Virus genome (UHGV): UHGV-1456322
Reading direction: 5' to 3' (one strand)
Length of the DNA stretch: 43,927 nucleotides
Source of the DNA: a virus
The number at the start of each line of letters is the position of its first letter. Positions within the stretch are counted from its first letter, which is position 1. Of this stretch, positions 1 to 43,927 are shown piece after piece. The notes below the pieces were generated by a model. That model searched no databases. It saw nothing but the letters and a program-made list of their open reading frames with translations, and was not told where the DNA came from. The position numbers and the translations under genes are program-made.

Positions 1-57
1 TAAGGTGAAAATGAAAACAAAAATCATAAGAATGCACGAAGGCACCAGGGGCGCGTA

Positions 58-390
58 TTACTGTTTGTTAACAGGCTCGAACACGTTACACTCAACAGTT
101 CTAGCTGCTGCGTTAAACGTAAAACCCCGAAGACCCATAACATCCACCAGATATCGGCACAAATCAAACACGTGCTTAGGTTCCCGGGTGTGGGTGCCGC
201 TTACTACGTACTGCTCAACCCTAACAGGTACAGCCTGCTTTAACATGGCCTCTGAGATGATGCGCAGAGCATTGGCTGTACTGTCCCCAGTGCAGCGTTT
301 GTGCCACACCCCTGTGCCGTACTCTACACCACCTTGGGTTATGGCCTCCATGCGGGTCATACCGGTTATAATGTTACGGATATCTTTCAT
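58..390 (-). CDS. hypothetical protein (~110 aa) downstream of capsid gene
   Basis: Minus ORF in track (58..405, TTG start); in-frame ATG at 388-390 preceded by GAGGAAA RBS; no catalytic motif recognised. Confidence 0.45.
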   Translation of the reverse strand: MKDIRNIITGMTRMEAITQGGVEYGTGVWHKRCTGDSTANALRIISEAMLKQAVPVRVEQYVVSGTHTREPKHVFDLCRYLVDVMGLRGFTFNAAARTVECNVFEPVNKQ

Positions 391-439
391 AGGTTTCCTC
401 ATCAAACGGAACTAGGCAGGTTCAATTGCCGTTAACTGT

Positions 440-622
440 TTACTCTTCCGCAGTATCAGCGGCTGCGTCAGCCGCCTTACGGGTTTTCTTGGTAGCCTTG
501 CGGCCAGATTCAACCGAAGCCACCTGGATGTTCTTCGCTACATCGGTGGCGGCCTTAACCGCCTCCCGCTGAGCTGCATTGGCCCGGAGAGTCTCCAGAC
601 CGAACGTAGCGATTACTGCCAT
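440..622 (-). CDS. hypothetical small protein (60 aa)
   Basis: Minus ORF with GGAGG RBS 6 nt upstream of ATG; follows capsid gene stop by 11 nt. Confidence 0.45.
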   Translation of the reverse strand: MAVIATFGLETLRANAAQREAVKAATDVAKNIQVASVESGRKATKKTRKAADAAADTAEE

Positions 623-633
623 TGAACCTCCAA

Positions 634-1653
634 TTAGGACTTGGTGGTGAAGGTGAACTTGGTCACTGCAGCGGTGTCCGGACGACGCAGACCGATGTTG
701 TACATTGCGTAGCAGTCCAGCACGTTGCTGAACTCTCGCTCATCATCCCAGATACGGGAGGTGAACGGCTTAGCCTCAACAGTCACCAGGGTCTTGGACT
801 TGCTGAAAGTCACCATACGGCACAGCGCGTCGTCAGGGGTGACGGCGTAAGCGGAGCCCAGCGGGTGCGTACCAGCAGCGGTCGGGAACTCGGTGCACTC
901 AACTACAGGCACACCGTTCATCTTCACTACACGTCGGTCTTTGTAACCATCATTGTTGGACGCGCCGAAGTCCAGGTTCAGGAGCTTCGGATGCTCCAGC
1001 AGACGCGAATAGGTATCGACGTCCACCAGGGTAATCATGTCCGCCAGCGGGGTCTTACGCTTGATGAGTTCGTCAATACCAGCCTTGTGGGCCAGGTTGA
1101 TGTTCATGGCGTTCGCCTCCATCTCAGCCTGGGTCAGCTGAGTGGCGGTGGTGGTACCCGGAACCAGGATAGCTGCGCCTACCTCGATACCGTCGTTGAA
1201 CGCCGGTTTCAGGTGCGCCGGCGCAACCCAGGAACGGCCCTTGATGAGCTGAATCAGGTGCGCCTGGTCGAAGACCTCTGCGAACTCAGAGCCGTTGTTC
1301 TGACCCATCTCGGTCAGGAAGTCCGGACCGGTCCAGTCATCCTGATAGTCAATCGGGTTACGGATATACAGCACCGTATCCACCACGATAATCATCTTAT
1401 CGTTACGGACCGGAGTGCTATCCAGCGCCTCACCGGAGCGACGACCTTTCACCGAGGAGGTGTTCAGTCGGTCAATACGGTAGGTGTTGGAACCGCTGAT
1501 AGAGCGCTGGCTGGAGAGGCCCAGGAATAGAGCCCGGTACTGGAAGCGGGTATCCACTTCGTTCTGGTACACTTCCAGGTGAACGTCTACGTCGGAGTCT
1601 GCGCCGCCCCAGTGCGGACGAGTCAGGTTGCCATTATAAATAGTGTTGGCCAT
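634..1653 (-). CDS. major capsid protein (T7 gp10-like)
   Basis: 339 aa, size and position after scaffold gene; sequence pattern resembles T7-group capsid proteins from memory; AAGGAAA RBS. Confidence 0.85.
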   Translation of the reverse strand: MANTIYNGNLTRPHWGGADSDVDVHLEVYQNEVDTRFQYRALFLGLSSQRSISGSNTYRIDRLNTSSVKGRRSGEALDSTPVRNDKMIIVVDTVLYIRNPIDYQDDWTGPDFLTEMGQNNGSEFAEVFDQAHLIQLIKGRSWVAPAHLKPAFNDGIEVGAAILVPGTTTATQLTQAEMEANAMNINLAHKAGIDELIKRKTPLADMITLVDVDTYSRLLEHPKLLNLDFGASNNDGYKDRRVVKMNGVPVVECTEFPTAAGTHPLGSAYAVTPDDALCRMVTFSKSKTLVTVEAKPFTSRIWDDEREFSNVLDCYAMYNIGLRRPDTAAVTKFTFTTKS

Positions 1654-1678
1654 GCTTTAGTTTCCTTTATAAATAAAA

Positions 1679-2521
1679 TTAAAGACCTACGCGCTTACCA
1701 GCTTCACGGCGTGCGAGCAAATCGTTATAACGTTGACTGAACTGTGGAGACGCCAAGCTACGGTTGCCCGCTTCCTGACGGAGTTTGGTATATTCTGCGC
1801 GGAATTCCGCAGCAGACAGTGCATTGTTGCTGGCCACGCCTCGTACCATTGGGTTCTGTGTCTTGATAAGACCCATATCCCGGCAGAAGCTTGCTACCAA
1901 CTCAGCGGCCTGCTTGAGCTCACCCGAGTTAGCGAGTACACGAGCTGCGTTACGCAGAGGTTCAGGGGCCTTGGAATTAAACAGCTGCGCTGCTACCTCC
2001 CAGTTCTCCTTACCGCCCACGATATCGTAAGCTTCTTGTACTGCTTTGGTGGCTTGACCAACCTGGTCTTCCAGGTACGCTTTAGCCAGCAACTCTGCAT
2101 AAGCAGCGTGCTCTCCGAAACGTTCCTTAATGAAGGCCGTATCGATTAGGTTAGGGTCCTGATACTCCAGGGCCTTACCAAGTGCCCGCACCATATCAGA
2201 GTCAGTTAACCCAGAGACTTTCTGCAACATAGCTACACCGGCATCAATCGTCGGGTTGCCTGTCTTAGCCAGCTCCTGGGGCTGCTCTTTAGCGCTATCG
2301 CCACCCTTATCCGGGGCCGCTTTTAGGGCTTCGATATCCAGAGGAATCTTAGCAGGGTCAGGGGAGTCTTTGCCCTGTTGCTGCTGGGTAGGGGTCTGTG
2401 CATCCTGCACGCCTTGATTGTTCGGGGCGCTAAGGGGAGCACCTAGGCCCGGAATCTTAGGGCCACCTTGGTTCTCTACCTGTGTAGTTTCTACGTTCTG
2501 ACCGTTTTCTACGTTATCCAT
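1679..2521 (-). CDS. capsid assembly scaffolding protein (T7 gp9-like)
   Basis: 280 aa acidic, Q/A-rich protein between portal and capsid genes; synteny. Confidence 0.7.
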   Translation of the reverse strand: MDNVENGQNVETTQVENQGGPKIPGLGAPLSAPNNQGVQDAQTPTQQQQGKDSPDPAKIPLDIEALKAAPDKGGDSAKEQPQELAKTGNPTIDAGVAMLQKVSGLTDSDMVRALGKALEYQDPNLIDTAFIKERFGEHAAYAELLAKAYLEDQVGQATKAVQEAYDIVGGKENWEVAAQLFNSKAPEPLRNAARVLANSGELKQAAELVASFCRDMGLIKTQNPMVRGVASNNALSAAEFRAEYTKLRQEAGNRSLASPQFSQRYNDLLARREAGKRVGL

Positions 2522-2535
2522 CTATGCCTCTGTTG

Positions 2536-4131
2536 TTAACTTGGTAATAAGCCCAGCTGCTTACCTGCTACTGTCGGGTCTGCTGCTGTCAAGCCCTGGA
2601 GTTGGTCCTGCGCCACACCCGCGGATACATCGGCAGACGCATCCTGAACCCGTTGCTTCTGCTGCAGCTGCTCTTCGGTGTACATGAACGGCTCGCTGAC
2701 GATGCCGTAGGCGTCGAAGTACCAATCTACGCACGCATCTTTGTTGAAGCGCGGAGTAATCTGCTCAAGCACCGGGATAGCCAGCTGCATGGATTGTGCC
2801 GCCTCTAACAGCTTGTCCGCCGCCGCGGCTTTAGCCAGTGCAGAAGTACCCACCGTAACGTTGATGTTCACTACACCTTCGCTGAGATAAAGCTTAAAGC
2901 GAGGATACACCAGTGCAGTATACAGGTACGCCAGCTTACGCAGCCAGGTGTCGCTCAGGATACTGAACCCACCGCCCATAGCGGCTTCCGCCTCTTTGGC
3001 ATTCTGGCGAATCTCGTAAGCCGTGACACGCTCACCTTGCCGTGAGTTACCGGTGTACATAAACGCACGAGACAGTTTCTGTTCGAGCATCTGAATGTTG
3101 CTGGCAATCCACTGAATCTTCTGGGCAGAGCCGCCCTCGTAAGCAGTGACTGGGGACTTGTTGTTCCCGTTGGAACCACCACCACCCACCTGCACAGCCT
3201 CGCCCGTCTCCGACGTTGCGAATTCGTCCACGTCCAGCCCGGAGCTTGCGTCAACCAGCGGAATTAACCGCGCAGACTCAACTTCGTAGTTAGTTAACGC
3301 TTCTGACAGCACTGATAATCTAGCGAAGTCCCCGGCGTAGTCCTCTACCAAGCCGCGTCCGTAGTGCTCACCGCTAACAAGGTTCCACACCAGCACGTTG
3401 TATGGAAGCTCCAGCTCAGGATAGGTGCTGCTGTCCCCAATGTGGTGTCCGTCTGCTTCTTGGTACACCTCGTAGCTTACTACCTCTACGCCTTCCTCTG
3501 TCCGCTTAACCTTGCGACAAGCGGCAGTGTAGATATCAACGTCGCCGTATGGGTCTTTGTCACGGTAGAAGGTGTTCTGGAAACTCTCTGGCAGGTCCTG
3601 GACGCTTGCGCGCTCTCTGATAATGAGTCGCAGGACGTTCCCGCTGCCATCCCTTCGAACGGTAAAGTTACGGACTGAGTAGACGATGGATTTACCTGTC
3701 CGCTCATCAATATACTCCAACGCGTTACCTGTAACCAGCAGCAGCTTCACAGCTTGCAACTTCGCAGCATAACCGTCTTTCTCAAATACTTTCTGTGACG
3801 CTGTGTTCTCGACCTCGGCCAGCTTAGATTCTGCTGTAGCTGCACTACCCAGCGAACTAATGAACTCGTCCAGGTCCGAACTCTTGGAGAACCGGAAGAA
3901 GCTAGCGCCTTGCGGGAACAGTGCGCCTACAATCTTAGTGGCTGCAGTGTTGACCAGCTGCGCTCCGGTGCTCTGGTAGTCACGCTCTAGCGGTCTGCGT
4001 CTACCGTCCAGGGAATCGTCCCGGGTAAAGATAGTGCTGAGTGTCCACTGCGCGAACTTCTCAGAGGCATCCAAGACGCCCGCGTCCTGGTCCTTCTTAA
4101 AGAGTTCTGCTAATGTTGCTTTTTGTTCCAA
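2536..4131 (-). CDS. portal (head-tail connector) protein (T7 gp8-like)
   Basis: 531 aa; contains GERVTAYEIR-type segment recalled from T7 gp8 (GERVTAEEIR); position upstream of scaffold/capsid. Confidence 0.8.
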   Translation of the reverse strand: MEQKATLAELFKKDQDAGVLDASEKFAQWTLSTIFTRDDSLDGRRRPLERDYQSTGAQLVNTAATKIVGALFPQGASFFRFSKSSDLDEFISSLGSAATAESKLAEVENTASQKVFEKDGYAAKLQAVKLLLVTGNALEYIDERTGKSIVYSVRNFTVRRDGSGNVLRLIIRERASVQDLPESFQNTFYRDKDPYGDVDIYTAACRKVKRTEEGVEVVSYEVYQEADGHHIGDSSTYPELELPYNVLVWNLVSGEHYGRGLVEDYAGDFARLSVLSEALTNYEVESARLIPLVDASSGLDVDEFATSETGEAVQVGGGGSNGNNKSPVTAYEGGSAQKIQWIASNIQMLEQKLSRAFMYTGNSRQGERVTAYEIRQNAKEAEAAMGGGFSILSDTWLRKLAYLYTALVYPRFKLYLSEGVVNINVTVGTSALAKAAAADKLLEAAQSMQLAIPVLEQITPRFNKDACVDWYFDAYGIVSEPFMYTEEQLQQKQRVQDASADVSAGVAQDQLQGLTAADPTVAGKQLGLLPS

Positions 4132-4140
4132 GCTACCCCC

Positions 4141-4404
4141 TTACAGGCCCAGAGGATTGCTCTGCCCTGCTTGTCGCCGTTTCTTCTGCTCAGACGTAAT
4201 TGCATCTGCAGATGCAGAGGCAGCCCCTGCAGGGTCAATCTCAGCAATATTATCTGCGGCGCTATTAGCCTCTAAGGCAGCCTGTTGTTTAGCTGCGCTG
4301 GCCTGTTGCTCTGCCAAGCGCTGCTGCGCCTCTAATCCTGCGTTGTCAGTAAGGCCCAGCATATCCGTGGCCTTGCCTAACAGTCTACCTAAACCACCAC
4401 TCAT
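4141..4404 (-). CDS. hypothetical protein (87 aa), Ala/Gln-rich
   Basis: Minus ORF between RNAP-proximal gene and portal; overlaps upstream gene by 4 nt. Confidence 0.45.
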   Translation of the reverse strand: MSGGLGRLLGKATDMLGLTDNAGLEAQQRLAEQQASAAKQQAALEANSAADNIAEIDPAGAASASADAITSEQKKRRQAGQSNPLGL

Positions 4405-4841
4405 TCTGACCTCACTAAATGATAAGTTGTTTTGTACGTGTTACTGGACGTGCTTCGGCTAATGGTGATACGCCCAGCGCGCATGCACTTGGCTATTGCG
4501 TGCAGGCCCTGCATAATCACAGACACTGCCGCGCCGTTGTCCGGTTTCAATACGAAGAAGTCTGTATACAGCACAGGCTCTACGTAATGACAGTCCTCTA
4601 CAGCCTCTGGGTAGTAGCTGACAGCACCGACTAAGTCGCCTTTGGAGTCATAGACTCCTAGTATATACTGTTTACCCAGTATACTTCCCAACACCCTCCA
4701 GTAGTGCTGCTCTGGAGCCAGGCCCCGACTAATGCCATGGCCCAGTTCGTGCAGTTGCTTCACTGCGTCTGTAACGTCGTCAGATTTATACAGAACCTTG
4801 AGAGTGTAGTCGGAAGTTTTACTAGTGTGTTTTAACTTCAT
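4401..4841 (-). CDS. hypothetical protein (146 aa)
   Basis: Minus ORF; ATG immediately preceded by AGGAGTAGGA that is part of the repeated promoter-like motif. Confidence 0.5.
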   Translation of the reverse strand: MKLKHTSKTSDYTLKVLYKSDDVTDAVKQLHELGHGISRGLAPEQHYWRVLGSILGKQYILGVYDSKGDLVGAVSYYPEAVEDCHYVEPVLYTDFFVLKPDNGAAVSVIMQGLHAIAKCMRAGRITISRSTSSNTYKTTYHLVRSE

Positions 4842-4860
4842 TCCTACTCCTGTAACATTA
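4840..4860 (-). promoter_or_regulatory. candidate phage RNAP promoter (minus-strand TAATGTTACAGGAGTAGGA)
   Basis: Exact 16-mer CCTACTCCTGTAACAT (plus strand) shared with 26339-26354 and 36777-36792; located just downstream of RNAP gene. Confidence 0.45.
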
Positions 4861-4865
4861 AATTT

Positions 4866-7334
4866 TTAGCAGAAGAAGAACGGGGATTCTAGCACTTGCC
4901 GGATGTCCAAAGTGCCCACCTCTGGCATGTCCAGGTCCGTCAAGTCTGCCCCGGCTGCTGCCGCTGCCCGAGTAATATCGCCAAGCAGGTCATTCTCTTC
5001 ATATAGACGCACAAACTGCTCACGGATGTGCCTATGCATAGTGTCGACGTCAGCTGCGTGAGTAGCCAGCGAGTCGTGAATAGGCACAATGTCCAACCCC
5101 TCCGCAGCGCAGAGCACCATCATCAAGTGCGTACTGTCCAGGCTATGCACAAAGTTTGGGGCAATCCCGGAGGCTGCCTTGCGCTTGTTACAAGTTTTGA
5201 AGTCCCGGTTGTGTACCAGTACCGCTGACAGGTTCATGCAGTCAATACGTACACGCACTTCTTCACGCTGCGTGTAACGGTTCATTACGAGCCCGCCCAG
5301 CGGCGTATACCACTGCAGGTGCTGGCTTGCCGGTACGCGTCTAGCGAGATTCTGCAAGTACCCCATAACTGCCGCAGCAGCGGGGTTTGCCTCCTCTATA
5401 GCGGCGCGCATACGCGGTGCCAGGTAGCACGACAGGTTCCACAGACTGTTAGTATCGGTACCCTCGTATCCCTCAGCGCAAGCGCCTTCAAAGATGTAGT
5501 CGCTGCAGCTACGCACCGTGGCGCTGTAGAAGTAGGTCATACTTGGGTGCTTGGTCATGCTGCGGGTGATTTCGTTCTCTCTCCAGTACGTGCTCTGGAT
5601 AACGAAATCCTCCTTGTCCAGGTCCAGTATCACCTTCTCATCCGTGCGGCGCTTCACGTCCATGTACAGGTCCGCTTTCTTGTCGTTACCTTCCCAGTAC
5701 AGGTTCGTCAGACGACCGCCTACAGGGTCTCTCAGGAGCGCTGAGAGGTGCTGTCCACCTGAGTTTGTGGCGTCCATAGCAACCGGAGTTCTGGAGATGT
5801 ACTCTTCTGGGCACGGAGAATCCAGAGCAGCCACCAGGTCGAGCACTGCTGCCAAGAAACACCACGGTGAATCGGCCTGCTTAAAAGCGTCCGAATCAAA
5901 TGGATTCTCTGCAACTGAGCGGACAACTGCCATATTTTTATCCACCCAATCTGCGCGGTCTTCGAATAGGGTTTTGTCATAACCAAAGCAAGTGGCGACA
6001 TGCACTTTAAGCCAGAACAACCCTCTCTCTCCAAGAGGTTTACCTCTACCGAATTCCAGCAGAGCCTTCTGCAAATCAGAACCCTGCGGGTGCAACGAGG
6101 ACTTGAAGTACAGGCGGTAGCGCCAGTCCACACAAGTCGGGAAGTACAGGGCTTTCTCATCTTTGAATTCCTCTGCCATCTCCAACGTAGTCAGAAGGCT
6201 GCGTAGTTGCGACACACGCTTACGGTCAGCACTGTACCACAGGGACATACGCGTCTTCCACTCACCGAAGCGGTCCAGTTCTTCTTCGGTGTAGTTCTCT
6301 TTTGGTACACCATCCAAGTACCACTCAGGCTTCGGCTCCGGTATTGAGCGGGGCATACCTATCCCAATACCCAGGGCCCGTGCTTCTTGCACCAGTTCCA
6401 GTATGCGCTTATTAATACGGTATGGGGTTTCCTGTGCCTTATTAAGCGCCTTCTTGATGCCATCCGCGGACTTAAATGCTTCCGCCACTTCACGCAGCCT
6501 GGAGCGGTCGATGTGCGAGTTATGGTACGTACCGCGGTTGTCGATAGGAGTAAGGTACCCACCATCCCACATAGTGGTGTGCTGCACCGGGGGGACCAGC
6601 ATAGGCGGCTTCATCGTTACAGTGTCGGCAGATTCCACCAGTTTCTGGAAGGCCCCCATAACGTCATCAGCCGGGTAGAGCATGCTCAGGTTCCCGCTAC
6701 CTGTCTTCCACTGGAACAAGCCAGTCTCAAACACCGCGGCACACAGCAGACGCCCTACGGAGATGTTCTGGGCATTGGTCCAAGGCTCGTGCCCATAGTG
6801 CACATTCTCGGCACTGGCACGGAGCGTACGCAGGATGTGCGTAGGGGACTTCGTACGGCGCTCTGTGAGATACTCATATACTCGGTCCATGTACGCTGGG
6901 GCTACGTTGCGTAACTGCAGAGCCAGTAGCTCTGACTGCACGTTCCGGCCCAGTGCGGACATTACCGCCTGCGCAGTCTGGCGGCGACTAGCAGACTCGC
7001 CGGGGGCGACGCTAAACGCTTCAAACATTGTGCACAGGCTCAGTGTGGTCAGGACATCCAAGGGGACTAAGCGCAGGAACCGGCGGTACTTACCACCAAT
7101 GCCCGGGACTTTGACGTTTCGCATCTCGTCGATAGCGGCAGCAGCCACCTCATATGCCGAGGTGAGCATACGCTGCGTCATCGGCAGGTTCATAATCCCG
7201 CCGTTCTGCAATGCGTCCGTAATCAGCTTACGTGCCCGCTCGATTCCGCGAATCTTATAGGTCTCTTCGAGCTCCAGCTGGCGTTTCACCAGTGCTTCCT
7301 CTGGTACTACAACCGTATTCAGGGCGCTAATCAT
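4866..7334 (-). CDS. DNA-directed RNA polymerase, single-subunit T7-like
   Basis: 822 aa; palm motifs DATNSGGQH (motif A-like) and PIHDSL (motif C HDS); size typical of T7/phiKMV RNAPs. Confidence 0.95.
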   Translation of the reverse strand: MISALNTVVVPEEALVKRQLELEETYKIRGIERARKLITDALQNGGIMNLPMTQRMLTSAYEVAAAAIDEMRNVKVPGIGGKYRRFLRLVPLDVLTTLSLCTMFEAFSVAPGESASRRQTAQAVMSALGRNVQSELLALQLRNVAPAYMDRVYEYLTERRTKSPTHILRTLRASAENVHYGHEPWTNAQNISVGRLLCAAVFETGLFQWKTGSGNLSMLYPADDVMGAFQKLVESADTVTMKPPMLVPPVQHTTMWDGGYLTPIDNRGTYHNSHIDRSRLREVAEAFKSADGIKKALNKAQETPYRINKRILELVQEARALGIGIGMPRSIPEPKPEWYLDGVPKENYTEEELDRFGEWKTRMSLWYSADRKRVSQLRSLLTTLEMAEEFKDEKALYFPTCVDWRYRLYFKSSLHPQGSDLQKALLEFGRGKPLGERGLFWLKVHVATCFGYDKTLFEDRADWVDKNMAVVRSVAENPFDSDAFKQADSPWCFLAAVLDLVAALDSPCPEEYISRTPVAMDATNSGGQHLSALLRDPVGGRLTNLYWEGNDKKADLYMDVKRRTDEKVILDLDKEDFVIQSTYWRENEITRSMTKHPSMTYFYSATVRSCSDYIFEGACAEGYEGTDTNSLWNLSCYLAPRMRAAIEEANPAAAAVMGYLQNLARRVPASQHLQWYTPLGGLVMNRYTQREEVRVRIDCMNLSAVLVHNRDFKTCNKRKAASGIAPNFVHSLDSTHLMMVLCAAEGLDIVPIHDSLATHAADVDTMHRHIREQFVRLYEENDLLGDITRAAAAAGADLTDLDMPEVGTLDIRQVLESPFFFC

Positions 7335-7475
7335 AGGCGCTTAGTCTCCTTGGTTATGTCCGGTACTTCTAACTACTGATTGCGACTTACCCAGAGATTG
7401 TACATCTCCAGGTAGTCTTTAGCGGCGCGTTCGTCTCCCCGCTCTACTGCTTTCTACCACACCCCGTGGCACCAC

Positions 7476-7937
7476 TCACTTGGCGTCAATGCACTTACCT
7501 CTGTGTTGCTCGTATAGTTCTGAGTACTTGTCGGACTTGGCAATGTCTTGTTCCAGCTTATCCTTGTTCCCGGCGCGCAGTCTGTACTTGAGCCGGTTCC
7601 CCAGGCAGTATCCGTAGAACTGCTCTTTCGTCATACTGCGTGCAATCACCTCAATTGCCTCCAGGCCCGGGAAGAACTGATAGTGTTTGGGTGAATTTAC
7701 TGCGTCTGGAGCTTTGGGCGTACTTTCCTGAATGCTTGATATGCTGACTACCTCAAAGTGGCAAGGGTCCCACAGATGGCCGTTACAACCATCAAGGATT
7801 ACGCCCCCATCAAGCACCGCTGTAATGGTGAACGAGTCACCATAAGCCACACGTAGCCCCATGCAGAACTCTGCCCAATCTAGCGTGCGGTATTGTGCCC
7901 AACGCCTCACCACATCCCCAACCTTGACTTTGCTCAT
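7476..7937 (-). CDS. hypothetical protein with DUF3310-like C-terminal region
   Basis: 153 aa; C-terminal SPKHYQ...IEVI...LGNRLKYRLR pattern resembles DUF3310 as recalled; not verified. Confidence 0.5.
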   Translation of the reverse strand: MSKVKVGDVVRRWAQYRTLDWAEFCMGLRVAYGDSFTITAVLDGGVILDGCNGHLWDPCHFEVVSISSIQESTPKAPDAVNSPKHYQFFPGLEAIEVIARSMTKEQFYGYCLGNRLKYRLRAGNKDKLEQDIAKSDKYSELYEQHRGKCIDAK

Positions 7938-8356
7938 TTAATAGTCTCCCGTGCTTTGCGTCGTGCCCGGGCCTTGCGGGCCTTGAGCTTCTGTACCTGT
8001 GCCAATTCTTCCGGCGACTTGTGCGTATAGTATAGCATATCCGTGGGTTCACGGTCTAAGTAATCGGCGACCCTGCGTAGAGATTCAGCAATAGCCCCAG
8101 AAGATTGCATGCTACCAACAATCCAGCGCCCAGCGGCAGATGCCACTTTGCCTTCCCCTCCATTGCACGAGCGATGAAGAGCACCCCGAATACGCCCAGT
8201 AATATGATCGTGGTCAACGACAATAGAATCACCAGTTACCCCCTTGATTGTGAAGTCCAAAGGTTTGCCACAAAGGGGGCATATGCCCCCCTGGTCTTTG
8301 GCAAGCTTAATAGCAACAGAGCGAATCTGTGCGCGGGTTATTTTACGCAGTGCCAT
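7934..8356 (-). CDS. recombination endonuclease VII-like (Holliday junction resolvase)
   Basis: 140 aa; CPLCGK ... VVDHDHITGRIRGALHRSCNGGEG matches Endo VII zinc/His-Me finger signature (T4 gp49 family). Confidence 0.8.
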   Translation of the reverse strand: MALRKITRAQIRSVAIKLAKDQGGICPLCGKPLDFTIKGVTGDSIVVDHDHITGRIRGALHRSCNGGEGKVASAAGRWIVGSMQSSGAIAESLRRVADYLDREPTDMLYYTHKSPEELAQVQKLKARKARARRKARETIK

Positions 8357-8745
8357 GTAATCCCTCTTAACATACGATACACTGCACTGTGGGCCATACC
8401 TAGACGTCTAGCTATATCGTTGCTACCCCATTCCCGGTCCCCGGGAATGTGTATTTGCCGCAGATAACGCACCGTACCTTCGTTCAAACGTGAGCGACCG
8501 CTGCCGGAGCCCTTTGCTGCTTTGCTTTTGTGGGTCCCTCCCTGCAAGTGCTCGGGGTTAATGCAGCGAGGATTTCCACAGGTGTGCTGTACTACCTCAG
8601 GCCACTCCCCTGTGTGCTCATAGTGTGCTTTCCTGTGTGCGGTTGTAGATTGGCGTTTACCATCAATAAGAACCCACGCGGATAGGAACCCAGTATTTGG
8701 CCACCCCTTTCGCCCGTGGTCTATACAAGGTGTGCTCACTCCCAT
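8338..8745 (-). CDS. HNH endonuclease (paralog 1)
   Basis: 135 aa; CIDHG ... HTCGNPRCINPEHL HNH motif; paralogous to 13145-13579 and 16355-16795. Confidence 0.85.
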   Translation of the reverse strand: MGVSTPCIDHGRKGWPNTGFLSAWVLIDGKRQSTTAHRKAHYEHTGEWPEVVQHTCGNPRCINPEHLQGGTHKSKAAKGSGSGRSRLNEGTVRYLRQIHIPGDREWGSNDIARRLGMAHSAVYRMLRGITWHCVK

Positions 8746-8939
8746 ACCTGAATCTCCCCCACTACATCCAGCATAGCATTGTCGTGAATGAGAGAATCCA
8801 AATGCTCAACCGTTCTTCGATGTGTTTTGGGTGCTCGTTCACGCAGCGCATCCAGAATAGTTTCAAGTTCATCGTGTTTCCCCTCGTAGTATAACTCAAT
8901 CGCCCGCAGGCTCATCTCCTTCGCAGACATCTTCGCCAT
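8736..8939 (-). CDS. hypothetical protein (67 aa)
   Basis: Track ORF 8736..9008 trimmed to in-frame ATG with AGGAG RBS; overlaps exonuclease 3-prime end. Confidence 0.35.
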   Translation of the reverse strand: MAKMSAKEMSLRAIELYYEGKHDELETILDALRERAPKTHRRTVEHLDSLIHDNAMLDVVGEIQVWE

Positions 8940-9864
8940 TGTCTGGGTGCTCCTGTATCCACTGTATGTGCTGTTTATGGTACTCGTGCAGAGAATGCAC
9001 CCAGTCACGCAGACTGGGAGTAGTCAACAGTGACATCAGATACAGGTACGCTGAATCTGATTGGGAGCGCCTCAGCCACAGGCATTCTGCCTCTGCGAGT
9101 ACGTCTTGGTTGTTTCGAGCATAGGCCGCTACAACGAATTCTGCGGCGTCCTGCTCTGAGGTAATAGGGTTGATAGCATCAAAGGCCGTTCGCTTCCCAC
9201 AGAGCTTTCCATCAAGCAATGTGATGCCTTTGACGTTATCTGCGTCATCTCCTGCTAGCATTTGCCACCAGAAGAACTTAGTGCCATGCGCTCGTACCGG
9301 CATAGCCTGGGTATCATCCCACTTAATCCAGCCGAATGGGTTATCCAAGGCAGGCCACACGGTTCCGGTAGGGATATCGAACCGAGCCATAGGGCTGAGC
9401 CAAGAATCCTTGTCCTGTGACATCAGGATTCCCCGGCCCCCGAAGCTGTACGAATCCATTACAAATAGGTCGTCGGCCTCAAAGTAGTCACTGCTTACCA
9501 CTTGTATGCCATGCTCAGAATACTGGTCCGGGTTCTCAATCAGGTGCCGCTTCAACGGTGCCTTGAGTGGCAGCTCCTGACGCTTATTGCGGTTCCCTTG
9601 GTACGGCTTAGCCGTAGGCAGGTGCCAGCGCAGGCACTTAGCACACCCCGTAGGCGTCAGATACGCCACTGCTTCTGAGCAGCCGACCAGGAACATGTCC
9701 TCAAGCACCAGCTGATAGAAGCGGCGTATCGCGGTATCCAAACGTTTCACTGTAGCAGCAGATTTATAAACTGTGAAATCCGCGTCGTACAGCAGAATCT
9801 TCCCAGAGTTCTGCGGAGCTAACTGCTCCCCGAGCTGGGACAAGTCAACCCCGTTGATAATCAT
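8896..9864 (-). CDS. 5-prime to 3-prime exonuclease (T7 gp6-like, FEN family)
   Basis: 322 aa; acidic metal-binding motifs YFEADD and AGDDADN typical of FEN/5-3 exonucleases. Confidence 0.85.
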   Translation of the reverse strand: MIINGVDLSQLGEQLAPQNSGKILLYDADFTVYKSAATVKRLDTAIRRFYQLVLEDMFLVGCSEAVAYLTPTGCAKCLRWHLPTAKPYQGNRNKRQELPLKAPLKRHLIENPDQYSEHGIQVVSSDYFEADDLFVMDSYSFGGRGILMSQDKDSWLSPMARFDIPTGTVWPALDNPFGWIKWDDTQAMPVRAHGTKFFWWQMLAGDDADNVKGITLLDGKLCGKRTAFDAINPITSEQDAAEFVVAAYARNNQDVLAEAECLWLRRSQSDSAYLYLMSLLTTPSLRDWVHSLHEYHKQHIQWIQEHPDNGEDVCEGDEPAGD

Positions 9865-9866
9865 CA

Positions 9867-10025
9867 GACCCCCGTAACCTTCTTGGTCAACTTACGCGCC
9901 CAGGATTCCCAGGCGGTCAGCGCCTGACTGTTTTCTACCTTCTCAAATGCCCAGCACAGGATAGCTACAAGCACTAGCGGGGCTACTAACAGGAAGTAAA
10001 ATGATTTTGCAAAGAAGTTACGCAT
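9867..10025 (-). CDS. small membrane protein (52 aa), below ORF-track cutoff
   Basis: Hand-translated: MRNFFAKSFYFLLVAPLVLVAILCWAFEKVENSQALTAWESWARKLTKKVTGV; one TM helix; stop overlaps exonuclease ATG (ATGA-type coupling). Confidence 0.4.
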
Positions 10026-10028
10026 TCT

Positions 10029-10190
10029 CTACACCTTTAAGTGGTCAGTAAAAGCATGGATTGCACGGCCCAGCATAGCCACGCCCTTAGAGCCTCCGGC
10101 TACACTGAGCGCCAGCGCCATTAGCATCAAGCTGATTGCAAGTAGTACCAGTGCTGGGACTGAAATTATGTAGGATATAAATTTACGCAT
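10029..10190 (-). CDS. small membrane protein (53 aa), below ORF-track cutoff
   Basis: Hand-translated: MRKFISYIISVPALVLLAISLMLMALALSVAGGSKGVAMLGRAIHAFTDHLKV; ATG overlaps TAA of upstream gene (TAATG). Confidence 0.4.
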   Translation of the reverse strand: MRKFISYIISVPALVLLAISLMLMALALSVAGGSKGVAMLGRAIHAFTDHLKV

Positions 10191-10564
10191 TATATACCCT
10201 CCAGTTCAGATAGCACCAACACGGTGCCAAGCATGTCCCCGATTACTTCCGTGGTACGCAGGCTCTGGTCTACGTCGTAGATGCAGGAACCAATCTCCGC
10301 CAGCCCGATGCTTAGGGTACCCACAATGCGGATAAGCACTAGGTCATCACCCCGTAACTTATCGGCATGTGCCGCCAGGTCATTGTGCTCCTTGAAGGCG
10401 GTAGCAGCCAACTCCAGGTCCATGCCGTACAGGGCCGCCAGCTTGTCCAGAGCATCGTACACAGCGCCGAGCTGGTCACCGTTGTCGAAACCTTGAACGG
10501 CGCTACAGTTCACGTAACCTACAGCCAGAACCAGTTTCTTGTATGCGTCTAGTACTTTGTCCAT
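10190..10564 (-). CDS. hypothetical protein (124 aa)
   Basis: Minus ORF in tightly packed gene chain; no motif recognised. Confidence 0.5.
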   Translation of the reverse strand: MDKVLDAYKKLVLAVGYVNCSAVQGFDNGDQLGAVYDALDKLAALYGMDLELAATAFKEHNDLAAHADKLRGDDLVLIRIVGTLSIGLAEIGSCIYDVDQSLRTTEVIGDMLGTVLVLSELEGI

Positions 10565-10842
10565 TAGTCAAATCCTTTCAATTTGTGTTTTGAAATGAAA
10601 TTGTGGGCTTTGGTCTCAGTGGCCGTAGCCTCTGCACCCAGGGCGTATGCACGGCGTCGGGACTTGGCGCACTGGCGAGTCAAGTGATAGCGGTGTGCGC
10701 TAATCTCGGCACCCAGAAGGCTTGCCCTGTGTGCGTGAGAATTAGCTGCCCAGTGCCAGTCGTTTGCTCGCTTCTGCAAACGCTGTGCACGCAGAAGCAG
10801 AAACACAGCGTACTGTTCTTTGGCCCATGTGATTATGCGCAT
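10564..10842 (-). CDS. hypothetical protein (92 aa), basic
   Basis: GGAGG RBS 6 nt upstream of ATG; stop of upstream gene abuts start. Confidence 0.5.
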   Translation of the reverse strand: MRIITWAKEQYAVFLLLRAQRLQKRANDWHWAANSHAHRASLLGAEISAHRYHLTRQCAKSRRRAYALGAEATATETKAHNFISKHKLKGFD

Positions 10843-11097
10843 TTATACCTCCAGGAAGTTAGCTACCTCACCACGCTTAGCGCGCAGGTTATCAGCATGG
10901 CAAGCGCACGCCTCGGCTAACTCTTTGCTATGCTTGGATGCCTCTACGCGCGCCTCGGATTGAGCGGCCAGACGCACTGCGTCGTCTGCGAATTTAACTG
11001 ACAACTGCTCGTTAAACTGCGCTTTGGCATCGGCGCGTTTAGCTTCTGCTGTGTAGGCCGCGCTCAGGAGTTTGATGAGAATCTTGATGATGTTCAT
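10843..11097 (-). CDS. hypothetical protein (84 aa)
   Basis: AGAGGAAG RBS; preceded by GC-rich palindrome GGCCCCTAGGAGGGGCC (11111-11127). Confidence 0.5.
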   Translation of the reverse strand: MNIIKILIKLLSAAYTAEAKRADAKAQFNEQLSVKFADDAVRLAAQSEARVEASKHSKELAEACACHADNLRAKRGEVANFLEV

Positions 11098-11150
11098 AGG
11101 CTTCCTCTAAGGCCCCTAGGAGGGGCCGTATTAGTTTAGGTTAGGGTTGA

Positions 11151-11939
11151 TTAGGCTTGAGGTGCGGCGGGTGCTGCTGGCGCCACAGGGGCTGCAGGGG
11201 CCACTGGTGCAGCCGGGGCTGCGGGTGCCTGCATAGCTGCCGGACTAGGAACCGAGCCAGCGTTCAGCAGAATATCCAGAGCACTGCCAGGGAAGTCTAC
11301 AGCCTTGTACATATCCTCCTGAATCCAGTTCTTGCTCTTACCATCGTCGAAGGTGCCTTCGATGTGCAGGCTATCCCAGGTCTCTTTGGTTGGGTTGTTC
11401 CACAGGAACAGCTTAATCTCAGAGGCATCCATGGCAGGCATCTTGATAGGCTCGCCAGTGTTCGGGTCGAATTTCGGAATCGGGCGGATACCGGACAGGT
11501 CCACGATGTTGGACTTCTTGCCCGCGGCGCTGGTGTGCTCATCAATCGGGAAGGTGAAGGCCTGGCCCAGACGCTGTGCTGCATGCTTGATGCTATTGTC
11601 GTAGTTGAGCTTGTCGAAGAACTTCTTGAAGCCTGCGCGCTCAAAGTTACTGATAGCCATCGGGAACGGGCGGATACGCTTCACTTCGCCGTTAGGACCG
11701 AACACTACAATGCCGATGCGTACGTTAGCTACTGCGGGCTTACCGGTCGGCTTGCCACCCTTAGTCGGCAGGCGCTTACCGATTTCTACGTACTCGGTGA
11801 AGTAGCCGTAGTATTCACCCTTCGGCAGCAGCGCGTCCTCATACGCACCGCCCTGTGCGGTTTCAGTCATATCAACATCCTGCGTTTCAATAGCAGCCGC
11901 TACCAGGGAGTTCAGGGTGTCCAGTGCATTCATCGTCAT
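11151..11939 (-). CDS. hypothetical protein (262 aa) with C-terminal Pro/Ala repeat tail
   Basis: GAGGAAG RBS; C-terminus APAAPAAPVAPAAPVAPAAPAAPQA low-complexity repeat. Confidence 0.55.
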   Translation of the reverse strand: MTMNALDTLNSLVAAAIETQDVDMTETAQGGAYEDALLPKGEYYGYFTEYVEIGKRLPTKGGKPTGKPAVANVRIGIVVFGPNGEVKRIRPFPMAISNFERAGFKKFFDKLNYDNSIKHAAQRLGQAFTFPIDEHTSAAGKKSNIVDLSGIRPIPKFDPNTGEPIKMPAMDASEIKLFLWNNPTKETWDSLHIEGTFDDGKSKNWIQEDMYKAVDFPGSALDILLNAGSVPSPAAMQAPAAPAAPVAPAAPVAPAAPAAPQA

Positions 11940-11990
11940 ATAATTACTTCCTCGTTTAGTTTGAATGATATTTACGTGCAGATGCGGGGC

Positions 11991-12161
11991 TTAGCGGGAG
12001 GCAGCTTTGAGGGCCACCGCCAAGAACACTAGGATTACGCCGAGTGCCATAGGCCCCCAGAACGGGAGCAGCACCCACAACCAGGACCAGGCGATAACGC
12101 CAGTCAGTTTCAAGGTTACAAAGATAAGGCCCAGTACAGAACAGATTCCCATTTTCATCAT
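11991..12161 (-). CDS. small membrane protein (~56 aa, two predicted TM helices)
   Basis: Track ORF 11991..12209 trimmed to ATG with GAGGTG RBS; hydrophobic throughout. Confidence 0.4.
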   Translation of the reverse strand: MMKMGICSVLGLIFVTLKLTGVIAWSWLWVLLPFWGPMALGVILVFLAVALKAASR

Positions 12162-12171
12162 CACCTCTGTG

Positions 12172-13152
12172 TTATTTAGTACGACCAACCCAACGACCAT
12201 CGTCGTCAAGCAGCATCGGAATTAACTGCGGGCAACCCTCGGTGATTACCAGCACACCCAGGATTGGTTTCTTGCGGGTGAGTCTGCCGTAAGCAAAGGC
12301 CATGCTCTTACGGTCAATCAGACACCCAGCATACGCACCAAAGTACAAAGCTGTTGAGCTAGCTGCATATTGCACCTCAAAGCGACCATGTTCGTGACCA
12401 AGGACAAGGCTGGTTCTTTCGTGGCTAGCGTTGAGCATGAAGTCACCCGACACTTGATGCTGGAATCTAACCGGGCCAAGTGGGGTATTGAGTACCCACG
12501 CGTCAGCCCAAGACCACGCCGGGGCACCATGTTCAGGGAAAAGTATATCTCGGTACTTCTTGATGAATTGCACTGGTAGCCCGTGAGCTTTCGCCCTGCG
12601 GTAAACCAGACTGCCGTGATTGGAATCGCAAACCAATAGGTTCGGGAACAGTTCATGTAGCTCCTCCAGTACGAGCTTAGCTTTCTCCAGCTCCACCCCG
12701 GCGCTATCCAGGTTCGGGTTACTTTCGTGGAATGATATAGCGTGGCCGTCCGTCTCGTCGCCTACCTGTACAACCATGTCCGGACAGTAGGCGTCTCGCA
12801 CAGATTCTAAGAAGGCCATAGCATCTACGTGCGTATAGGGGGCATGCAAATCCCCAACTACGAGAATACGGTGGCACACTTCCGGCACGAAGGTTTTGCC
12901 GATGTCATCAGTGGGACTGGGCTGTATGAGCTTTAGTGCCTCCTTCATGTGTGATATTGCCTTGCCCTTGCTCCCAGCGTGGTCTAGGAATATGCTGCGC
13001 CAGTACTTCACCATCTGTCGATACACCACCGGCTCGTCCAGTCCCGCCAGCTTATTATAGGCGGCAGCAGCATCCACGTTAGAGCTGTGCTTGCTCAAGA
13101 TATCTACGTGTTGCTCTTTGGTGAATAGCTTTATTGTGTTTAACTTAGGCAT
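12172..13152 (-). CDS. calcineurin-like metallophosphoesterase
   Basis: 326 aa; motifs VVGDLHAPY (D-x-H), VGDETDGH (GDxxD), DSNHGS, GHEH consistent with metallophosphatase fold. Confidence 0.75.
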   Translation of the reverse strand: MPKLNTIKLFTKEQHVDILSKHSSNVDAAAAYNKLAGLDEPVVYRQMVKYWRSIFLDHAGSKGKAISHMKEALKLIQPSPTDDIGKTFVPEVCHRILVVGDLHAPYTHVDAMAFLESVRDAYCPDMVVQVGDETDGHAISFHESNPNLDSAGVELEKAKLVLEELHELFPNLLVCDSNHGSLVYRRAKAHGLPVQFIKKYRDILFPEHGAPAWSWADAWVLNTPLGPVRFQHQVSGDFMLNASHERTSLVLGHEHGRFEVQYAASSTALYFGAYAGCLIDRKSMAFAYGRLTRKKPILGVLVITEGCPQLIPMLLDDDGRWVGRTK

Positions 13153-13579
13153 TCCAGCTCCTGTTACTTATTACGTCACTAATTACATGTACACCTACAC
13201 CGTACTTATTAGCAAAGTGTTGCCGCATACCTTTCTTGTATGGGATATAGTTATCCCTGATATCCTGCACAGCATCCCAAGTTAACTGCGCTTTTGGGTT
13301 CCTATCCCCACGCACATCTGGGTTCCTTCCGCGCTCTGCGCGGTCCCGCATATTATCCATATGCGTTCCCAATACTAAGTGCTTAGGGTTAATGCACCTG
13401 GGGTTATCGCAGGTATGTCTAACAGACAGGCCAGCCAGCGCCCTTATATCCAGCCCGTTATGCTCAGCACACACCACCCGATGCAGCAGCTCCAATCGCC
13501 TGGTCGGCTTATACCATGCCCGGCGGTATCCGTTCTTGTTAAGGCATTTGTTATACCCGTGGTCAATACACATCGACAT
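13145..13579 (-). CDS. HNH endonuclease (paralog 2)
   Basis: 144 aa; CIDHG ... HTCDNPRCINPKHL motif. Confidence 0.85.
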   Translation of the reverse strand: MSMCIDHGYNKCLNKNGYRRAWYKPTRRLELLHRVVCAEHNGLDIRALAGLSVRHTCDNPRCINPKHLVLGTHMDNMRDRAERGRNPDVRGDRNPKAQLTWDAVQDIRDNYIPYKKGMRQHFANKYGVGVHVISDVISNRSWNA

Positions 13580-13597
13580 TCGGTATCCTCTTGTGTT

Positions 13598-13618
13598 GTT
13601 CCTACTCGTATCACATTA
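13598..13618 (-). promoter_or_regulatory. degenerate copy of candidate phage promoter motif (TAATGTGATACGAGTAGGA)
   Basis: 16/19 ungapped identity to the motif at 4842-4860; lies about 20 nt upstream of HNH gene start in AT-rich intergenic region. Confidence 0.3.
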
Positions 13619-13621
13619 ATT

Positions 13622-13684
13622 CTCTGTGAATCACAGAATCAAGCTAGAGTCAACAAATAATTTTATTTAATTATTTAGTTGACC
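13622..13684. promoter_or_regulatory. AT-rich intergenic region with two palindromes (TCTGTGAATCACAGA; GTCAACAAATAATT...AATTATTTAGTTGAC)
   Basis: Perfect 7-1-7 inverted repeat at 13623-13637 and ~35-bp imperfect palindrome at 13649-13683 in a 161-bp non-coding gap after the DNA polymerase module. Confidence 0.4.
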
Positions 13685-13740
13685 CCAGTGTATTTCCATG
13701 CTACCCTAACCCCCTACACCACCCAAGGGTCCACCTATCA

Positions 13741-13962
13741 CTATTCCACGATAAGCTTGTACTCCCCCGGGAAGAAGGTAACACCATCCCCCGGTCTACT
13801 TACTACTAGTCCAGGATAACTTAGTTCTATCTCCCCAGTAACCGGGTCGAAGAACATAACCGTGTGCCTCGTACCCGGGGCGAAGTATGCTGCATACCGC
13901 GGGTCTATCGGCTCAGGCCCCAGGTCCATCAACTCCACAACACTGCCAGACTTTATACTCAT
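13741..13962 (-). CDS. hypothetical protein (73 aa)
   Basis: Start overlaps DNA polymerase stop (ATGA). Confidence 0.45.
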   Translation of the reverse strand: MSIKSGSVVELMDLGPEPIDPRYAAYFAPGTRHTVMFFDPVTGEIELSYPGLVVSRPGDGVTFFPGEYKLIVE

Positions 13963-16373
13963 TCTACCTTCTCCTTACTGTACATACTCGTACCCATCTC
14001 AGCCTCTGCTGGGAACGGGACCTCACCAATGATGCCGTAGTTAGGCCAGAGCTGGTGAATACGCTTAGGTGCATCCTCCATGCACTGCTTAACCAGCAGG
14101 CTCGCCTCACGTCCAACCTCCGGGTTGGCGCTGTCCAGATACAACGCATCGTGCACGTTCGTAATCAGGCACACCTGATTGTCGAACCAGTCACGGGCCA
14201 GGAGTGCACGCAGAACCATACCGGCAGCTACCGCCATCAGGAAGAATGCTTCCCCCTGGCACCAGTAGTTAGCCATCTCTGTTTCCTTGTAGTCCATTAC
14301 CTTCTGCTTACGCTGCCCAGGCACAACCTCTTTCCACTGCTCCTTCTGGCGGAAGCTATAGCGGGCACCTGCTGGGCTAGTCCACGTCCCGATGCGGTAG
14401 ACTCGGTAGCTGCCATCGTCAGCCTGCTCGCGGTACATGCGCCCGGCTGCCCCGGTGCGCTCTACTTCTTCCTTGATAACAGCGCGGAAGCCAATTGTTT
14501 GCGGGAACAGCGCAGCCTCGTTGTCCAAGAAAGCCTGTGCGAATTCCACCGTACATCCAGTAGCAAACGCAATCCCCTTAGCCGTAGCGCCATACTGGGC
14601 TGCGAAGCTAGGAGCCTTAATACCTGTACGCATTGCCTTCCAAAGCGGATGCAGCTCGTGCTTCTTGTTGTGGCAGCGCTCATACACTTCTTCATACGGC
14701 AGTTCCTCGCGGAAAGCTAGGCGGTAACAGTGCATATCCGTGCCGCCCTGCAGCAGCCCCAGTAGTTTGGTGTCCCCCGTATGCACACAGGACATAACCA
14801 CTTCCAGCGCCGAGTAGTCAACCTCAGTGATGCGTCCGTTATCCCCGAATCGGCTGGTGAATACCTGCTTCACCTTGGATTTAGCTACCCCATCCCCGTC
14901 TTCATCCGGTCGGGGTAGGTTCTGCAGGTTCGGGTTAGAGCTACTCAGGCGCCCGGTTACGGTGGCGCATGTATTCAGTCGGTGGTGTATGATGCCAGAA
15001 CCATCAGGACGCTCAGGGATTACGTACTGTAACATACCCTTCCGCTCTTTGACTTTACCCTCTGCGTCCAGAACTTCACGCAAGTAGTAAGTTCCAGTGT
15101 CCTTCTCCAGCGCCGCCAGCTCATTCACCAACTTACAGAACTCGAACCCTTGGCGGGCTAGCGCCTCCATTGCGTCAGTGCTGGTGCTGTATACTGGCGT
15201 ACCGTCCTGCATGGTGCGCGCCTGTCGGAACTCTCCACGCTCTGCATACTTCTCCCGGATAACTTCCGGCAGCTCCTGTATGTTCACTAGGCCCGGGCAG
15301 AAGTAAAGGTCATCTTCCCACCTTAGCTTCTCCTCCTCGGTGTCTAGGCGGAATACTTTGGGTAGCCCCTTGTTCTTACCCGCACGATATGTCACTACAC
15401 GCCACCATCCGCCTTCCGTTTGAAGTTCTTGCATGTGCGTGTCGTGTACAGGTATATAGGTGTGCGCACCCTCTCCGTCCTCGTACTTATAGAAGTCGGC
15501 CTTGACGTACTGCGGCGGGTCATATGGCACCTTCTTGCGGTACTTGATAGGCCCGCCGTACACCAGTGCTGACATATGGAAGTCCGACCCGAAGTTGAAA
15601 TCTAGCGTCTCTGGTAAGTCCTTCGGGATGTACTGCTGCAGTTCCTGCTTAATCTCACGGATGCGCTGCTCCTGCTCCTCCTGGTTCTTGCGTGCAATTG
15701 GCATATTAACGAACAGGCCGAACCATTCGCAGTACGCCCAAGCCAGCAAGGCATCCATACGCTCCCACACGTACTGCATCTGATTGCGCTGGGCGAACGT
15801 AGCGCACTGGCCGTAGAAGCACAGGGCCGTGTTCGGGATGTCCCCGTTAACCAGGTAGTCATGCAGCAGCATCGGGTCAATCTGGGAAGTTAGCACACCC
15901 TGCTCCCACAGAAGCTTAACCCCGTCTACTTTGTGCGTACCACCGTACTTAGGAGCCGTCTCGTCCAGCGACGGATACATGCTCTGAAAGTCCGAGGCGA
16001 TGTATTCCCCATGCATTGTGCAGAACACCCTGCCGCCGCGCTTGAGGAAGGCCTCAAACTGCTGCCGCTGGTACGTGAGAAACCAAGAAATCTCATAGGC
16101 TGCGTTGTGCGCAACAATAAGCCAGCAATCCTCTGGGATATGAAACCACCGGCAGCCTTCTGCTGCACTGTTTCCCGCCAAGAAATCAGCTCTTGAATTG
16201 AAGCGCACCGATTGAGTCGCGCCAACAGTGGTAGTACCGTCAGCCTGTGTCGTGTCGATACGCCATGCGGACTCAACAACATAGTTGTCAGGGCAGTATG
16301 GGCTTGCTTTAGAGCCGTAATATTCATGGTTTTGAACCTCTAAATCTATGTGCATTATACTGGTTGTTGACAA
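13959..16373 (-). CDS. DNA polymerase (family A, T7 gp5-like) with 3-5 exonuclease domain
   Basis: 804 aa; N-terminal HIDLE exo motif; pol motifs TGRLSSSNPNLQNLP, KAPSFAAQYG, VHDAL. Confidence 0.95.
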   Translation of the reverse strand: MSTTSIMHIDLEVQNHEYYGSKASPYCPDNYVVESAWRIDTTQADGTTTVGATQSVRFNSRADFLAGNSAAEGCRWFHIPEDCWLIVAHNAAYEISWFLTYQRQQFEAFLKRGGRVFCTMHGEYIASDFQSMYPSLDETAPKYGGTHKVDGVKLLWEQGVLTSQIDPMLLHDYLVNGDIPNTALCFYGQCATFAQRNQMQYVWERMDALLAWAYCEWFGLFVNMPIARKNQEEQEQRIREIKQELQQYIPKDLPETLDFNFGSDFHMSALVYGGPIKYRKKVPYDPPQYVKADFYKYEDGEGAHTYIPVHDTHMQELQTEGGWWRVVTYRAGKNKGLPKVFRLDTEEEKLRWEDDLYFCPGLVNIQELPEVIREKYAERGEFRQARTMQDGTPVYSTSTDAMEALARQGFEFCKLVNELAALEKDTGTYYLREVLDAEGKVKERKGMLQYVIPERPDGSGIIHHRLNTCATVTGRLSSSNPNLQNLPRPDEDGDGVAKSKVKQVFTSRFGDNGRITEVDYSALEVVMSCVHTGDTKLLGLLQGGTDMHCYRLAFREELPYEEVYERCHNKKHELHPLWKAMRTGIKAPSFAAQYGATAKGIAFATGCTVEFAQAFLDNEAALFPQTIGFRAVIKEEVERTGAAGRMYREQADDGSYRVYRIGTWTSPAGARYSFRQKEQWKEVVPGQRKQKVMDYKETEMANYWCQGEAFFLMAVAAGMVLRALLARDWFDNQVCLITNVHDALYLDSANPEVGREASLLVKQCMEDAPKRIHQLWPNYGIIGEVPFPAEAEMGTSMYSKEKVE

Positions 16374-16795
16374 GGGTACTCTCCTCTTAGCACTTTGTAT
16401 ATGACGTTAGTGTCTACGCCGTACTCGCGGGCCAGATGGGTAACGCCATAAATCCTCGGCGTATGCTTGGCACAGATATCTTCACAGTCTTTAGGAGTTA
16501 GGCGTTGGCGGCTAGGCACCCGCTTAGCACTACGGCCGCGCTCTGCTCGGTCCTTGTTGTTATCTGCTAGGGTTCCAGGTATTAGGTGCTCTGGGTTGAT
16601 GCACCGTGGGTTGTCGCAAGTGTGCCTGACAACTACTCCATCTAGAGCTTTAAGCGGCACCCCTAACTTCTCCGCCAGCACCAGCCTGTGCAGGTGTACG
16701 CAACGACTGCGAACTCCGGGTTTAGCTACCAAGGCGTAGCCTTCTGGGGATAGGCTGCGCGAACGTCCGTGGTCGATACACTCACTCATTTCCAT
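16355..16795 (-). CDS. HNH endonuclease (paralog 3)
   Basis: 146 aa; CIDHG ... HTCDNPRCINPEHL; sits between helicase and DNA polymerase, 3-prime end overlaps polymerase start. Confidence 0.85.
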   Translation of the reverse strand: MEMSECIDHGRSRSLSPEGYALVAKPGVRSRCVHLHRLVLAEKLGVPLKALDGVVVRHTCDNPRCINPEHLIPGTLADNNKDRAERGRSAKRVPSRQRLTPKDCEDICAKHTPRIYGVTHLAREYGVDTNVIYKVLRGEYPCQQPV

Positions 16796-16851
16796 TTAGC
16801 CCTCCTATACCATGTACCTACATAGCGCCCTCAGAGAAGGCGCTAGGGAAG

Positions 16852-18132
16852 TCACCGGTTAATCTGGCCCTCGTCAAAGCGGCAACGACCCGGCTCGAAT
16901 CCCACCTCGAATTGCAGTAGCGACTCTTTACCAGACAGTGCCATCTTGTTCTTCGGAGTACTGATACCACGGACGTTTTGCATGTGCGGCTGCTCGTTTC
17001 TGTCCAAGCATCCCATCATAATAGCCAAGTCCAGGGCACCCTGTACGCCAATCTTGCTCTGCTTCATAGCGGTGAGCGGCGGGAACAGCATGTTGTAACC
17101 TTCGAGTGAAAGCTGCATAGTGCCTACAATAGCGCAGTCGTTCTCGCACCCAAGTATGCGCAGCTCCTGCCATTTCGCCTCGAGGTTCTGGTGCTCGGTC
17201 TCCATAGTGCCGCCACGGATGTTCGCCACCATGTCGATGATGATTACCGCAGGGCGCATCTCCTCCATGAGCGTGGATATCTGCGCCATCGTCAAGGAGT
17301 GCGCAGCCTTAACACGAATCCGGTCAGCCCTGCCTACTTTCTTGAGGTAGGCTGGCACGAACTCTTGCTTACTGTGCCTGTCCTTAATCTCTGCCAGAGT
17401 CCAGTGCAGCGCCGCTTGATATACCCTCGGCACCGTACGCGTCGCCGGACCCTCGTTAACCAGCCAGAGAATCGGGCGGCCCCCGTATACTTCCGGCTGC
17501 TGCTGCATCTGCTCAGCAAAGTCCACAGCAATAGCAGCAAGCAGGCTAGTTTTACCAGAGTCCACAGGGGCAGCCACTGCGATGCAGTCCCCGCCGCGTA
17601 GGCCCCGGATGTTGCTAGAGAGTTGCTCGAACACGCCCAGTTTAAGACCGCCGCTCTCGTCAGTCGCGGCAAGTATTTCGTCAACACTACCGCTCTCCCA
17701 TTCAAGCAGCGAATCATGCACCGCAGCGCCGTCACCGTACTTGCGCTGTAGGTGCTTCATTTCCAGCAGGTAATCAATCTCCTCACCGTCTTGGTAGCGC
17801 TGCGTCAGCGCTGCTACCTCCCCGCTGTAGGCCAGCTCATTCAGGGTCTGGACAATCCCCACCACAGAATCCTGCGGCACGGCTTGTACTCCCCGCATAA
17901 GCTCGTCCATGATTACCCGCTCTTCCCGGGATAGGTGCCCCGCCCGGAGGTTGAGCATGCTCTGCATCGCATCCCATCGCACCTCCTGGTGCTCCGGGTA
18001 CGTGTTCCAGTACAGCCCCACCCAGTCCAGAAGGTTCGACGTATCCGGCGCAAGCATCGACTTAGGAATCTGCTCTCGCAGTCGGTTCCAAACCTTCTGC
18101 GTGCACATTGCCTTAACAACTATTAGGTCCAA
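16852..18132 (-). CDS. DNA helicase (DnaB-like, T7 gp4 helicase-domain-like)
   Basis: 426 aa; Walker A AAPVDSGKTS; position after primase. Confidence 0.85.
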   Translation of the reverse strand: MDLIVVKAMCTQKVWNRLREQIPKSMLAPDTSNLLDWVGLYWNTYPEHQEVRWDAMQSMLNLRAGHLSREERVIMDELMRGVQAVPQDSVVGIVQTLNELAYSGEVAALTQRYQDGEEIDYLLEMKHLQRKYGDGAAVHDSLLEWESGSVDEILAATDESGGLKLGVFEQLSSNIRGLRGGDCIAVAAPVDSGKTSLLAAIAVDFAEQMQQQPEVYGGRPILWLVNEGPATRTVPRVYQAALHWTLAEIKDRHSKQEFVPAYLKKVGRADRIRVKAAHSLTMAQISTLMEEMRPAVIIIDMVANIRGGTMETEHQNLEAKWQELRILGCENDCAIVGTMQLSLEGYNMLFPPLTAMKQSKIGVQGALDLAIMMGCLDRNEQPHMQNVRGISTPKNKMALSGKESLLQFEVGFEPGRCRFDEGQINR

Positions 18133-18913
18133 TTATAGCCTCCAGAATCTCTTTGATTTCTGCATCCTTCGGGTCCGCAGCGAAGTAATGCTCACGACAC
18201 TGCATGAACGGACGCAGTGCGCGGCGCGCCGCCGCTACTCCAGCGTGCCCTGCTGGGTCATTGTCCAGCATCAGAATCACTTCCGGGCGATTCTGTATCA
18301 GCCAAGCCCTCAGCGGCGTGGGCAAGCGTGTACCCAGCATAGCTATAGCCTGCACGTTCAACGCACTGTAGCTCGTAACTGCGTGCTGTATCTTCCGGGC
18401 TGAGAGTAAGTCCTCGGTGAGCACGACCTTTAGAGGTGCGGCCGCAGCTACAGCTGGTGCTACGGCAGGTGCCGCGACAGCGAAAGCTATTGGCTGGCCG
18501 TACATTACCCACTTCGGTTGCTGCCGAGCATGCACTGCACGGCCTAGGGCAGCGCTTCCGACACGGAAGATTATCCGCTGTTTCTCTTTGCTCCATTCTG
18601 CATCCTCCACCATTTCAGGCATGATTCCCTTTGTGGTCAGGAATCCGTAAATAAAACTCTGCGTTTCCGCAGGCGCTTGGCTAATGCAAATTGCATCTGC
18701 AGGTGCAGAGGGCTGCACCCTCGGCTCTTCCTGTAACCGTATGCGCTGGTACTGCTTGTGCTCCTTGCCCACCTGTTTGCAGCGGTGGCAATAGTATTCC
18801 CAGGCATCCGGGTTATTGTAGAGCACCCCGGCGGCGTCCCTGCCGCAGCACCGAAAGCGTGCCCTCTGCCCCACGGCCAGGCGCTTGCACGCTCTAAGCC
18901 AGGGCTGGTCCAT
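18113..18913 (-). CDS. DNA primase (zinc finger plus TOPRIM)
   Basis: 266 aa; N-terminal Cys4 (CCGRD...CHRC) and TOPRIM-like LTEDLLSA / MLDNDPAG. Confidence 0.8.
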   Translation of the reverse strand: MDQPWLRACKRLAVGQRARFRCCGRDAAGVLYNNPDAWEYYCHRCKQVGKEHKQYQRIRLQEEPRVQPSAPADAICISQAPAETQSFIYGFLTTKGIMPEMVEDAEWSKEKQRIIFRVGSAALGRAVHARQQPKWVMYGQPIAFAVAAPAVAPAVAAAAPLKVVLTEDLLSARKIQHAVTSYSALNVQAIAMLGTRLPTPLRAWLIQNRPEVILMLDNDPAGHAGVAAARRALRPFMQCREHYFAADPKDAEIKEILEAIIGPNSC

Positions 18914-19082
18914 CGGTAGCGTTACCCTCTGTGAGTAAAATTCGCTCCACTTTAACCACCGTAGTTAAATTGGTTAAATCATCTTTTATAGTGGCGCGAC
19001 CATCCTTTACGTTAATTAAGGTATAGGTTCTGTCCGTGAACAGAAAGTTCTCTGGGCTATTTTCTAGAGCTTTTACTTTCAT
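18894..19082 (-). CDS. hypothetical protein (62 aa)
   Basis: Minus ORF overlapping primase start by 20 nt. Confidence 0.35.
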   Translation of the reverse strand: MKVKALENSPENFLFTDRTYTLINVKDGRATIKDDLTNLTTVVKVERILLTEGNATDGPALA

Positions 19083-19540
19083 TATGCTTTCTCCTTACGT
19101 TTGATATCCATAGCCATGCGGCGCAGGTCGTGCGCCAACTGCAGGGCTGAATCAGGGTCGATGTTAATCCCAATCTCCATCTGTGCTCGAGTACTTCCCT
19201 TGCGAGGGATTACTCCGATGTACATTAATCCTTCCCCTTCACCGTTGTCCTTATCAAGGACTAGGCGCTGGTCATTTCCAGAATCGCGCTTGGAGTTCAC
19301 GTAGGTTACACTGGCTGGAACCGGCGGCAGCTCCTCGTCCTCGGGCTCTTGGTACAGTTCGAAGTTTGGCGCGTACCACGGACGGGGGTCCTCCTTATCT
19401 CGCACCCCATCCAACTGTAACCAGTAACCACCTGCGCCAACATCCGTTACAATGTAATAATTCTTAACGCCTTGAATGAGCCAGAACGTTTTGCTCTCAA
19501 CTGTACGCACAACTTTATCACCAACTTTAAAATTAGGCAT
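19082..19540 (-). CDS. hypothetical protein (152 aa)
   Basis: GGAGGG RBS; stop of upstream gene adjacent. Confidence 0.5.
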   Translation of the reverse strand: MPNFKVGDKVVRTVESKTFWLIQGVKNYYIVTDVGAGGYWLQLDGVRDKEDPRPWYAPNFELYQEPEDEELPPVPASVTYVNSKRDSGNDQRLVLDKDNGEGEGLMYIGVIPRKGSTRAQMEIGINIDPDSALQLAHDLRRMAMDIKRKEKA

Positions 19541-19542
19541 AA

Positions 19543-20589
19543 TTAACCCTCCACAATATTATCGTATCCACCCCAGTCTTCTACGACTCGGGTGCCTAAT
19601 TCAATCAGTTCTTCTTTAAAGCCGTAATCGGAGAACACCATTATGTACTCCGCCGCCTTCTCTGGATTCTCCTGCACCCAGCTAACCAGTTGTTGTTTAG
19701 AAAGCTGCGACACTACACGGAACGCTGCCAGCAATTGCGGGTCCTCGTCTGGCGGCATATCCCATGGCTGCCGTAAACTGAGCGTCGATGCTGAGAGCCA
19801 TTGGTCCGGCTCTACTACCTTCGGGTCCCGCTCAATCGGAAGGTGCGAGAACGTACCATCTTGCAGTACCCGCTCAAGCACTTTCCCCAGGATGTTCAGG
19901 TCCAGCACCTCATCCGGAGTGTGCTCGTGCATGTACCCTACACCGACGTTGGTGCACTCAGGGATGATGCCGACGAACTCGGCTGAGTCAGTATACACAC
20001 CCTTTTGTAAGTGCTGCTCCGTGCGTCCTAGGCGCTCTGCCAGAGTCTTGGCAAAGGTATCAGAGCAGCAGCGCATGTACCGCTGGTGCGTAATGATACC
20101 ATCTCCGCGGCGGTCAAAGCTAATCATCGCCTTGACACCAGTCCAAAATCCAGTGTCATCCTTGACCGATGCAGCGCTGCCTTCGCAGCCAACCTCCTCA
20201 TCCACGAAGAAGCAGTAGCGTCCGTGCACACCCCGCCGCAGCATCTCCAGCATCAGGTAGACACCGGCACCGCAGTCCGCCCCCAAGCAGTCAGCTTGTT
20301 GCGGATTCTTTACGAACAGCACGCCCTTGTTAGTGCAACCGACGTCCGGTGCAGCGCTGGTTGGGCGGGCCACCGTATCGAGATGAGACGTAAACGCTAC
20401 ATCACTTTGCTCTGAGTCCCCCACCAGCACGAAGTAGTTCCCGTGCTTATCCTTTACGTAGTGCATACCACTACCCAGCGCCTGCATAAGCAGCGGATCG
20501 AACCACTTAGTGCTTGCCCAGCTAGGCCGGTGCGTTCGCAGTATCTGCAAGAGCAGCTGCATATCAATCCCATGCGGATTCAAGAACAT
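19543..20589 (-). CDS. zinc metallopeptidase-like protein (clan MH, M20/M28-like)
   Basis: 348 aa; ordered motifs FTSHLDTV (H-x-D), GADCGAG (Asp), FFVDEEVG (E-E-x-G), YMHEHT (His) consistent with co-catalytic zinc exopeptidase fold; from memory, unverified. Confidence 0.55.
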   Translation of the reverse strand: MFLNPHGIDMQLLLQILRTHRPSWASTKWFDPLLMQALGSGMHYVKDKHGNYFVLVGDSEQSDVAFTSHLDTVARPTSAAPDVGCTNKGVLFVKNPQQADCLGADCGAGVYLMLEMLRRGVHGRYCFFVDEEVGCEGSAASVKDDTGFWTGVKAMISFDRRGDGIITHQRYMRCCSDTFAKTLAERLGRTEQHLQKGVYTDSAEFVGIIPECTNVGVGYMHEHTPDEVLDLNILGKVLERVLQDGTFSHLPIERDPKVVEPDQWLSASTLSLRQPWDMPPDEDPQLLAAFRVVSQLSKQQLVSWVQENPEKAAEYIMVFSDYGFKEELIELGTRVVEDWGGYDNIVEG

Positions 20590-22265
20590 TAAGCTGCCTC
20601 CTCTGCTTCTTCTTCATCTTCATCGTTTCCCAGGTACTTCTCTCCCAAGCAATCAGCTGCATGCTCAGTGAGAATTAACCCGTGCACTGGGTGTTCTTCT
20701 GCGTGTTCAATAAGCACTTGCCGGTCCTGTGCAAACACCAGTTCCTCTTGGTCGTGCACTACACCCTCTACTTCGCAGCGCTCTATGTCCTCGTCGTATA
20801 CATAGGCGTCGTGGTAATCAGACCAGGTGCAGCTCCAGCGATTATGCAGACCATCACGCCCAACTACGTACACAAAATCCCCTTCTTCTACGCAGCCGTC
20901 GCAGACCATATCACCATCTGCGGTCTCCTGCATGTCATCTACAGAGTAGCGACATTCACAGCAGCAGCACCCAGCAGACTCAGTGCCTACGTAGATGTAT
21001 CCTTCTGAGTCTTGTGCCTCGTACTCATAAGCATCACGGATTACAAAGGCATCATCCCCATACTCATCTACGCCGCACTGGCTGCTATCTAGGTATGGCA
21101 TCAGCACTGCGCCGTTGTATGTTGGGTGCGGTATTCGCGCCAGCATTACCCCTTCGAGACACTCAATGTTTTTGGTGTACCCATGCCCCCGCAGGATTGC
21201 ATCCGCAGCGTCGCCGTAAGCGCGGACGTACTCGTTAGTTTCTGTGTTAACGATTGCCCGTGCCTGCACTTCGAAGTCATCCCCGAACAGTTCCCCGGTG
21301 TACTGGATGAACAGGCGCAGCCCGTTGTCCGGCAGCCCGTGGCTGGTAGTAGCATACACCCGCACCGGGCTATGCTCAAATGAGTATCCACTCATGCAGC
21401 TACCCGGGCCATTCTCGTAGGAGTCGTACCATTCCTGCTCGGTCTTGCACAGGTACGTTGTAGGCTCTACGTTCATAGCCTTGAGGTCTTCGATAGCATC
21501 GCGGAAGTCTACGCCATTGCCGTAGTAGTTAGCGAGCCACTTACCTACGCGCATCTCCACACAACGGTACTCGGTAACTGCGGCGAAGTCCTTGTGCATC
21601 CGCGGCTGCCCCAGCATCACGATAGGCTCACCGTTGCGGAAACCAAAGCCCAATGGCACGGCGAATCTAGATACTATGAATCCGTGCAACTTCATGAGCA
21701 GCGCAGCTAAGTTGCCATCGCGGGCGTGGCGGCCGTAATCGTAGCCAGTGCATAAGCGGCGCTGCTGCTCTTCTGGTGCAAGCATGATGCGCTCAAATAA
21801 CTGCACGGCCTGCTTGTGCACCTTGTAACCTGTGAATTCTTCGACGCAAGCAACTACGCGCTCAACCACTACATCCTCGCCCTCATAGAAGTCGCGGCGG
21901 CGTTCCCAGAACTTGCTGTCTATGGTGATTCGCACCGGTTCAAAGAGTTCGCAGAAAGTTCCGGACCGGTACAGGTCCACCTTTTGCAACGGGCCGAGCG
22001 TCATCGTTGATTCGCGATACTCTGGGTGCAGTGCCCCGCCTATAGTCACCTCTAAGCCTGGAGTGTGCGCACTGACAGTGCGGAGACCCATAAGCACCTG
22101 CAGCGGACCCTCAGTGTGGGGATGGTCCTCCCCTTGCATTTGCAAGTCCTGGAACGGGGTCCAGTAATCACCGCTGGAATACATTGATTCTTTAATCGGC
22201 AGTGCGTTTGCACCTTCCGGTAATACGATTTTCCATTCGATAGGTGCTGTGTTAGTCTCTTGCAT
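20589..22265 (-). CDS. large uncharacterised early protein (~558 aa) with C-terminal Cys cluster and acidic tail
   Basis: Track ORF 20589..22646 trimmed to ATG at 22263-22265 (AGGGG RBS) because the 5-prime extension overlaps the 114-aa gene; contains GCCCCECR ... CDGC and terminal DEDEEEAEEAA. Confidence 0.5.
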   Translation of the reverse strand: MQETNTAPIEWKIVLPEGANALPIKESMYSSGDYWTPFQDLQMQGEDHPHTEGPLQVLMGLRTVSAHTPGLEVTIGGALHPEYRESTMTLGPLQKVDLYRSGTFCELFEPVRITIDSKFWERRRDFYEGEDVVVERVVACVEEFTGYKVHKQAVQLFERIMLAPEEQQRRLCTGYDYGRHARDGNLAALLMKLHGFIVSRFAVPLGFGFRNGEPIVMLGQPRMHKDFAAVTEYRCVEMRVGKWLANYYGNGVDFRDAIEDLKAMNVEPTTYLCKTEQEWYDSYENGPGSCMSGYSFEHSPVRVYATTSHGLPDNGLRLFIQYTGELFGDDFEVQARAIVNTETNEYVRAYGDAADAILRGHGYTKNIECLEGVMLARIPHPTYNGAVLMPYLDSSQCGVDEYGDDAFVIRDAYEYEAQDSEGYIYVGTESAGCCCCECRYSVDDMQETADGDMVCDGCVEEGDFVYVVGRDGLHNRWSCTWSDYHDAYVYDEDIERCEVEGVVHDQEELVFAQDRQVLIEHAEEHPVHGLILTEHAADCLGEKYLGNDEDEEEAEEAA

Positions 22266-22314
22266 TTTAGTTTGCCCCTGAATAGGTTCTTTGAGTTCAT
22301 CGCCAACCACTAAG

Positions 22315-22659
22315 TCAGCGTGCGTACCATGCAGCGATCTGCGCTTGCTTATAATATGCCCGTACTGCCGCCCTAAATCTTGTATATGCTCCACGATACC
22401 CGTACCGTAGCAGTGCTGCAACCACATCGAACTGAATGTGCTCTTGCAACTGCCGCGCGGCAGATTCTGTATACTCGCGATAGGTTGTGAGCACCACCGT
22501 AGAGTCCTGCCTACGAACACGGAGGAGTCTGCGCTCGACCGGTATGATTTGCTTGAGTTCATTAGGAACCTCTTTGAATGTTCCCCAAGGGCACCCGCAC
22601 TTGCCCTGCGTTTCCAGCAGCTTCCACATGAAAACAGCAGCTTCATCTACCGTCATCAT
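22315..22659 (-). CDS. hypothetical protein (114 aa)
   Basis: Start overlaps stop of HNH-AP2 gene; N-terminus MMTVDEAA resembles that of the upstream endonuclease. Confidence 0.5.
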   Translation of the reverse strand: MMTVDEAAVFMWKLLETQGKCGCPWGTFKEVPNELKQIIPVERRLLRVRRQDSTVVLTTYREYTESAARQLQEHIQFDVVAALLRYGYRGAYTRFRAAVRAYYKQAQIAAWYAR

Positions 22660-23144
22660 GTGAGCCTCCCAGTAGGAGTGGTTGGGTGCAGCCTAGCTTT
22701 AGCCGCTAAGTATGCTTCGCGGGCTTCATTTTCTGTGGGGTACACCCCAAGATACATCTGCTTCCCGTTTGCTGCTATGCGGGCCATGTATCCTCCTCGA
22801 AATGGGTAATACCCCTTCGCCTCTCGGTTGTGGTTATTGATTAGGGCAGTGGTCGCGCGGAGGTTTTCAGGACGATTATCATCCCGCTGCCCGTTGATAT
22901 GGTCAACTACTGGTGGAAAGTACCCGTTGGTAAGGGCGAAAACCACCCTATGAGCTTTTAAGTCCCGGCCCCGAAGCATTCCGTGGTAGTAGCCCCCGTT
23001 ACTCTTGCTTGTGAACGCTTCCGCTCCAACCGGTGTGCGTGCTCTAGGTGCTTTCTTCCAACGCAAACCAGTGGTCGAGGTGGCGTCGACGTAGAGATAT
23101 TCCTGAATCAAGCACAGCAGCGCTGTTTCGTCTACTGTGAGCAT
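22656..23144 (-). CDS. HNH homing endonuclease with AP2-type DNA-binding domain
   Basis: 162 aa; VVDHINGQRDDNRPENLR (HNH_3-like) followed by YLGVYPTENEAREAY (AP2-like); AAGGA RBS. Confidence 0.8.
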   Translation of the reverse strand: MLTVDETALLCLIQEYLYVDATSTTGLRWKKAPRARTPVGAEAFTSKSNGGYYHGMLRGRDLKAHRVVFALTNGYFPPVVDHINGQRDDNRPENLRATTALINNHNREAKGYYPFRGGYMARIAANGKQMYLGVYPTENEAREAYLAAKARLHPTTPTGRLT

Positions 23145-23341
23145 ACGCTGTCCTTGAATACCACGTTGCGGGCCAGCAGGGACGACTTGGGACTGGACAC
23201 CAGATCCCCCACCTTTAGCGCAGACTTAACCCACACATTGCTATGGGGAGCAAAGAGTTCCGCCCGAGTATGGAACATGTCGTGTATCGCCACTCGGTAG
23301 AACAGCCCGTTCGGGCGCTTGTACACGTCATACTTAATCAT
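23132..23341 (-). CDS. hypothetical protein (69 aa)
   Basis: AAGGGG RBS; early region. Confidence 0.4.
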   Translation of the reverse strand: MIKYDVYKRPNGLFYRVAIHDMFHTRAELFAPHSNVWVKSALKVGDLVSSPKSSLLARNVVFKDSVCSQ

Positions 23342-23517
23342 ACTACACCCCTTACATTAAACCGTAAGCAGTAACCGCGCAGAGTCATACCCAGGCGCTT
23401 TGCTTGTTTCTCATAGTGCTGGCGCAGTGCTGCCTTCGCGTTGTACTCCCGCGCCAGCCCTTCGATTGTTGGTTGCTGCCTACGCATTAGCAGCGTCTCA
23501 GGATTCTTTCCGTGCAT
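23338..23517 (-). CDS. hypothetical protein (~59 aa)
   Basis: Track ORF begins at TTG; first ATG at 23515-23517 has GAGG RBS. Confidence 0.4.
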   Translation of the reverse strand: MHGKNPETLLMRRQQPTIEGLAREYNAKAALRQHYEKQAKRLGMTLRGYCLRFNVRGVV

Positions 23518-23525
23518 GCCCAACC

Positions 23526-23789
23526 TCAAATATCGCTGTTGCTCTTACTGTCCACCGTAAGCGTAACGGCGGCGTCCGGGTACTGCTCCTGCACCGCGGC
23601 AAGAATACGCGCGCCTAGCTCTTTGCAGCCGCCCTCGGGGTCTTCAAAGAGGTCATACTCAGGGCGCGGCTGCGGTTCCTGCGTTGCGGGTTGCTGCAAC
23701 TGCACTGTGCAGTATGGGATTGGGTTGTTTACGTCGTTGCCCAGCACCAGCATAGCGCTGGTCACAATGATGTTGAATACATTAACCAT
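23526..23789 (-). CDS. hypothetical protein (~88 aa), hydrophobic N-terminus and acidic C-terminus
   Basis: Track ORF 23526..23975 trimmed to ATG with GGAGA RBS; upstream part is low-complexity and overlaps another gene. Confidence 0.4.
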   Translation of the reverse strand: MVNVFNIIVTSAMLVLGNDVNNPIPYCTVQLQQPATQEPQPRPEYDLFEDPEGGCKELGARILAAVQEQYPDAAVTLTVDSKSNSDI

Positions 23790-24003
23790 ATAGTTGTCTC
23801 CAATCGGCGATGATGCCAAGATTAACGGCGTCCAGCACAGTGCGGGCAGCCATTTCGGTGTAGGTATCCACAAATTCGAATGGGGATTCCTGATTGGTGT
23901 CTTTGTCAGAGAATATAACCACAGTGTAGTTGTATTCGTCGTACTTGCGATTGCACCACACGGGCCAGGGTTCATGACCCGGATAAACCAGTATTGCTTT
24001 CAT
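23782..24003 (-). CDS. hypothetical protein (~73 aa), acidic
   Basis: GAGGTGG RBS before second in-frame ATG; preceded by conserved hairpin element. Confidence 0.45.
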   Translation of the reverse strand: MKAILVYPGHEPWPVWCNRKYDEYNYTVVIFSDKDTNQESPFEFVDTYTEMAARTVLDAVNLGIIADWRQLYG

Positions 24004-24027
24004 ATGCCACCTCATACGCCAGTTGCA

Positions 24028-24059
24028 TTCACATAGCGTCCCGTAGGACGCTATAGGCT
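24028..24059 (-). promoter_or_regulatory. conserved 32-bp element with 9-bp inverted repeat (copy A)
   Basis: TTCACATAGCGTCCCGTAGGACGCTATAGGCT; 28/32 identical to copy B; stem ATAGCGTCC / GGACGCTAT. Confidence 0.4.
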
Positions 24060-24192
24060 TGCCACTAGAGATACTCGCCCAATCCCTCGTACACCCATTT
24101 TTGAGCTATTGCCCGCACAGGGATATCGAAAGCGTCGGCATCGTTGGCCGCAGGGCACAAGGCCCACCACTTGATAACCGGAACTTTATAAA

Positions 24193-24777
24193 TCATGCCG
24201 CTGCCTTCAAAGTTGCGTCCAGTACAGCGCGTACGTCCACGCCTTGCGATACCAGCATAGACACGAGGTCAGCATCGCTTACGCCAGTCTCTTTAGCCTT
24301 CTTAATAGCGTTTTTAACGCGCCCCAGCGCTTGCAGGCGCACTGCATCGGCATCCAGTGCGTCATTCTTCACCTGCTCTGCTTCGGCGGCGTACAGGGCC
24401 ATACAGGAGCTATAAAACCTCGCTACGATTACTTCGCGGCCTTGCTTGTCAGCTTGTTTGTAGTCCAGACGCATAGTGTCCAGTTCGATACCCAGCTTTT
24501 CAGCCGACACATAGCACTTCTTAGCGTTGAACCCATATTTGCCGGACTCCTTGTTGAGCTTGATAGGCAACAGCGTACGCAGCACCATATCGAAGTCAGC
24601 GGCATCGCTACGCTGCATATCCGTAGCCCATGATACGTTGCTGCTAATCAGGCCGTGGAAGAGCGCGCTGATAGTGATGTTACGCTTTGCTTCCACTACG
24701 TCGCCCAGCGCTTTACGAATGCTGCCAGCAGCGGTGAGCTTGAATACTTTACCTGTTGAATTGGTGGAATTAGTCAT
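24193..24777 (-). CDS. hypothetical early protein (~194 aa)
   Basis: Track ORF 24193..24828 trimmed to ATG with AAAGGGGTG RBS; preceded by conserved hairpin element copy B. Confidence 0.5.
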   Translation of the reverse strand: MTNSTNSTGKVFKLTAAGSIRKALGDVVEAKRNITISALFHGLISSNVSWATDMQRSDAADFDMVLRTLLPIKLNKESGKYGFNAKKCYVSAEKLGIELDTMRLDYKQADKQGREVIVARFYSSCMALYAAEAEQVKNDALDADAVRLQALGRVKNAIKKAKETGVSDADLVSMLVSQGVDVRAVLDATLKAAA

Positions 24778-24815
24778 AATGCACCCCTTTGATTGGTTGT
24801 TTACTTTACGAATTA

Positions 24816-24847
24816 CTTCACATAGCACCCCATAGGATGCTATAGGC
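24816..24847 (-). promoter_or_regulatory. conserved 32-bp element with 9-bp inverted repeat (copy B)
   Basis: TTCACATAGCACCCCATAGGATGCTATAGGCT; hairpin with one G-U pair when transcribed from the minus strand. Confidence 0.4.
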
Positions 24848-24852
24848 TGTAA

Positions 24853-25050
24853 TTAGTGTCCGAACTGTGCATTCATAGTAGACCACCCCGAAGGTTGTTT
24901 ACTGCCAGCACGTTGCTTTTGCTTACCTCTCACCCTGTGCTCACAGCTCAGGCCTTGTTTACTTGGCTTCACAGTGAGTGGCACGTTGTCGGTGGGATTC
25001 AGTGATAACTGCATATTCCGCCGTAAAGCTAAACGCTTTGCTTTGCGCAT
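24853..25050 (-). CDS. hypothetical basic early protein (65 aa)
   Basis: First RBS-supported ORF (GAGAGG) downstream of the sigma70 early promoters. Confidence 0.4.
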   Translation of the reverse strand: MRKAKRLALRRNMQLSLNPTDNVPLTVKPSKQGLSCEHRVRGKQKQRAGSKQPSGWSTMNAQFGH

Positions 25051-25299
25051 AATCTTCTTACCTCTCAGAGAACATAATCTAGCGCAGCCTTGTTACTGCT
25101 ACGCTATGTTATATGCTCTTTGCGGGATACACTCCGCGCCTTGTTCCCTCGATTCAGAGGAGCGAGCTGCTCTCGCCTCGACAGTGTGGTTTGTCTCAGA
25201 ACCCCGGTGATAACGTCCGGCACGCTTACTACTATCATGTATCTAGGGTTAGTGGTCAGAGCACCTTTAGGCGCTACACTGCTCCGCAACATGGTTCAA

Positions 25300-25328
25300 A
25301 CTATAAAAGCGTTTACTGCTATTGTCAA
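25300..25328 (-). promoter_or_regulatory. sigma70-type early promoter (TTGACA - 17 bp - TATAGT)
   Basis: Minus strand: -35 TTGACA (25323-25328), 17-bp spacer, -10 TATAGT (25300-25305); AT-rich upstream region. Confidence 0.55.
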
Positions 25329-25424
25329 TACCTGTTTTTCATATGACTTATCAGGCTGTCTACTTATCCAGTTGACTCTGGAATCTAGAGCTACCCGGTA
25401 GACCGTATCGCTTTCGATGGGATA

Positions 25425-25453
25425 AATATACACCTAGCAGATTTAAAAAAGCA
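25425..25453 (-). promoter_or_regulatory. possible second sigma70 promoter (TTGCTT - 17 bp - TATATT)
   Basis: Minus strand -35 TTGCTT, 17-bp spacer, -10 TATATT; weaker match. Confidence 0.3.
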
Positions 25454-25466
25454 AGCACTTTTTATA

Positions 25467-25509
25467 AAAAAAAAAAAGGTAATACAGCATTTATAGTACT
25501 GTATTACCT
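25467..25509 (-). terminator. rho-independent terminator (10-bp stem, 11-nt loop, T12 tract)
   Basis: Minus strand GGTAATACAG-(loop)-CTGTATTACC followed by 12 T; directly downstream of the 25515-26069 gene. Confidence 0.7.
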
Positions 25510-25514
25510 CAAGT

Positions 25515-26069
25515 TTATGCCTTTAGCCACCCCAACGGCTCCGTGAATAGCAGCCTGTTACACTTATGTGTATTAAGCGTTGCGGGTATCACCTGAATGT
25601 TCCCCGCACAGTGTAAGCCGCACACCTCTTTAGCCTTTAGCGGTAGCATATGGTCAATATGCCACGCTATGCCAGTACACTCCGCCCTCTCGGCTGCTAA
25701 AGCGATAGCCTCCAACATAACAAACTCACCCCACTCGCCATACCATGAGGGTACGGATTGAGTACGCGCAGCACGGTATCGCGCATTGTGGCGAACCTTA
25801 CGCTGTAATTGCTCCTCTGTCATAATGTGCTTAGGTCGGCGTGTCTTACGGTACTCTCTCAAGGCCTCTGCCTTACGTACCTGATAAACCTTATGGTACC
25901 CCCGCATACGCTCCTTAGTAGCTGGGCTGGTACTCCTAATCTTAAAGCACTCGGAGCACTCCCCTGAACTGGTGAGGCGCTTTGCCGTGTGCTGGTACTT
26001 ACAGTGCTTCCCTGTGTAGTAGTATGTACTACCAGTGGCTTTAGCCGTAGCCCGACTAGATGGTAACAT
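25515..26069 (-). CDS. HNH / endonuclease VII-like nuclease (~184 aa)
   Basis: Track ORF 25515..26138 trimmed to ATG with AAGGAG RBS; CSEC zinc motif plus HIDHMLPL ... GLHCAGN ... N His-Me finger pattern. Confidence 0.55.
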   Translation of the reverse strand: MLPSSRATAKATGSTYYYTGKHCKYQHTAKRLTSSGECSECFKIRSTSPATKERMRGYHKVYQVRKAEALREYRKTRRPKHIMTEEQLQRKVRHNARYRAARTQSVPSWYGEWGEFVMLEAIALAAERAECTGIAWHIDHMLPLKAKEVCGLHCAGNIQVIPATLNTHKCNRLLFTEPLGWLKA

Positions 26070-26074
26070 GTATA

Positions 26075-26945
26075 ACTCCTTATATATTATAGGGATAGCC
26101 ACTAGGGATAGCACTGTGCTGACACTGGCTGTAGCCAATACTAGCCACGTCTAGCCAATACTATCTAATACTACATAAAGCAGAACGTAGTGACGTAACG
26201 TAAGTGAAGGAACGTAGTGATGCGGTGACTATGTAGTTATGGCAGCCTACTACGTAGGCACAGGGCCATACTAGTGAGTGCCTAGTAGGGACTAGTAAGG
26301 ACTAGTATTAAGTAGTGTATATAGTGCCCTAAAACCCTCCTACTCCTGTAACATCATTTCATAATAGCTTTCGAATGAAAGTAAGAGCAAAGGGATAGCG
26401 CTGGATAGTGCGGTGTGGTGGATGTGCGCCCTAGTGGGGAGCGCGCAGCGTAGCACATAATTAGCACAATGTAAAGCACTAAGGATAGCCAGTGGATAGC
26501 CTAGTGCACACTCGGGATAGCACCAGGCATACCCTATGGCCCCACTGCGCGGGCACTAGACAGGCACTAGGCAGACCCACTGAGGCGCACAAAATAAGCA
26601 AGGCAGAGCACGCCCCTATGGCCCACAGAGAGCGCACAGAGAGCGCACAGGAAGCGCCCTAGTGAACGCACAGTGATAGCCATAGGGTAGCACTGGCAAT
26701 AGCCTTAGAGCGCAGCACAGGCCCGCTGAGGCGCTCTAGTGCGCACTAGCAGGCCCCACCAGTGCCCCCCCCCCTAAATTGACGCTAGGCACCCCCCTAT
26801 GGGGGCAATTGGGCGCGTTGAGGGTGAGGGAGGGGCTCGCGTGAGTCTAATAAATTTCAGGTCCAGGTATAGACGCGCACCCCAGCAGCACCCCAGCAGT
26901 GCCCCGGGATACCGTAGAGATACCCCAGGGAAGCTCTAGAGCTAC
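26075..26945. repeat. non-coding repeat-rich region, candidate genome terminus / terminal-repeat region
   Basis: About 870 bp without ORFs; many distinct 2-copy tandem short repeats (AGGGATAGCCACT, TAGCCAATACTA, ACGTAGTGA, GGACTAGTA, GGATAGCC x3, CACAGAGAGCG, CACCCCAGCAG), C10 tract, GC palindromes. Confidence 0.5.
26337..26357 (-). promoter_or_regulatory. candidate phage RNAP promoter copy (GATGTTACAGGAGTAGGAGG)
   Basis: Exact 16-mer shared with 4843-4858 and 36777-36792. Confidence 0.4.
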
Positions 26946-28901
26946 TTAGAGATACACCTCCCAGGCTACCTGGGATACGTCCGCTGCGTTACTGCTCCTA
27001 ATCACGAAGCTGTTTAGGTCCGGATTAGGTGTAGGCACATCCTGGTTCTGAGCTACGCCAGTAACCGTCAAGGCCCCAGCACTAGAGGGAAAGGTCAACC
27101 GCGTCAACTTAACCTCAGACACCCACTTGAAGGAGTTAGCTACGCTGCCAAAGTTTCCGCGTACACGGGCGTTGACTGTAGCCTCACCAGCCACCAGGGT
27201 TGCCACTCCACGGATACCCGTGTCATCCAGTAAGTTCATGGACATGCGCGGGGGCGTAGGTTGAACGGCGTAGCCGCTCAGCAATGCCCAGAACAAGCCG
27301 TGACCGGTCATGTCGTTATTGGACATAGATACCAGGGTAGGGTCAATGCCCATAGTCCCGTGGAAGTACACAGCTCTCCCGGTACCGTCGTAGCGCATGC
27401 TCACGCCATCAATCTCCAGGGATGTCTGCGCTGTCTCAGCTACGTCCTTAGTAACGAAGATGTGAGAGCTGGAGTTGCGGGTGTACCGACCACCCTTAAC
27501 ACGGCCCCCGTTGATTCGCACACCATTCTGGCTACCGTGAGCCTCGCAGTCATAAACGTAGCCACCGCCGTACGAGCAGTTAAAGCCAGAGCGTACGTTG
27601 TCATAAGCTAGGCACTCCCTATAGATAGGGAAGGCTACACCGGTGTTGGAGGCGAACCCGTCCATAGCTGCACGGTAAGCTCGACAGTTCAAGTACTCTA
27701 CCCCGTTAGTGCGCGCTTGGAACCCATCGTCAGCACTGTCGTACGAAACGCATCGAACGAACTTCACACGCTTACCAATGTCATGAGTATCAAACCCAGC
27801 TTGGGTTGTGTTGTAGGCTTCGCAGTTAACGCCTAAGAACTCGATAGGCTCTCCCCACTTGTCCCCGTCTGCGGTGCTCTGCCAGTTCAGAGAGATTGCG
27901 TGGCGTACGTCCATGGCGTGGATATCGTGTACTTCCGTGTCCTCTGAGCAGCCGAGCACTTCTACCCCATACCATCCGATGTTGTAGAAGTACGTACCCT
28001 TAACAGTACTATCTACGCAGTTATTGAACTTGATAGCACTACGCCCTTCTATATCAGAAGCCCCGGGGCGTTTGTTGCCAATAATAACCCCGTCCTGGAT
28101 GTGCAAGTCCGCGGCAAAGTTGGCAGAGATACCGATAGTAAAGAACCGGTTCAAATCGTCGTAGCCGAACTCGTTGATGTACGGGGATACTAAGGTTACG
28201 TTCTCCACCATTGTCGGGATACCTACTTCCGCGGCATCAGACAGGTAGTAGTTATAGTGCAGCGCTTTATCCAGCCGAATACTGGTGACGCCACCGGAGG
28301 TGCTAACCCCAACCACTTTCCTAATCTGGGAAATCTTTACACCGTACGTGTTAGGACCACCATCACACAGCTTGTTAGAGCGAAGATACAAGTACGTACC
28401 TTTTACCGCAGACAAAGCCCCGGCAGCCACCGTAATGACTTTGCTGCCCGCCGCGGCATCCGCTGCTAACGGTACGAACACCGAGGGTGCCGAGCCGATA
28501 ATATTAAGCACTTGACGTGCAACCGCAGCATCCGGTAGGATTCTTCCGGTATCGGTAAACTCTAGCGTAGAGTTGCTTTTGATGTTGAGCACACTCGTGG
28601 CCTGCAGGACCGTGTCCACAACCAGGTGCCTATTAGGTGCGCTCATGAACGTTACTATGCCCGCCCAATTGCTGAACCAGGAGCTGTATGCCGGACCCAC
28701 GAATTTACGGAGTAGATACCCACCAGGTACAGCAAACACAGTTCCGTTATCCACTACCGACGCGGCAGTAGTAAAGGTGAAGTCCCCACCGGCGCTGCCC
28801 AGCAGGCTAATCTTGTCCCGTACCTGAAAGTTTGGATATGCTACCATGCTCGCCAAGTCGGAGAATACCCGCTCTGGAGCTACTAATCTAATTAACGCCA
28901 T
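26946..28901 (-). CDS. tailspike protein, probable polysaccharide depolymerase (beta-helix)
   Basis: 651 aa; no T7 gp17-like N-terminal anchor; repetitive Gly/Asn/Val-rich segments typical of right-handed beta-helix tailspikes; last gene before genome-end region. Confidence 0.8.
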   Translation of the reverse strand: MALIRLVAPERVFSDLASMVAYPNFQVRDKISLLGSAGGDFTFTTAASVVDNGTVFAVPGGYLLRKFVGPAYSSWFSNWAGIVTFMSAPNRHLVVDTVLQATSVLNIKSNSTLEFTDTGRILPDAAVARQVLNIIGSAPSVFVPLAADAAAGSKVITVAAGALSAVKGTYLYLRSNKLCDGGPNTYGVKISQIRKVVGVSTSGGVTSIRLDKALHYNYYLSDAAEVGIPTMVENVTLVSPYINEFGYDDLNRFFTIGISANFAADLHIQDGVIIGNKRPGASDIEGRSAIKFNNCVDSTVKGTYFYNIGWYGVEVLGCSEDTEVHDIHAMDVRHAISLNWQSTADGDKWGEPIEFLGVNCEAYNTTQAGFDTHDIGKRVKFVRCVSYDSADDGFQARTNGVEYLNCRAYRAAMDGFASNTGVAFPIYRECLAYDNVRSGFNCSYGGGYVYDCEAHGSQNGVRINGGRVKGGRYTRNSSSHIFVTKDVAETAQTSLEIDGVSMRYDGTGRAVYFHGTMGIDPTLVSMSNNDMTGHGLFWALLSGYAVQPTPPRMSMNLLDDTGIRGVATLVAGEATVNARVRGNFGSVANSFKWVSEVKLTRLTFPSSAGALTVTGVAQNQDVPTPNPDLNSFVIRSSNAADVSQVAWEVYL

Positions 28902-29510
28902 TTATCCTCCGGTCTTAGTAAGAGCTGCCACTGCAGCATTTACATTCTTATACTGATTCCCAACGGCCTTGCTCTGCCACTGTCTGCGCTCCCATAGGCC
29001 CCAGCACACTTTATTGCGCTGCCCGTTAATATACTGAGAGCAGTCGAAGGTCCAGCGGTTGCTGCCCTTGTACACCCAACCGATGCCCGGGGATTTCTGC
29101 TGATACTTGCTAATATAGCGCCAGTCCAGTACGGCCTTTCCAGCTTCTGCGTAATTCAGGCTTTTGAGGTGCCGCTTCACAGCACTGCCGTTGAAGCCAG
29201 CTACGCCTACGTTATAAATGAAGTCTACAGACCCAACCAGAGCTACGTCAGAGAGCTGCATAGGAAGCCCGTCAAGGGCCTTTGCATGTGCCCCTGCTGA
29301 TTCTATCAGTTGCTTCTGACAATCGCTCAGCGTGGCTCTCTGGCCCATCTTGACGCCCTTTGTCTCCCCGTAGCAGATTGTAGGGACACCGGCACTATCC
29401 TTATAGGCGGTAAGGCTCAATCCCTCGTTGTGCTGAACCACCCCAGTAATAGCACCACCCAGCATAGTGGCCCCCGTGAGGGCCGCAATAACCTTAGTCC
29501 TTAAACTCAT
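28902..29510 (-). CDS. SAR endolysin (GH24 lysozyme with signal-anchor-release domain)
   Basis: 202 aa; N-terminal Gly/Ala-rich weakly hydrophobic segment VIAALTGATMLGGAITGVV; catalytic E-x8-D-x5-T (NEGLSLTAYKDSAGVPT). Confidence 0.85.
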   Translation of the reverse strand: MSLRTKVIAALTGATMLGGAITGVVQHNEGLSLTAYKDSAGVPTICYGETKGVKMGQRATLSDCQKQLIESAGAHAKALDGLPMQLSDVALVGSVDFIYNVGVAGFNGSAVKRHLKSLNYAEAGKAVLDWRYISKYQQKSPGIGWVYKGSNRWTFDCSQYINGQRNKVCWGLWERRQWQSKAVGNQYKNVNAAVAALTKTGG

Positions 29511-29745
29511 ATTTAATAGTCCCCTTACGCGCCTGCTCTTCTAGGAGCTTGAATGTACGTCGCTTGTAATACGCATTCCACGCCAGGGTTAGCACTGCGC
29601 ACACAGTCGCAGTGATGAAGCTGATAGTGCTCCAGTTCCAGCTCATTAACTCTGCCAACCAACCTCCTGATACCGTAGCACCGGTAACTGCTGCACCTGC
29701 CCGGGTAGCGAGGTCTGCTCCAACCATGTCTCCCACCTTAATCAT
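29494..29745 (-). CDS. holin (pinholin-like, two TM segments)
   Basis: 83 aa; weak TM1 then strong TM2 WSTISFITATVCAVLTLAW, charged C-terminus; overlaps endolysin start. Confidence 0.6.
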   Translation of the reverse strand: MIKVGDMVGADLATRAGAAVTGATVSGGWLAELMSWNWSTISFITATVCAVLTLAWNAYYKRRTFKLLEEQARKGTIKYEFKD

Positions 29746-30142
29746 CCTGCTGCCCCTTCTTCCTGAACAGCTTACGAATCACCAGAATGACCACTAGGAA
29801 GACCAGAGGAATGCTGGCCCCAGCTAATCCGGCGAGGATAAGACTGTAACTATCATTGTTAACCACCTGCAGGCGTTCTGCCTGGATTGTCCCGGTGCTA
29901 ATAGTTTGCACCTGCTTCTTACTGGACGTGTCCAAAGTGCCTACGTTAGAATCCTGTACATCAGTTTTGTTGGTGGTGCTGGAGTCCACCTTGTTATTCA
30001 AGCCAACGGTTTGTTTGGTGTTCTCGGCACCAACCTGAGCAGATACATCCGGCTTAGAACCAACTAATCCGGTGAGTGCAGAGGTCGCCGAGCAACCAGT
30101 CAGAGTAACCGCGAGCAGCAACCCAGCGACCAGTTTACGCAT
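29738..30142 (-). CDS. unimolecular spanin (u-spanin)-like lipoprotein with C-terminal TM
   Basis: 134 aa; lipoprotein signal MRKLVAGLLLAVTLTGC (lipobox LTGC), S/T/N/Q/V-rich middle, C-terminal TM plus basic tail; immediately upstream of holin. Confidence 0.55.
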   Translation of the reverse strand: MRKLVAGLLLAVTLTGCSATSALTGLVGSKPDVSAQVGAENTKQTVGLNNKVDSSTTNKTDVQDSNVGTLDTSSKKQVQTISTGTIQAERLQVVNNDSYSLILAGLAGASIPLVFLVVILVIRKLFRKKGQQDD

Positions 30143-30324
30143 TAGCTAGCAGCCTTCACTGCGGCCACCGCGGCTTCAAGCGCAGCAATCTTGGTATCGA
30201 AGGCAGCACCAGTCTGGGCCACGTTCTGCGGCTGCGTAAGGATAGCATACAGGTCCTTACCGAGAATGTTCAGCTGACGCAACAGCTCCTGCTGTTGCGC
30301 TGAGGTTGCTTTTGCAATTGCCAT
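30142..30324 (-). CDS. hypothetical protein (60 aa), predicted helical
   Basis: Minus ORF between terminase module and lysis cassette; AAGGAGAG RBS. Confidence 0.4.
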   Translation of the reverse strand: MAIAKATSAQQQELLRQLNILGKDLYAILTQPQNVAQTGAAFDTKIAALEAAVAAVKAAS

Positions 30325-30335
30325 GTGTACTCTCC

Positions 30336-30710
30336 TTATTCTGCCGCATCAGTGGCGGCTACGAATGCACTCTGCAGTGCAGTGAACGAATCATCAAACG
30401 CTGTACCGGAGCCCTCACCGAGCGGCATACCTGTACCTGTAGGGGCAACGTAGCCGGTCTTAGAGAGCTGTGACAGCATGCTGAACAGGCGCGCCTGCAG
30501 CGTACCGTCATCCTTAAAGGCTGTACCGGCACGGGTAGCCGTATAGCCCTGGGACTGCATGTACGTGAAGAACGCGTTCAGCTTAGTCAGGGCAGTCGTA
30601 CCTACGAAGCCTACGTTGTAGTCCGGCTGCACCTGCTTCTCCAGGTTCTGGCACGTGCCCACAATGGCGTACTGGACGTCCGCAGTTTTAGCTGCGATGA
30701 TTGATGCCAT
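30336..30710 (-). CDS. hypothetical protein (124 aa)
   Basis: Start overlaps terminase large subunit stop. Confidence 0.45.
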   Translation of the reverse strand: MASIIAAKTADVQYAIVGTCQNLEKQVQPDYNVGFVGTTALTKLNAFFTYMQSQGYTATRAGTAFKDDGTLQARLFSMLSQLSKTGYVAPTGTGMPLGEGSGTAFDDSFTALQSAFVAATDAAE

Positions 30711-32566
30711 TATCTTCTTCCTCTATGTTGTTTACCTCTGCCCCGGTTATGTAGCCGAGCAGCTACACCACGAAAGCCCTTAGACACTTTGCTCTGTGCC
30801 CAATCCAGTGGGTTCTCAATGAAGGCCCGAGCCATCTTCTCAGACTCACGCTCCGCCACCACTTTCTCATCTTCCACCAGATGCCCATTCAGCGTAGCCA
30901 CCATCATGGCGATTGCGTCTGCCCGGTCATCCTTCGCAAGGCTACCGCGGTCGTACGTGATACCGGACAACTGCGCGAACGCAGAGTACAGCCAACGCCT
31001 ATCGCGGGAATATGCCATACAGGTACTGATATCGTCGTGAATAGCACGCTCATGCACTACCAGGCGATGGCGACGAGTAACTGGGCTGATTGTGTCGATG
31101 ATACGACGCTCTTTCTGCGTGCAGTTATTCAGGTCCCTTACACCGATACCGGCGAGACGCCGCTCACGTAATCGGTTCAGGATAAGCATAGACACGGTAC
31201 CGTGCCCCATATTGCTCTCCACCACCATATCCGGGATGTCCAACTCTACACACAGGTCAATCAGTTTATCAATGTTCTCTTCGCTGATACCTCCTTGGAA
31301 TCCGCCTACGGAGAATAGGTGAATGTACGAGTTCGCAGCGCCTCCAGCAGCGTAGGACACTTCGTCCCCACCACAACCAGCCGGGTCCACTACCAGTACC
31401 TTATGCTGGTACGGAAGGTGCATATCCCCGTAGAATGCCGGGAAGTACATCTGCTGGCCCATAATCCCTTCATGCTCGTGCTGGTACAGATACCGGCGGT
31501 CCGCGATGTAGGAGAACGTCTCCGGGGAGGAATCCTGGCTGCCAGAGTAAACCAGCACATCCGATAGCTTGATGCGCGTACGCATTTGGTCGGACAGGGT
31601 GGTGTCGAGCATGTACTGCAGCTGGAAGCCTTCCGGACCAAAGTCCAGCTCCTTCTCAATCAGCGCATCCTCGTCATAGCGCCCGGTGTCCGTGCTCTCG
31701 CCTAGCGTCCCGTCGACTCCGAAGCCGGTGCGTTTATAGCCGCGCTCAATAAGCTCCAGGATATAAGGAGCAAGTGTACTTCCATATCGCTCTTCCATTT
31801 CAACAGACGGAACGCGCCCGGGCCACACGCGGACCTCGAAGCCACGTCCCGGCAGGGTTTTATAGATACTGTCCTTGGTCTGTGGTGTACCCAGGTACAG
31901 CGTATCCCCGTGCGTACAGATAGCCGCGAAGTCTTTAGAAATCATCAGCAGCTGCTCACGCTGGGTTTGCGTTAAACCATTCTTGGTGGTCTCGATATCA
32001 TCCGGAATCAGCAGGTCCGCGCGCTTACCCTGCAGGGATGCAGTGATACCTACACAGGCTACGCTGGCGGATTTCTCCAGCGGCTTAAGGTCACAGTGTA
32101 CGTCATAACCTTCGAATGAAGTACGGTCCCCACGAGTAGGATCAGCCTTCAAATAGCACAGCAGCGGCCATGTCTCAATCATACGAATGATTAAGTTCGC
32201 TACGTCGGACGCCTGCTTCTCTGCACCGGACACAATCAGGATACGGCAGGATTGGTCCTGGATGAGCCTCCAGACGGCGTACAGTGCAGCTAGTGTAGAC
32301 TTAGCCTCACCACGCTGCGCGGCCACCATGCGCTTCCGGGGGCCCTTCTGCATGTACTCTGCAATGTCGGCCTGCATGTCCGTGAGCGTAAAGCCCAGGA
32401 ACCGCATACCGATGTACGCGAATTCCCGGAAGTCGCTTAGTGCCGCGGCCATCATCACCGCGATATCCTCGCGCTCCTCTTTGGGAATACTGCGCGGATT
32501 CGCACTATAACCAGTAAGTTTCTGGTTGAGCATGCGCAGTCTTCGCGCAGTCTTCACCGATACCAT
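30710..32566 (-). CDS. terminase large subunit (T7 gp19-like)
   Basis: 618 aa; ATPase P-loop-like RGEAKST, overall pattern of T7-type DNA maturase B as recalled. Confidence 0.9.
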   Translation of the reverse strand: MVSVKTARRLRMLNQKLTGYSANPRSIPKEEREDIAVMMAAALSDFREFAYIGMRFLGFTLTDMQADIAEYMQKGPRKRMVAAQRGEAKSTLAALYAVWRLIQDQSCRILIVSGAEKQASDVANLIIRMIETWPLLCYLKADPTRGDRTSFEGYDVHCDLKPLEKSASVACVGITASLQGKRADLLIPDDIETTKNGLTQTQREQLLMISKDFAAICTHGDTLYLGTPQTKDSIYKTLPGRGFEVRVWPGRVPSVEMEERYGSTLAPYILELIERGYKRTGFGVDGTLGESTDTGRYDEDALIEKELDFGPEGFQLQYMLDTTLSDQMRTRIKLSDVLVYSGSQDSSPETFSYIADRRYLYQHEHEGIMGQQMYFPAFYGDMHLPYQHKVLVVDPAGCGGDEVSYAAGGAANSYIHLFSVGGFQGGISEENIDKLIDLCVELDIPDMVVESNMGHGTVSMLILNRLRERRLAGIGVRDLNNCTQKERRIIDTISPVTRRHRLVVHERAIHDDISTCMAYSRDRRWLYSAFAQLSGITYDRGSLAKDDRADAIAMMVATLNGHLVEDEKVVAERESEKMARAFIENPLDWAQSKVSKGFRGVAARLHNRGRGKQHRGRR

Positions 32567-32868
32567 TAGACAATTCCTTCTAGTAAGTCCTCAGAGTCTG
32601 AACCACCAACTTTATTTAGAATCTCTTGCTTACGCGCCTCTCTGCGCGCCACTAGCTCGTCATCGAATTCGTCACGAAGGTCCTGCATCTCCTCGGAATC
32701 TGCGTCCGCGGTGATGTCGTTATCCTTCAAGAACTTAGCAATGACCGATTTATCTGCTGCGGGGAGCGGCACCTCATCTTCCTTAGACTGCTTGATTTCT
32801 TCAAGCAAGGCCTCGGTGAACATACGGTGCAGCTCCGAGAGGCGACTGCGTTTAGCTGCCCCTGCCAT
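32566..32868 (-). CDS. terminase small subunit (T7 gp18-like), putative
   Basis: 100 aa acidic helical protein immediately upstream of and overlapping terminase large subunit; AGGAG RBS; assignment by synteny. Confidence 0.55.
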   Translation of the reverse strand: MAGAAKRSRLSELHRMFTEALLEEIKQSKEDEVPLPAADKSVIAKFLKDNDITADADSEEMQDLRDEFDDELVARREARKQEILNKVGGSDSEDLLEGIV

Positions 32869-32880
32869 GCTCTTCTCCTA

Positions 32881-33837
32881 TCATGTAGTCAGCACCCCAC
32901 TGGTGCGTAGCGCTGCCAGCAGTGCGTTAAATTTAGCCACTACATCCCCGGTGCCGGTTGCGTTGGATACAGCTGCAGCCTTGTCCAGATACGCCAAATC
33001 TCCCAAAGAGTCGGCTAAGTAATCTAGGGATGCTTGCGTAGCAAAACCGTCCCCCGCAGTTACATCAACCCCCAGCCGAGCGGCTACAATAGTGCCTGCA
33101 GGTAAGGTCTCTGCAAACAGTATGGTATTATCTACAATATCGAAACTGTAGCCACGAATCTGCCCAACCCCGTTAACCTCTACTACAGCCTTAGTGAAGG
33201 CTAAGCCTGGAGTTACTTCGTCCGTATCAGTGGCCAGGACCGTGCTCCACGGGTAGCTTACCGTCTCTACACCGCTTATAAAGGTGTTCTCCAAGGCGGA
33301 GGTACGGGCACTCAGCGCGTCATCTGCTGCCTTCCGTGTAACGGCTTCGGCCTGTACAGCGGATACCCACCCCGAATGCTCTGCGTCAATGCGCTGTCCT
33401 AGTAAGGCATCGGCGGCATCTACATAAGCCTTAGTGGCGGCATCTTGGGCACTGATTGGGTTGGCTAAGTTGGTTATCCGGTACCCGTTCATGCTGATAG
33501 CGCCATAGAATCCGGGTATAGCCCGGCCCTCCACTAGTTCCTGCGCAAGGTGCAGGAACTGCGTGTTTTGGGAGTCTACGTTTACCTCAATGAACGGAGA
33601 ACCACTGGCGAACTCAATGTACAGATACTCTCGCTCTGTCTTACGGATTAGTAGCACAGTAGTGCTTGCCGCTAAGGCCGAATTGAGCCTGATATTAGTA
33701 GAGCTGGTCCAGGTGTACCCAGTGGTTTCCACACCGTCTAGGTATACATGAATATAGGACTTGTCCAAATATTCAATATCGCACTGGATATCCTGGGTAC
33801 CAGCTGGCTTGATTTGTTCTTGCCAGCTGTATGCCAT
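32881..33837 (-). CDS. tail fiber / tailspike adaptor protein with T7 gp17-like N-terminal domain
   Basis: 318 aa; segment GYRITNLANPISAQDAATKAYVD resembles the T7 gp17 N-terminal region (RRIVNLANAVDDRDAVPFGQL) as recalled; too short for a receptor-binding fiber. Confidence 0.75.
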   Translation of the reverse strand: MAYSWQEQIKPAGTQDIQCDIEYLDKSYIHVYLDGVETTGYTWTSSTNIRLNSALAASTTVLLIRKTEREYLYIEFASGSPFIEVNVDSQNTQFLHLAQELVEGRAIPGFYGAISMNGYRITNLANPISAQDAATKAYVDAADALLGQRIDAEHSGWVSAVQAEAVTRKAADDALSARTSALENTFISGVETVSYPWSTVLATDTDEVTPGLAFTKAVVEVNGVGQIRGYSFDIVDNTILFAETLPAGTIVAARLGVDVTAGDGFATQASLDYLADSLGDLAYLDKAAAVSNATGTGDVVAKFNALLAALRTSGVLTT

Positions 33838-33838
33838 A

Positions 33839-36800
33839 TTAATCGTCTCCGAAGTTATTGATGATAGCTCGCGTAGGTGCGAATTCCTGGATTAACGGCA
33901 CCTGCTTAGTGAAGGTCTTGATATCCATATTACCGGTAGCCAGGTCCTGCACAGCCCCAAGTAGTCCTGTGACGTAACCCATAGATGCCAATGAGTGACG
34001 GGGAGAATCCCCCAGGAAGATATCCTGTAGTAAGGATACACCGCCAATGGCACTCATACCCATCACGGACTCACCGATGAGTTTCTGGGTGTCTACGTCC
34101 CCCCCATCCATACCGTGCTTAGCCATAGTAGCCAGTAGCATCAGCGGGAATTGATACGCCATAATATGGGCTACGCCAATCCACCCAGCGTCGTTCAGCT
34201 CCCTACGCAGAATCTTGTTAGTGGCGGCCAGTGCGAAGCTCTGGTACCCTACAATGACTTTGCCGATAGGGTTGAACTGTGCAAAGTGTGAGGTCTCTCC
34301 AGTACGAACCTGCTGTACCAGGTAGTCCATCATACGCGTCCCTACAACCTCAACTTGCATTTGCAGGTCCGGCTGGAACATGGCGCCCGGGTTGGCTTTG
34401 TTGGCAGCGACGGCACGGTCAGCAATGTCGCGGGTAAGCCCGAAACGCTCCAGACGCTTAAACGCCGCAGCATCACCCTTGAACATCTGGGTAAGCTCAT
34501 CCGCCACAATGCCGGAGTTCAGGTTAACCTGCAGCCGGTGCACCATGCTCATACCGTTGACGTGACGCGCAGCCTGCCCAACGTTCTGGGTTACATTGAA
34601 CCAAGAGGCCTGACGGGTCAGGTCCAGGTTATCGTCGGCGTACGTATTCAACCAGCGGAAGCGCATCTCCTTCTGGATATTACCTCGCAGTACAGTGTCT
34701 AGACGGGTAGCCATATCCGGAGTCTTGATAGCTACGGCACCTTCCTTGAACCAAGGCTGGTCGCGCATACTACGCAGCACTCTAGCCATACCGAACTCCT
34801 TCATAGCCAGGGCAGTGTCAGTCAGCTGATACAGGCCGGAGTTCTTAAGCATGGTGGCGTTAGCCATGTTCCCGGCTGCACGCAGCAAATCCGGAAGCTG
34901 TCCGGCGTCAGCAGGCGCCCCACCCAGGATAAAGTCGATGGTGTCATTGACTGTCTTCTCCCACTTAGCGGAATCCGCCAGTGCGTGCTTAGACTCATCA
35001 ATCATCTTAGCTAGCTGGCCCAGGCCCTGTACGCCTGCATAGGCCATGCCTACACGCCCAGACATACGGTTAGTGTACCCGTGCATAACCTTGGCTACAT
35101 CAGTATCCATCAGGTCCTGCATGCGCATGCTCTTACCGTTCACCAGATACTCTTTGTCCATGTTGAACCGAGTACGCTGACGCAGGTTCCGCGCAGGGGA
35201 CGTGCTACCGGATTCGCGTACGTTACCAGCCAGGAAACTCTGGATTGCAGATTCATCTACACCAGCGCTACGCATAGCCATAACGACCTCGTCGTTACCC
35301 ATGCCGTTAATCAGCTGCTTCCACATCGGGCCGGACTGCCCTGCACGGCCGTTGTAGATACCGTCAACCATCTCCTTTGCAACACGCTGCACTACCTCTG
35401 ACTCCATGCTCGGGTACACGTCCCGCAGGGCGGACCTGAACAGGGCGCGGTAGTCGTCCAGAGTGTTACCCTGCGCAATACCTTGGCGCATCTTGTCGTA
35501 GCTGTACTGACGCGGGAAGTAGTAATCGGATTTAACCAACGCACCATCATCCACCAGACCAGCATTGAGCATATGCTCGTGCCACTTGCCTGCCCAGCCA
35601 GAGCGGCGATAGGCGTCAACCAGTGGGGCAATCTCTACATCCGGTACGGGAACAGCTCGGCCGTTTACATCAGCACTGTAGGCAGCATCCAGGTACTTGC
35701 TCAGGCGGTCTTCCAGTGCAGCCCGCTCAGCGCGGAACTTGCTCCGATGGAAGAAGCGCTCAGAGAAACCTACACCCTTATCCTTCAACGCGCCCAGGAT
35801 AGCGTCTTCCACTACGCTAGCGCTGGCGTCCATCTCCAAAGTGAGGTTGCGCTTGAAGTCCACTACAGACGGGCGACGGCCGCCTACTGCGGACGCATCC
35901 GACACTAGCAGTTTAGCCAAGTCTTCATTGCCTTGAGCGATGTTATCGTACAGGGCAAACATAGTAGAGAGCTTCTTCTTAGCGCCATCCAGCATAGCTT
36001 GGGCACCCTTAGCCTCGTTTAGGGTAGTGCTGCCCGCCAGGTCCTGGAAGGCTTCACTACGGAAGCTCTGGGCTTGGTCTGCATAATCCTTAGCTGTCCA
36101 CTTAACGGCGTCCTCGTACGCATCCAAGACATCTTCCAAGGCAGAACCTTTGGCCTTGATGCCCAGGGCATTCATGATGTACTCGCCCAGTTGGCGGAGC
36201 ATGCTCTTACCGGTTGGGGATTTCGTCCGCGCCAGATGCTCAACCCACTCAGGGCTGTCACCTAAGCCTGCCAGCATCTCGTGCACATTACTAGCGTAAT
36301 ACCGCATACGCGGCGTCAAGGTGGAGTCCGCTGCAATAACAGCGCGCACTTCATCCAGGCGCTTAGCAATCTCTGGGTTACTGTCAACGGCGCGCGCAGT
36401 GGCGGCATGAATCAGTTCGTGCACGGCTACCCTGCTTGTGTCTGCATCCATAGCACGCAGTGCGTCCCCTGCTGTAGTCCATGTGCTGCCATTAGCTCGC
36501 GTAGGTGCGCGTAGAGACACCTCTCCACGCTTAGCTAAATCTTGCTGTGCGTAAGTGTAGCGGCTGCGGTTTGCGGAGCCTGCTACCAGTTTAAAATCAA
36601 TGTCATTTACAGCATCGCCCAGCGTGTCCAGAATAGCCTTCTGGCCTGCTGTTAAGTGTTCGGACTTCTTCAAGAACTGAACTACGTGCTGTGCTTTCAT
36701 GTTCACGGAGGCGGTATTGTTTCTAGATACTTGGATGCTTTCATCCAGTGTCTTAGTAAGGATTTCCTCTCCCTCTCCTACTCCTGTAACATTAGCGTCC

Positions 36801-37537
36801 CTCGCTGTACGAGTTGTAGGCGCTTCTGGGTCGAACATAGGCTCACGCCCAGTACGGGCCTTAGCAGCAGCTTTAGCAGCCCTAGACATATCCCAGAGCT
36901 GGTCCAACCCAGCTACGCCCGCTACCAGTGCAGTTACCGCAGCAGACTGGCCCAGTTGGTCCTGCGCATAGAATGCGGAGCCTACGTCAGCAGCGCGGAT
37001 AGCAGTCCGTGCAGCTAAGCCTGCGCGGCCAGCAATACCAGCGGCAGACATCGGGGCCAGGATGAACGGAGAATCACCCACCAACATACCCGCGAACCCG
37101 GCTACCGTGTTGTCAGCCATTAAGCGGTCACGGTTGCGTTGCTCAAGCATCTGCTGCATGCGGTAGTTGTAATCCTCGACCGATACAGAGTCGTGCAGGT
37201 ACTCAATCTCTTCCTGATTCGGAGCATACAGCTTAGCCCTGGTATCGCTGCTCAGAGTCTGCTTGGCGTTAAAGTTCTGGTCCCGGTCAAATGCCGGGGC
37301 AGAGGCCTTACGGATAGCTGCGGCGATGATGCTGTTACCCATACCAGACGCAAAGCTCTCCCCGGCTGTAGTAGCTGGGGTCTTGGCCTGCGCCAGTAAG
37401 GAGGCACGCTCCAGTGCGTTTAAGCCGTTGTCTCCGGCATCGTTCCAATCTACGCGCTCAGGCGCAGGTTTAAGTGTTGCGCCCTTAGCAGAATCCTTTT
37501 CCTGTGGATTCGGTTCTTGGTTCAGAAACTGAGCCAT
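33839..37537 (-). CDS. internal virion protein (T7 gp16-like, ejectosome component)
   Basis: 1232 aa; largest virion gene, position between gp15-like gene and tail fiber. Confidence 0.8.
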   Translation of the reverse strand: MAQFLNQEPNPQEKDSAKGATLKPAPERVDWNDAGDNGLNALERASLLAQAKTPATTAGESFASGMGNSIIAAAIRKASAPAFDRDQNFNAKQTLSSDTRAKLYAPNQEEIEYLHDSVSVEDYNYRMQQMLEQRNRDRLMADNTVAGFAGMLVGDSPFILAPMSAAGIAGRAGLAARTAIRAADVGSAFYAQDQLGQSAAVTALVAGVAGLDQLWDMSRAAKAAAKARTGREPMFDPEAPTTRTARDANVTGVGEGEEILTKTLDESIQVSRNNTASVNMKAQHVVQFLKKSEHLTAGQKAILDTLGDAVNDIDFKLVAGSANRSRYTYAQQDLAKRGEVSLRAPTRANGSTWTTAGDALRAMDADTSRVAVHELIHAATARAVDSNPEIAKRLDEVRAVIAADSTLTPRMRYYASNVHEMLAGLGDSPEWVEHLARTKSPTGKSMLRQLGEYIMNALGIKAKGSALEDVLDAYEDAVKWTAKDYADQAQSFRSEAFQDLAGSTTLNEAKGAQAMLDGAKKKLSTMFALYDNIAQGNEDLAKLLVSDASAVGGRRPSVVDFKRNLTLEMDASASVVEDAILGALKDKGVGFSERFFHRSKFRAERAALEDRLSKYLDAAYSADVNGRAVPVPDVEIAPLVDAYRRSGWAGKWHEHMLNAGLVDDGALVKSDYYFPRQYSYDKMRQGIAQGNTLDDYRALFRSALRDVYPSMESEVVQRVAKEMVDGIYNGRAGQSGPMWKQLINGMGNDEVVMAMRSAGVDESAIQSFLAGNVRESGSTSPARNLRQRTRFNMDKEYLVNGKSMRMQDLMDTDVAKVMHGYTNRMSGRVGMAYAGVQGLGQLAKMIDESKHALADSAKWEKTVNDTIDFILGGAPADAGQLPDLLRAAGNMANATMLKNSGLYQLTDTALAMKEFGMARVLRSMRDQPWFKEGAVAIKTPDMATRLDTVLRGNIQKEMRFRWLNTYADDNLDLTRQASWFNVTQNVGQAARHVNGMSMVHRLQVNLNSGIVADELTQMFKGDAAAFKRLERFGLTRDIADRAVAANKANPGAMFQPDLQMQVEVVGTRMMDYLVQQVRTGETSHFAQFNPIGKVIVGYQSFALAATNKILRRELNDAGWIGVAHIMAYQFPLMLLATMAKHGMDGGDVDTQKLIGESVMGMSAIGGVSLLQDIFLGDSPRHSLASMGYVTGLLGAVQDLATGNMDIKTFTKQVPLIQEFAPTRAIINNFGDD
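36775..36795 (-). promoter_or_regulatory. candidate phage RNAP promoter copy inside internal virion protein gene
   Basis: Exact 16-mer shared with the two other copies; embedded in-frame in coding sequence (encodes ANVTGVGEG). Confidence 0.35.
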
Positions 37538-37587
37538 AATATCTCCTAAAAGAATTTTGATAAGGGGAGGCCCCGGAGGGCCTCTAG

Positions 37588-40272
37588 TTAGTGTGTTGCC
37601 TCAAAGAGCCAATCACGTAGGTTTTGTTCCAGGTACTTCTTACGCTCAGGTTGGGCCTGCTTGTACGCCGGGGTATTCCTCAGCGCTTGCCAAGCCCTAC
37701 CCTGGGCCTCAGATACAGGATACTGATACGCCCCCACCGGGGACTTGGCAGCCTTACGTACCTGTGCCATCGCCTCTGCTACAGGACCAGAGCTACCGTT
37801 ACCACCGTGATAGTTCAGGTCCACCATAACCTTTAACGCCTCATCGGAGGCATTCAAACCCTGCCCCTTGAGTTGCTTCTGCACGTTCGGAACGTACTGC
37901 CTCTCCATAGAGGATTTAAGGATACTGATACCGTCGTCAATGGTTACTTTCTGAGGGACAGGCATGCCCGAGTTAACGTGCAGACCGAAGCCTACGCTAC
38001 CCCTGCCCTTGCCTTCTCGGAACCCTTCGAACTTCATAGTGGTGGCGAGGATGTCACTAAACAGCGATGGTTCCAGCCCCGCCGCGTTACGACCGTTGAC
38101 CTGTACGCTGACAGCGCGCCCATTGTCGTGGTCGTAGAAGGTGGCAGGACGTACGCCCACTTGCTCGCTGCCAATCTTCATATCCCCAGCCAGTGCCGAA
38201 TCGTACGCAGCCTGCGCAGTAGCCTGAACGTCACGGAGGTTCACAGACATAGTCTGGAATGTGCCCTTCTTGTCGAACACGGTTACGGTCATGTTCTGAC
38301 CCGCGTTGCCTGCTGTGGCAGCCTGCACCACTACACGTTCCATGTTGCTGGGGTCGGTGATGGCCTGGACTTGGTTTTGAATCTGCTGTTGCAGAGTAGC
38401 CTTGAACTGCTCCTGGTCGCCCTTGTAGTCGCCCATGATAGACTGCAGAGAGGTACCTGCAGGCAGATACACGTGCCTCGGTGTGCCTGCAATCTCCAGC
38501 TCCAGCTTACGGGCTTGGATGTTGCCTTTGAGCATCGTGTTGATGTCCTCAGCATCCTTACCTACCAGAGATTCCGGATTGCGGCTGTACGTATAACGAT
38601 ACTCCTCTTCCATAGCAGCGCGCGCTTCCTGGCGCTGAGCGTCGGCATCACCGAAGAAACTGAACCAGTTGCTGGTGCCACTAGGGTCCACCATCTTGTC
38701 AGTTGGGTTACTCTGGATATTGCTGTAGCGCCCACTGGCCTTGTTACGTGCCTGGCGGCGCAGGTCATCCAAAATAGTATCGCTGGCATTGCTCGGGTTT
38801 TGTGCGATAGCTTTCTGCACCACCCCCTGCCACTCAGACGGTACCTCAGACAGCAGCGCCATCTTACCTAAGTCCGTACTGGTACTATAAGCCTGTGCCC
38901 ACAAGTTGATGCTGCTGACGTTCTCACGGGAAACCTCACCGTCCTCACCGAGCTGGTCCAGCGTAGTCAGTGTACGTGCCATGTCCGAAGACATACGCTT
39001 GTGCGCCTCGTTGACGGCCCACGCATCCTTGCTGTTGCTTCCGTATGCCAGCAGCTGCAGGTTCCCTTCCGGGGTATCCGGAAAGCTCTTGAGCAGCTCG
39101 CTGCGAGCCTTACCCAGGTCCCCCTTGTACATCCCCGCCAGGGTGGAGCTTGGCATGTTCCCGGTAATCGCTGTGCGCAATGCCTGGGTGTCCGCTGCCT
39201 TCTCACGAATGGTCTGGGCCTTGTTCCAGAACTCCATGCTGGCTCCAGCGCTGAGCACGTCCGATGCCGACAGCTCAATGACACGACTACGAATGCGCGC
39301 CATAGTCTGTTCCTGCTGCTCAGGAGTCTGCCCCTCTAAGGAAGAGATTGCGTCAGAGATTTCAAAACGGGCCTGCGTCTCAATCTGAGCACCAGCGCGC
39401 TTGAACTCCTGATACAGAGCCGCGTTGACGTCCACTGAGTTAACCCCGAGTTCCTTGGTAGCCAGTCCTTGCAGCTGGTTGATTACCAGCGGGTCCTGGG
39501 TCTGCTGCGCTACGCTGACCAGATACTGCTTGGCCCGGTCCAGCTTCTTGCTCTTGTCCAGGTGCTCAGCAGCCAGGATGCTGTCTAAGCCGGTCTTGAT
39601 AGACATCTGCGCGGCGGCACCCTGTCCTGCCTGTAGACGCTGATAGAACTCATCACTGGACGAGCTGAGGCCACGGTCAAGTGCGCGGTCAGCCTGAGCC
39701 ACGGCAAACGCCGCGCGCCCTTTCTGGAAGGCTGTATAGTTCGCCATGCTCGTAGCACGGAGCTGTTGCAGCACGGCCGTAGCAGACTGCTTGGACATCT
39801 CTGGGAGATACATACCGAGCTTGTCCGACATAGATTGGACGTGCTCTTGCTCCTGCTGCTGGAACTCCTCGTCAGTCAGCCCAGCCTCGGCAGCTTTCTT
39901 CGCCCGCGCGATACTATCTGTGCGCCACTTGGCTAGCGAGTCGTACGCTGCGGCGGATACATAACCATCCTGGTAAGCTTCACGTACGAAGATGTTCTGC
40001 TTCTGTACAGCCTCGTCCTTGGAGGCCATCGCGTCCACCGCACCCTGAGCATCCATCGCGCCGCGCACTGTGGCGGCTGCGGCGTTCTCTTTTACTGCCT
40101 CGTCAAAGCCTACGCCGAAGTCCTGCACAAACCCAGACAGGGCGGCTAGACGTTTTGCTTTGGAGGTATCAACAGATACCTCACTCACCGTTGACGGCAA
40201 GCTAACATCGTTGGCCTGCAATTGTACGCCACCGACATTTAGCCCCTGTCTATTGGGTTGAATCACAGGCAT
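37588..40272 (-). CDS. internal virion protein (T7 gp15-like)
   Basis: 894 aa; synteny; C-terminal region may carry an enzymatic domain (unverified). Confidence 0.75.
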   Translation of the reverse strand: MPVIQPNRQGLNVGGVQLQANDVSLPSTVSEVSVDTSKAKRLAALSGFVQDFGVGFDEAVKENAAAATVRGAMDAQGAVDAMASKDEAVQKQNIFVREAYQDGYVSAAAYDSLAKWRTDSIARAKKAAEAGLTDEEFQQQEQEHVQSMSDKLGMYLPEMSKQSATAVLQQLRATSMANYTAFQKGRAAFAVAQADRALDRGLSSSSDEFYQRLQAGQGAAAQMSIKTGLDSILAAEHLDKSKKLDRAKQYLVSVAQQTQDPLVINQLQGLATKELGVNSVDVNAALYQEFKRAGAQIETQARFEISDAISSLEGQTPEQQEQTMARIRSRVIELSASDVLSAGASMEFWNKAQTIREKAADTQALRTAITGNMPSSTLAGMYKGDLGKARSELLKSFPDTPEGNLQLLAYGSNSKDAWAVNEAHKRMSSDMARTLTTLDQLGEDGEVSRENVSSINLWAQAYSTSTDLGKMALLSEVPSEWQGVVQKAIAQNPSNASDTILDDLRRQARNKASGRYSNIQSNPTDKMVDPSGTSNWFSFFGDADAQRQEARAAMEEEYRYTYSRNPESLVGKDAEDINTMLKGNIQARKLELEIAGTPRHVYLPAGTSLQSIMGDYKGDQEQFKATLQQQIQNQVQAITDPSNMERVVVQAATAGNAGQNMTVTVFDKKGTFQTMSVNLRDVQATAQAAYDSALAGDMKIGSEQVGVRPATFYDHDNGRAVSVQVNGRNAAGLEPSLFSDILATTMKFEGFREGKGRGSVGFGLHVNSGMPVPQKVTIDDGISILKSSMERQYVPNVQKQLKGQGLNASDEALKVMVDLNYHGGNGSSGPVAEAMAQVRKAAKSPVGAYQYPVSEAQGRAWQALRNTPAYKQAQPERKKYLEQNLRDWLFEATH

Positions 40273-40289
40273 TTAATATTCCTCTTAAG

Positions 40290-40877
40290 TTACCAGGTAT
40301 GAACTGAGCTGTTACCCTTACTCCCCCATAAGTCATAGGAGGATGCCGTGTTCTGTGTAGCCGACGCACCGCTACCAGGGGATGAGCCGCCAGAGTCAGA
40401 AGATGACGCAGCGTTACCGGCGTACTGCCCAACGGCAGATGCCCCAACACTTAGCAACGAGTTAAACATGTTATCGTACGGGTCCTCCATGTCCATGTTA
40501 GCCAGACCACTATCCACAGCCTTGTCCGTCATTAGCCGGAAGCCCTCTTCCTGGGTTGCCTGCTGGTCCCGTACGCTAGCCTCTTGTCGCCCTGCTACTG
40601 TGTTCACGGTGGCTACGGCGTCTTTAACAGAGGCCCCCATAGTGCCAGAGGCTGCTGCCTGCAGTCCTACTTGGCTCTGCGCCTGCAGTTTCTGCTGCTG
40701 GATGTTAAACAGGGATACCTCAGTCCTGTCCCTGGACTGTGCACGCTGCAGCGCTATATCGTTTAACTGTTTGGCTGTCTGTTGAATCACAGCCTTGTTC
40801 CTGGCCTTGGACACTTCAATCTGAGCACTCTGCCCCAGAACGGCCTTAGCGGCCACGGCCGCAACCATCCACCACAT
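40290..40877 (-). CDS. internal virion protein (T7 gp14-like)
   Basis: 195 aa; N-terminal hydrophobic segment then Q/A-rich helical region, size as T7 gp14; synteny. Confidence 0.65.
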   Translation of the reverse strand: MWWMVAAVAAKAVLGQSAQIEVSKARNKAVIQQTAKQLNDIALQRAQSRDRTEVSLFNIQQQKLQAQSQVGLQAAASGTMGASVKDAVATVNTVAGRQEASVRDQQATQEEGFRLMTDKAVDSGLANMDMEDPYDNMFNSLLSVGASAVGQYAGNAASSSDSGGSSPGSGASATQNTASSYDLWGSKGNSSVHTW

Positions 40878-40878
40878 A

Positions 40879-43239
40879 TTAAATTCTCCGTCTGCGTTGG
40901 TTGTAGCGCAGGGTATACGAGATATCCAGCACGTTCAGTTCCATAGAACCCTCAGTAAATAACGTCACCTCGGTTGTGTCTGCGTTAGTACGGCACGGCA
41001 CGGTAATCGTAGCCAAGTCCATACGCAGGGCCTGCCCAAGCGTTAGCTCCTTTGAGTTCATCAAGATACCGGTTAGTTCCCCACCCCAGTTGACGTCCCG
41101 TGGGGTGTCTAGTACCTGTACACCGAAGTGCCCAGAGTTACGTACTGCTACGTCCAGGCGCAGCAGGCGCACGTGCCCACTTCCCACTAGCTTGTCATTC
41201 TGGTCCCGTAGAATAGGCGTAGTTAGAGTGAACGTACTGCGGTAGCGTCTCCCAATTACGTAGGCGCCATCAGGTACACCACGCACAACCCGCAGGGTGT
41301 TCTCCCCGGCAATCTCCTTGATGCCAACCTCAGTAGGCCCCATAGGGTTGCTGGGTAGGTACGTTAAGATAAGCTCTTCCTTGTAACGGTCAGCCCACCC
41401 GACGGGGCGCAGTACCGCCGGAACAGTAAACACCCCATCCTGCACTTGAACTTGCTTCTGCAAATCCGAGTAGGCTTCGCGGTACTCCGAACCCAGCTGA
41501 TAACCTTCACGCGGGTCCATAGACACAATCAAAAGCTTGTTGCTGGGACTGGGCCCTTGTATATACAAGAACACCTCATCCTCCAGCGCCTGCACGCTCA
41601 GGATTGGATATGGGAACGTCCATTTATGCCACGACGCTTGCATCTTAGCACCATCACTCCCACCCCACATAAACTCATAGACCAGCAGGCTATTACGCTC
41701 TCCAGACATGCGCGAGAAGGCCATATTGGTGACACTGGAGTTTTGCATCTGCAATACCCTGCCTGGGATATACCGGGGTAGGTGCACCGTGGCATCCTGT
41801 GTAGTGTACTGTGCCGCGGTGTAAGGTGATGGGATTAGCTCCAGTATACCCGCGTAGCTGTTGTTGCGCTTATTCGGGTAGATTACCGTCTGCCCCGCCA
41901 TTACCGGAGTCACACGGCTATCACACTCGTAGGTGCTGGTGATGCTAATACTTGCGTTAGTGGGGGTGAGTACCGCTGAACCCGGCACAACCGCCTGCAT
42001 GCTGTTAGCAAACAGGACCAAGTCCCGGTTGAACTGCACAGCGGTACGATACACAGAATCCTGTGCAGACGCAGAGCTAATGCTGATACGGTCCGTATCC
42101 AGCAGAGACGTCACAGTGGAGCGGTAGAAGCGCTGGTACAGACCTGAGGCAGACATATCCACGGAGCTACCACTAAGCAGAACCAAGCGGCCCTGGAAAG
42201 CTGCAATGCCGGTGATGTATCCATTCTCCACGAATCCGGGGTCGCTGTTATTGTCGTCGTTACCAGCTAAACGCCCCTCCCAATCCCGCGCAATAATGTT
42301 GTCATCTGCAGCAAGCTCTCGGGGCATGTTCGTAATCTTGGTGATGCTGCCGTACGCTCCCACCTCAGACCAGGTGCGGGTGCTGTAGCTGAACTGGTAC
42401 CACGCTGTCTCAGACGAGGCTGTACCTACACGACACATCGCCCCGTCAGCTTGCGCTGGGAGCTGTGCAGGTAGGTCCTGCTCCTGGTCTACACGAGACT
42501 GGTTGGATACCCCAGCATAAGTATCGCCAGCGTCGGAGGATACCACACAGTTGCTCAACCCATAGAAGAACAAGTATGCGCCGCGTACGCTAACGTTCCC
42601 AGCTGGCAATCCATTCGCTACAAGAGAGTCTCGCAGCTGCTGAGCAACGTAGGCACCTGATACCTCCTCAGCGTTACCACTGGTACTGCCAGCAGCTGGG
42701 GCGGTGTAGTCCCCGGAGTAATCTACCCCGGCAGATGTAACAGTGATGTTCCAGCGTTTCTGGAATGCTGCAGATTTAACGTAGAAGAACCCAGTGGTGC
42801 CTGGGTCAATACGCCCCGTATTGTCCACGGTTGTGTTCGGGGCCATCTCCGTATTCAGGATATAAGTCAGTCCAGCAATACTCGCGGTCTGCAAAGAGGT
42901 CTGACCCACGGTGGTAATAAAGTACGGGTCTTTTCCGGAGTTAAGGATGGTCTTTCCATTCTTAGCCAGTAACCACCAGTTACCGTTGCTGGTGTTAATC
43001 AGCAGGTGCCTGCCGTCAGTTCCACGCTCTACGTATTCAGTGAACAGGGAATCAAGCCCTGGATTATCAATCGTGCTTTCCCAGACAATCTCACCCGGGG
43101 GTCTGCGGCGGATACCGGAAACCGGGTCGCTGAGCATGTTCAGCTGCGCCCCCAGTTGTCCTGGTTGGCGCTCTCTCGGAACCTGCTGGGAAACGCCCTG
43201 CAGCAAGCTCTGAATAGTACCTTCTAATGATTGCGCCAT
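40879..43239 (-). CDS. tail tubular protein B (T7 gp12-like)
   Basis: 786 aa; position and size; pattern resembles T7-group gp12. Confidence 0.85.
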   Translation of the reverse strand: MAQSLEGTIQSLLQGVSQQVPRERQPGQLGAQLNMLSDPVSGIRRRPPGEIVWESTIDNPGLDSLFTEYVERGTDGRHLLINTSNGNWWLLAKNGKTILNSGKDPYFITTVGQTSLQTASIAGLTYILNTEMAPNTTVDNTGRIDPGTTGFFYVKSAAFQKRWNITVTSAGVDYSGDYTAPAAGSTSGNAEEVSGAYVAQQLRDSLVANGLPAGNVSVRGAYLFFYGLSNCVVSSDAGDTYAGVSNQSRVDQEQDLPAQLPAQADGAMCRVGTASSETAWYQFSYSTRTWSEVGAYGSITKITNMPRELAADDNIIARDWEGRLAGNDDNNSDPGFVENGYITGIAAFQGRLVLLSGSSVDMSASGLYQRFYRSTVTSLLDTDRISISSASAQDSVYRTAVQFNRDLVLFANSMQAVVPGSAVLTPTNASISITSTYECDSRVTPVMAGQTVIYPNKRNNSYAGILELIPSPYTAAQYTTQDATVHLPRYIPGRVLQMQNSSVTNMAFSRMSGERNSLLVYEFMWGGSDGAKMQASWHKWTFPYPILSVQALEDEVFLYIQGPSPSNKLLIVSMDPREGYQLGSEYREAYSDLQKQVQVQDGVFTVPAVLRPVGWADRYKEELILTYLPSNPMGPTEVGIKEIAGENTLRVVRGVPDGAYVIGRRYRSTFTLTTPILRDQNDKLVGSGHVRLLRLDVAVRNSGHFGVQVLDTPRDVNWGGELTGILMNSKELTLGQALRMDLATITVPCRTNADTTEVTLFTEGSMELNVLDISYTLRYNQRRRRI

Positions 43240-43248
43240 AACCTCTCC

Positions 43249-43809
43249 TTAAACCATAAAACGAGCGCGGCGGATTCTACGAGCAAAGCGGGTCTTGCTG
43301 GTGCTGAATCTCTGGTTGCGCAGATGCTCACGCAGCACCATGCTCTTGTAGCGCTCAGCTTCCTGTGCGTAATTAGCGTAGTTACTGTCGCCGCCCAGGT
43401 CGTTTAGATACACCTGTGCAGTGGTGTAGTTAGCCACCCACATAGCCGCATGCTCCGGCAGGTCCTCAAAGTCCAAGTCCAGGACTATTTTGAGCTTAAC
43501 GGAGCTGTCGAAGTACTGGTTCTGCTCCATAAGGGCGTACAGGTTCCCATCACGGACCCCGTATTTGGAGTCAGAGCCAGCATCGTACACGGCCAGTTGG
43601 TTCCACGGCACTTTAATAAAGCCGTCAGCAGTAGGGGCAACTTCACGCTCGACCACGTTAAACCAGAACCCTGTGCTGAGCAGCCCGCGCCGATTGCGCG
43701 CAAGCGCAGAGCGAGCTAACCCAGCGCTTGGGTTGCTGGTGTTGATGTCCATAACGCGGGACTCCCCCAGGGCTTCCAGCGTCAGGTTCACAGCGTCTAA
43801 TTCTCTCAT
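43249..43809 (-). CDS. tail tubular protein A (T7 gp11-like)
   Basis: 186 aa; N-terminal LDAVNLTLEALGESRV resembles T7 gp11 N-terminus as recalled; GAGGAACAAAT RBS. Confidence 0.8.
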   Translation of the reverse strand: MRELDAVNLTLEALGESRVMDINTSNPSAGLARSALARNRRGLLSTGFWFNVVEREVAPTADGFIKVPWNQLAVYDAGSDSKYGVRDGNLYALMEQNQYFDSSVKLKIVLDLDFEDLPEHAAMWVANYTTAQVYLNDLGGDSNYANYAQEAERYKSMVLREHLRNQRFSTSKTRFARRIRRARFMV

Positions 43810-43854
43810 ATTTGTTCCTCTATTAAAGACCCCTTGGACCCTTAAGACAGGGAC

Positions 43855-43896
43855 AAAAAAAAAAAAAAAAAGCCCCGGGCACCCGAAGGCACCAGG
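43855..43896 (-). terminator. rho-independent terminator (GC-rich stem-loop plus T17 tract) between capsid and tail modules
   Basis: Minus strand CCTGGTGCCTTCGGGTGCCCGGGGC followed by 17 T; position analogous to the T7 terminator after the capsid gene if the window is circularly joined. Confidence 0.55.
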
Positions 43897-43927
43897 TCCT
43901 AGTATGCCTCACTTGCTTAGAAGAAAA

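Follow-up and report, generated by a model that had tools for sequence, protein, structure and literature searches.

Three exact copies of a short sequence in the 43,927-nucleotide viral genome UHGV-1456322 (the whole stretch of DNA analyzed, here called the window) are very probably, at roughly 0.93, strong promoters of the phage-encoded, T7-type single-subunit RNA polymerase (RNAP) of a KP34-like Klebsiella podovirus. The original prediction, made from the sequence alone, had proposed a candidate phage RNAP promoter, and this proposal is supported, in that the copies are identical to the strong promoters of Klebsiella phage KP34 that were mapped by 5'-RACE and in vitro transcription. Because of this identity, the motif is an already known feature, described by Lu et al. 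in 2019 and predicted genome-wide in 2025, though the sequence-only inference was right.

Identity with the strong promoters of KP34

Whole-genome comparison with KP34 (NC_013649, placed in the genus Drulisvirus in its record) showed the window to be a KP34-like genome that is circularly permuted and given as its reverse complement, with KP34 nucleotide 1 at window position 26830. A 4-kb piece of the window matched approximately 250 phage records, mostly of Klebsiella phages, with 97% identity in the best match. The homolog of the 216-bp terminal repeat of KP34 is present in a single copy (26632 to 26830), and thus the window looks like a linear genome, directly repeated at its ends, that was circularized in assembly. 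Within this homolog, at about 26770, nine G occur in a row. The features required for the description of the promoters are as follows.

4401-4841, minus strand: first late gene, with its ATG at 4841
4845-4860, minus strand: predicted strong promoter S1 (TAATGTTACAGGAGTA), positions -16 to -1; sequence identical to KP34 22197-22212; G at 4844 predicted as +1
4866-7334, minus strand: single-subunit RNAP gene, 822 aa; 95% identity to KP34 RNAP; matches T7 RNAP structures with an E value of about 1e-65
4894-4913, minus strand: homolog of the KP34 weak promoter W (ACTTTGGACATCCGGCAAGT), with one mismatch, which is synonymous; inside the 3' end of the RNAP gene
26341-26356, minus strand: predicted strong promoter S2 (TGATGTTACAGGAGTA); identical to KP34 475-490; predicted +1 at 26340
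33839-37537, minus strand: gp16-like internal virion protein gene, 1232 aa; corresponds to KP34 gp48
36779-36794, minus strand: S1 copy in the gp16-like gene; exact match to KP34 33721-33736; predicted +1 at 36778

A mismatch-tolerant search located the repeated 16-mer, CCTACTCCTGTAACAT, exactly three times, at 4843-4858, 26339-26354, and 36777-36792 (plus-strand coordinates), with the count, places, and orientation that had been claimed. Its minus-strand, gene-sense reading is ATGTTACAGGAGTAGG. The claim that the repetition exceeds chance was borne out, with about 2e-5 extra exact copies of a given 16-mer expected in the window. Five matches with three or fewer mismatches were found versus 0.42 expected, and none of 100 shuffles gave five; those with three mismatches are at 13601-13616 and 9408-9423. 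As had also been claimed, the copies are all in the gene-sense orientation: every copy with four or fewer mismatches is on the minus strand, as are all long ORFs, and a scan of the window at this threshold found no antisense copy of the promoter. Four-mismatch copies at 9410, 18726, 23344, and 33962 were set aside, approximately 1.7 per strand being expected by chance, and are inside coding sequence or otherwise unremarkable.

With their flanks, the gene-sense sequences are TAATGTTACAGGAGTA followed by GGAATG at 4845-4860 and by GGAGAG at 36779-36794, TGATGTTACAGGAGTA followed by GGAGGG at 26341-26356, and, at a fourth, degenerate copy designated V, TAATGTGATACGAGTA followed by GGAACA at 13603-13618. 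The flanks of the copies are unrelated to each other. V corresponds to the 16/19 copy of the original prediction, which is real (TAATGTGATACGAGTAGGA versus TAATGTTACAGGAGTAGGA), and the copies had been placed correctly after the RNAP gene, after the DNA polymerase, in the terminus-like region, and inside the gp16-like gene. Two details required correction. The span of the 16-mer is slightly displaced, running from -14 to +2 when the functional promoter runs from -16 to -1. In addition, the full minus-strand string that had been given, TAATGTTACAGGAGTAGGAGA, fits the gp16 copy only; the other two copies read ...GTAGGAATG and TGATG...GTAGGAGGG.

A full-text literature search for the motif returned one paper, that of Lu et al. 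(Front Microbiol 2019, PMC6834552), in which 5'-RACE placed initiation in KP34 at the G directly after TAATGTTACAGGAGTA, mostly at nt 22213, and purified KP34 RNAP gave run-off transcription from T(A/G)ATGTTACAGGAGTA. The KP34 promoters are TAATGTTACAGGAGTA at 22197-22212 and 33721-33736 and TGATGTTACAGGAGTA at 475-490 (PMC6834552), coordinates that were confirmed in the KP34 record. Both forms, S1 and S2, were transcribed with similar run-off efficiency, and the 14-mer that they share was much weaker (PMC6834552). A paper on the EM1 RNAP added nothing on the KP34 promoters.

The strong promoters of the window are identical to S1 and S2 of KP34 at three syntenic positions and in the same orientation. 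The copies map one-to-one onto KP34 22197, 33721, and 475, all are on the coding strand, and T(A/G)ATGTTACAGGAGTA is in each case followed by G at +1 (two copies of TAATG... and one of TGATG..., each followed by GG). The same genome encodes the cognate KP34-like single-subunit RNAP, which has no differences from KP34 RNAP across residues 661-760, the specificity-loop segment included. Nothing of substance differs between KP34 and the window, which is distinguished by HNH insertions, approximately 7 to 15% nucleotide divergence, and the one synonymous mismatch in W. The function of the window promoters was transferred from the 95%-identical KP34 enzyme and the identical DNA. In the PhageProm report (Nucleic Acids Res 2025, PMC11880802), 467 KP34-like promoters are predicted in 135 genomes, about 3.5 per genome; these belong to the same repeated-motif class as those of the window, in genomes carrying KP34-like RNAPs, and the covariation analysis of RNAP and promoter in that work covers T7-like pairs only.

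The copy in the gp16-like gene is 743 nt into the gene and is read in frame as ..A-N-V-T-G-V.., with third-codon positions at -16, -13, -10, -7, -4, -1, and +3. Two of these seven positions vary, versus 82 of 99 in the flanking 150 nt on either side (Fisher p = 0.004); the two are a concerted switch at -7 (synonymous ACA/ACC) and one singleton. This conservation of synonymous sites shows that the DNA sequence itself is under selection. In KP34, the weak promoter W (ACTTTGGACATCCGTCAAGT, at 22144-22163 inside the RNAP gene) gave weak and imprecise initiation in vitro (PMC6834552). Its homolog varies freely at synonymous positions among relatives (ACT/ACC, TTG/CTG, CGT/CGG/CGA), and thus any constraint on W at the DNA level, beyond coding, looks weak.

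S2 is approximately 475 nt from the left genome end and is not within the terminal repeat, whose homolog at 26632-26830 adjoins it. The noncoding DNA 3' of S2 (26140-26340, minus strand) contains dense short direct repeats (ACTAGTCC..., CACTACGTT..., and TATTGGCTA...), which recall the repeat arrays at the genome ends of T7-group phages. No sigma-70 promoter (-35 and -10 hexamers with 16- to 18-nt spacing) was found at the S copies within positions 1-20000.

Covariation of the promoters with the RNAP specificity loop

Relatives were gathered from IMG/VR as 65 loci by RNAP homology and as 48 loci by the N-terminus of the gp16-like protein. Because the former were picked by RNAP homology, they were not selected for the motif. 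The promoter behind the RNAP gene has three forms among these relatives, TAATGTTACAGGAGTA, TAATGTTACCGGAGTA, and TGAAGTTACCGGAGTA, and the gp16 copy has either A or C at -7. When the loci were paired by contig, the post-RNAP and gp16 copies of 43 genomes agreed at -7 without exception (A/A in 19, C/C in 24, none discordant). The base at -7 of the left-end copy also agreed with that of the other copies in every overlapping genome, three of the C type included.

The polymerase feature that accompanies this switch is as follows.

5217-5228, minus strand: RNAP codons 703 to 706 (SAVL), co-varying with promoter base -7

Residues 703-706 are SAVL in 28 of 28 genomes with A at -7 and T-I-(M/L/V)-R in 30 of 30 with C, these counts being of sequences rather than of independent events. 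When the 58 RNAP sequences were divided by promoter type, columns 703, 704, and 706 were the only ones among 822 that discriminated perfectly, and column 705 did so nearly. In a HMMER alignment, residues 703-706 align with Q758-I761 in the specificity loop of T7 RNAP, and R694, R696, and N701 of the window enzyme pair with T7 R746, N748, and R756. In the T7 promoter complex, the residues that pair with these positions are the ones with which the specificity loop reads bases.

The A and C types are interleaved on an RNAP tree built with the 703-706 block removed, and at least six changes are needed on this tree, which recombination makes approximate. The association between -7 and residues 703-706 is thus not a simple split between two clades, and the interleaving indicates that the specificity block and all promoter copies stay matched despite mosaicism. 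S1 is only about 360 bp from codons 703-706, and physical linkage could therefore contribute in its case. These results support a model in which the central part of the promoter would be read by the RNAP specificity loop.

The third form, TGAAGTTACCGGAGTA, differs by T to A at -13 and has G at -15. It occupies the post-RNAP site of many C-type genomes (at about 12474 in L010, L012, L021, L023, L025, L027, L029, L030, L038, L039, L046, L053, and L054; also, displaced by a post-RNAP insertion, in L031 and L057) and in at least one genome the left-end site as well; L134 is a further locus with this form. The gp16 copy in these genomes remains TAATGTTACC; positions -15 to -13 form an Asn codon there, so that coding constraint may hold this sequence. 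In many relatives an insertion of approximately 350 bp separates the RNAP stop codon from S1 (L006-L009, L011, L013, L014, L020, L043, L050, and L058), and S1 is still directly before the first late gene.

It is very improbable that the motif is another kind of DNA site, such as a signal for packaging or replication, a hotspot of recombination, or the target of a homing endonuclease. One copy is near a genome end, and HNH homing-endonuclease genes are inserted beside promoter sites in both the window and its relatives, as might suit such a site. However, these insertions adjoin the motif and leave it intact, this sequence has been shown to act as a promoter in vitro (PMC6834552), and of the genes tested, only the RNAP gene, in its specificity loop, varies in step with the promoter.

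Even less probable is the reuse before genes of a translation-initiation signal, consisting of a Shine-Dalgarno AGGAG and its spacing context. AGGAG in S1 is 5 nt upstream of the ATG at 4841 and is a possible ribosome-binding site (RBS) on read-through from the RNAP gene, but neither of the remaining exact copies has a suitably spaced start codon (one is in-frame coding sequence and the other noncoding left-end DNA), all 16 bp are conserved, beyond the purine run, transcripts from the mapped +1 exclude AGGAG (PMC6834552), and the covariation with the RNAP loop would be unexplained. S1 begins 5 nt past the RNAP stop codon, and its predicted +1 is 3 nt before the ATG (GGA-ATG), so that the first late gene would be nearly leaderless on S1's own transcript and AGGAG can presumably serve as its RBS only on read-through RNA.

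The least probable alternative is a role in RNA folding or processing, like that of the conserved RNase III hairpins that T7-group phages carry between genes: folds of 106 nt around the four sites had z-scores of -0.2 to -1.5, which are not significant, and the folds differ between sites, with the motif paired differently each time in unrelated flanks.

A fourth, degenerate copy upstream of the RNAP gene

The fourth copy, V, is located among the following features.

13145-13579, minus strand: HNH_3 ORF, directly after V
13585-13676, minus strand: conserved intergenic block containing V; almost no variation in the columns when 53 distinct sequences were aligned
13603-13618, minus strand: V (TAATGTGATACGAGTA); agrees with the promoter at 13/16 positions and differs at -10, -8, and -6; identical in KP34 12983-12998
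13959-16373, minus strand: family-A DNA polymerase ORF

The intergenic block follows the DNA polymerase gene and is upstream of the genes between DNA polymerase and RNAP. With 13 of 16 positions, V departs from the KP34-type consensus, and it does not follow the A/C switch, keeping A at -7 in genomes in which the RNAP and the promoters have switched to C. It is essentially invariant in approximately 55 relatives and exact in every covering IMG/VR relative but one (TGATG...), and the strong promoters vary in genomes where V stays invariant. A full-text literature search for the sequence of V returned no paper with a match. The block of about 90 bp contains, in order, an AT-rich tract, TTGACT (13648-13653), 11 nt, CTGTGA (13631-13636), V, and the RBS of the downstream gene; past the block, relatives diverge abruptly.

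In more distant relatives the promoter locations are retained and the sequences differ, the putative promoters being repeats anchored behind the RNAP genes. The locus L056 has GAGACACGTTRTAGAGRGACA twice behind its RNAP gene (12452-12472 and 12536-12556), Vibrio phage M3 (L068) has AAAGTCCCACG[AT]ACAGG behind the RNAP gene and inside the gp16-like gene (19040 and 30732), and ACAGTAGGTTGTAGAGGTTA occurs in Providencia phage PSTRCR_114 both behind the RNAP gene and at the left end. The putative promoter of Salmonella phage KKP 3828 is GAGGTTGCACGTATAGATACA. KKP 3828 also has 13 nt in common between its post-RNAP region and its gp16-like gene, which were put down to chance or to coding similarity, since they are in another part of the protein. 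Among the putative promoters of distant relatives are the copies at 803 and 21002 in L069 (reverse complement) and at 1 and 21610 in L067.

At the site syntenic with V, L056 has GTGACACGTTATAGAGAAC, which reproduces exactly the 15-nt core of its own promoter; an AT-rich tract, TTGACA, 11 nt, and CTGTGA come before it. Vibrio phage M3 has AAAGAGTCACGTACAGG, which matches its own motif at 13 of 17 positions, with the same upstream layout. Salmonella phage KKP 3828 keeps TTGACA-N11-CTATGA, and the sequence after this element, tried as a V equivalent, is unlike its putative promoter; nothing convincing was found when an equivalent was sought in PSTRCR_114. TTGAC(A/T)-N11-CTGTGA thus precedes the V-type variant by approximately 12 to 15 nt in three divergent lineages (13631-13653 on the minus strand of the window, about 4382-4410 in L056, and about 11555-11580 in Vibrio phage M3). 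This element may be bound by a regulator, act as an unusual host promoter, or be related to an origin. The only sigma-70 candidate at or around V was a weak TGGAAA-N17-AATAAT match, which is upstream of the AT-rich tract, is a single hit, no more than shuffles gave, and coincides with a site annotated as 'promoter' in phage KpV74.

V has about an even chance of being a working promoter of the phage RNAP, in which case it would be weaker or differently regulated, possibly as a middle promoter. With equal weight, V may not be a phage-polymerase promoter, and may instead be a decayed relic or part of a region bound by host RNAP or a regulator that resembles a promoter. The mismatches at -10, -8, and -6 are in or beside the zone read by the specificity loop, A is retained at -7 even in C-switched genomes, the whole 90-bp block is equally conserved, including TTGACT with its upstream AT-rich tract, and V is absent from the promoters listed by Lu et al. 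(PMC6834552), all of which favor a relic or host site. However, a relic would not stay invariant in approximately 55 genomes whose true promoters vary, and no acceptable sigma-70 -10 hexamer follows TTGAC(A/T) in any of these lineages. Furthermore, in two distant lineages this site is occupied by a variant of the lineage's own promoter motif, which is unrelated.

A more specific version of the promoter reading is tentative, at somewhat less than even odds. V may be a functional promoter of a distinct, undescribed class, in a block common to KP34-like, L056-like, and Vibrio VP93-like phages, and would then transcribe the middle genes, of which the RNAP gene is the last, in a feed-forward loop. 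Because V ignores the switch at -7, it would be read differently from the strong promoters. Separately, and equally tentatively, RNAP residues 703-706 (SAVL/TIMR) may be a natural, portable switch for base -7 (A/C).

Late transcription and comparison with other phages

In the proposed mechanism, the RNAP (4866-7334) would bind the 16-bp duplex T(A/G)ATGTTACAGGAGTA, as was shown for KP34 and is transferred here. By analogy with T7, the specificity loop would read the central bases and the last few base pairs would be melted, and RNA would start at the G immediately downstream, as it does in KP34. The positions of the copies suggest that S1 initiates late transcription, reading the structural genes that come immediately after the RNAP gene, that the distal late genes (tail fibre, terminase, lysis cassette, and tailspike) are served by a fresh start at the gp16-internal copy, and that S2 sends phage-polymerase transcripts into the early region. 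A role of S2 in replication, packaging, or DNA entry is speculation.

43855-43899, minus strand: homolog of the rho-independent terminator annotated in KP34 downstream of the capsid gene; syntenic with KP34 26623-26660

This terminator homolog is a hairpin followed by an expanded run of 17 T, with a stem that is weaker than that of KP34 and contains two mismatches, and it is likely a partial stop for S1 transcripts. Approximately 470 bp between the capsid-side genes and the terminator have no KP34 counterpart; this segment spans the coordinate origin of the window and includes an ORF at 58-405.

The promoters of T7, class III and class II (TAATACGACTCACTATAGGGAGA), are likewise short duplexes for a single-subunit RNAP with 5' TAAT, TA at -2/-1, and initiation at G, and the specificity loop of the window RNAP is homologous to T7 residues 739-770. 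The original prediction of a T7-family architecture holds in these respects, but the likeness does not extend to sequence: alignment with the T7 consensus at +1 gave 5/22 identities, alignment at the 5' end gave 10/22, and the 23-bp consensus of the T7/T3/SP6 type is not present in register with +1, so that the likeness is architectural only. The promoter of the window extends 16 nt upstream, compared with 17 in T7, and there are three to four copies per genome, compared with approximately 17 in T7. Because the RNAP gene is at the end of the middle region, unlike in T7, the promoters would serve mainly late genes. The position of S2 resembles that of T7 phiOL.

In LUZ19 and other phiKMV-like phages, promoters are few and lie after the RNAP gene, within the structural region, and close to the left end (PMC10914365). 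The sequence of the LUZ19/phiKMV promoter, GgtTATGTCACacACAnnGG (Putzeys et al. 2024, PMC10914365), is unrelated to that of the window. LUZ19 also differs in having two tandem copies after the RNAP gene and an antisense copy at the left end (PMC10914365), whereas all copies in the window are in the sense orientation. The LUZ19 promoter P006 was considered as a parallel of V and rejected, as it lies in the early region and not after the DNA polymerase.

The three phage-polymerase promoters, the weak-promoter homolog, and the terminator homolog are a gain in annotation that defines the late transcription units of this genome; apart from annotation, published knowledge is confirmed. The leads that are left are the conserved fourth site, V, and the match found in nature between the specificity block and base -7. 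SAVL with A at -7 and TIMR with C at -7 are a natural pair that could be of interest for the engineering of orthogonal RNAP-promoter combinations. The fourth site, conserved in position and divergent in sequence upstream of the polymerase gene, could be of interest for studies of transcription in phiKMV-like phages; if V is functional, the genes leading to the RNAP gene itself would be transcribed from it.

Follow-up and report, generated by a model that had tools for sequence, protein, structure and literature searches.

Clan MH peptidase gene of a KP34-like Klebsiella phage genome and its conserved pairing with an unannotated gp10-like gene

Introduction

The peptidase gene of Klebsiella phage KP34 has been annotated as 'putative peptidase' in GenBank since 2011 (PMC3082699) and was treated as a conserved core gene in the Kp34likevirus proposal (PMC4411677). 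A peptidase is likewise among the conserved core genes of the PhiM1-like phages, for which IPR007484 was cited (PMC6115819). A literature search for biochemical, genetic, transcriptomic or anti-defence data on this peptidase yielded annotation and core-gene tables only. Among enzymes of a similar catalytic type, DapE proteins deleted for their dimerisation domain are inactive (PMC4012986).

Here we report the analysis of a KP34-type peptidase gene in the viral genome UHGV-1456322 (43,927 nt; this whole stretch of DNA is referred to as the window) and of its association with the gene that precedes it. The annotation as a peptidase is already public knowledge and is not novel in itself; it adds nothing to the public record when taken alone, because orthologues of 98–99% identity are already labelled 'peptidase' or 'peptidase family M28'. 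The new point is the pairing with the partner gene, of which no description was found in the literature searched. What remains of interest is the substrate on which this very large family of phage enzymes acts, together with the family's conserved pairing with an unannotated partner. Few conserved early genes of the therapeutic Klebsiella podoviruses encode a recognisable enzymatic fold, and the peptidase gene is one of them.

Genome organization

The interval 19543..20589 of the minus strand contains exactly one long open reading frame (ORF), which starts with ATG and encodes 348 amino acids plus the stop codon. A megablast search with this ORF recovered 242 phage records, 229 of them from Klebsiella phages and mostly at 90–98% DNA identity; the identity to the KP34 gene (locus KP-KP34p11, 'peptidase') was 94%. 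At the protein level, tblastn gave identities of up to 99% to other Klebsiella phages, and further records carried the labels 'peptidase family M28 protein' and 'peptidase M28-domain containing/Zn-dependent exopeptidase superfamily protein'. These matches identify the ORF as the orthologue of gp11 of Klebsiella phage KP34 (genus Drulisvirus), and since they include KP34 among the Klebsiella phage records, the window is, on this evidence, a KP34-like Drulisvirus genome (Autographiviridae, Slopekvirinae). Compared with KP34, the window is a circular permutation in the reverse orientation, and its large genes all lie on the minus strand. The order of transcription is HNH endonuclease, gp9-like, gp10-like, peptidase, gp12-like, a small ORF, primase, helicase, HNH endonuclease and DNA polymerase. 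The main features are as follows.

28902-29510: endolysin of the Phage_lysozyme (muramidase) family, late region
26946-28901, minus strand: K1-type capsule lyase
22656-23144, minus strand: HNH endonuclease, before the gp9-like ORF in transcription order
20589..22562, minus strand: partner gene, KP34 gp10 orthologue, 657 aa from the KP34-type start (ORF listing; PHROG 6980)
20587..20600, minus strand: coupling signal GAGG-7 nt-ATG, the start codon overlapping the TAA of gp10 (TAATG; direct sequence reading)
19543..20589, minus strand: peptidase ORF, orthologue of KP34 gp11 'peptidase' (ORF listing; Pfam M28, PHROG 4191, DNA matches)
19082-19540, minus strand: gp12-like ORF
18113-18913, minus strand: primase
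16852-18132, minus strand: helicase
4866-7334, minus strand: RNA polymerase

The peptidase gene lies between gp10 and gp12 and upstream of the primase gene, as in KP34. A preliminary description, made from the sequence alone, had placed it in the early/middle region, which agrees with its position upstream of primase, helicase and DNA polymerase, like KP34 gene 11. The same description had considered such an enzyme unusual in T7-like early regions. That view does not hold, as the gene belongs to the core of Drulisvirus, Maculvirus (VP93-like) and Phimunavirus (PhiM1-like) phages and has been annotated since 2011. The comparison that it drew with the Amidase_2 lysozyme of T7 is inapplicable, as the lysin of this genome is the Phage_lysozyme family endolysin at 28902-29510.

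A GAGG Shine-Dalgarno sequence is located 7 nt 5' of the peptidase ATG, whose A is shared with the TAA stop codon of the preceding gp10-like ORF (TAATG). These signals indicate that the peptidase is translationally coupled to the upstream gp10 orthologue.

Family and fold assignment

The preliminary description had read the protein as a zinc exopeptidase of the M20/M28 clan and had named a failure to match clan MH folds as grounds for abandoning that reading. The profile searches and the structure model both bear it out. Of the Pfam families, Peptidase_M28 (PF04389) alone exceeded its gathering score (24.1 bits against a threshold of 21.3, E 3.5e-5), with a match limited to residues 55-164, corresponding to model positions 6-98 of 193. 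Pfam M20 (PF01546; 16.0 bits, cut-off 24.6), Pfam M42 (PF05343; 10.8 bits, cut-off 23.2) and the NCBIfam PepT-like model (18.6, cut-off 274) all remained below threshold. The match to PHROG 4191 ('peptidase') extended over residues 6-347 and profile positions 1-342 of 342 (E 4e-158).

When the PDB sequences were searched with the single sequence, the PepT-like chain 3gb0 was matched weakly; a profile built from 23 homologues found the PepT-like chains 3gb0 and 3rza at about 1e-13 and TET1 at 7e-8. The profile alignment brought together FTSH(L/M)DTV, LGAD(C/D)xAG, (D/G)EExG and VGYxxxHTxxE in the PepT-like chains and TET1 with the corresponding segments of the phage protein. An AlphaFold2 model built from the 23-homologue alignment had a mean pLDDT of 81, with most of residues 10-250 above 90. 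Its comparison with the PDB by Foldseek gave 256 matches at E <= 1e-3, and the best 50 of the 256 were all clan MH proteins; a search of BFVD returned phage proteins labelled putative peptidase or M28 and nothing else. The alpha/beta aminopeptidase-type fold of clan MH is present, and the nearest solved relatives are PepT-like enzymes, TET/M42 enzymes and leucine aminopeptidases; the M28 structures are not the nearest structural relatives. The phage peptidase is thus M28-like in architecture and closest in sequence and structure to the PepT-like M20B and the M42 aminopeptidases. Taken together, these matches support the conclusion that the ORF encodes a two-metal exopeptidase-type enzyme of clan MH, with the fold common to M20, M28 and M42.

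The family is large. An exhaustive profile search found 8078 representatives (50%-identity clusters) at E <= 1e-3 and 2582 at E <= 1e-30, and relatives detected by tblastn came from Vibrio, Pectobacterium, Shigella/Escherichia, Bradyrhizobium, Thermus, Bacillus and Cellulophaga phages. Searches of the anti-phage defence models of PADLOC gave no match for gp11 or gp10 at E <= 0.01.

The preliminary description had also suggested peptidoglycan as a target. Phages do encode cell-wall hydrolases, some of them zinc-dependent, and an amidase or peptidase of this kind could serve lysis or entry. The gene, however, is situated in the early/replication block outside the lysis cassette, and Pfam, NCBIfam and PHROG returned M28, M20, M42 and peptidase families only, with no match to Amidase_2/3, M15, M23 or other cell-wall hydrolases. 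By inspection, the N-terminus has no obvious signal peptide or transmembrane segment. Because the genome also has a separate lysozyme-type endolysin (28902-29510), a role in peptidoglycan cleavage is very improbable.

Active site

The motifs HLD, GAD, DEE-G and a distal His, which had been named from the sequence, are all found in the translation in the order claimed; Asp159 in ISFDRRG is a further ligand that was absent from that list. The predicted catalytic residues are located as follows, with counts referring to an alignment of 268 sequences (the query, 120 word-index matches and 147 representatives from the exhaustive search).

20377..20385, minus strand: H69-L70-D71, first metal-ligand His and supporting Asp (HxD); 267/268, aligned to FTSHMDTV of 3gb0
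20275..20283, minus strand: G103-A104-D105, predicted bridging Asp ligand; 268/268, LGADDKAG of 3gb0/3rza and GLDDRFG of TET1
20188-20202, minus strand: DEEVG, D130-G134 (translation)
20194..20199, minus strand: E131, predicted general base, and E132, predicted metal ligand; 268/268, GEE/QEE of PepT-like enzymes and TET1
20110..20115, minus strand: D159, predicted fourth ligand (codon 20113-20115, minus strand), and R160, family-specific; 268/268 and 267/268, D159 corresponding to the ligand-position Asp of TET1
19921..19923, minus strand: H223 in YMHEHT, predicted distal His ligand; 268/268, the His of VGYEEIHTTNE in 3gb0

The clan MH order of ligands (His, bridging Asp, Glu, Asp/Glu and His, with a general-base Glu preceding the Glu ligand) is present in the phage protein. 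The roles of the individual residues follow the canonical order of the Aeromonas aminopeptidase and the M20 enzymes, which we take to apply here. One metal would be bound by D105, E132 and H223 and the other by H69, D105 and D159, so that D105 would bridge both, while E131 would act as the general base and the activated metal-bound water would attack a terminal amide bond. The dinuclear centre is probably a two-zinc site.

Lack of conservation among homologues had been the second ground on which the preliminary reading was to be given up, and the predicted ligands and general base proved invariant in both alignments. H69, D71, D105, E131, E132, D159 and H223 are constant in the 23 diverse homologues (down to 34% identity). 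In the 268 sequences (median identity 38%), D105, E131, E132, D159 and H223 are present in all and H69 and D71 in 267, the odd row being an alignment gap. H223 and not H221 is the predicted ligand because H221 is not conserved among the homologues. Eight family-specific residues (N51, R160, Q169, S176, T200, D201, N214 and E227) are equally constant in the 268 sequences.

This invariance bears on whether the protein might be a dead pseudo-enzyme that serves as a scaffold, or a mono-zinc enzyme of the glutaminyl-cyclase-like type. Five ligand positions and the general base are kept at about 38% identity in 268 sequences, bar the single gap. Such constancy would be the mark of a working dinuclear hydrolase rather than of a decayed or mono-zinc protein, and either of these alternatives would come as a considerable surprise.

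Domain architecture

Three regions are distinguished in the model and the alignments.

19840..20568, minus strand: catalytic clan MH domain, residues ~8-250
19744..19839, minus strand: low-confidence linker, residues 251-282, presumed flexible (pLDDT, homologue variability)
19546..19743, minus strand: C-terminal helical module, residues 283-348 ('..L..V..NP...A..L...G' signature; low model confidence)

Residues 263-280 of the linker had pLDDT values below 50 in the AlphaFold2 model, and in homologues the linker is of low complexity and highly variable in length. The signature of the helical module (..L..V..NP...A..L...G.....L) is still recognisable in short-type homologues behind low-complexity linkers of 100-200 residues, and one might reasonably guess that this region is a tethered interaction module.

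D159 and H223 are separated by 63 residues, compared with about 150 in the matching stretch of 3gb0, which includes the lid/dimerisation domain. Because the interval is so short, the phage peptidase is a lid-less core: the lid/dimerisation domain that follows the fourth ligand and precedes the last His in M20 enzymes is absent, and there is no inserted domain corresponding to the PDZ-like oligomerisation domain of M42.

The same architecture weighs on a possible non-peptide function. The enzyme might be an amidohydrolase or deacylase of the DapE, ArgE, carboxypeptidase G2 or allantoate-amidohydrolase type, and its target would then be a small metabolite, or a nucleotide or cofactor with an amino-acid modification that the partner would make or bind. 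The known M20 deacylases, however, need the lid/dimerisation domain (PMC4012986) that is missing here, the NCBIfam equivalogs scored far below their cut-offs, and the partner has no recognisable enzyme family. We regard a deacylase as quite improbable.

Partner gene

The ORF upstream of the peptidase gene is open up to position 22646 (657-685 aa), and several starts are used in database gene calls. It belongs to PHROG 6980, which carries the label 'function unknown'; diverse partners also matched PHROG 13313, of unknown function. Its conserved elements are given below.

21393-21401, minus strand: SCM of the conserved core (alignment A2)
21258-21260, minus strand: R435 of the conserved core (alignment A2)
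21087-21098, minus strand: PYLD of the conserved core (alignment A2)
21063..21575, minus strand: conserved core, residues ~330-500 (invariant columns, alignment A2)
20892..20969, minus strand: CxxC...CxxC zinc-ribbon region, C532-C557 (conserved cysteines, A2)
20592..20645, minus strand: acidic C-terminal tail GEKYLGNDEDEEEAEEAA (sequence reading)

Of 126 unique partner sequences, 124 contain SCM and 121 contain PY[LIMVF]D; the CxxC...CxxC region is missing from the short 'C-type' partners. Searches of Pfam, PHROG, PADLOC and the PDB sequences with gp10 and at least 20 diverse partners gave no Pfam family and no functional PHROG match, and the sole similarity of PDB type consisted of weak LIM/ZZ-like zinc-ribbon matches. 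The AlphaFold2 model of gp10, based on an alignment of relatives of at least 80% identity, had a mean pLDDT of 33, and the fold was not predicted. Searches of the protein database for distant gp10 homologues, both with the single sequence and with alignment A2, gave Drulisvirus orthologues only, and the diversity of partners was therefore taken from viral contigs.

The last 20 residues of the partner contain 6-9 Asp or Glu across the partner groups, as against 17% overall. Alternatively, the partner might be a substrate, with the peptidase trimming a terminus of the gp10-like protein (for example the acidic C-tail or the N-terminus) and thereby activating or regulating it. Yet stoichiometric synthesis with its substrate is not something that an enzyme requires, the tail overlaps in part with the purine-rich ribosome-binding site from which the peptidase is translated, and there is no direct sign of processing, the differing lengths of gp10 reflecting the choice of start codon in gene calls. 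We consider processing of the partner improbable.

Pairing of peptidase and partner

The forward survey comprised 43 distant viral contigs found with the peptidase alignment and three loci fetched otherwise. Nearly all short-type peptidases (313-368 aa) with enough upstream DNA were directly preceded, on the same strand, by an ORF of 466-713 aa, usually with a spacing of -1, -4 or -8 nt; overlaps of 1-34 nt were seen in diverse viral contigs. Single-linkage clustering of BLAST matches joined 33 of the 36 upstream ORFs in one cluster together with KP34 gp10. Pairwise BLAST of gp10 with the upstream proteins of loci L006 and L003 and a strict HMM iteration gave no link, and the partner groups were connected via intermediates and by profile-profile comparison. 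In hhalign, the gp10 group matched 21 diverse upstream ORFs with 98.3% probability (E 1.4e-14), and the aligned region included SCM, the conserved Arg, PYLD and the CxxC...CxxC ribbon. The partner is also found in Vibrio Maculvirus and in the 121-kb Bradyrhizobium phage BDU-MI-1; the Bradyrhizobium phage partner independently matched PHROG 6980, the group of gp10, and PhiM1 gp09 aligned to gp10 over the same core.

The arrangement is different for the long-type peptidases (375-440 aa; contigs of 150-460 kb), which have no upstream partner and are followed at a distance of about 220 nt by an ORF of about 320 aa with the motifs WNSCMRY, RxRALLW, DRIY and YPYLDTF and an acidic tail. This downstream group matched the B group of partners in hhalign with 95.8% probability (E 6.7e-9). 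In Cellulophaga phage Calle_1, the partner is located directly downstream of the peptidase gene (E 4e-33 to the long-type partner group).

A partner was present at 78 of 87 peptidase loci in the forward count. The real exceptions were Thermus phage P74-26 (L009), L083 and L088; the peptidase of L083 is a second copy, and the first copy on the same contig is paired. The reciprocal scan of viral contigs with the partner alignment yielded 79 new loci, and at 72 of these the next gene downstream was the peptidase. Of the remaining seven, five break off no more than 137 nt from the partner gene, and two (L160 and L167) have room but no peptidase, which gives a rate of 72/74 among loci with enough DNA. 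Ten family representatives that were long or atypical were inspected, and none was a peptidase-partner fusion. The genes 3' of the short-type peptidases, a gp12-like ORF or in one marine clade an ORF of about 300 aa, showed no conservation across groups and were therefore left out of the proposed module.

Gene pairs were seen in podoviruses, in phages of 50-120 kb and in jumbo-sized contigs, and the diverse IMG/VR sequences amounted to about 120 unique pairs. The paired loci are phylogenetically non-independent, and the pair is kept where the peptidases are 32-45% identical and the partners barely alignable, in genomes of 43 kb to 460 kb and in phages of hosts from Proteobacteria to Bacteroidota. 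Because it persists in barely alignable proteins and through a change in gene order, the conserved pairing argues for a functional link over mere synteny.

This result has to be weighed against a stand-alone aminopeptidase of broad specificity that recycles host peptides into amino acids and whose gp10-like neighbour is merely syntenic. Single-domain M28 aminopeptidases are active alone, amino- and tripeptidases are the nearest solved relatives of the phage protein, and some homologues have no partner nearby. Bacterial hosts, however, encode several cytoplasmic aminopeptidases of their own, and it is hard to credit synteny alone with an adjacency of overlapping stop and start codons across divergent phages. 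A stand-alone enzyme is in our view rather unlikely.

Proposed function

We infer exopeptidase chemistry and a physical or functional cooperation with the partner. The reading that we favour, with a probability of about 0.6, is that the protein is a cytoplasmic dinuclear hydrolase of clan MH that acts together with its gp10 partner on the terminus of a peptide or protein. That the two would act together is suggested by the presence of partner homologues beside the peptidase in very different phages. The peptidase would be made from the early/DNA-metabolism operon, its translation coupled to that of gp10, and would contribute the dinuclear catalytic centre; recognition or targeting of the substrate would fall to the partner, which would so substitute functionally for the missing lid. 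Within the infected cell, the terminus of a peptide or protein would then be cleaved in the manner of an exopeptidase.

Several observations touch on this cooperation. A precedent for dependence on the lid is the inactivity of lid-deleted DapE (PMC4012986), cited here for the idea of the partner as a lid. On the opposite side, M28 aminopeptidases work without a lid or a partner, so that the chemistry does not require gp10; the adjacency may in part stem from the common ancestry of an operon and not from a physical contact. Cooperation is also disfavoured by the few peptidase homologues without a nearby partner, by the two partner loci without a peptidase and by the lack of a fusion among the ten representatives inspected, and the partner model (pLDDT 33) offers no support for binding at the active site.

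More tentatively, the lid-less hydrolase and its 'SCM...R...PY[LIMV]D' partner may form an undescribed two-component enzyme system in which the partner represents a new fold or domain; we see this as possible but doubtful. If true, the partner would present a specific host or phage protein terminus or would itself be an enzyme, and the pair would represent an unrecognised step of host takeover or modification early in infection. The near-obligate coupling to an unannotated partner provides a handle for assigning a function to two abundant families of phage proteins, and the pair could show how an M20-like catalytic core works without a lid.

Comparison with known enzymes

The closest described protein, KP34 gp11, and the other members of PHROG 4191 in Drulisvirus, VP93-like Maculvirus and PhiM1-like Phimunavirus phages are orthologues at the same gene position, with no substantive difference. 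The phage peptidase has no match to the Amidase_2 lysozyme of the T7 gp3.5 type. The M28 aminopeptidases (Aeromonas AAP, 1rtq; Streptomyces SGAP, 1cp7; LapA) are single-domain, lid-less enzymes with the same order of ligands as the phage peptidase. The PepT-like M20B enzymes (3gb0, 3rza, 1vix) have a lid of about 110-150 residues between the fourth and fifth ligands, which the phage peptidase does not have; unlike them, it possesses an unrelated C-terminal helical module. The M42 enzymes of the TET/FrvX type (2cf4, 1ylo, 3cpx) differ in their PDZ-like dimerisation domain, which is missing here, and the phage peptidase, known here from its sequence and model, shows no sign of a dodecameric assembly like that of TET. 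The catalytic domains of DapE without the dimerisation domain (4h2k, 4onw, 4op4) are artificial and inactive (PMC4012986), whereas the phage peptidases form a huge natural family whose active site is under strong purifying selection, so that substrate binding must have been solved in another way.

The window shows a fall in GC content to about 0.50 and a switch in the sign of the AT skew at about positions 24000-28000, and because of these two features it is consistent with a circularly permuted sequence in which the genome ends and the early-promoter region of a KP34-like genome lie internally. The following tailspike gene was found:

26946-28901, minus strand: tailspike/depolymerase matching the domains (K1-lyase_N, Rider, C) of a polysaccharide lyase specific for the K1 capsule

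The match to these three domains suggests that K1-type Klebsiella is the target of the phage.

The gp10-like partner gene, which lies directly upstream of the predicted peptidase gene, has an ambiguous start (window 20589-22646, minus strand). The gp10-like ORF comprises 685 open codons over this interval, the KP34-type annotation of gp10 gives a product of 655-657 aa, and gene calls in the databases are 557, 610-612 and 655 aa. In its upstream part, the gp10-like ORF overlaps the following ORF, which is in a different frame:

22315-22659, minus strand: gp9-like ORF, 114 aa (PHROG 6167)

The 150-kb viral contig IMGVR_UViG_3300042878_001826 encodes two peptidase paralogues (L055 and L083), only one of which is adjoined by a partner, and at locus L086 a single peptidase is flanked by two partner-like ORFs. 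At the partner-homologue loci L160 and L167, a peptidase was not detectable in about 4.8 kb of downstream DNA, and here the partner possibly works alone or with a different enzyme.

Several peptidase loci (L050, L052, L056, L058, L064 and others) have in common a conserved ORF, about 300 aa long and located 120-240 nt downstream of the peptidase, and the phages that share it form a clade of 45-60-kb marine/environmental contigs. Judged by eye from its sequence, this ORF resembles tyrosine recombinases/integrases. In Cellulophaga phage Calle_1 (L170), two RNA genes annotated in the record are located a few kb upstream of the peptidase-partner pair:

663-734: tRNA-Glu
2199-2558: phage-encoded tmRNA

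The window contains three HNH_3-type ORFs:

22656-23144, minus strand: HNH_3-type homing endonuclease ORF
16355-16795, minus strand: HNH_3-type homing endonuclease ORF
13145-13579, minus strand: HNH_3-type homing endonuclease ORF

The first of these immediately precedes the gp9/gp10/gp11 block on its upstream side, and the Klebsiella phage KP34 lacks an HNH_3 ORF at the matching position.

Follow-up and report, generated by a model that had tools for sequence, protein, structure and literature searches.

A covarying RNA element between early genes of KP34-like and other enterobacterial phages, a candidate RNase III processing site

Why does a phage genome carry the same short inverted repeat twice, each time a few dozen nucleotides ahead of an early gene? 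We address this question for UHGV virus genome UHGV-1456322, of which 43,927 nucleotides were analyzed (hereafter, the window). An initial annotation had described a 32-bp hairpin element in two copies, and listed as candidate functions RNase III-type processing sites between early cistrons, operators for a dimeric regulator, and recognition sites for an encoded homing endonuclease. The repeated motif is a genuine observation. Copy 1, TTCACATAGCGTCCCGTAGGACGCTATAGGCT, lies at 24028–24059, exactly as described. Copy 2, TTCACATAGCACCCCATAGGATGCTATAGGCT, exists as well, but its coordinates had been set off by one (24816–24847 instead of 24817–24848). As had been noted, the copies are identical at 28 of 32 positions (four mismatches). 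The 9-bp inverted repeat ascribed to each is perfect in copy 1 but holds for only eight of nine pairs in copy 2 at the DNA level; the odd position there is an A·C mismatch on the plus strand and a G·U wobble on the minus (sense) strand. The reported spacing of 25 to 40 nt to the next gene agrees with our measurements from core end to ATG (24 nt for copy 1, ATG at 24003; 39 nt for copy 2, ATG at 24777). A degenerate pattern spanning both copies has exactly two sites in the window, against an expectation of 0.00 from 100 dinucleotide-preserving shuffles, and a covariance model (see below) applied to every position of the 43.9-kb window recovers only these two.

All long open reading frames (ORFs) of the window are on the minus strand, and the element is therefore read as AGCCUAUAGC....GCUAUGUGAA. 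The 32-bp description missed approximately 12 nt on each side. These flanks form a lower stem that is unlike in sequence between the two copies, yet is paired in both. In the sense RNA, both copies have the same layout: a lower stem of 8 to 9 bp, an internal loop (AGCC / GUGAA) with an isolated C-G pair and a C·U mismatch inside it, an upper stem of 10 bp, and a tetraloop. The features of the two sites are as follows.

24016–24071, minus strand: site 2, full structured RNA element, 56 nt (cmsearch 71.1 bits, E 2e-21; RNAfold −26.9 kcal/mol, z −4.0)
24067–24060 paired with 24027–24020, minus strand: site 2 lower stem, CUAGUGGCA/UGCAACUGG (RNA fold)
A24059 G24058 C C / G U G A24029 A24028, minus strand: site 2 internal loop (RNA fold)
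24055–24046 paired with 24041–24032, minus strand: site 2 upper stem (RNA fold)
24045–24042, minus strand: site 2 loop, UACG (RNA fold)
24028–24059, minus strand: site 2 conserved 32-nt core (copy 1), sense strand AGCCUAUAGCGUCCUACGGGACGCUAUGUGAA
24806–24859, minus strand: site 1, full structured RNA element (cmsearch 47.8 bits, E 2e-13; RNAfold −18.7 kcal/mol, z −2.8)
24856–24849 paired with 24816–24809, minus strand: site 1 lower stem, CUAAUUAC with GUAAUUCG (RNA fold)
Within site 1, minus strand: upper stem with a U·G wobble, and loop UAUG (RNA fold)
24817–24848, minus strand: site 1 conserved 32-nt core (copy 2)

The initial annotation also missed that the motif had been published. Eriksson 2015 (PMC4411677, Table 3) lists it as a "putative phage promoter" with the consensus AGCCTATAGCGTCCTACGGGGCGCTATGTGAA and two sites each in KP34, SU503, SU552A, NTUH-K2044-K1-1, and F19; both sites of SU503 are labelled "promoter, discovered using MEME" in GenBank KP708985. 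This is the same element, at the same relative positions and with two sites per genome, and the core of our site 2 differs from the consensus at one position (G to A). The published description, however, ends at 32 nt and covers only five Kp34-like phages, and the terms 'hairpin', 'stem-loop', and 'inverted repeat' are absent from its text. Lu 2019 (PMC6834552) found the motif to be the only repeat of more than 20 nt in the genome, and obtained no RNA in vitro when a PCR fragment with the motif was supplied to purified KP34 RNA polymerase. The actual KP34 promoters in that work are T(A/G)ATGTTACAGGAGTA and a weak ACTTTGGACATCCGTCAAGT. These are likewise short conserved motifs that share strand and genomes with the element, but they are unrelated in sequence, and the element matches neither; in the window they are found elsewhere than the hairpins, on the minus strand at 4860–4845, 26356–26341, and 36794–36779 (weak promoter, 4913–4894). 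A full-text literature search with the motif strings returned only these two phage papers. The motif is thus a known one, and its only proposed function, nicking aside, failed when tested. New here are the full RNA structure and its strand, the constant location between cistrons, the occurrence in several phage families, and the close match in architecture to T7 RNase III signals.

We find that the structure, rather than the sequence, is what the stems preserve. An IMG/VR scan with the pattern CCTATAGC-N12-GCTATGTG gave 70 loci with 100 matches, of which 93 were unique and about five of these due to chance. A MAFFT alignment of 78 unique copies had a register-breaking gap and was replaced by an ungapped subset (A2, 33 sequences) and covariance-model realignment. 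Within A2, 92% of cells pair, compared with 22 to 44% when the partners are slid, and 13 of the 20 pairs change on both sides. The covariance model built from A2 recovered 105 copies (87 distinct) from 70 sources. Among the distinct copies, 91.6% of cells are paired (21 to 43% with partners slid), with changes on both sides, that is, compensatory changes, at 15 of the 20 pairs. No shuffle in 500 matched any of the observed pairing or covariation measures. RNAalifold arrived at this structure independently and showed compensatory changes at 14 of 19 pairs.

Variation is greatest in the lower stem, which changes freely (UAAUUAC/GUAAUUA, UAGUAGCA/UGCAACUA, GGUUAAU/AUUAACC, AGUAAAUA/UAUUUACU, GUGAUG/CAUCAU). 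The inner upper stem also covaries (GUCC/GGGC, AUCC/GGGU, CUGC/GUGG, AGGU/ACCU, CUUC/GAGG). Compensatory changes occur even inside the near-invariant core, in SP6 (AGU/ACU) and in two IMG/VR loci (CCUACAGC/GCUGUGUG in L052/L053); both cases lie outside the search pattern and were recovered by the covariance model. The internal loop AGCCU / GUGAA, located 10 to 11 positions from the tetraloop, is kept on its 5' side in 77 of 87 copies and on its 3' side in 72 of 87. Its isolated C-G pair is present in 85 of the 87 distinct copies and replaced by U·G in the other two. Note that seven upper-stem pairs and the loop residues CC/GUG were preset by the search pattern, and their invariance is partly imposed. 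When the loop C-G pair was freed in a relaxed IMG/VR pattern, the matches listed were mostly an unrelated recurrent sequence in large phage contigs and chance matches, together with one true variant (L137) in which this pair is flipped to G-C. Hybrid copies without a complementary lower stem do exist in nature (L013, L046, and L055); an intact lower stem is therefore not indispensable to the phage.

The structure is strand specific. A U·G pair occupies the base of the upper stem in all 87 copies, and another stands third from the loop in 82 of 87, where both neighboring pairs are variable; site 2 of the window itself has U-A in place of the conserved U·G. Across the copies, G·U cells number 210 and A·C cells only 20, and the tetraloop is UNCG in 53 of 87. 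Antisense folds of the two sites are weaker than the sense folds (−20.7 versus −26.9 kcal/mol for site 2 and −14.7 versus −18.7 kcal/mol for site 1), owing to a pair in site 1 that reads G·U in sense but A·C in antisense. The fixed U·G pairs, the excess of G·U over A·C, and the UNCG loops all identify the sense-strand RNA as the functional form. We are highly confident that the element is a functional RNA structure of the sense strand. Rfam 15 gave no match for the whole window at gathering score, and none within 23900–25000 at E ≤ 10.

The element occupies a fixed position between cistrons. Its surroundings in the window are as follows.

25300–25328, minus strand: strong sigma-70-type early promoter, TTGACA-17-TATAGT, 11/12 (promoter scan)
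24853–25050, minus strand: early ORF, 65 aa, PHROG 32970; stop TAA at 24855–24853, within the 5' arm of the site 1 lower stem
24193–24777, minus strand: early gene downstream of site 1, 194 aa, PHROG 5277, function unknown; ATG at 24777, 28 nt past the element
24065–24196, minus strand: small early ORF, 43 aa; stop TAG at 24067–24065, within the 5' arm of the site 2 lower stem
23782–24003, minus strand: early gene downstream of site 2, 73 aa, PHROG 7657, function unknown; ATG at 24003, 12 nt past the element, with the Shine-Dalgarno sequence GAGGUGG
22656–23144: HNH genes, near the elements

The same arrangement recurs across 102 distinct contexts, in all of which the element is oriented in the direction of transcription. 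A same-strand ORF of at least 30 codons ends near the 5' end of the element in 98 of 102, and in 91 of these 98 the stop codon falls at offset 0 to 9, inside or directly beside the 5' arm of the lower stem. Downstream, an ORF on the same strand, preceded by a Shine-Dalgarno sequence, is present in 98 of 102 and starts 10 to 32 nt past the element in 93 of them. The phiEco32-like phages, and a further contig (L011) described below, have no close downstream gene. The genes downstream come from unrelated families (PHROG 5277, 7657, and 4571) with no known function, and Pfam and PHROGs searches of the flanking genes, all of unknown function, revealed no shared family that ties the element to one gene. 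Scans of 22600–27000 found no sigma-70 promoter at either site (−35/−10 hexamers, spacing of 16 to 18 nt) and called no intrinsic terminator at either, the hairpin being followed by GUGAAUGCAAC or GUGAAGUAAUU; nor did they find a terminator-like site between the sigma-70 promoter and the elements. Mosaic junctions, together with the hybrid copies mentioned above, indicate recombination at the repeats. We regard this recombination as a consequence of repetition and not as the function of the element.

The initial annotation had suggested a search of related genomes, and the element proves to be conserved among KP34-like relatives and in further phage families. Megablast identified the region as that of a KP34-like (Drulisvirus) Klebsiella podophage (390 records, e.g., KpV71 and RCIP0038). 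Sequence resembling site 2 is present in 235 phage records, mostly from Klebsiella, with some from Escherichia, Shigella, Cronobacter, and Kosakonia, and one Drulisvirus recorded on Acinetobacter. There are two sites per genome, and three in some. With a different lower and inner stem, the element also occurs in SP6/K1E/K1-5-like phages (Molineuxvirinae); in K1E it sits between genes 5 and 6, upstream of the RNA polymerase gene. It was further found in Pectobacterium PP16, Dickeya BF25/12, and Escherichia Lidtsur/usur, in phiEco32-like phages including SU7 (Gordonclarkvirinae), and in L011, a single 49.7-kb contig with a phi80/Stx-like (lambdoid-like) segment. Conversely, 185,579 bacterial and archaeal genomes (one per species) contained only eight matches, in unrelated taxa and none with the hairpin; thus, at the level of species representatives, this is not a host or prophage element.

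The carrier phage groups all have hosts in the order Enterobacterales. They share no obvious phage protein, since phiEco32-like and lambdoid phages, to our knowledge, encode no T7-type polymerase. The spread of the element over phage families with common hosts, combined with its absence from bacterial genomes, therefore points to a host factor that recognizes it.

We consider it probable, at roughly 60%, that the element is an intercistronic RNase III processing site in early mRNA, belonging to a sequence class of its own. This was one of the functions initially suggested, and it is the one that the evidence favors: a sense-strand RNA with strong covariation, about 22 quasi-continuous base pairs interrupted by an internal loop, an intercistronic location, and a shape that can be superimposed on the early RNase III sites of T7. 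A 32-bp element with a 9-bp stem, as it had been described, would be too short for RNase III; the reading becomes plausible because of the added lower stem. Under this model, host RNA polymerase would produce a polycistronic early transcript from the sigma-70 promoter at 25328–25300, to which the phage polymerase may contribute from its promoter at 26356–26341. Host RNase III would recognize the hairpin within this transcript and make a single cut near GUGA↓A, in the 3' strand of the internal loop. This would leave the upstream message (ORF1, or the 194-aa and 43-aa genes) with a 10-bp, tetraloop-capped hairpin at its end that blocks 3' exonucleases; the downstream message would be separated from it and begin 15 to 40 nt before its start codon. 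We infer the enzyme, the cut position, and the resulting stabilization of mRNA and separation of cistrons.

T7 cuts are reported to have been placed at 890, 1468, and 5887 by Dunn and Studier in 1983. These coordinates fall at UAU↓GAU in the T7 site sequences, which in R1.1 is after the thirteenth nucleotide of the 3' strand. The cut geometry of R1.1 is the basis for the two bonds predicted here.

24028..24029, minus strand: site 2, bond predicted to be cut by RNase III, GUGA↓A, in the 3' strand of the internal loop (between 24029 and 24028; analogy with T7 R1.1)
24817..24818, minus strand: site 1, bond predicted to be cut by RNase III, GUGA↓A (between 24818 and 24817; analogy with T7 R1.1)

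[quoted passage not shown] A distal box (UA, UG) adjoins the loop-closing pair and a proximal box (GC, AU/UA, AU, AU/UA) adjoins the cut, the natural R1.1 site having a U·C-type mismatch at position 4 of the latter (PMC1540722). The helix of the element adds up to about 22 positions: 10 in the upper stem, 4 in the loop including the C-G pair, and 8 to 9 in the lower stem. It agrees with these rules in its two turns, in its internal loop, and in the 11 bp that separate the tetraloop from the predicted cut. Counted from the loop, its positions compare with R1.1 as follows.

Position 1: C-G; loop-closing pair
Position 2: C-G; distal-box position 1 (U-A in R1.1)
Position 3: U·G; distal-box position 2 (U·G in R1.1)
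Position 8: U-A; proximal-box position 1 (G-C in R1.1)
Position 9: A-U in 87 of 87; proximal-box position 2 (A-U in R1.1)
Position 10: U·G; proximal-box position 3 (A-U in R1.1)
Position 11: C·U; proximal-box position 4 (C·U in R1.1)
Position 12: C-G (85 of 87; U·G in two); between the staggered cuts
Position 13: G·A; between the staggered cuts
Position 14: A·A; no R1.1 feature assigned
Position 15 onward: lower stem; lower stem of R1.1

With the register set by the predicted cut site, the optimal or R1.1 sequence is matched at only three of the six box positions. In vivo, the stretch between the staggered cuts, two positions long, usually has a G-C or C-G pair (PMC6212723), and the isolated and nearly invariant C-G of the internal loop conforms to this rule. 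Counting against RNase III are the C-G at distal-box position 1, the U-A at proximal-box position 1, and the U·G at position 3 of the proximal box, as well as the lack of sequence similarity to the T7 sites, the hybrid copies whose lower stem is not complementary, and the U-A found in site 2 of the window. Furthermore, RNase III needs little sequence, so the near-invariant CCUAUAGC/GCUAUGUG exceeds what this enzyme demands; its constancy across phage families, in part a product of the search pattern, could reflect another sequence-specific partner. We found no relevant transcriptomics or RNase III work in the literature on KP34-, SP6-, or phiEco32-type phages, and neither a transcriptome of any KP34-like phage nor cleavage data for any member of the element.

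The main alternative to cleavage by RNase III is a structured RNA that works uncut, either as a passive hairpin that stabilizes or insulates the message, or as a site to which RNase III (without cutting) or some other host RNA-binding factor attaches to tune translation of the flanking cistrons. The RNA structure, its strand, and its location between cistrons are as compatible with this reading as with cleavage, stable UNCG loops are typical of stabilizer hairpins such as the CUUCGG hairpins of T4, the internal-loop sequence is conserved beyond the known requirement of RNase III, and binding of RNase III without cleavage is documented (PMC1540722). A simple stabilizer, however, has no need of a lower stem that covaries or of an internal loop that is conserved, and the overall span, about 22 positions, together with the location of the loop, has the look of an RNase III substrate. 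We judge this reading unlikely. A further reading starts from the CCUAUAGC/GCUAUGUG module, which is common to virulent phages of at least three lineages infecting Enterobacterales. The module may be a horizontally spread, sequence-specific RNA signal for another host partner, or for RNase III binding uncut, for example as a hairpin that regulates early translation, or as a decoy, or as protection for the phage message; we hold this to be a doubtful proposition.

It is very unlikely that the element is a translational operator, that is, a hairpin bound by an early phage protein that represses or activates the downstream gene. Its distance of 10 to 32 nt from start codons would suit such a role, and hairpins with conserved loops are typical of operators. 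Yet the downstream genes differ and are sometimes absent (in the phiEco32-like phages and L011), which makes a gene-specific operator unlikely, the carrier families have no obvious common set of early proteins, and the terminal loop, the usual site of protein contact, is variable.

A function at the DNA level is highly improbable. This group of explanations includes the dimeric-regulator operator and the homing-endonuclease target of the initial annotation, the nick sites offered by Eriksson et al. (PMC4411677) as an alternative function, and a recombination 'linker' between gene modules. The element is palindromic, HNH genes lie nearby, and the hybrid copies and mosaic junctions speak of recombination at the repeats. 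However, compensatory changes keep the pairing while the sequence changes and G·U wobbles are kept on one strand only. The element is also present in phages with different gene sets, including K1E, where the 5.5-kb stretch around it contains no annotated HNH gene. Neither the dimeric regulator nor the homing endonuclease is supported. The flanks, AGCC on one side and GUGAA on the other, are asymmetric and conserved, the element invariably points in the direction of transcription, and recombination is a by-product of any repeat.

The published reading as a promoter for a KP34-type single-subunit RNA polymerase, which draws on a MEME motif upstream of early-middle genes and on its being the sole long repeat, is largely refuted and hardly credible, given the failed transcription assay (PMC6834552), the real promoters elsewhere in the window, the occurrence of the element in phiEco32-like phages and L011, and a covariation that keeps pairing and not sequence.

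This sequence is present in hundreds of Drulisvirus records and is called a promoter in at least one GenBank entry (SU503), an annotation that recognition of a structured RNA in early mRNA corrects. The element is a candidate RNA family absent from Rfam, and it comes with a concrete prediction, an rnc-dependent cut at GUGA↓A. It is also relevant to the engineering of KP34-, SP6-, and K1E-type phages for therapy, or of their early regions as expression cassettes, because deleting or relocating a hairpin could alter the stability of early mRNA. As repeats, the copies are natural points of deletion and recombination. More broadly, phage families that have common hosts and few common genes offer a case for how host RNases shape phage regulatory sequences.

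How does the element compare with known systems? We know of no match of the motif to CRISPR-repeat mimics, K-turn or sarcin-ricin motifs, or known self-cleaving ribozymes. The N4 virion-RNA polymerase promoters are DNA hairpins with stems of 5 to 7 bp and 3-nt loops, used by a specific virion polymerase. Like the element, they are short conserved inverted repeats upstream of early genes; unlike them, the element has wobbles and UNCG loops that indicate RNA, and occurs in phages without such a polymerase. The CUUCGG/UNCG hairpins of T4 and phage 7-11 are likewise intergenic and form very stable tetraloop hairpins on phage mRNA, but these are plain short stems, without a conserved internal loop or covarying lower stem.

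The closest counterparts are the early RNase III signals of T7 (R0.3, R0.5, R1, R1.1, and R1.3). The two sets share no sequence similarity: the cores are unrelated to the T7-group ..CUCAAGGUC..GGCCUUUAUGAU.., and the covariance model finds no match in T7 nt 1–7000. Internal loops are CUCA/UAUGA in T7 and AGCC/GUGAA here, and tetraloops are GNRA-like in T7 and mostly UNCG here. T7 has five early and five late RNase III sites, compared with the two per genome (three in some) of the element. Both, however, are intercistronic and on the sense strand, in T7 within a polycistronic early mRNA made by host RNA polymerase, and both are conserved in sequence within a genome and across related phages. 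In both, a lower stem leads through a 4 × 5 internal loop to an upper stem of roughly 10 bp that includes G·U pairs and is closed by a tetraloop, over about two helical turns in all. In each, the upper stem is followed by a pyrimidine·pyrimidine mismatch, one Watson-Crick pair, and then a purine·purine pair. Judged by these comparisons, the element is T7-like in architecture and not a homologue of a T7 site.

In three loci, recombination between the two copies of the hairpin element has naturally deleted the 194-aa and 43-aa genes, and the 73-aa gene directly follows the first early open reading frame (ORF). These loci carry hybrid copies of the element, in which site 1 (the copy ahead of the 194-aa gene) supplies the 5' arm and site 2 (the copy ahead of the 73-aa gene) the 3' arm; the lower stem has been lost.

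Hybrid element copies (site 1 5' arm, site 2 3' arm)
L013, 9130-9184
L046, 205-259
L055, 9957-10011

Other relatives have three copies. The extra copy lies ~90 nt downstream of site 1 and has its own lower stem, GGUUAAU/AUUAACC; in L054, it adjoins a G10 run similar to a G9 run of the window (near 26765-26775).

Relatives with three element copies
L035, 6797-6939
L054, 4502-4648
L070, 12898-13040

Among the site 2 homologues of L015, L016, L060, L067, and L083, a change in the lower stem's 3' arm goes together with a change of downstream gene, and the element therefore often lies where gene modules meet in a mosaic junction. A further variant (L137, 1093-1118) has an upper stem identical to that of site 2; its internal loop is largely closed and carries G-C in place of the isolated C-G pair. 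The relaxed search pattern also returned AACTATAGCTTCTTAAGAAATGCTATGTCG, a recurrent sequence unrelated to the element that is present in many large IMG/VR contigs (L085-L160; phage, 95-280 kb). Hairpin complementarity is absent from this sequence, which is probably coding.

Two further ORFs and a non-coding stretch lie in or near the early region.

Features in and around the early region
22656-23144, minus strand, HNH endonuclease ORF (Pfam HNH_3, E 1e-13)
25510-25476, minus strand, strong terminator-like hairpin with a T10 run, next after the 207-aa ORF
25515-26138, minus strand, 207-aa ORF with an H-x-D-H...N...H-like motif
26400-26900, minus strand, left-end non-coding region with many short repeats

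The HNH endonuclease ORF belongs to the early region, ~900 nt downstream of site 2. The 207-aa ORF, for which Pfam gave no match, is flanked by the left-end phage promoter on one side and the sigma-70 promoter on the other. Short repeats of the left-end region include CACTAG/CTAGTG and two copies of GTGCGCTCTCT; this region, which also contains the G9 run, is presumably a terminal-repeat or packaging region.

We also observed a third strong hairpin (25067-25119, minus strand) within the 5' untranslated region of the first early ORF. It pairs over 4 + 6 + 9 bp, interrupted by small internal loops, and folds at −23.6 kcal/mol (z = −5.1). The hairpin overlaps the Shine-Dalgarno sequence and ends ~15 nt ahead of the ATG at 25050. 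CAUAGCG is common to this hairpin and the element, and 12 related loci have the hairpin in nearly identical form. It may represent an additional RNase III-type site that differs in sequence from the element, with T7 R0.3 as a possible counterpart.

The window also carries promoters of the phage polymerase. All three strong copies (TAATGTTACAGGAGTA twice, TGATGTTACAGGAGTA once) exactly match experimentally defined KP34 promoters (Lu 2019, PMC6834552).

KP34 RNA polymerase promoters
4845-4860, minus strand, strong, exact copy
4894-4913, minus strand, weak, one mismatch, where the 822-aa RNA polymerase gene ends
26341-26356, minus strand, strong, exact copy
36779-36794, minus strand, strong, exact copy

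The arrangement of strong and weak promoters in the window is the same as that of KP34.

Follow-up and report, generated by a model that had tools for sequence, protein, structure and literature searches.

A probable concatemer junction, holding one copy of a short direct terminal repeat, between the tailspike and endonuclease genes of a KP34-like phage

The window, by which we mean the whole 43,927-nucleotide stretch of DNA that was analysed, has all of its long ORFs on the minus strand (ORF list, whole window). DNA searches matched it to approximately 250 phage records, nearly all of them from Klebsiella phages of the genus Drulisvirus, and identified it as a KP34-like genome (Drulisvirus, Autographiviridae, Slopekvirinae) that is presented as the reverse complement of the conventional orientation. 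As the query aligns across the join in relatives when the end of the window is joined to its start, we conclude that the window is a complete genome that has been circularly permuted. A 67-nt extra sequence at the window ends had no match in the phage collection. The genes and signals that surround the locus, or that bear on its interpretation, are listed here with the evidence for each.

4866-7334, minus strand: gene for a single-subunit RNA polymerase (Pfam)
25300-25328, minus strand: host-type early promoter, TTGACA-17 nt-TATAGT (sequence)
25476-25510, minus strand: intrinsic terminator with a long T run, directly 3' of the endonuclease gene (terminator scan and sequence)
25515-26069, minus strand: endonuclease gene, 184 aa (PHROG endonuclease VII family, E = 6.5e-21)
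26946-28901, minus strand: tailspike gene, encoding a K1 capsule lyase, the last late gene (ORF list, Pfam)
30710-32566, minus strand: gene for a T7-type large terminase with a T7 RNase H-like nuclease domain (PF22530, E = 5e-30)
32566-32868, minus strand: gene for a gp18-type small terminase (PF11123, E = 5e-19)

The tailspike includes K1-lyase N-terminal, Rider and C-terminal domains (Pfam), and its stop codon, at 26946, bounds the region of interest. On the other side, the 184-aa endonuclease had no match in a Pfam search; its real start is the ATG at 26069, which has AAGGAG ahead of it, and not the upstream TTG given in the mechanical ORF list. The endonuclease gene is inserted between the leader described below and the early promoters, and the same insertion is found in KpV71, PSK2, KX1 and P1010, while alignment showed that the gene is missing at the equivalent position in KpV41, fHe-Kpn01 and KP34. 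Over a stretch just upstream of the early promoter at 25300-25328 that takes in its -35 box, 58 of 65 positions (89%) match T7 nt 541-605, the segment upstream of the E. coli promoter A2. Both of the T7-type terminase genes, which are the packaging enzymes of phages with T7-like terminal-repeat ends, are encoded.

Between the last late gene and the early region, and bounded by the tailspike and endonuclease genes, is a non-coding gap of 876 nt (26070-26945). The longest ORFs within it are 52 and 56 aa, and the small ORFs in the gap do not keep their position and frame across 13 relatives, with one exception. The exception is an ORF of approximately 41-49 aa (26479→26354), seen in approximately 9 of the 14 sequences, and this recurrence, together with the small CDSs that the records of some relatives annotate here (three to five labelled 'hypothetical protein' under the match), is what speaks for one or more small protein genes hidden in the gap. 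However, the recurring ORF begins with GTG, is not preceded by a ribosome-binding site, extends into the S2 promoter (see below) and falls within a stretch whose conservation is at the DNA level. The remaining ORFs vary in position, frame and length among the relatives, and the fHe-Kpn01 and KpV41 records have no annotation in this gap. Small genes were therefore rejected on the lack of conserved ORFs and we consider their presence very improbable; the small hypothetical proteins placed here by some records are probably not genes. A preliminary description of this DNA, made from its letters, had given approximately 870 bp devoid of coding potential at this site, and that assessment holds.

Searches for other kinds of element returned little. 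An Rfam scan of 25300-27100 at E ≤ 1 gave a single chance-level match, which fell outside the region. Host-promoter and terminator scans of 25400-27200 found neither above the level in shuffled sequences: the only promoter-like site is on the wrong strand, and the only terminator-like site in the gap (26616-26600) is weak and straddles one of the boundaries defined in the next paragraph.

The ends of the Drulisvirus fHe-Kpn01 were previously characterised using PhageTerm, restriction analysis, fragment ligation and Sanger sequencing, and found to be blunt with 222-bp direct repeats (PMC7291057). Both copies of the repeat are annotated in the fHe-Kpn01 record (MN380459) and are identical. Identical repeats were also found at both ends of the records for KpV41 (214 bp), KP34 (216 bp) and KpV71 (246 bp). 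These four relatives, fHe-Kpn01, KP34, KpV41 (KT964103) and KpV71 (KU666550), all of which were deposited as linear, were used to project repeat boundaries onto the window. In three of the four (fHe-Kpn01, KpV41 and KpV71) the repeat starts with CCTCACCCT, which aligns to window position 26829 on the minus strand, and the KX1 record stops at the base equivalent to 26829. As KP34 begins one C earlier, this left boundary is uncertain by 1 nt. The repeat ends with ...G(C/T)GCTC in all four relatives, aligning to 26606, and is followed by T(G/A)CCTTGCTTATTTTG, in place of which fHe-Kpn01 has CGTCTTACCTATTTTG. The segments delimited in this way are listed below.

26830-26945, minus strand: right-end unique spacer of 116 nt, from the tailspike stop to the repeat (aligned to the right ends of KpV41, fHe-Kpn01 and KP34)
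26814-26829, minus strand: predicted left terminus, CCTCACCCTCAACGCG (the first bases of the relatives)
26606-26829, minus strand: predicted direct terminal repeat, 224 bp (projected from the four relatives)

Read along the coding strand, the gap thus consists of the 116 nt spacer (26945→26830), the 224-bp repeat (26829→26606) and a 536-nt leader (26605→26070). The terminal-repeat sequence is present as a single copy in the window. Because the boundaries in the relatives align here, the region can be read as one collapsed copy of the repeat lying between right-end and left-end unique DNA, the arrangement expected of a concatemer junction. The preliminary description had regarded the whole region as probable genome-end sequence. 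The predicted terminal repeat makes up only 224 of the 876 nt, and most of the tandem arrays lie outside it, in the left-end leader.

Across 13 relatives, the sequence is near-invariant around both boundaries of the repeat, and variable in the repeat interior and in most of the arrays. The first near-invariant stretch (26876-26784) takes in an AT-rich box, AAATTTATTAGACTCAC, the cut site, CCTCACCCT and CCCCCATAGGGGG, and the second (26630-26586) covers the right boundary and TGCCTTGCTTATTTTG. Three elements were defined within these stretches.

26841-26857, minus strand: AT-rich box AAATTTATTAGACTCAC, 12-28 nt to the left of the left-end cut (near-invariant in 13 relatives)
26792-26805, minus strand: CCCCCATAGGGGGG element, 25-38 nt from the left end (invariant in the relatives)
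26590-26605, minus strand: TGCCTTGCTTATTTTG motif, directly outside the right repeat boundary (conserved in 13 relatives and unique in the window)

The AT-rich box resembles the AAAWTTCTGAAG box that precedes the left-end motif in T7 as well as in 18 further T7-like contigs. A T7-like promoter in TTATTAGACTCACGCG, also to the left of the repeat, was considered and rejected, as a second convincing copy was not found in the genome and the real KP34 promoter differs.

Two GC-rich palindromes had been pointed out in the region, and both are present, CCCCCCTATGGGGG at 26792-26805 and AGCTCTAGAGCT at 26932-26943. They differ in their conservation: the 12-bp AGCTCTAGAGCT is not retained in relatives and appears incidental. 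A hairpin or cruciform formed by the GC-rich palindrome near the left end was rejected, as the left end, the right boundary and the T7 left end fold no better than shuffled sequences (z-scores of -1.0 and +0.8 for single-strand DNA folding at the two boundaries). Since T3 and phiKMV lack the G-run half of this palindrome, and the stability of the hairpin is unremarkable, we read it as a sequence motif.

The motif has counterparts well beyond Drulisvirus. CCCC(C)RTAG is common to the left ends of T7, T3, gh-1, SP6 and phiKMV, with RTAG at nt 30-37. From nine genomes we derived a left-end signature, which is our own and not an established criterion, made up of a YCYC... terminus and CCCC(C)RTAG approximately 25-35 nt inside it; in the window, counting from the predicted left end, CCTCAC occupies nt 1-6 and CCCCCATAG occupies nt 25-33. 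When viral contigs were scanned with the 14-mer, approximately 28 Drulisvirus junctions were found, along with 18 other contigs in which the motif is preceded, 40-43 nt upstream, by a AAAWTTCTGAAG-like box, the spacing seen in T7. A T7-type large terminase is encoded nearby in 17 of these 18. Outside Drulisvirus the box is 40-43 nt upstream of CCCC(C)RTAG, whereas the Drulisvirus box is approximately 10 nt, or one helical turn, further away. Literature string searches for the exact left-end motifs returned nothing relevant, older work on T7 and T3 packaging being outside their reach.

The preliminary description had also counted at least eight short tandem duplications in the region. Tandem Repeats Finder likewise placed eight arrays here, out of 18 in the window, in a segment that is 2% of the sequence. 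The eight arrays cover 257 nt; 200 dinucleotide-preserving shuffles of the region gave a mean of 0.29 arrays and a maximum of 3, and any other 876-nt stretch of the window contains at most two. Seven of the eight have periods of 10-11 bp. Arrays flank the repeat on both sides, with one to the left (26877-26899), two inside and five to the right. Those that are referred to individually are listed here with the homopolymer; apart from the homopolymer, which was read from the sequence, all were called by Tandem Repeats Finder.

26877-26899, unstranded: 11-bp tandem duplication to the left of the repeat
26765-26774, unstranded: homopolymer inside the repeat, C10 on the plus strand and G10 on the coding strand
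26624-26673, unstranded: 11-bp array on the right side of the repeat
26270-26307, unstranded: leader array downstream of S2, period 10
26183-26220, unstranded: leader array downstream of S2, period 14
26132-26173, unstranded: leader array downstream of S2, period 10

Certain words are strongly over-represented. CTAG occurs 16 times (1.7 expected), ACTAG/CTAGT 16 times (0.7 expected) and CACTAG/CTAGTG nine times (0.3 expected), so that the enrichment of CTAG, CTAGT and CACTAG is 9- to 30-fold. GCTATC is present seven times on the coding strand and not at all on the other. Arrays with periods of 10-12 bp are found in 12 of the 13 relatives, though their units and positions differ. The 11-bp unit at approximately 26884-26893, left of the repeat, has approximately 0% identity in the 13 relatives and is therefore regarded as an insertion in this genome. 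Within the array on the right side of the repeat, the 11-bp unit CTGTGCGCTCT is doubled in tandem at 26629-26650, and variation in the copy number of this array (26624-26673) among relatives accounts for some of the spread in repeat length (214-246 bp). Copy numbers also vary among relatives in the three leader arrays within 26132-26307. Two 11-bp units are unique to this genome, and ACTAGTCCTT units differ in number among KpV41, fHe-Kpn01 and KpV71. This variability in copy number points to the gain and loss of units by replication slippage. It is possible that the arrays bind the small terminase or another protein.

The C10 homopolymer that had been remarked on earlier is present at 26765-26774. 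Related contigs have G-runs at this position that are either uninterrupted and range from G10 to approximately G20 or more, or are interrupted (GGGGG(C/T)GGGG). As the related contigs carry runs of differing length, we regard the homopolymer as a genuine feature that varies in length across the lineage. The precise length given by any single assembly is uncertain, however, and is worth checking.

Homopolymer lengths are error-prone, and the spread from G10 to G20 or more comes from related metagenomic contigs, one of which ends in an inverted copy at the G-run. Taken with the two 11-bp units that are found in this genome alone, this could suggest that a poorly resolved contig junction gave rise, through assembly or sequencing errors, to both the homopolymer and the abundance of repeats. 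Against this, the architecture of the region aligns base for base with that of 13 independent relatives, finished genomes included, arrays of the same period are present in 12 of the 13, and the break in the assembly, at the window ends, is elsewhere in the genome. An artefactual origin thus appears highly unlikely.

To the right of the repeat, the leader contains a sequence recognisable as a promoter for the phage's own RNA polymerase, and two further features upstream of it.

26341-26356, minus strand (read 26356→26341): KP34-type RNA polymerase strong promoter S2, TGATGTTACAGGAGTA (exact match to the KP34 promoter)
26447-26475, minus strand: candidate host promoter within the block of the next entry, reading TTTACA-17 nt-TACGCT, with TGn upstream (by inspection; not called by the consensus scan)
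26418-26525, minus strand: most conserved block in the leader, 108 nt, with phased GCTATCC repeats (conservation profile, 13 relatives)

Lu et al. used 5'-RACE and in vitro transcription to define the 16-nt strong promoter of the KP34 polymerase, T(A/G)ATGTTACAGGAGTA, with S2 at nt 475-490 and S1 at 22197-22212 and 33721-33736 of KP34 (PMC6834552). The one copy of a promoter-like 16-mer that had been noticed in the region proved to be an exact S2, and exact copies of S1, TAATGTTACAGGAGTA, are present at 4860-4845 and 36794-36779. All three copies are on the coding strand, and shuffled sequences predict 0.02 matches. Measured from the predicted left end, S2 occupies nt 474-489 (475-490 in KP34) and the three promoters begin at 474, 21970 and 33963 (475, 22197 and 33721 in KP34), an agreement that provides independent support for the placement of the left end. 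The window thus has the 16-nt sequence, KP34-like promoter positions and, at 4866-7334, the gene for the cognate RNA polymerase. Besides the 108-nt block and the stretches at the two repeat boundaries, 26395-26325 is also near-invariant among the 13 relatives, and corresponds to S2 and its upstream flank. Transcription from the predicted S2 would start near 26340 and proceed towards the endonuclease and early genes.

The G+C content of the leader is 0.48, while that of the terminal repeat is 0.64 and that of the genome 0.54. In T7, an origin can be formed by a phage promoter with AT-rich DNA after it, and phiOL is a secondary origin. A different emphasis is conceivable, in which the leader (26070-26605), with S2 and its AT-richer arrays, is mainly a replication origin or regulatory leader and not a packaging signal. 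A strong phage promoter is indeed followed here by DNA of lower G+C than the genome, the helically phased arrays look iteron-like, the position of S2 parallels that of T7 phiOL at nt 405, and the 108-nt block upstream of S2 is almost invariant. However, conservation within the region is lowest in the arrays downstream of S2, where whole units have been gained or lost among relatives, and the literature gave no mapped origin for any Drulisvirus. On balance we think a mainly origin or regulatory role for the leader rather unlikely, though it complements the interpretation of the gap as a genome-end junction and is compatible with it.

Taken together, the alignment of repeat boundaries from four relatives at 26829 and 26606 supports by homology the earlier proposal of genome-end or concatemer-junction sequence, and each of the features that had been described was found where it had been placed or within a few bases. 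With high confidence, though from sequence comparison, we interpret the gap as the concatemer junction of a KP34-like phage, the linear genome of which has short direct terminal repeats and was assembled into a circle. From the relatives we infer that this phage has physical ends at these boundaries, a doubling of coverage over the repeat, and blunt ends. In the virion, each end of the DNA would have a copy of the repeat and the total length would be approximately 44,151 bp (43,927 + 224), so that the true virion DNA would be approximately 224 bp longer than the assembly. For annotation, the genome should be opened at its left end, window position 26829 on the minus strand.

If maturation follows the T7 model, replication would generate head-to-tail concatemers with one repeat per junction, the encoded T7-type terminase would cut at both boundaries of the repeat, and strand-displacement synthesis would duplicate the repeat, leaving a copy at each end of every packaged genome. 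At the left, the candidate cis signals for cutting comprise the box AAATTTATTAGACTCAC just to the left of the cut, the terminus CCTCAC and, at +25, the CCCCCATAG element; for the right boundary, ...GTGCTC|TGCCTTGCTTATTTTG is proposed. S2 would correspond in position to T7 phiOL and drive transcription rightward, across the endonuclease gene and in the direction of the early genes.

Several of these signals may have a wider role. CCCC(C)RTAG, which is fixed approximately 25-35 nt inside the left end in at least five Autographiviridae subfamilies, may be a maturation signal. The motif at the right boundary (T7-group phages have ATCTGTT, and those of the KP34 and phiKMV groups CCTTGC(Y)T...) may be a pause site for the phage's own polymerase that couples it to cutting by terminase, and the phased 10-12 bp arrays may serve as a loading platform for the small terminase. 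We take ATCTGTT to be the T7 class II pause signal. It was found neither at the right boundary nor elsewhere in the junction, and the only TATCTGTT in the window, at 40171-40178, is at chance level; coupling of polymerase and terminase is thus without direct sequence support here. Pausing at the right edge of the T7 junction has been summarised previously (PMC3276506). As a joint proposal, that CCCC(C)RTAG with its box, the lineage-specific right-boundary motif and the phased arrays together form cis signals for T7-type maturation, of which the literature that was searched gave no description, can be put forward only tentatively.

A junction of this kind is a textbook feature of Drulisvirus that is documented in close relatives, from which this instance departs in details alone. 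Wider interest is confined to the shared left-end motif and the lineage-specific motif at the right boundary. An accurate map of the ends and promoters is useful because Klebsiella phage therapy counts Drulisvirus phages among its candidates and because the KP34 polymerase is under development as a tool for RNA synthesis. Comparison across subfamilies also yields specific sequences, open to mutation, as candidate DNA signals for directing terminal-repeat packaging; outside T7 and T3, such signals are poorly defined.

Among the known systems, fHe-Kpn01, KP34, KpV41 and KpV71 are the closest and share the same genus-level genome. They have the same left terminus, CCTCACCCT, the same right boundary, GCTC|T(G/A)CCTTGCTTATTTTG, the CCCCCATAGGGGG element, an S2-type promoter approximately 475 nt from the left end and the 10-12 bp array period. 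Nevertheless, the junction DNA is only approximately 81-88% identical to that of the listed relatives. The repeat is 224 bp, compared with 214-246 bp in the relatives, with part of the difference due to the doubled CTGTGCGCTCT, and there is an additional 11-bp duplication to the left of it. An uninterrupted G10 is present where KP34, KpV41 and fHe-Kpn01 have GGGGG(C/T)GGGG. The endonuclease gene with its own terminator follows the leader here and in KpV71, but not in KP34, KpV41 or fHe-Kpn01.

The likeness to T7 is mainly one of layout. In the T7 record, phiOL is at 405, the host promoters A1-A3 are at 498-750 and phiOR is located ahead of the right repeat. The order of elements is the same in the window, with a terminal repeat, short-repeat arrays, a phage promoter (at 405 in T7 and 474 here) and host promoters, and T7-type terminase genes are common to both. 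The termini are similar (TCTCAC in T7, CCTCAC here), and an identical 13-mer, CCCCCATAGGGGG, occupies nt 26-38 in T7 and nt 25-37 here. The T7 repeat is 160 bp and is followed by CCTAAAG-type arrays of period 13, whereas the units here have CTAGT and GCTATC cores and a period of 10-12 bp, and are unrelated to those of T7. The resemblance to the short-repeat arrays of T7 that had been suggested earlier thus applies to the layout of the elements and does not extend to the repeat units, among which there is no CCTAAAG-type word. Unlike in T7, arrays are also found inside the repeat. The spacer that separates the repeat from the tailspike gene contains no strong-promoter sequence of the S1/S2 type, so that phiOR has no obvious counterpart in this phage.

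Directly after the repeat, T7 and T3 have ATCTGTT and gh-1 has TATCTGT, while Drulisvirus phages have TGCCTTGCTTATTTTG. In phiKMV (NC_005045), similarity at the DNA level is detectable in short motifs only and the repeat, at 414 bp, is nearly twice as long as the one described here; as in T3, the left-end motif is without the G-run half of the palindrome. The gene order is related, in that the DNA-metabolism block ends with the RNA polymerase gene, and CCCCCGTAGG is found at nt 26-35 from the left end. At its right boundary, the phiKMV repeat is followed by CCTTGCCTCT, which contains CCTTGC, as does the corresponding sequence in this phage.

In diverse uncultured T7-like contigs, a AAAWTTCTGAAG-like box lies 40-43 nt upstream of CCCCCATAGGGGGT (loci L022, L031, L048, L049, L052, L060, L068, L081, L092, L102, L120, L124, L128 and L132, among others), and in several of these contigs the pair follows the terminase gene at a distance of 1-3 kb. 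The large terminases of the contigs that carry the pair are approximately 30% identical to that of the window phage. The same arrangement surrounds the left-end cut in T7. The pair has the appearance of a junction signature that is conserved widely.

Within the terminal repeat, comparison of the positions homologous to the G-run at 26765-26774 (loci L026, L046, L051, L066 and L087) revealed lengths from G10 to at least G20 across related contigs, and the L051 contig terminates in an inverted left-end copy just past the run. This homopolymer is hypervariable and prone to assembly errors.

Beyond the non-coding leader, the following features, all on the minus strand, were identified:
25515-26069, minus strand: endonuclease VII/HNH-type gene, between the leader and the early promoters
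25476-25510, minus strand: strong terminator of the endonuclease gene, with a long T run
25300-25376, minus strand: early host-type promoter (TTGACA-17 nt-TATAGT) with its upstream flank
24817-24848, minus strand: exact copy of the motif AGCCTATAGCATCCTATGGGGTGCTATGTGAA, with an inverted repeat

The endonuclease gene occupies this site in KpV71, PSK2, KX1 and P1010 and is absent from it in KP34, KpV41 and fHe-Kpn01, a distribution that fits a mobile (homing-type) insertion. The only promoter evident for the gene is the upstream phage promoter S2, a copy of the KP34 RNA polymerase strong promoter. The early promoter and its flank match nt 541-605 of T7, directly upstream of Escherichia coli promoter A2, with 89% identity (58/65), whereas the early promoters in the left-end leaders of KpV41 and fHe-Kpn01 are unlike that of the window. 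This difference suggests that early-promoter modules have been swapped in mosaic fashion among distant T7-like phages. The motif AGCCTATAGCATCCTATGGGGTGCTATGTGAA was put forward by Eriksson et al. (2015) as a phage promoter of KP34-like phages, but the experimentally defined promoters of KP34 do not resemble it.

An apparent insertion of 64 nt, with a duplication of 13 nt (CCTGGTGCCTTCG), contains the window's own ends (43855-43927 joined to 1-60). The insertion is in the loop of a conserved terminator described for KP34-like phages and is adjoined by a homopolymer of 17 bases (A17, plus strand). Approximately 88 nt at the join are missing from relatives, and a search of the phage collection matched the extra sequence to nothing. 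Either a genuine micro-insertion or an artefact of assembly circularisation could account for it.

The third strong-promoter copy (36779-36794, minus strand) lies within a 1232-aa ORF (33839-37537) and is not intergenic, as at the equivalent KP34 position. Read as its complement, the KP34 promoter core is CCTACTCCTG, on the plus strand at 26339-26348 and also at 4843 and 36777. For the single-strand nicks of phiKMV-like phages, the reported consensus is CGACNNNNNCCTACTCCGG, with the core CCTACTCCGG (PMC4482731). CCTACTCCTG agrees with this core at 9/10 bases. In this supergroup, the polymerase promoter may be related in sequence to the nick consensus.

Follow-up and report, generated by a model that had tools for sequence, protein, structure and literature searches.

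Two fibre genes are located on the minus strand of the whole stretch of DNA that was analysed here (hereafter, the window), which is 43,927 nt in length. The gene at 32881..33837 encodes the first receptor-binding protein, a short anchor/adaptor fibre of 318 aa, and was assigned by PF03906, by identity to ORF28 of Klebsiella phage NTUH-K2044-K1-1, and by matches in the PDB. The gene at 26946..28901 encodes the second receptor-binding protein, a predicted K1 capsule-specific polysaccharide lyase tailspike of 651 aa, and was assigned by identity to ORF34 of the same phage and by PDB, Pfam, and PHROG matches. Both genes start with ATG, and their lengths and positions are those given in the preliminary description of the locus. 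All long ORFs of the window are on the minus strand, and the G+C content is approximately 54%. Over its full length, the window could be aligned in permuted order with NTUH-K2044-K1-1, a member of the genus Drulisvirus (Autographiviridae), at 76–97% nucleotide identity, and its nearest database relatives were other Klebsiella Drulisvirus phages at approximately 90% identity. Thus, the window is a complete genome of a KP34-like (Drulisvirus, Autographiviridae) Klebsiella podophage, presented as the reverse complement and circularly permuted. An overlap between the window ends, which would be the sign of a circular assembly artefact, was looked for, and none was found.

Between the two fibre genes lie the small and large subunits of the terminase, two small ORFs annotated with no function, an Rz-like spanin, a holin, and an endolysin. 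The terminase small subunit (32566-32868, minus strand) and large subunit (30710-32566, minus strand) were assigned from Pfam PF11123/PF22530 across the pair and from their order, which is that of ORF29 and ORF30 of NTUH-K2044-K1-1. The lysis cassette, also on the minus strand, is composed of the spanin (29738..30142, 134 aa; phrog_1804 Rz-like spanin, E = 6e-52) with a lipoprotein signal (LPAM_1 at residues 1–18), the holin (29494..29745, 83 aa; PF04971, E = 6e-6; phrog_20 holin, E = 5e-17), and the endolysin (28902..29510, 202 aa; PF00959 Phage_lysozyme, E = 1e-20). As had been described, this cassette is directly upstream of the tailspike gene. The TAA stop codon of the endolysin gene is immediately followed by the ATG of the tailspike gene, GGAGG lies 5 nt upstream of this ATG, and the junction reads GGAGGATAAATG. 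The gene order from fibre to tailspike matches that of ORF28–ORF34 in NTUH-K2044-K1-1 and is the order of KP34viruses group A, namely, first fibre, terminase subunits, small ORFs, lysis genes, second fibre, and genome end. The arrangement had been called typical of capsule-depolymerase phages; it is typical of the genus Drulisvirus but not of such phages in general, since the two fibre genes are adjacent in KP32-like phages (PMC6872550).

The position of the genome terminus was determined by comparison with linear genome records. The direct terminal repeat of NTUH-K2044-K1-1 is 234 bp, and the ends of this phage map to 26828-26132 (left end at ~26828) and 26871-26606 (right end at 26606) of the window. 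Moreover, when five independent isolates with linear records were compared, among them the KP34 contig (43,809 bp) and the KpV475 contig (42,201 bp), every right end fell at exactly 26606. By homology, the present genome would end on the right at 26606 and on the left near 26828, and a direct terminal repeat is predicted at 26606..26828 on the minus strand as a single collapsed copy, based on the NTUH-K2044-K1-1 ends and the five isolate records. The tailspike stop (26946) is approximately 118 nt before this repeat, which occurs once in the window, and the ORF listing of the window held no ORF of at least 60 aa between the tailspike stop and 26139. Since the terminus maps to 26606 and no such ORF lies past the tailspike, the tailspike gene is, by these predictions, the last gene in this genome. 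The earlier placement of the gene next to the terminus is therefore correct, with the terminus at 26606 inside the window and not at the window edge. The last-gene position applies to the present genome. In NTUH-K2044-K1-1, a 153-aa ORF annotated as an HNH endonuclease, which is absent from the window genome, lies between the tailspike gene (ORF34) and the end, and of the 47 related contigs in which the tailspike is full-length, approximately 10 also have a 153-aa ORF at this place.

The 651-aa protein was identical to ORF34 of NTUH-K2044-K1-1 (YP_009098385.1) at 639 of 651 residues (98%), with no gaps and with 12 substitutions relative to the RefSeq protein. At position 256, the RefSeq translation of ORF34 has Ser, and both PMC8822698 and the window tailspike have Ile. 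In phmmer searches, the PDB entries 7W1C, 7W1D, and 7W1E (“K1 lyase”) matched residues 1–651 with E = 0, the score for 7W1C being 1445 bits. Pfam identified K1-lyase_N (PF24145, residues 1–71, 132 bits), K1-lyase_Rider (PF24149, residues 141–230, 130 bits), and K1-lyase_C (PF24146, residues 563–649, 61 bits), the cut-off being 27 for all three, and the Beta_helix family matched residues 359–466 with 24.8 bits, slightly below its cut-off of 25.9. The protein also matched phrog_18512 with 1343 bits. Most of the gene is present in 50 phage records at approximately 90–98% nucleotide identity, including NTUH-K2044-K1-1 and KpV71, and GBH001 (OU509534.1) was among the near-identical matches to the N-terminal 76 aa. 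K1 specificity has been experimentally verified for the 651-aa depolymerases of NTUH-K2044-K1-1, KpV71 (KpV71_52), and GBH001 (GBH001_056) (PMC11652154).

A 1.46-Å crystal structure exists for the 98%-identical K1 lyase (Tu et al. 2022, PMC8822698). In this structure, the enzyme is a homotrimer with an N-terminal five-stranded barrel (Glu10–Pro70), termed a “putative particle-binding domain”, a 14-rung right-handed β-helix (71–559) from which a “rider” domain protrudes, and a C-terminal β-sandwich. By homology, the window tailspike would be composed of the MALIRLV peptide, a barrel at approximately 10–70, a β-helix at 71–559, a rider at approximately 141–230, and a C-terminal β-sandwich. Because it is 98% identical to a crystallised trimeric β-helix, it was assigned, by near-identity, as a probable homotrimeric right-handed parallel β-helix. 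The β-helix-like fold that had been proposed from the sequence is thus the right-handed β-helix seen in the crystal of the near-identical protein. According to the same study, the K1 lyase cuts the K1 capsule by syn β-elimination with Tyr311, His373, and Arg397, and a second sugar pocket, which is non-catalytic, lies between its subunits, with Arg472 being required for depolymerisation, phage adsorption, and infectivity (PMC8822698). Tyr311, His373, Arg397, and Arg472 are all present at those positions in the window tailspike, and the catalytic and sugar-contacting residues named in PMC8822698 agree at 20 of 20 positions. The same four residues were also invariant in 16 of 16 further natural IMG/VR homologues, which were 95–99% identical to the window tailspike, and R28, S32, A545, and M555 of the window tailspike were unseen in these 16. 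As judged from these comparisons, the 651-aa protein is an ordinary natural variant of the known, crystallised K1 capsule lyase.

The 318-aa fibre carries the T7 tail-fibre N-terminal domain PF03906 at residues 13–141 (E = 6e-20, 71.9 bits, cut-off 25.2), and it is 92% identical to ORF28 of NTUH-K2044-K1-1. It matched a solved 307-aa “tail fiber gp9” (PDB 23sh_r, E = 3e-175) and, more distantly, the fibre proteins of the solved tail complexes of HRP29 (8ES4), PhiM1 (8VBX), Kp7 and Kp9 (7Y22, 7XY1/7Y1C), P-SCSP1u, and T7. A literature search on these entries turned up 8VBX solely in the article on the PhiM1 ejectosome and 8ES4 in a preprint on a phiKMV-like phage, and no publication was found for 23sh, which is the structure nearest to the adaptor. 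Pfam found no enzymatic domain in the fibre, the sole other match being a sub-threshold head-fibre family, and neither Pfam nor PHROG gave a recognisable receptor-binding domain. The distal C-terminal receptor-binding tip of T7 gp17 is absent, as the protein ends at residue 318 and the matches to T7 gp17 structures reach only approximately residue 145. A complete T7 gp17-type receptor-binding fibre was considered for this protein and rejected because the distal tip domain is missing. Accordingly, the earlier description of a short T7 gp17-like anchor fibre holds. The same description stated that the tailspike lacks the gp17 anchor. PF03906 was indeed not found in the 651-aa protein by Pfam; however, this protein is not anchor-less, since it has the MALxxLV peptide and the 60-residue “putative particle-binding” barrel.

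An AlphaFold model of the 318-aa fibre, built from a too-uniform set of homologues (88–97% identical), was of low confidence (mean pLDDT 56, pTM 0.26) and consisted of an N-terminal β domain, a long helix at 130–185, a small β domain at 197–255, and C-terminal helices. Foldseek searches with this model returned the fibre anchors in the tail complexes of T7 (7BOZ, 7EY9, 8E4G), HRP29, PhiM1, Kp7, and Kp9. Because the model is poor, these matches can be taken as firm only for the predicted N-terminal gp17-type anchor.

The pairing of the two proteins was compared across relatives. Latka et al. 2019 define the heptapeptide MALxxLV for the second fibres of “KP34viruses group A” and, in their table, place NTUH-K2044-K1-1 in this group with first and second fibres of 318 and 651 aa, respectively (PMC6872550). 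According to the same study, the second fibre of NTUH-K2044-K1-1 has only this heptapeptide in common with other second fibres, and the short first fibre is classed as truncated and without activity (PMC6872550). The window tailspike begins with MALIRLV, which fits MALxxLV. In our survey, 60 IMG/VR contigs were retrieved with the adaptor, of which 47 encode a full-length tailspike immediately behind the endolysin gene. The tailspikes of these 47 contigs formed 18 unrelated body clusters, while the heptapeptide was retained, with Ala at position 2 in 43, Leu at position 3 in 45, Leu at position 6 in 40, and Val at position 7 in 41 of the 47. Homologues of the 318-aa fibre were 61–100% identical across the phages with the 18 different tailspike bodies. 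Moreover, adaptors 97% identical to the window fibre were paired with an unrelated 577-aa tailspike (contigs L003 and L004), and the K1 lyase was found with first fibres of 307, 318, 541, and 858 aa. The N-terminal 271 residues of the first fibre continue in relatives into long, depolymerase-bearing fibres of 541–946 aa.

The N-terminal 76 residues of the tailspike were considered as a widely shared attachment domain. This was rejected, as they were found only in K1-lyase phages and in 12 further records of less than 60% identity (42–46% in the eight listed). Since this N-terminus is restricted to K1-type records, the element common to the tailspike types is, by sequence comparison, the heptapeptide only. 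Such a pattern characterises a host-range module that can be exchanged behind what would be a minimal docking peptide, the physical contact between peptide and fibre being what we infer from it. The modular host-range determinant named in the preliminary description fits both the published KP34viruses group A model (PMC6872550) and the K1 lyase structure paper (PMC8822698).

As for the docking site, Latka et al. propose a branching fragment resembling T4 gp10 at approximately aa 186–242 of the first fibre, with HHpred probabilities of 83–94% from deep profiles (PMC6872550). When the adaptor alignment was compared with T4 gp10 using hhalign, the probability was 0.2%, which is uninformative on absence as the profile was shallow (Neff 1.1). 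Foldseek with the low-confidence adaptor model gave weak matches to the gp10-like N-terminal region of CBA120 TSP4 (E = 4e-3 to 7e-3), and these are suggestive at best of a gp10-like fragment. The tailspike is presumed to dock physically on the 318-aa fibre.

Taken together, the 651-aa protein is very probably the virion tailspike and the sole capsule depolymerase of a KP34-like Klebsiella podophage, presumably docked via its N-terminus on the 318-aa fibre. By near-identity to the NTUH-K2044-K1-1 K1 lyase, the tailspike would form a homotrimer of right-handed β-helices. The K1 capsular polysaccharide would be bound in an intrasubunit groove and cleaved by syn β-elimination, with Tyr311 as the base, His373 as the acid, and Arg397 as the neutraliser of the carboxylate, while a non-catalytic intersubunit pocket around Arg472 would hold the pyruvylated sugar and would be needed for adsorption. 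Digestion of the capsule would open the way for the phage to the cell surface, and because access is gained in this manner, the tailspike would set the host range to K1 strains. Having no T7-type anchor, the tailspike would hang on the virion by its N-terminus (MALIRLV and the small barrel) docked onto the 318-aa fibre, which would itself be fixed to the tail through its T7 gp17-like N-terminal domain. The direct basis for this reading is the identity, the domain content, the catalytic residues, the gene order, the terminal position, and the reassortment of bodies behind a constant 7-residue peptide; the enzymology and the fold are carried over, by analogy, from the literature on the near-identical K1 lyase. 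Nothing contradicts the identification as a K1 lyase, and the weak points all concern the docking.

One alternative is that the 318-aa fibre also binds a conserved secondary receptor, such as LPS or an outer-membrane protein, once the capsule is removed, so that the phage would have two functional receptor binders. Approximately 50 residues past the proposed docking region (268–318) are predicted to be helical and are well conserved, and the 61–100% identity of the fibre across the 18 tailspike bodies fits a conserved partner on the cell, although it also fits a purely structural role. However, the fibre has no recognisable receptor-binding or enzymatic domain, and Latka et al. regard it as truncated and inactive (PMC6872550). 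The extension of the same N-terminal 271 residues into depolymerase fibres of 541–946 aa in relatives also suggests that the short form is a truncation. We consider this alternative unlikely. It is judged distinctly improbable that the fibre recognises a conserved sub-capsular secondary receptor in two successive recognition steps, or that R28, S32, A545, and M555 alter docking or product length.

The tailspike might also attach directly to the tail, at the nozzle or the adaptor ring, through its own N-terminal barrel, with the 318-aa fibre as an independent appendage. The hhalign result, in which the gp10-like docking fragment of the 318-aa fibre was not confirmed with the shallow profile, leaves some room for this arrangement. 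However, a tail-binding domain is expected to be as conserved as the tail, and only the first 7 residues, not the barrel, are common to the 18 tailspike types; direct docking is very unlikely because of this narrow conservation. In addition, in the solved relatives Kp7, Kp9, PhiM1, HRP29, and T7, a gp17-type N-terminus sits at the fibre sites of the tail. A further reading, in which the 651-aa protein is mainly a soluble, non-virion enzyme released at lysis, would explain its position beside the lysis genes, as the tailspike gene is translationally adjacent to the endolysin gene. Depolymerase phages produce spreading halos, which imply some free enzyme. Nevertheless, the R472A point mutation impairs phage adsorption and infectivity, which requires the K1 lyase to be on the particle (PMC8822698), and the tailspike carries the N-terminal peptide common to all Drulisvirus second fibres. 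A purely soluble lysis enzyme is contradicted by this adsorption defect, and the reading is hardly credible.

With the 651-aa protein read as a virion tailspike, its gene would predict infection of K1-capsule Klebsiella pneumoniae, the hypervirulent liver-abscess type, and the tailspike would be the module to swap for host-range engineering. As far as could be checked, the gene and its genomic position, the structure, mechanism, and specificity of its product, and the modular model were all already known. Enzymes of this family already serve in capsule typing, in anti-virulence therapy, and in the preparation of glycoconjugate vaccines (PMC8822698, PMC8978995). The practical value of the finding is annotation.

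Among the known systems, ORF34 of NTUH-K2044-K1-1 (also KpV71_52 and GBH001_056) is like the window tailspike in its 651 aa, its domains, its catalytic and sugar-binding residues, and its position after the endolysin. KP34viruses (Drulisvirus) group A, with the type pair of the KP34 307-aa fibre and KP34gp57, has the same two-gene layout with the terminase and lysis genes between, and the same heptapeptide. The window anchor fibre and the anchor of the KP34 contig (L020) share 88% identity, whereas KP34gp57 is K63-specific and has an unrelated body, with only the heptapeptide in common with the window tailspike (PMC6872550). T7 gp17 shares its N-terminal tail-attachment domain PF03906 with the 318-aa fibre, but the latter stops soon past the shaft and lacks an equivalent of the distal receptor-binding tip. 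In coliphages K1-5 and K1E, Salmonella phage SP6, and the G7C gp66/gp63.1 branch, an enzymatic tailspike docks on an intermediate protein by a very short conserved N-terminal peptide (PMC6872550). In these phages, the tailspike genes are neighbours and the adaptors offer one or two complete gp10-like docking sites, whereas the window genes are approximately 4 kb apart and a gp10-like fragment was not confirmed. Finally, the 922-aa K1-specific depolymerase of PDB 9K4A/9K4B has a homologous lyase body (window residues 46–650 against 335–921, E = 3e-94). This body is on a different N-terminal attachment region of approximately 330 residues, and the same enzymatic module is thus joined to another anchoring system.

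The window is a complete genome that is circularly permuted. When linear isolate records were aligned to it, the right ends of five records mapped exactly to position 26606, and the left end of Klebsiella phage NTUH-K2044-K1-1 mapped to approximately 26828. Thus, a direct terminal repeat of approximately 223 bp was predicted at 26606–26828, with a single copy inside the window. Within this predicted repeat, an 11-mer, CTGTGCGCTCT, was present in approximately 2.7 tandem copies (~26622–26651), and a run of ten G was located on the minus strand at 26765–26774. Moreover, the predicted right genome end coincided exactly with a terminator-like hairpin (26600–26616).

Beyond the terminal region, the first ORF (25515–26138, minus strand) encodes 207 aa and begins with TTG. 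It matched phrog_1035, "endonuclease VII", in PHROG with an E-value of 5e-21; no Pfam match was obtained, and no counterpart was found in the genome alignment with NTUH-K2044-K1-1. The strongest terminator-like hairpin of the region, with a 14-bp stem and T10, was located directly 3′ of this ORF at 25476–25510.

Unlike NTUH-K2044-K1-1, which carries three annotated HNH endonuclease genes (ORF35, ORF10, and ORF18), the window genome lacks all three, as the whole-genome alignment jumped over each of them and revealed no counterparts. The sites of the absent genes were located at ~26836–26871 for ORF35, ~13655–13699 for ORF10, and ~4873–4875 for ORF18; these junctions correspond to 43143–43604, 12689–13048, and 20851–21327, respectively, in NTUH-K2044-K1-1 (locus L001). 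For ORF35, the alignments on either side of the junction overlapped by approximately 36 bp, in keeping with the short repeat anticipated where a mobile gene inserts.

Two discrepancies were observed among the available sequences of the tailspike, the 651-aa K1 lyase. Residues 391–392 (window ~27726–27731) were Asp-Asp in the window protein, RefSeq ORF34, and all 16 natural homologues examined; those of the crystallised construct (7W1C/D/E) were Ala-Ala. Residue 256 was Ser in RefSeq ORF34; the window protein has Ile at this position, in agreement with the PDB sequence and with the structure paper (Tu et al. 2022).

Four related loci (L030, L031, L033, and L034) carry the same K1 lyase alongside a 541-aa first fibre, the counterpart of the short T7 gp17-type anchor fibre of the window phage. 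The lyase also accompanies the one 858-aa first fibre among the relatives, whose carrier is likely L052. These long first fibres probably bear a second depolymerase. Relatives with both proteins would be two-specificity "group B" phages, unlike the window phage, which has a single specificity.

Between the large terminase and spanin genes, two small conserved ORFs of 60 aa (30142–30324) and 124 aa (30336–30710) were located on the minus strand, with full-length matches to phrog_7375 and phrog_7128, respectively, both PHROG families of unknown function.

Follow-up and report, generated by a model that had tools for sequence, protein, structure and literature searches.

Our analysis describes a compact lysis cassette in a complete genome of the genus Drulisvirus, the KP34-like podophages of Klebsiella. 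Taken as a whole, the sequence evidence makes it very likely that this locus is a late-expressed Drulisvirus lysis cassette, which would act through a pinholin, a SAR endolysin and a unimolecular spanin (u-spanin). The window, by which we mean the whole stretch of 43,927 nucleotides analysed (virus genome UHGV-1456322), shares 94-97.5% identity with many deposited phages. The cassette occupies positions 30142..28902 on the minus strand and consists of three overlapping genes running from spanin through holin to endolysin; it lies at the right end of the genome, in one transcriptional direction. An earlier sequence-only reading of this DNA had proposed three open reading frames, each overlapping the next, in the order lipoprotein with a C-terminal transmembrane segment, holin and SAR endolysin. 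The frames and their overlaps of 8 nt and 17 nt were found where that reading had placed them, and the order is borne out by the open reading frames, the PHROG and Pfam matches and homology. The genes and their overlaps are as follows.

30142..29738, minus strand: spanin gene, 134 aa, from its open reading frame and homology
29745..29494, minus strand: holin gene, 83 aa, from PF04971, PHROG 20 and S21 alignments
29510..28902, minus strand: endolysin gene, 202 aa, a GH24 T4-type lysozyme (PF00959)
29738-29745, minus strand: overlap of the spanin and holin genes, 8 nt, ATGATTAA; identical overlap in KpV41
29494-29510, minus strand: overlap of the holin and endolysin genes, 17 nt, ATGAGTTTAAGGACTAA; identical overlap in KpV41

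The interval from terminase to spanin holds two conserved open reading frames, of 124 aa and 60 aa, the shorter of which overlaps the spanin start by a single nucleotide (TAATG), while at the other end of the cassette the ATG of the tailspike directly follows the endolysin stop codon (TAAATG). A scan for sigma-70 promoters and terminators around the cassette gave counts no different from those in shuffled sequence. Chance open reading frames are excluded by the PHROG and Pfam scores and by the conservation of a 1701-bp region among phage records, which is found at 90-97.5% identity in 210 of the 250 matching records, nearly all of them Klebsiella Drulisvirus. Some 240 phage records contain this cassette, frequently with the annotation "U-spanin", and the gene boundaries and overlaps are identical in those relatives whose annotation was examined.

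The cassette is thus real and was correctly interpreted by the earlier reading, and it is already known from two publications. Eriksson et al. (2015; PMC4411677) described the order spanin, holin, SAR endolysin as a genus-defining trait of the 'Kp34likevirus', and Kongari et al. (2018; PMC6139136, Table 5) placed KP34, F19 and NTUH-K2044-K1-1 in the u-spanin family of T1 gp11. The trait is published, defines the genus and is annotated in GenBank hundreds of times, so that as a discovery the cassette is of little consequence. What we add only refines the annotation: a holin that looks like a two-helix phage 21-type protein without a dual start, an endolysin assigned to the R21 type of control, and a cassette of mosaic make-up. 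A literature search for experiments on Drulisvirus lysis proteins found none. The very abundant Drulisvirus homologue could nevertheless serve as a convenient second u-spanin model for genetics and phage-therapy engineering, because the mechanism of u-spanins is little understood and the T1 spanin is strongly bactericidal in Klebsiella; expression of T1 gp11 kills both E. coli and Klebsiella (PMC10954549).

Holin type and membrane topology

The 83-aa protein matches PHROG 20 'holin' (E 5e-17), and its score of 26.6 bits against Pfam PF04971 (Phage_holin_2_1) is marginal relative to the gathering cut-off of 26.0; close relatives of the holin also carry a precomputed match to PF04971. This match, the alignment with S21 of phage 21 and the partnership with a SAR endolysin all speak for the pinholin label given by the earlier reading, although it is the least secure of the three labels in the cassette, and the size of the hole that a holin makes (about 2 nm for class II pinholins of the S68 type, which depolarise the membrane and let no proteins through) is not readable from sequence. 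Two membrane segments are predicted.

29644..29712, minus strand: candidate TMD1 of the holin, about residues 12-34, weakly hydrophobic and rich in Gly/Ala/Thr/Ser (SAR-like)
29569..29634, minus strand: TMD2 of the holin, about residues 38-59, from hydropathy, with S42-A46-A50 on one face and followed by a charged C-terminal tail

The number of helices is the point on which our reading departs from the published one. For these 83-aa holins Eriksson et al. (2015; PMC4411677) reported a single TMD by TOPCONS and assigned them to class III, and in our hydropathy analysis only residues 37-60 pass the standard Kyte-Doolittle threshold. If the holin were indeed a single-TMD (class III-like) or other large-hole protein beside a SAR endolysin, the marginal PF04971 score would come as no surprise, and the u-spanin would pose no obstacle, as u-spanins work with either type of holin (Kongari et al., 2018; PMC6139136). 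We nonetheless consider this alternative unlikely. The candidate TMD1 is only weakly hydrophobic and contains R15 and E32, but at residues 16-34 its hydrophobicity still exceeds that of the TMD1 established for S21 (mean KD 0.98 against 0.22), it is richer in Gly, Ala, Ser and Thr (63% against 48%), and in a MAFFT alignment the two segments share the same columns, with GG-WLAE in the holin facing AG-WLDQ in S21. The reference used for S21 was verified as 100% identical to the phage 21 record OL657228. A BLASTP alignment of the two proteins is narrower, covering only the last residues of TMD1, from W29, and all of TMD2. In TMD2, the small residues S42, A46 and A50 are invariant or nearly so, and the face that they form falls in the same columns as the G40-S44-G48 zipper of S21. 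The AlphaFold2 (AF2) model, of low confidence (mean pLDDT 64.7), also shows a two-helix hairpin, a helix-turn-helix broken at W36-N37 with helices at residues 4-25 and 28-35, both of low confidence, and at 38-73. Nor would a large hole be needed here; a SAR endolysin does not require one. From this comparison, the holin looks like a two-helix pinholin of the phage 21 type rather than a single-TMD class III holin.

The resemblance to phage 21 stops short of the dual start. A second initiation codon at Met7, preceded by a good Shine-Dalgarno sequence (AAGGTGG), raised the prospect of a holin/antiholin pair starting at Met1 and Met7, but this candidate was rejected because Met7 is not conserved: relatives carry Val, Ile, Asn or a gap at this position, and only Met1 is conserved. 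A speculative possibility is that the two conserved frames of 124 aa and 60 aa supply further regulation of lysis in place of such an antiholin.

Endolysin anchor and control type

The product of the third gene matches Pfam Phage_lysozyme PF00959 (E 1e-20) and PHROG 7 'endolysin' (E 6e-35), and its best solved relatives are the SAR lysozymes of phage 21 and DLP12. The best PDB match is the phage 21 lysozyme 3HDE (E 2.3e-9), with an alignment that begins at residue 2 and includes the anchor.

29436..29501, minus strand: predicted SAR anchor of the endolysin, with R4 and K6 followed by VIAALTGATMLGGAITGVV (residues 7-25), free of Cys
29379..29426, minus strand: catalytic motif E29-x8-D38-x5-T44, from the translation, aligned to EGVSYIPYKDIVGVWTVC of 3HDE

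The 19-residue anchor has a mean KD of 1.82 and consists to 58% of Gly, Ala, Ser and Thr, as compared to 1.98 and 65% in R21. The alignment with 3HDE through the anchor, this composition and the basic residues that precede the anchor bear out the SAR endolysin of the earlier reading. A basic n-region followed by a 19-residue h-region would equally suit an ordinary cleavable Sec signal peptide, in which case the enzyme would be secreted and held inactive by other means, and sequence alone cannot strictly separate a cleavable signal from a SAR anchor. We consider this very unlikely, as inspection by eye finds no small-x-small (AxA-type) site after the h-region, which runs instead into VVQHNEG; moreover, the abundance of Gly, Ala, Ser and Thr in the h-region is that of known SAR domains, and the segment aligns with a SAR domain that remains uncleaved in the R21 crystal structure.

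Given a SAR anchor, its content of cysteine bears on how the enzyme would be controlled. The endolysin has Cys at positions 46, 64, 157 and 169 and none in residues 1-45. Disulfide caging of the P1 Lyz type was rejected, since no Cys lies inside the SAR domain, and the absence of Cys from the anchor indicates the refolding type of control known from R21. The translated sequence thus groups the endolysin with R21 and not with P1 Lyz.

Unimolecular spanin

The first gene encodes a 134-aa protein that the earlier reading had recognised as having u-spanin architecture, with an LTGC lipobox and a C-terminal TM segment in one polypeptide. This architecture is confirmed by the LPAM_1 match, by hydropathy and by homology to T1 gp11.

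30092..30142, minus strand: predicted lipoprotein signal peptide, lipobox LTGC, with Cys17 as the acylated residue and Ser18 at +2 (Pfam LPAM_1)
29846..30091, minus strand: predicted periplasmic domain of the spanin, residues 18-99, polar, from composition and conserved columns
29777..29845, minus strand: predicted C-terminal TM helix of the spanin, about residues 100-122, from hydropathy and AF2, followed by the basic tail RKLFRKKGQQDD

The LPAM_1 match covers residues 1-18, and the lipobox was found by regular expression and hydropathy; Cys17 is the sole Cys in the protein. In the C-terminal TMD the best 17-residue window (106-122) has a mean KD of 2.89, and the tail RKLFRKK lies on its C-terminal side. 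Residues 18-99 contain no Cys and are 45% Ser, Thr, Asn and Gln; they include the conserved motif AQVGAENTKQxVG, with conserved columns at Q36, G38, N41, K43, Q44 and G47. These features recur across the family. The lipobox Cys is invariant in all 38 u-spanin family representatives, none of which has Asp at +2; 36 of the 38 have both the C-terminal TMD and the basic tail, and these 36 lack periplasmic Cys, save for one Cys in one representative (P0201). P0156 and P0179 are isolated frameshifted copies. Apparent truncation of the spanins of BUCT712 and KMI5 (84% tblastn coverage) proved to be a masking artefact of the low-complexity TMD, and both proteins are intact. An AF2 model of the monomer, built from a 35-sequence alignment, is confident only for the signal and TMD helices, with a helix at 98-129 (pLDDT 73-89); most of the periplasmic domain (residues 32-82) has pLDDT below 50, and no secondary structure is predicted over residues 27-97. 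From its length and composition, the linker of roughly 82 residues would measure about 27-29 nm if extended.

The protein matches PHROG 1804 'Rz-like spanin' (E 6e-52), and an identical protein is on record as 'putative spanin [Klebsiella phage VLC5]'. Alignment with T1 gp11 gives 42% identity across 125 of the 134 residues (E 3e-26), which puts the protein within the T1 family as delimited by Kongari et al. (2018; PMC6139136), whose threshold is 40% identity or more to a family member across 40% or more of the length. By this sequence comparison the 134-aa protein is a true homologue of T1 gp11, beyond mere architectural likeness. As T1 gp11 complements an RzRz1 defect in lambda (Kongari et al., 2018; PMC6139136), homology points to a spanin function for the Drulisvirus protein as well. 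A separate Rz/Rz1 pair elsewhere in the genome, which the earlier reading had named among the observations that would overturn it, was sought and did not appear: when all start codons in the genome were scanned, the coding strand yielded no second lipoprotein signal, and the annotation of the fully annotated relative KpV41 lists no second spanin.

Some sources give the 134-aa protein generic lipoprotein names, such as 'outer membrane lipoprotein SlyB' (JGI), and it might in principle be a lipoprotein with a role outside lysis, such as superinfection exclusion or the blocking of receptors, as for T5 Llp or Cor; this is exceedingly improbable, given that it is clearly homologous over its full length to T1 gp11, a spanin proven by complementation, that its gene overlaps that of the holin inside the lysis cassette, and that the genome has no alternative spanin candidate. 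It also has a C-terminal TMD, which to our knowledge is not a feature of exclusion lipoproteins.

A possible link between u-spanins and o-spanins was seen in the NCBI lipoprotein family NF037952 ('spanin2', 'spanin2_3'), whose name follows NCBI's usage for o-spanins. Its model is matched by 21 of 35 u-spanin family representatives, with a best E of 2e-8, and by the window spanin at E 1e-4, although the mature domain of the latter alone reaches only E 0.09; P2 LysC belongs to another family, NF038368. Provided that the members of NF037952 really are o-spanins that act with an i-spanin, these matches would connect the two classes by sequence for the first time, and would support an origin of u-spanins from an o-spanin by acquisition of a C-terminal TMD, a derivation that Kongari et al. 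(2018; PMC6139136) called speculative for lack of detectable similarity. In three representatives, however, the end of the NF037952 profile aligns into the u-spanin TMD, so that what the model captures is probably a set of short proteins resembling u-spanins and not o-spanins. That the T1 gp11-type u-spanins, the window protein included, share ancestry with the 'spanin2' lipoprotein family strikes us as improbable on these matches.

Proposed lysis mechanism and related cassettes

Our analysis, coupled with what is known of the homologous systems, suggests a model for lysis by this cassette. The three genes overlap and run in the same direction, and their translation is probably coupled. The spanin would be exported and acylated at Cys17, and its N-terminus would be moved to the outer membrane by the Lol system, a sorting predicted because the residue at +2 is Ser, while the C-terminal helix would remain anchored in the inner membrane and the basic tail would face the cytoplasm. 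The polar, cysteine-free linker, when extended, should be long enough to pass through the murein and connect the outer membrane to the inner. By homology to phage 21 R, the lysozyme would be exported by its weak N-terminal anchor and held, tethered and inactive, in the inner membrane, where the holin would accumulate as a helical hairpin, by homology to phage 21 S68. At a set time the weak first helix of the holin may exit the bilayer, as in S68, allowing the second helix to form small pores that depolarise the membrane. Depolarisation would then free the endolysin anchor, and the enzyme would refold and degrade the murein. We propose that the last step is the action of the spanin, by analogy with the model published for T1 gp11; Kongari et al. 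(2018; PMC6139136) noted that there were no physiological or biochemical data on the mechanism of u-spanins.

A comparison of the window with KP34 and other Drulisvirus phages (PMC4411677) shows the same genes in the same order and of the same sizes, including the 83-aa holin, at the same position after the terminase genes. Nothing substantive differs from the KP34 cassette, of which the window is another member, and the difference is one of interpretation, two helices being favoured here for the holin where one TMD was reported.

The T1 gp11 protein is of nearly the same length (133 aa, against 134 aa here) and shares with the homologous Drulisvirus spanin the lipobox L(T/S)GC, Ser at +2, the AQVGAENTKQ motif, the lack of periplasmic Cys, the C-terminal TMD and the basic tail. 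The spanin gene is the last of the T1 cassette (holin 13, endolysin 12, spanin 11), whereas it is the first in Drulisvirus. The T1 holin gp13 belongs to a different family: PF04971 does not match it, and its similarity is weak and confined to a 35-residue stretch over TMD2. The kinship of the two endolysins goes no further than GH24 in general (30% identity). The idea that the whole cassette is a rearranged T1 cassette was rejected, as only the spanin is specifically T1-like and the holin and endolysin are not; the cassette is instead a mosaic, in which a T1-like spanin is combined with a different holin family and gene order.

The other two components find their counterparts in phage 21. The holin S21 68 shares the Pfam family of the Drulisvirus holin, and both TMD1 and TMD2 can be aligned, but the Drulisvirus protein has no conserved dual-start antiholin and carries a longer charged C-terminal tail. 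The endolysin and R21 align over the SAR anchor and onwards to include the catalytic triad; the Drulisvirus enzyme exceeds R21 by about 37 aa and has additional sequence beyond residue 135. The spanin of phage 21 is a two-component Rz/Rz1.

The related podophage lineage of phiKMV (Briers et al., 2011, cited in PMC4411677) uses the same logic of pinholin and SAR endolysin. Unlike the KP34-type cassette, that of phiKMV has the order holin, endolysin, Rz/Rz1 with an embedded two-component spanin, and Eriksson et al. (2015; PMC4411677) put the similarity of the two cassettes at about 30% over 22% coverage. The order seen in the window, u-spanin followed by holin and SAR endolysin, recurs in Phimunavirus (Pectobacterium phiM1-like phages; Buttimer et al., 2018; PMC6115819), a different genus with a different host, which has only 7-9% nucleotide identity with KP34 across the whole genome (PMC6115819); the Phimunavirus spanins are detectable homologues with about 45-50% identity by tblastn. 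Matches were also found in 21 'Campylobacter phage' records, which were considered as a potential connection to phages with two-component spanins; the one sampled (A113, MG065680) has a genome of roughly 50 kb and a spanin match at the level of T1-like phages, and from it all 21 are taken to be T1-like.

Lysis genes at the right end of a Drulisvirus genome

Every gene in the lysis part of the window lies on the minus strand, and the interval 28902-30142, where the sequence-only reading had placed a unimolecular spanin (u-spanin), a pinholin and a SAR endolysin in overlapping genes, is the exact frame of the three lysis genes. The overlaps claimed there amount to 8 nt between spanin and holin (ATGATTAA) and 17 nt between holin and endolysin; the stop of the 60-aa ORF also overlaps the spanin start, as TAATG. 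The two conserved ORFs that separate the large terminase gene from the spanin gene both lack a transmembrane domain (TMD) and a Pfam match.

Genes of the lysis region in order of transcription, in window coordinates
32566..30710, minus strand: large terminase, 618 aa
30710..30336, minus strand: conserved ORF (phrog_7128), 124 aa
30324..30142, minus strand: conserved ORF (phrog_7375), 60 aa
30142..29738, minus strand: spanin (lipoprotein), 134 aa
29745..29494, minus strand: holin, 83 aa
29510..28902, minus strand: endolysin (lysozyme), 202 aa
28901..26946, minus strand: tailspike, 651 aa

Many Klebsiella Drulisvirus phages (Autographiviridae, Slopekvirinae) carry this 1.7-kb region at 94-97.5% identity, with coverage of at least 80% in 239 of 250 matching records, many of which label the first gene 'Rz-like spanin' or 'U-spanin'. 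Comparison with the annotated cassettes of relatives shows that KpV41 and RCIP0036 share the gene boundaries and overlaps. The 214-bp terminal direct repeat of KpV41 maps to window ~26640-26830; the stretch ~26140-26946 is a gap lacking ORFs of at least 60 aa. From the position of this repeat we conclude that the window is an entire Drulisvirus genome in reverse-complemented, circularly permuted form, including one copy of the repeat, and thus that the cassette and tailspike are the last genes, at the right genome end. The whole window yielded no tRNA genes. Homology to KpV41 ends at 32868, and the tail-fibre gene (32881-33837, minus strand) encodes 318 aa, compared with 858 aa in KpV41 gp46; the window phage is accordingly organised in the KP34-like manner, with a short anchor fibre and a single 651-aa tailspike (26946-28901). 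This difference from KpV41 is a typical receptor-binding-protein module swap.

The spanin and its family

The lipobox and C-terminal transmembrane anchor that had been read into one polypeptide are both recovered: residues 1-17 form a lipoprotein signal in which MRK and a hydrophobic core precede the lipobox LTGC, a stretch matched by Pfam LPAM_1, and residues ~100-122 form a strongly hydrophobic helix with RKLFRKK after it. The protein has no cysteine other than Cys17; with Ser18 at position +2, it is predicted to be sent to the outer membrane by the Lol system. The protein matches PHROG 1804 ('Rz-like spanin') end to end (E 6e-52), and direct comparison with T1 gene 11, taken from NC_005833, gives 42% identity over 125 residues (E 3e-26). 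The window protein, earlier likened to T1 gp11 for its architecture, is thus more than an analogue of that prototype u-spanin: it is a homologue. The periplasmic segment of ~82 residues is 45% Ser/Thr/Asn/Gln and has a computed reach of ~27-29 nm when fully extended, which would suffice to bridge the envelope. An AlphaFold2 monomer model built on a 35-sequence alignment places confident helices at the signal peptide and TMD only, leaving the periplasmic domain without a predicted fold.

A HMMER search run exhaustively over 1.84 billion cluster representatives yielded a spanin family of only 49 representatives, 37 of which were aligned with the window protein. The lipobox Cys, C-terminal TMD and basic tail are all present in 36 of these 38 sequences, and none has Asp at +2. 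The two exceptions in architecture, the public metagenome proteins P0156 and P0179, are isolated copies in which a frameshift deletes the C-terminal TMD, most likely through assembly errors. A periplasmic Cys occurs in two sequences, P0179 and a further representative, P0201, whose single such Cys lies 2 residues past the lipobox Cys. The most conserved part of the family is the motif AQVGAENTKQxVG just after the anchor. Apparent truncated spanins in phages BUCT712 and KMI5 proved to be a tblastn masking artefact, both proteins being intact. The spanin is also matched by 21 records labelled 'Campylobacter phage'; the one listed, A113 (MG065680, ~50 kb), matches at the level of T1-like enterobacterial phages, and the host label on this and similar records looks odd.

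A link to o-spanins was suggested by the NCBIfam model NF037952 ('spanin2_3', 'bacteriophage spanin2 family protein'), whose matches are weak and in every case far short of its cut-off of 80 bits: the window spanin is hit at E 1.3e-4, as are 21 of 35 T1-family representatives with a best E of 2e-8. The mature domain alone matches at E 0.09, and T1 gp11 itself has no match. Since the alignment of the profile's end extends into the TMD of three u-spanin representatives (P0161, P0171 and P0199), the model may itself be one of short u-spanin-like proteins and not of o-spanins, and the o-spanin link is possible but unlikely.

A separate Rz/Rz1 pair would speak against a u-spanin. A lipoprotein-signal scan of every start codon in six frames across the whole window found only the spanin on the coding strand; the only other match (3860..3979, plus strand) has a poor signal and lies antisense within a large gene. 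The complete KpV41 annotation lists no other spanin, and we conclude that the genome has no separate Rz/Rz1 pair.

Holin and SAR endolysin

Pfam assigns the holin to Phage_holin_2_1, the phage 21 S family, at 26.6 bits, barely above the cut-off of 26, and PHROG 20 ('holin') matches it at 5e-17. Eriksson et al. (2015; PMC4411677) described the 83-aa holins of these phages as class III with one TMD. In alignment with the phage 21 holin S21 (the S21 sequence used having first been confirmed, at 100% identity, against phage 21 record OL657228), the GG-WLAE segment and TMD2 of the window holin share columns with TMD1 and TMD2 of S21. Residues 16-34, the candidate TMD1 (mean Kyte-Doolittle value 0.98, 63% G/A/S/T), are no less hydrophobic than the proven TMD1 of S21, which exits the membrane (0.22, 48%). 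S42, A46 and A50, in the columns of S21 G40, S44 and G48, are invariant or nearly so, and a low-confidence AlphaFold2 model has helices at 4-25, 28-35 and 38-73 with a break at W36-N37. In the light of these features we read the holin more readily as a class II pinholin with two helices than as the one-TMD protein of the earlier description. A second in-frame ATG (Met7; 29725-29745, minus strand) follows a strong Shine-Dalgarno-like AAGGTGG, as in a dual-start holin/antiholin-like pair; relatives have Val, Ile or Asn in place of Met7, or lack the residue, which makes this start probably non-functional and an antiholin of the S71 type unlikely.

The endolysin matches Pfam Phage_lysozyme (E 1e-20), and among solved structures its best relatives are the SAR lysozyme of phage 21 (3HDE/3HDF) and DLP12 RrrD (4ZPU). 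As the alignment begins at residue 2, it includes the anchor (R4, K6, then VIAALTGATMLGGAITGVV; 58% G/A/S/T), in keeping with the SAR endolysin originally proposed. E29-x8-D38-x5-T44 aligns to the catalytic motif of R21, the phage 21 enzyme. The anchor contains no cysteine, and control should accordingly work by refolding, as in R21, instead of by the disulfide caging of P1 Lyz. Compared with R21 the protein is ~37 residues longer, the extra sequence lying past residue 135. Residues 136-202 (28902-29105) hold a Trp/Cys-containing insertion (C157, C169) and then a conserved C-terminal GLWERR; the insertion is beyond the Pfam match (27-135) and within that to PHROG 7 (16-199).

Lysis model and published cassettes

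The three proteins would most likely act in the standard order of pinholin, SAR endolysin and spanin, each functional step being drawn from homology to phage 21 S and R and T1 gp11, with the sequence features themselves observed. T1 gp11 complements lambda RzRz1, and the fusion mechanism is a proposal for every u-spanin (Kongari 2018, PMC6139136); when expressed, T1 gp11 kills E. coli and Klebsiella (PMC10954549).

The cassette is real, and the sequence-only interpretation is correct and already published. Eriksson et al. described it with an 83-residue holin and SAR endolysin, contrasted it with phiKMV and used it as a genus criterion; the same order occurs in Phimunavirus (Buttimer et al. 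2018, PMC6115819), and the paper on the Drulisvirus fHe-Kpn01 repeats the description. The 28-member T1 gp11 family of Kongari 2018 lists KP34, F19, NTUH-K2044-K1-1 and LIMElight, with the u-spanin paired with a pinholin and SAR endolysin in almost all of its phages. Our additions to this picture are small. The cassette is a mosaic of a T1-type spanin and a phage 21-type holin, and the T1 holin, gp13, falls outside the phage 21 S family; the spanin gene stands first in the cassette, in contrast to its last position in T1.
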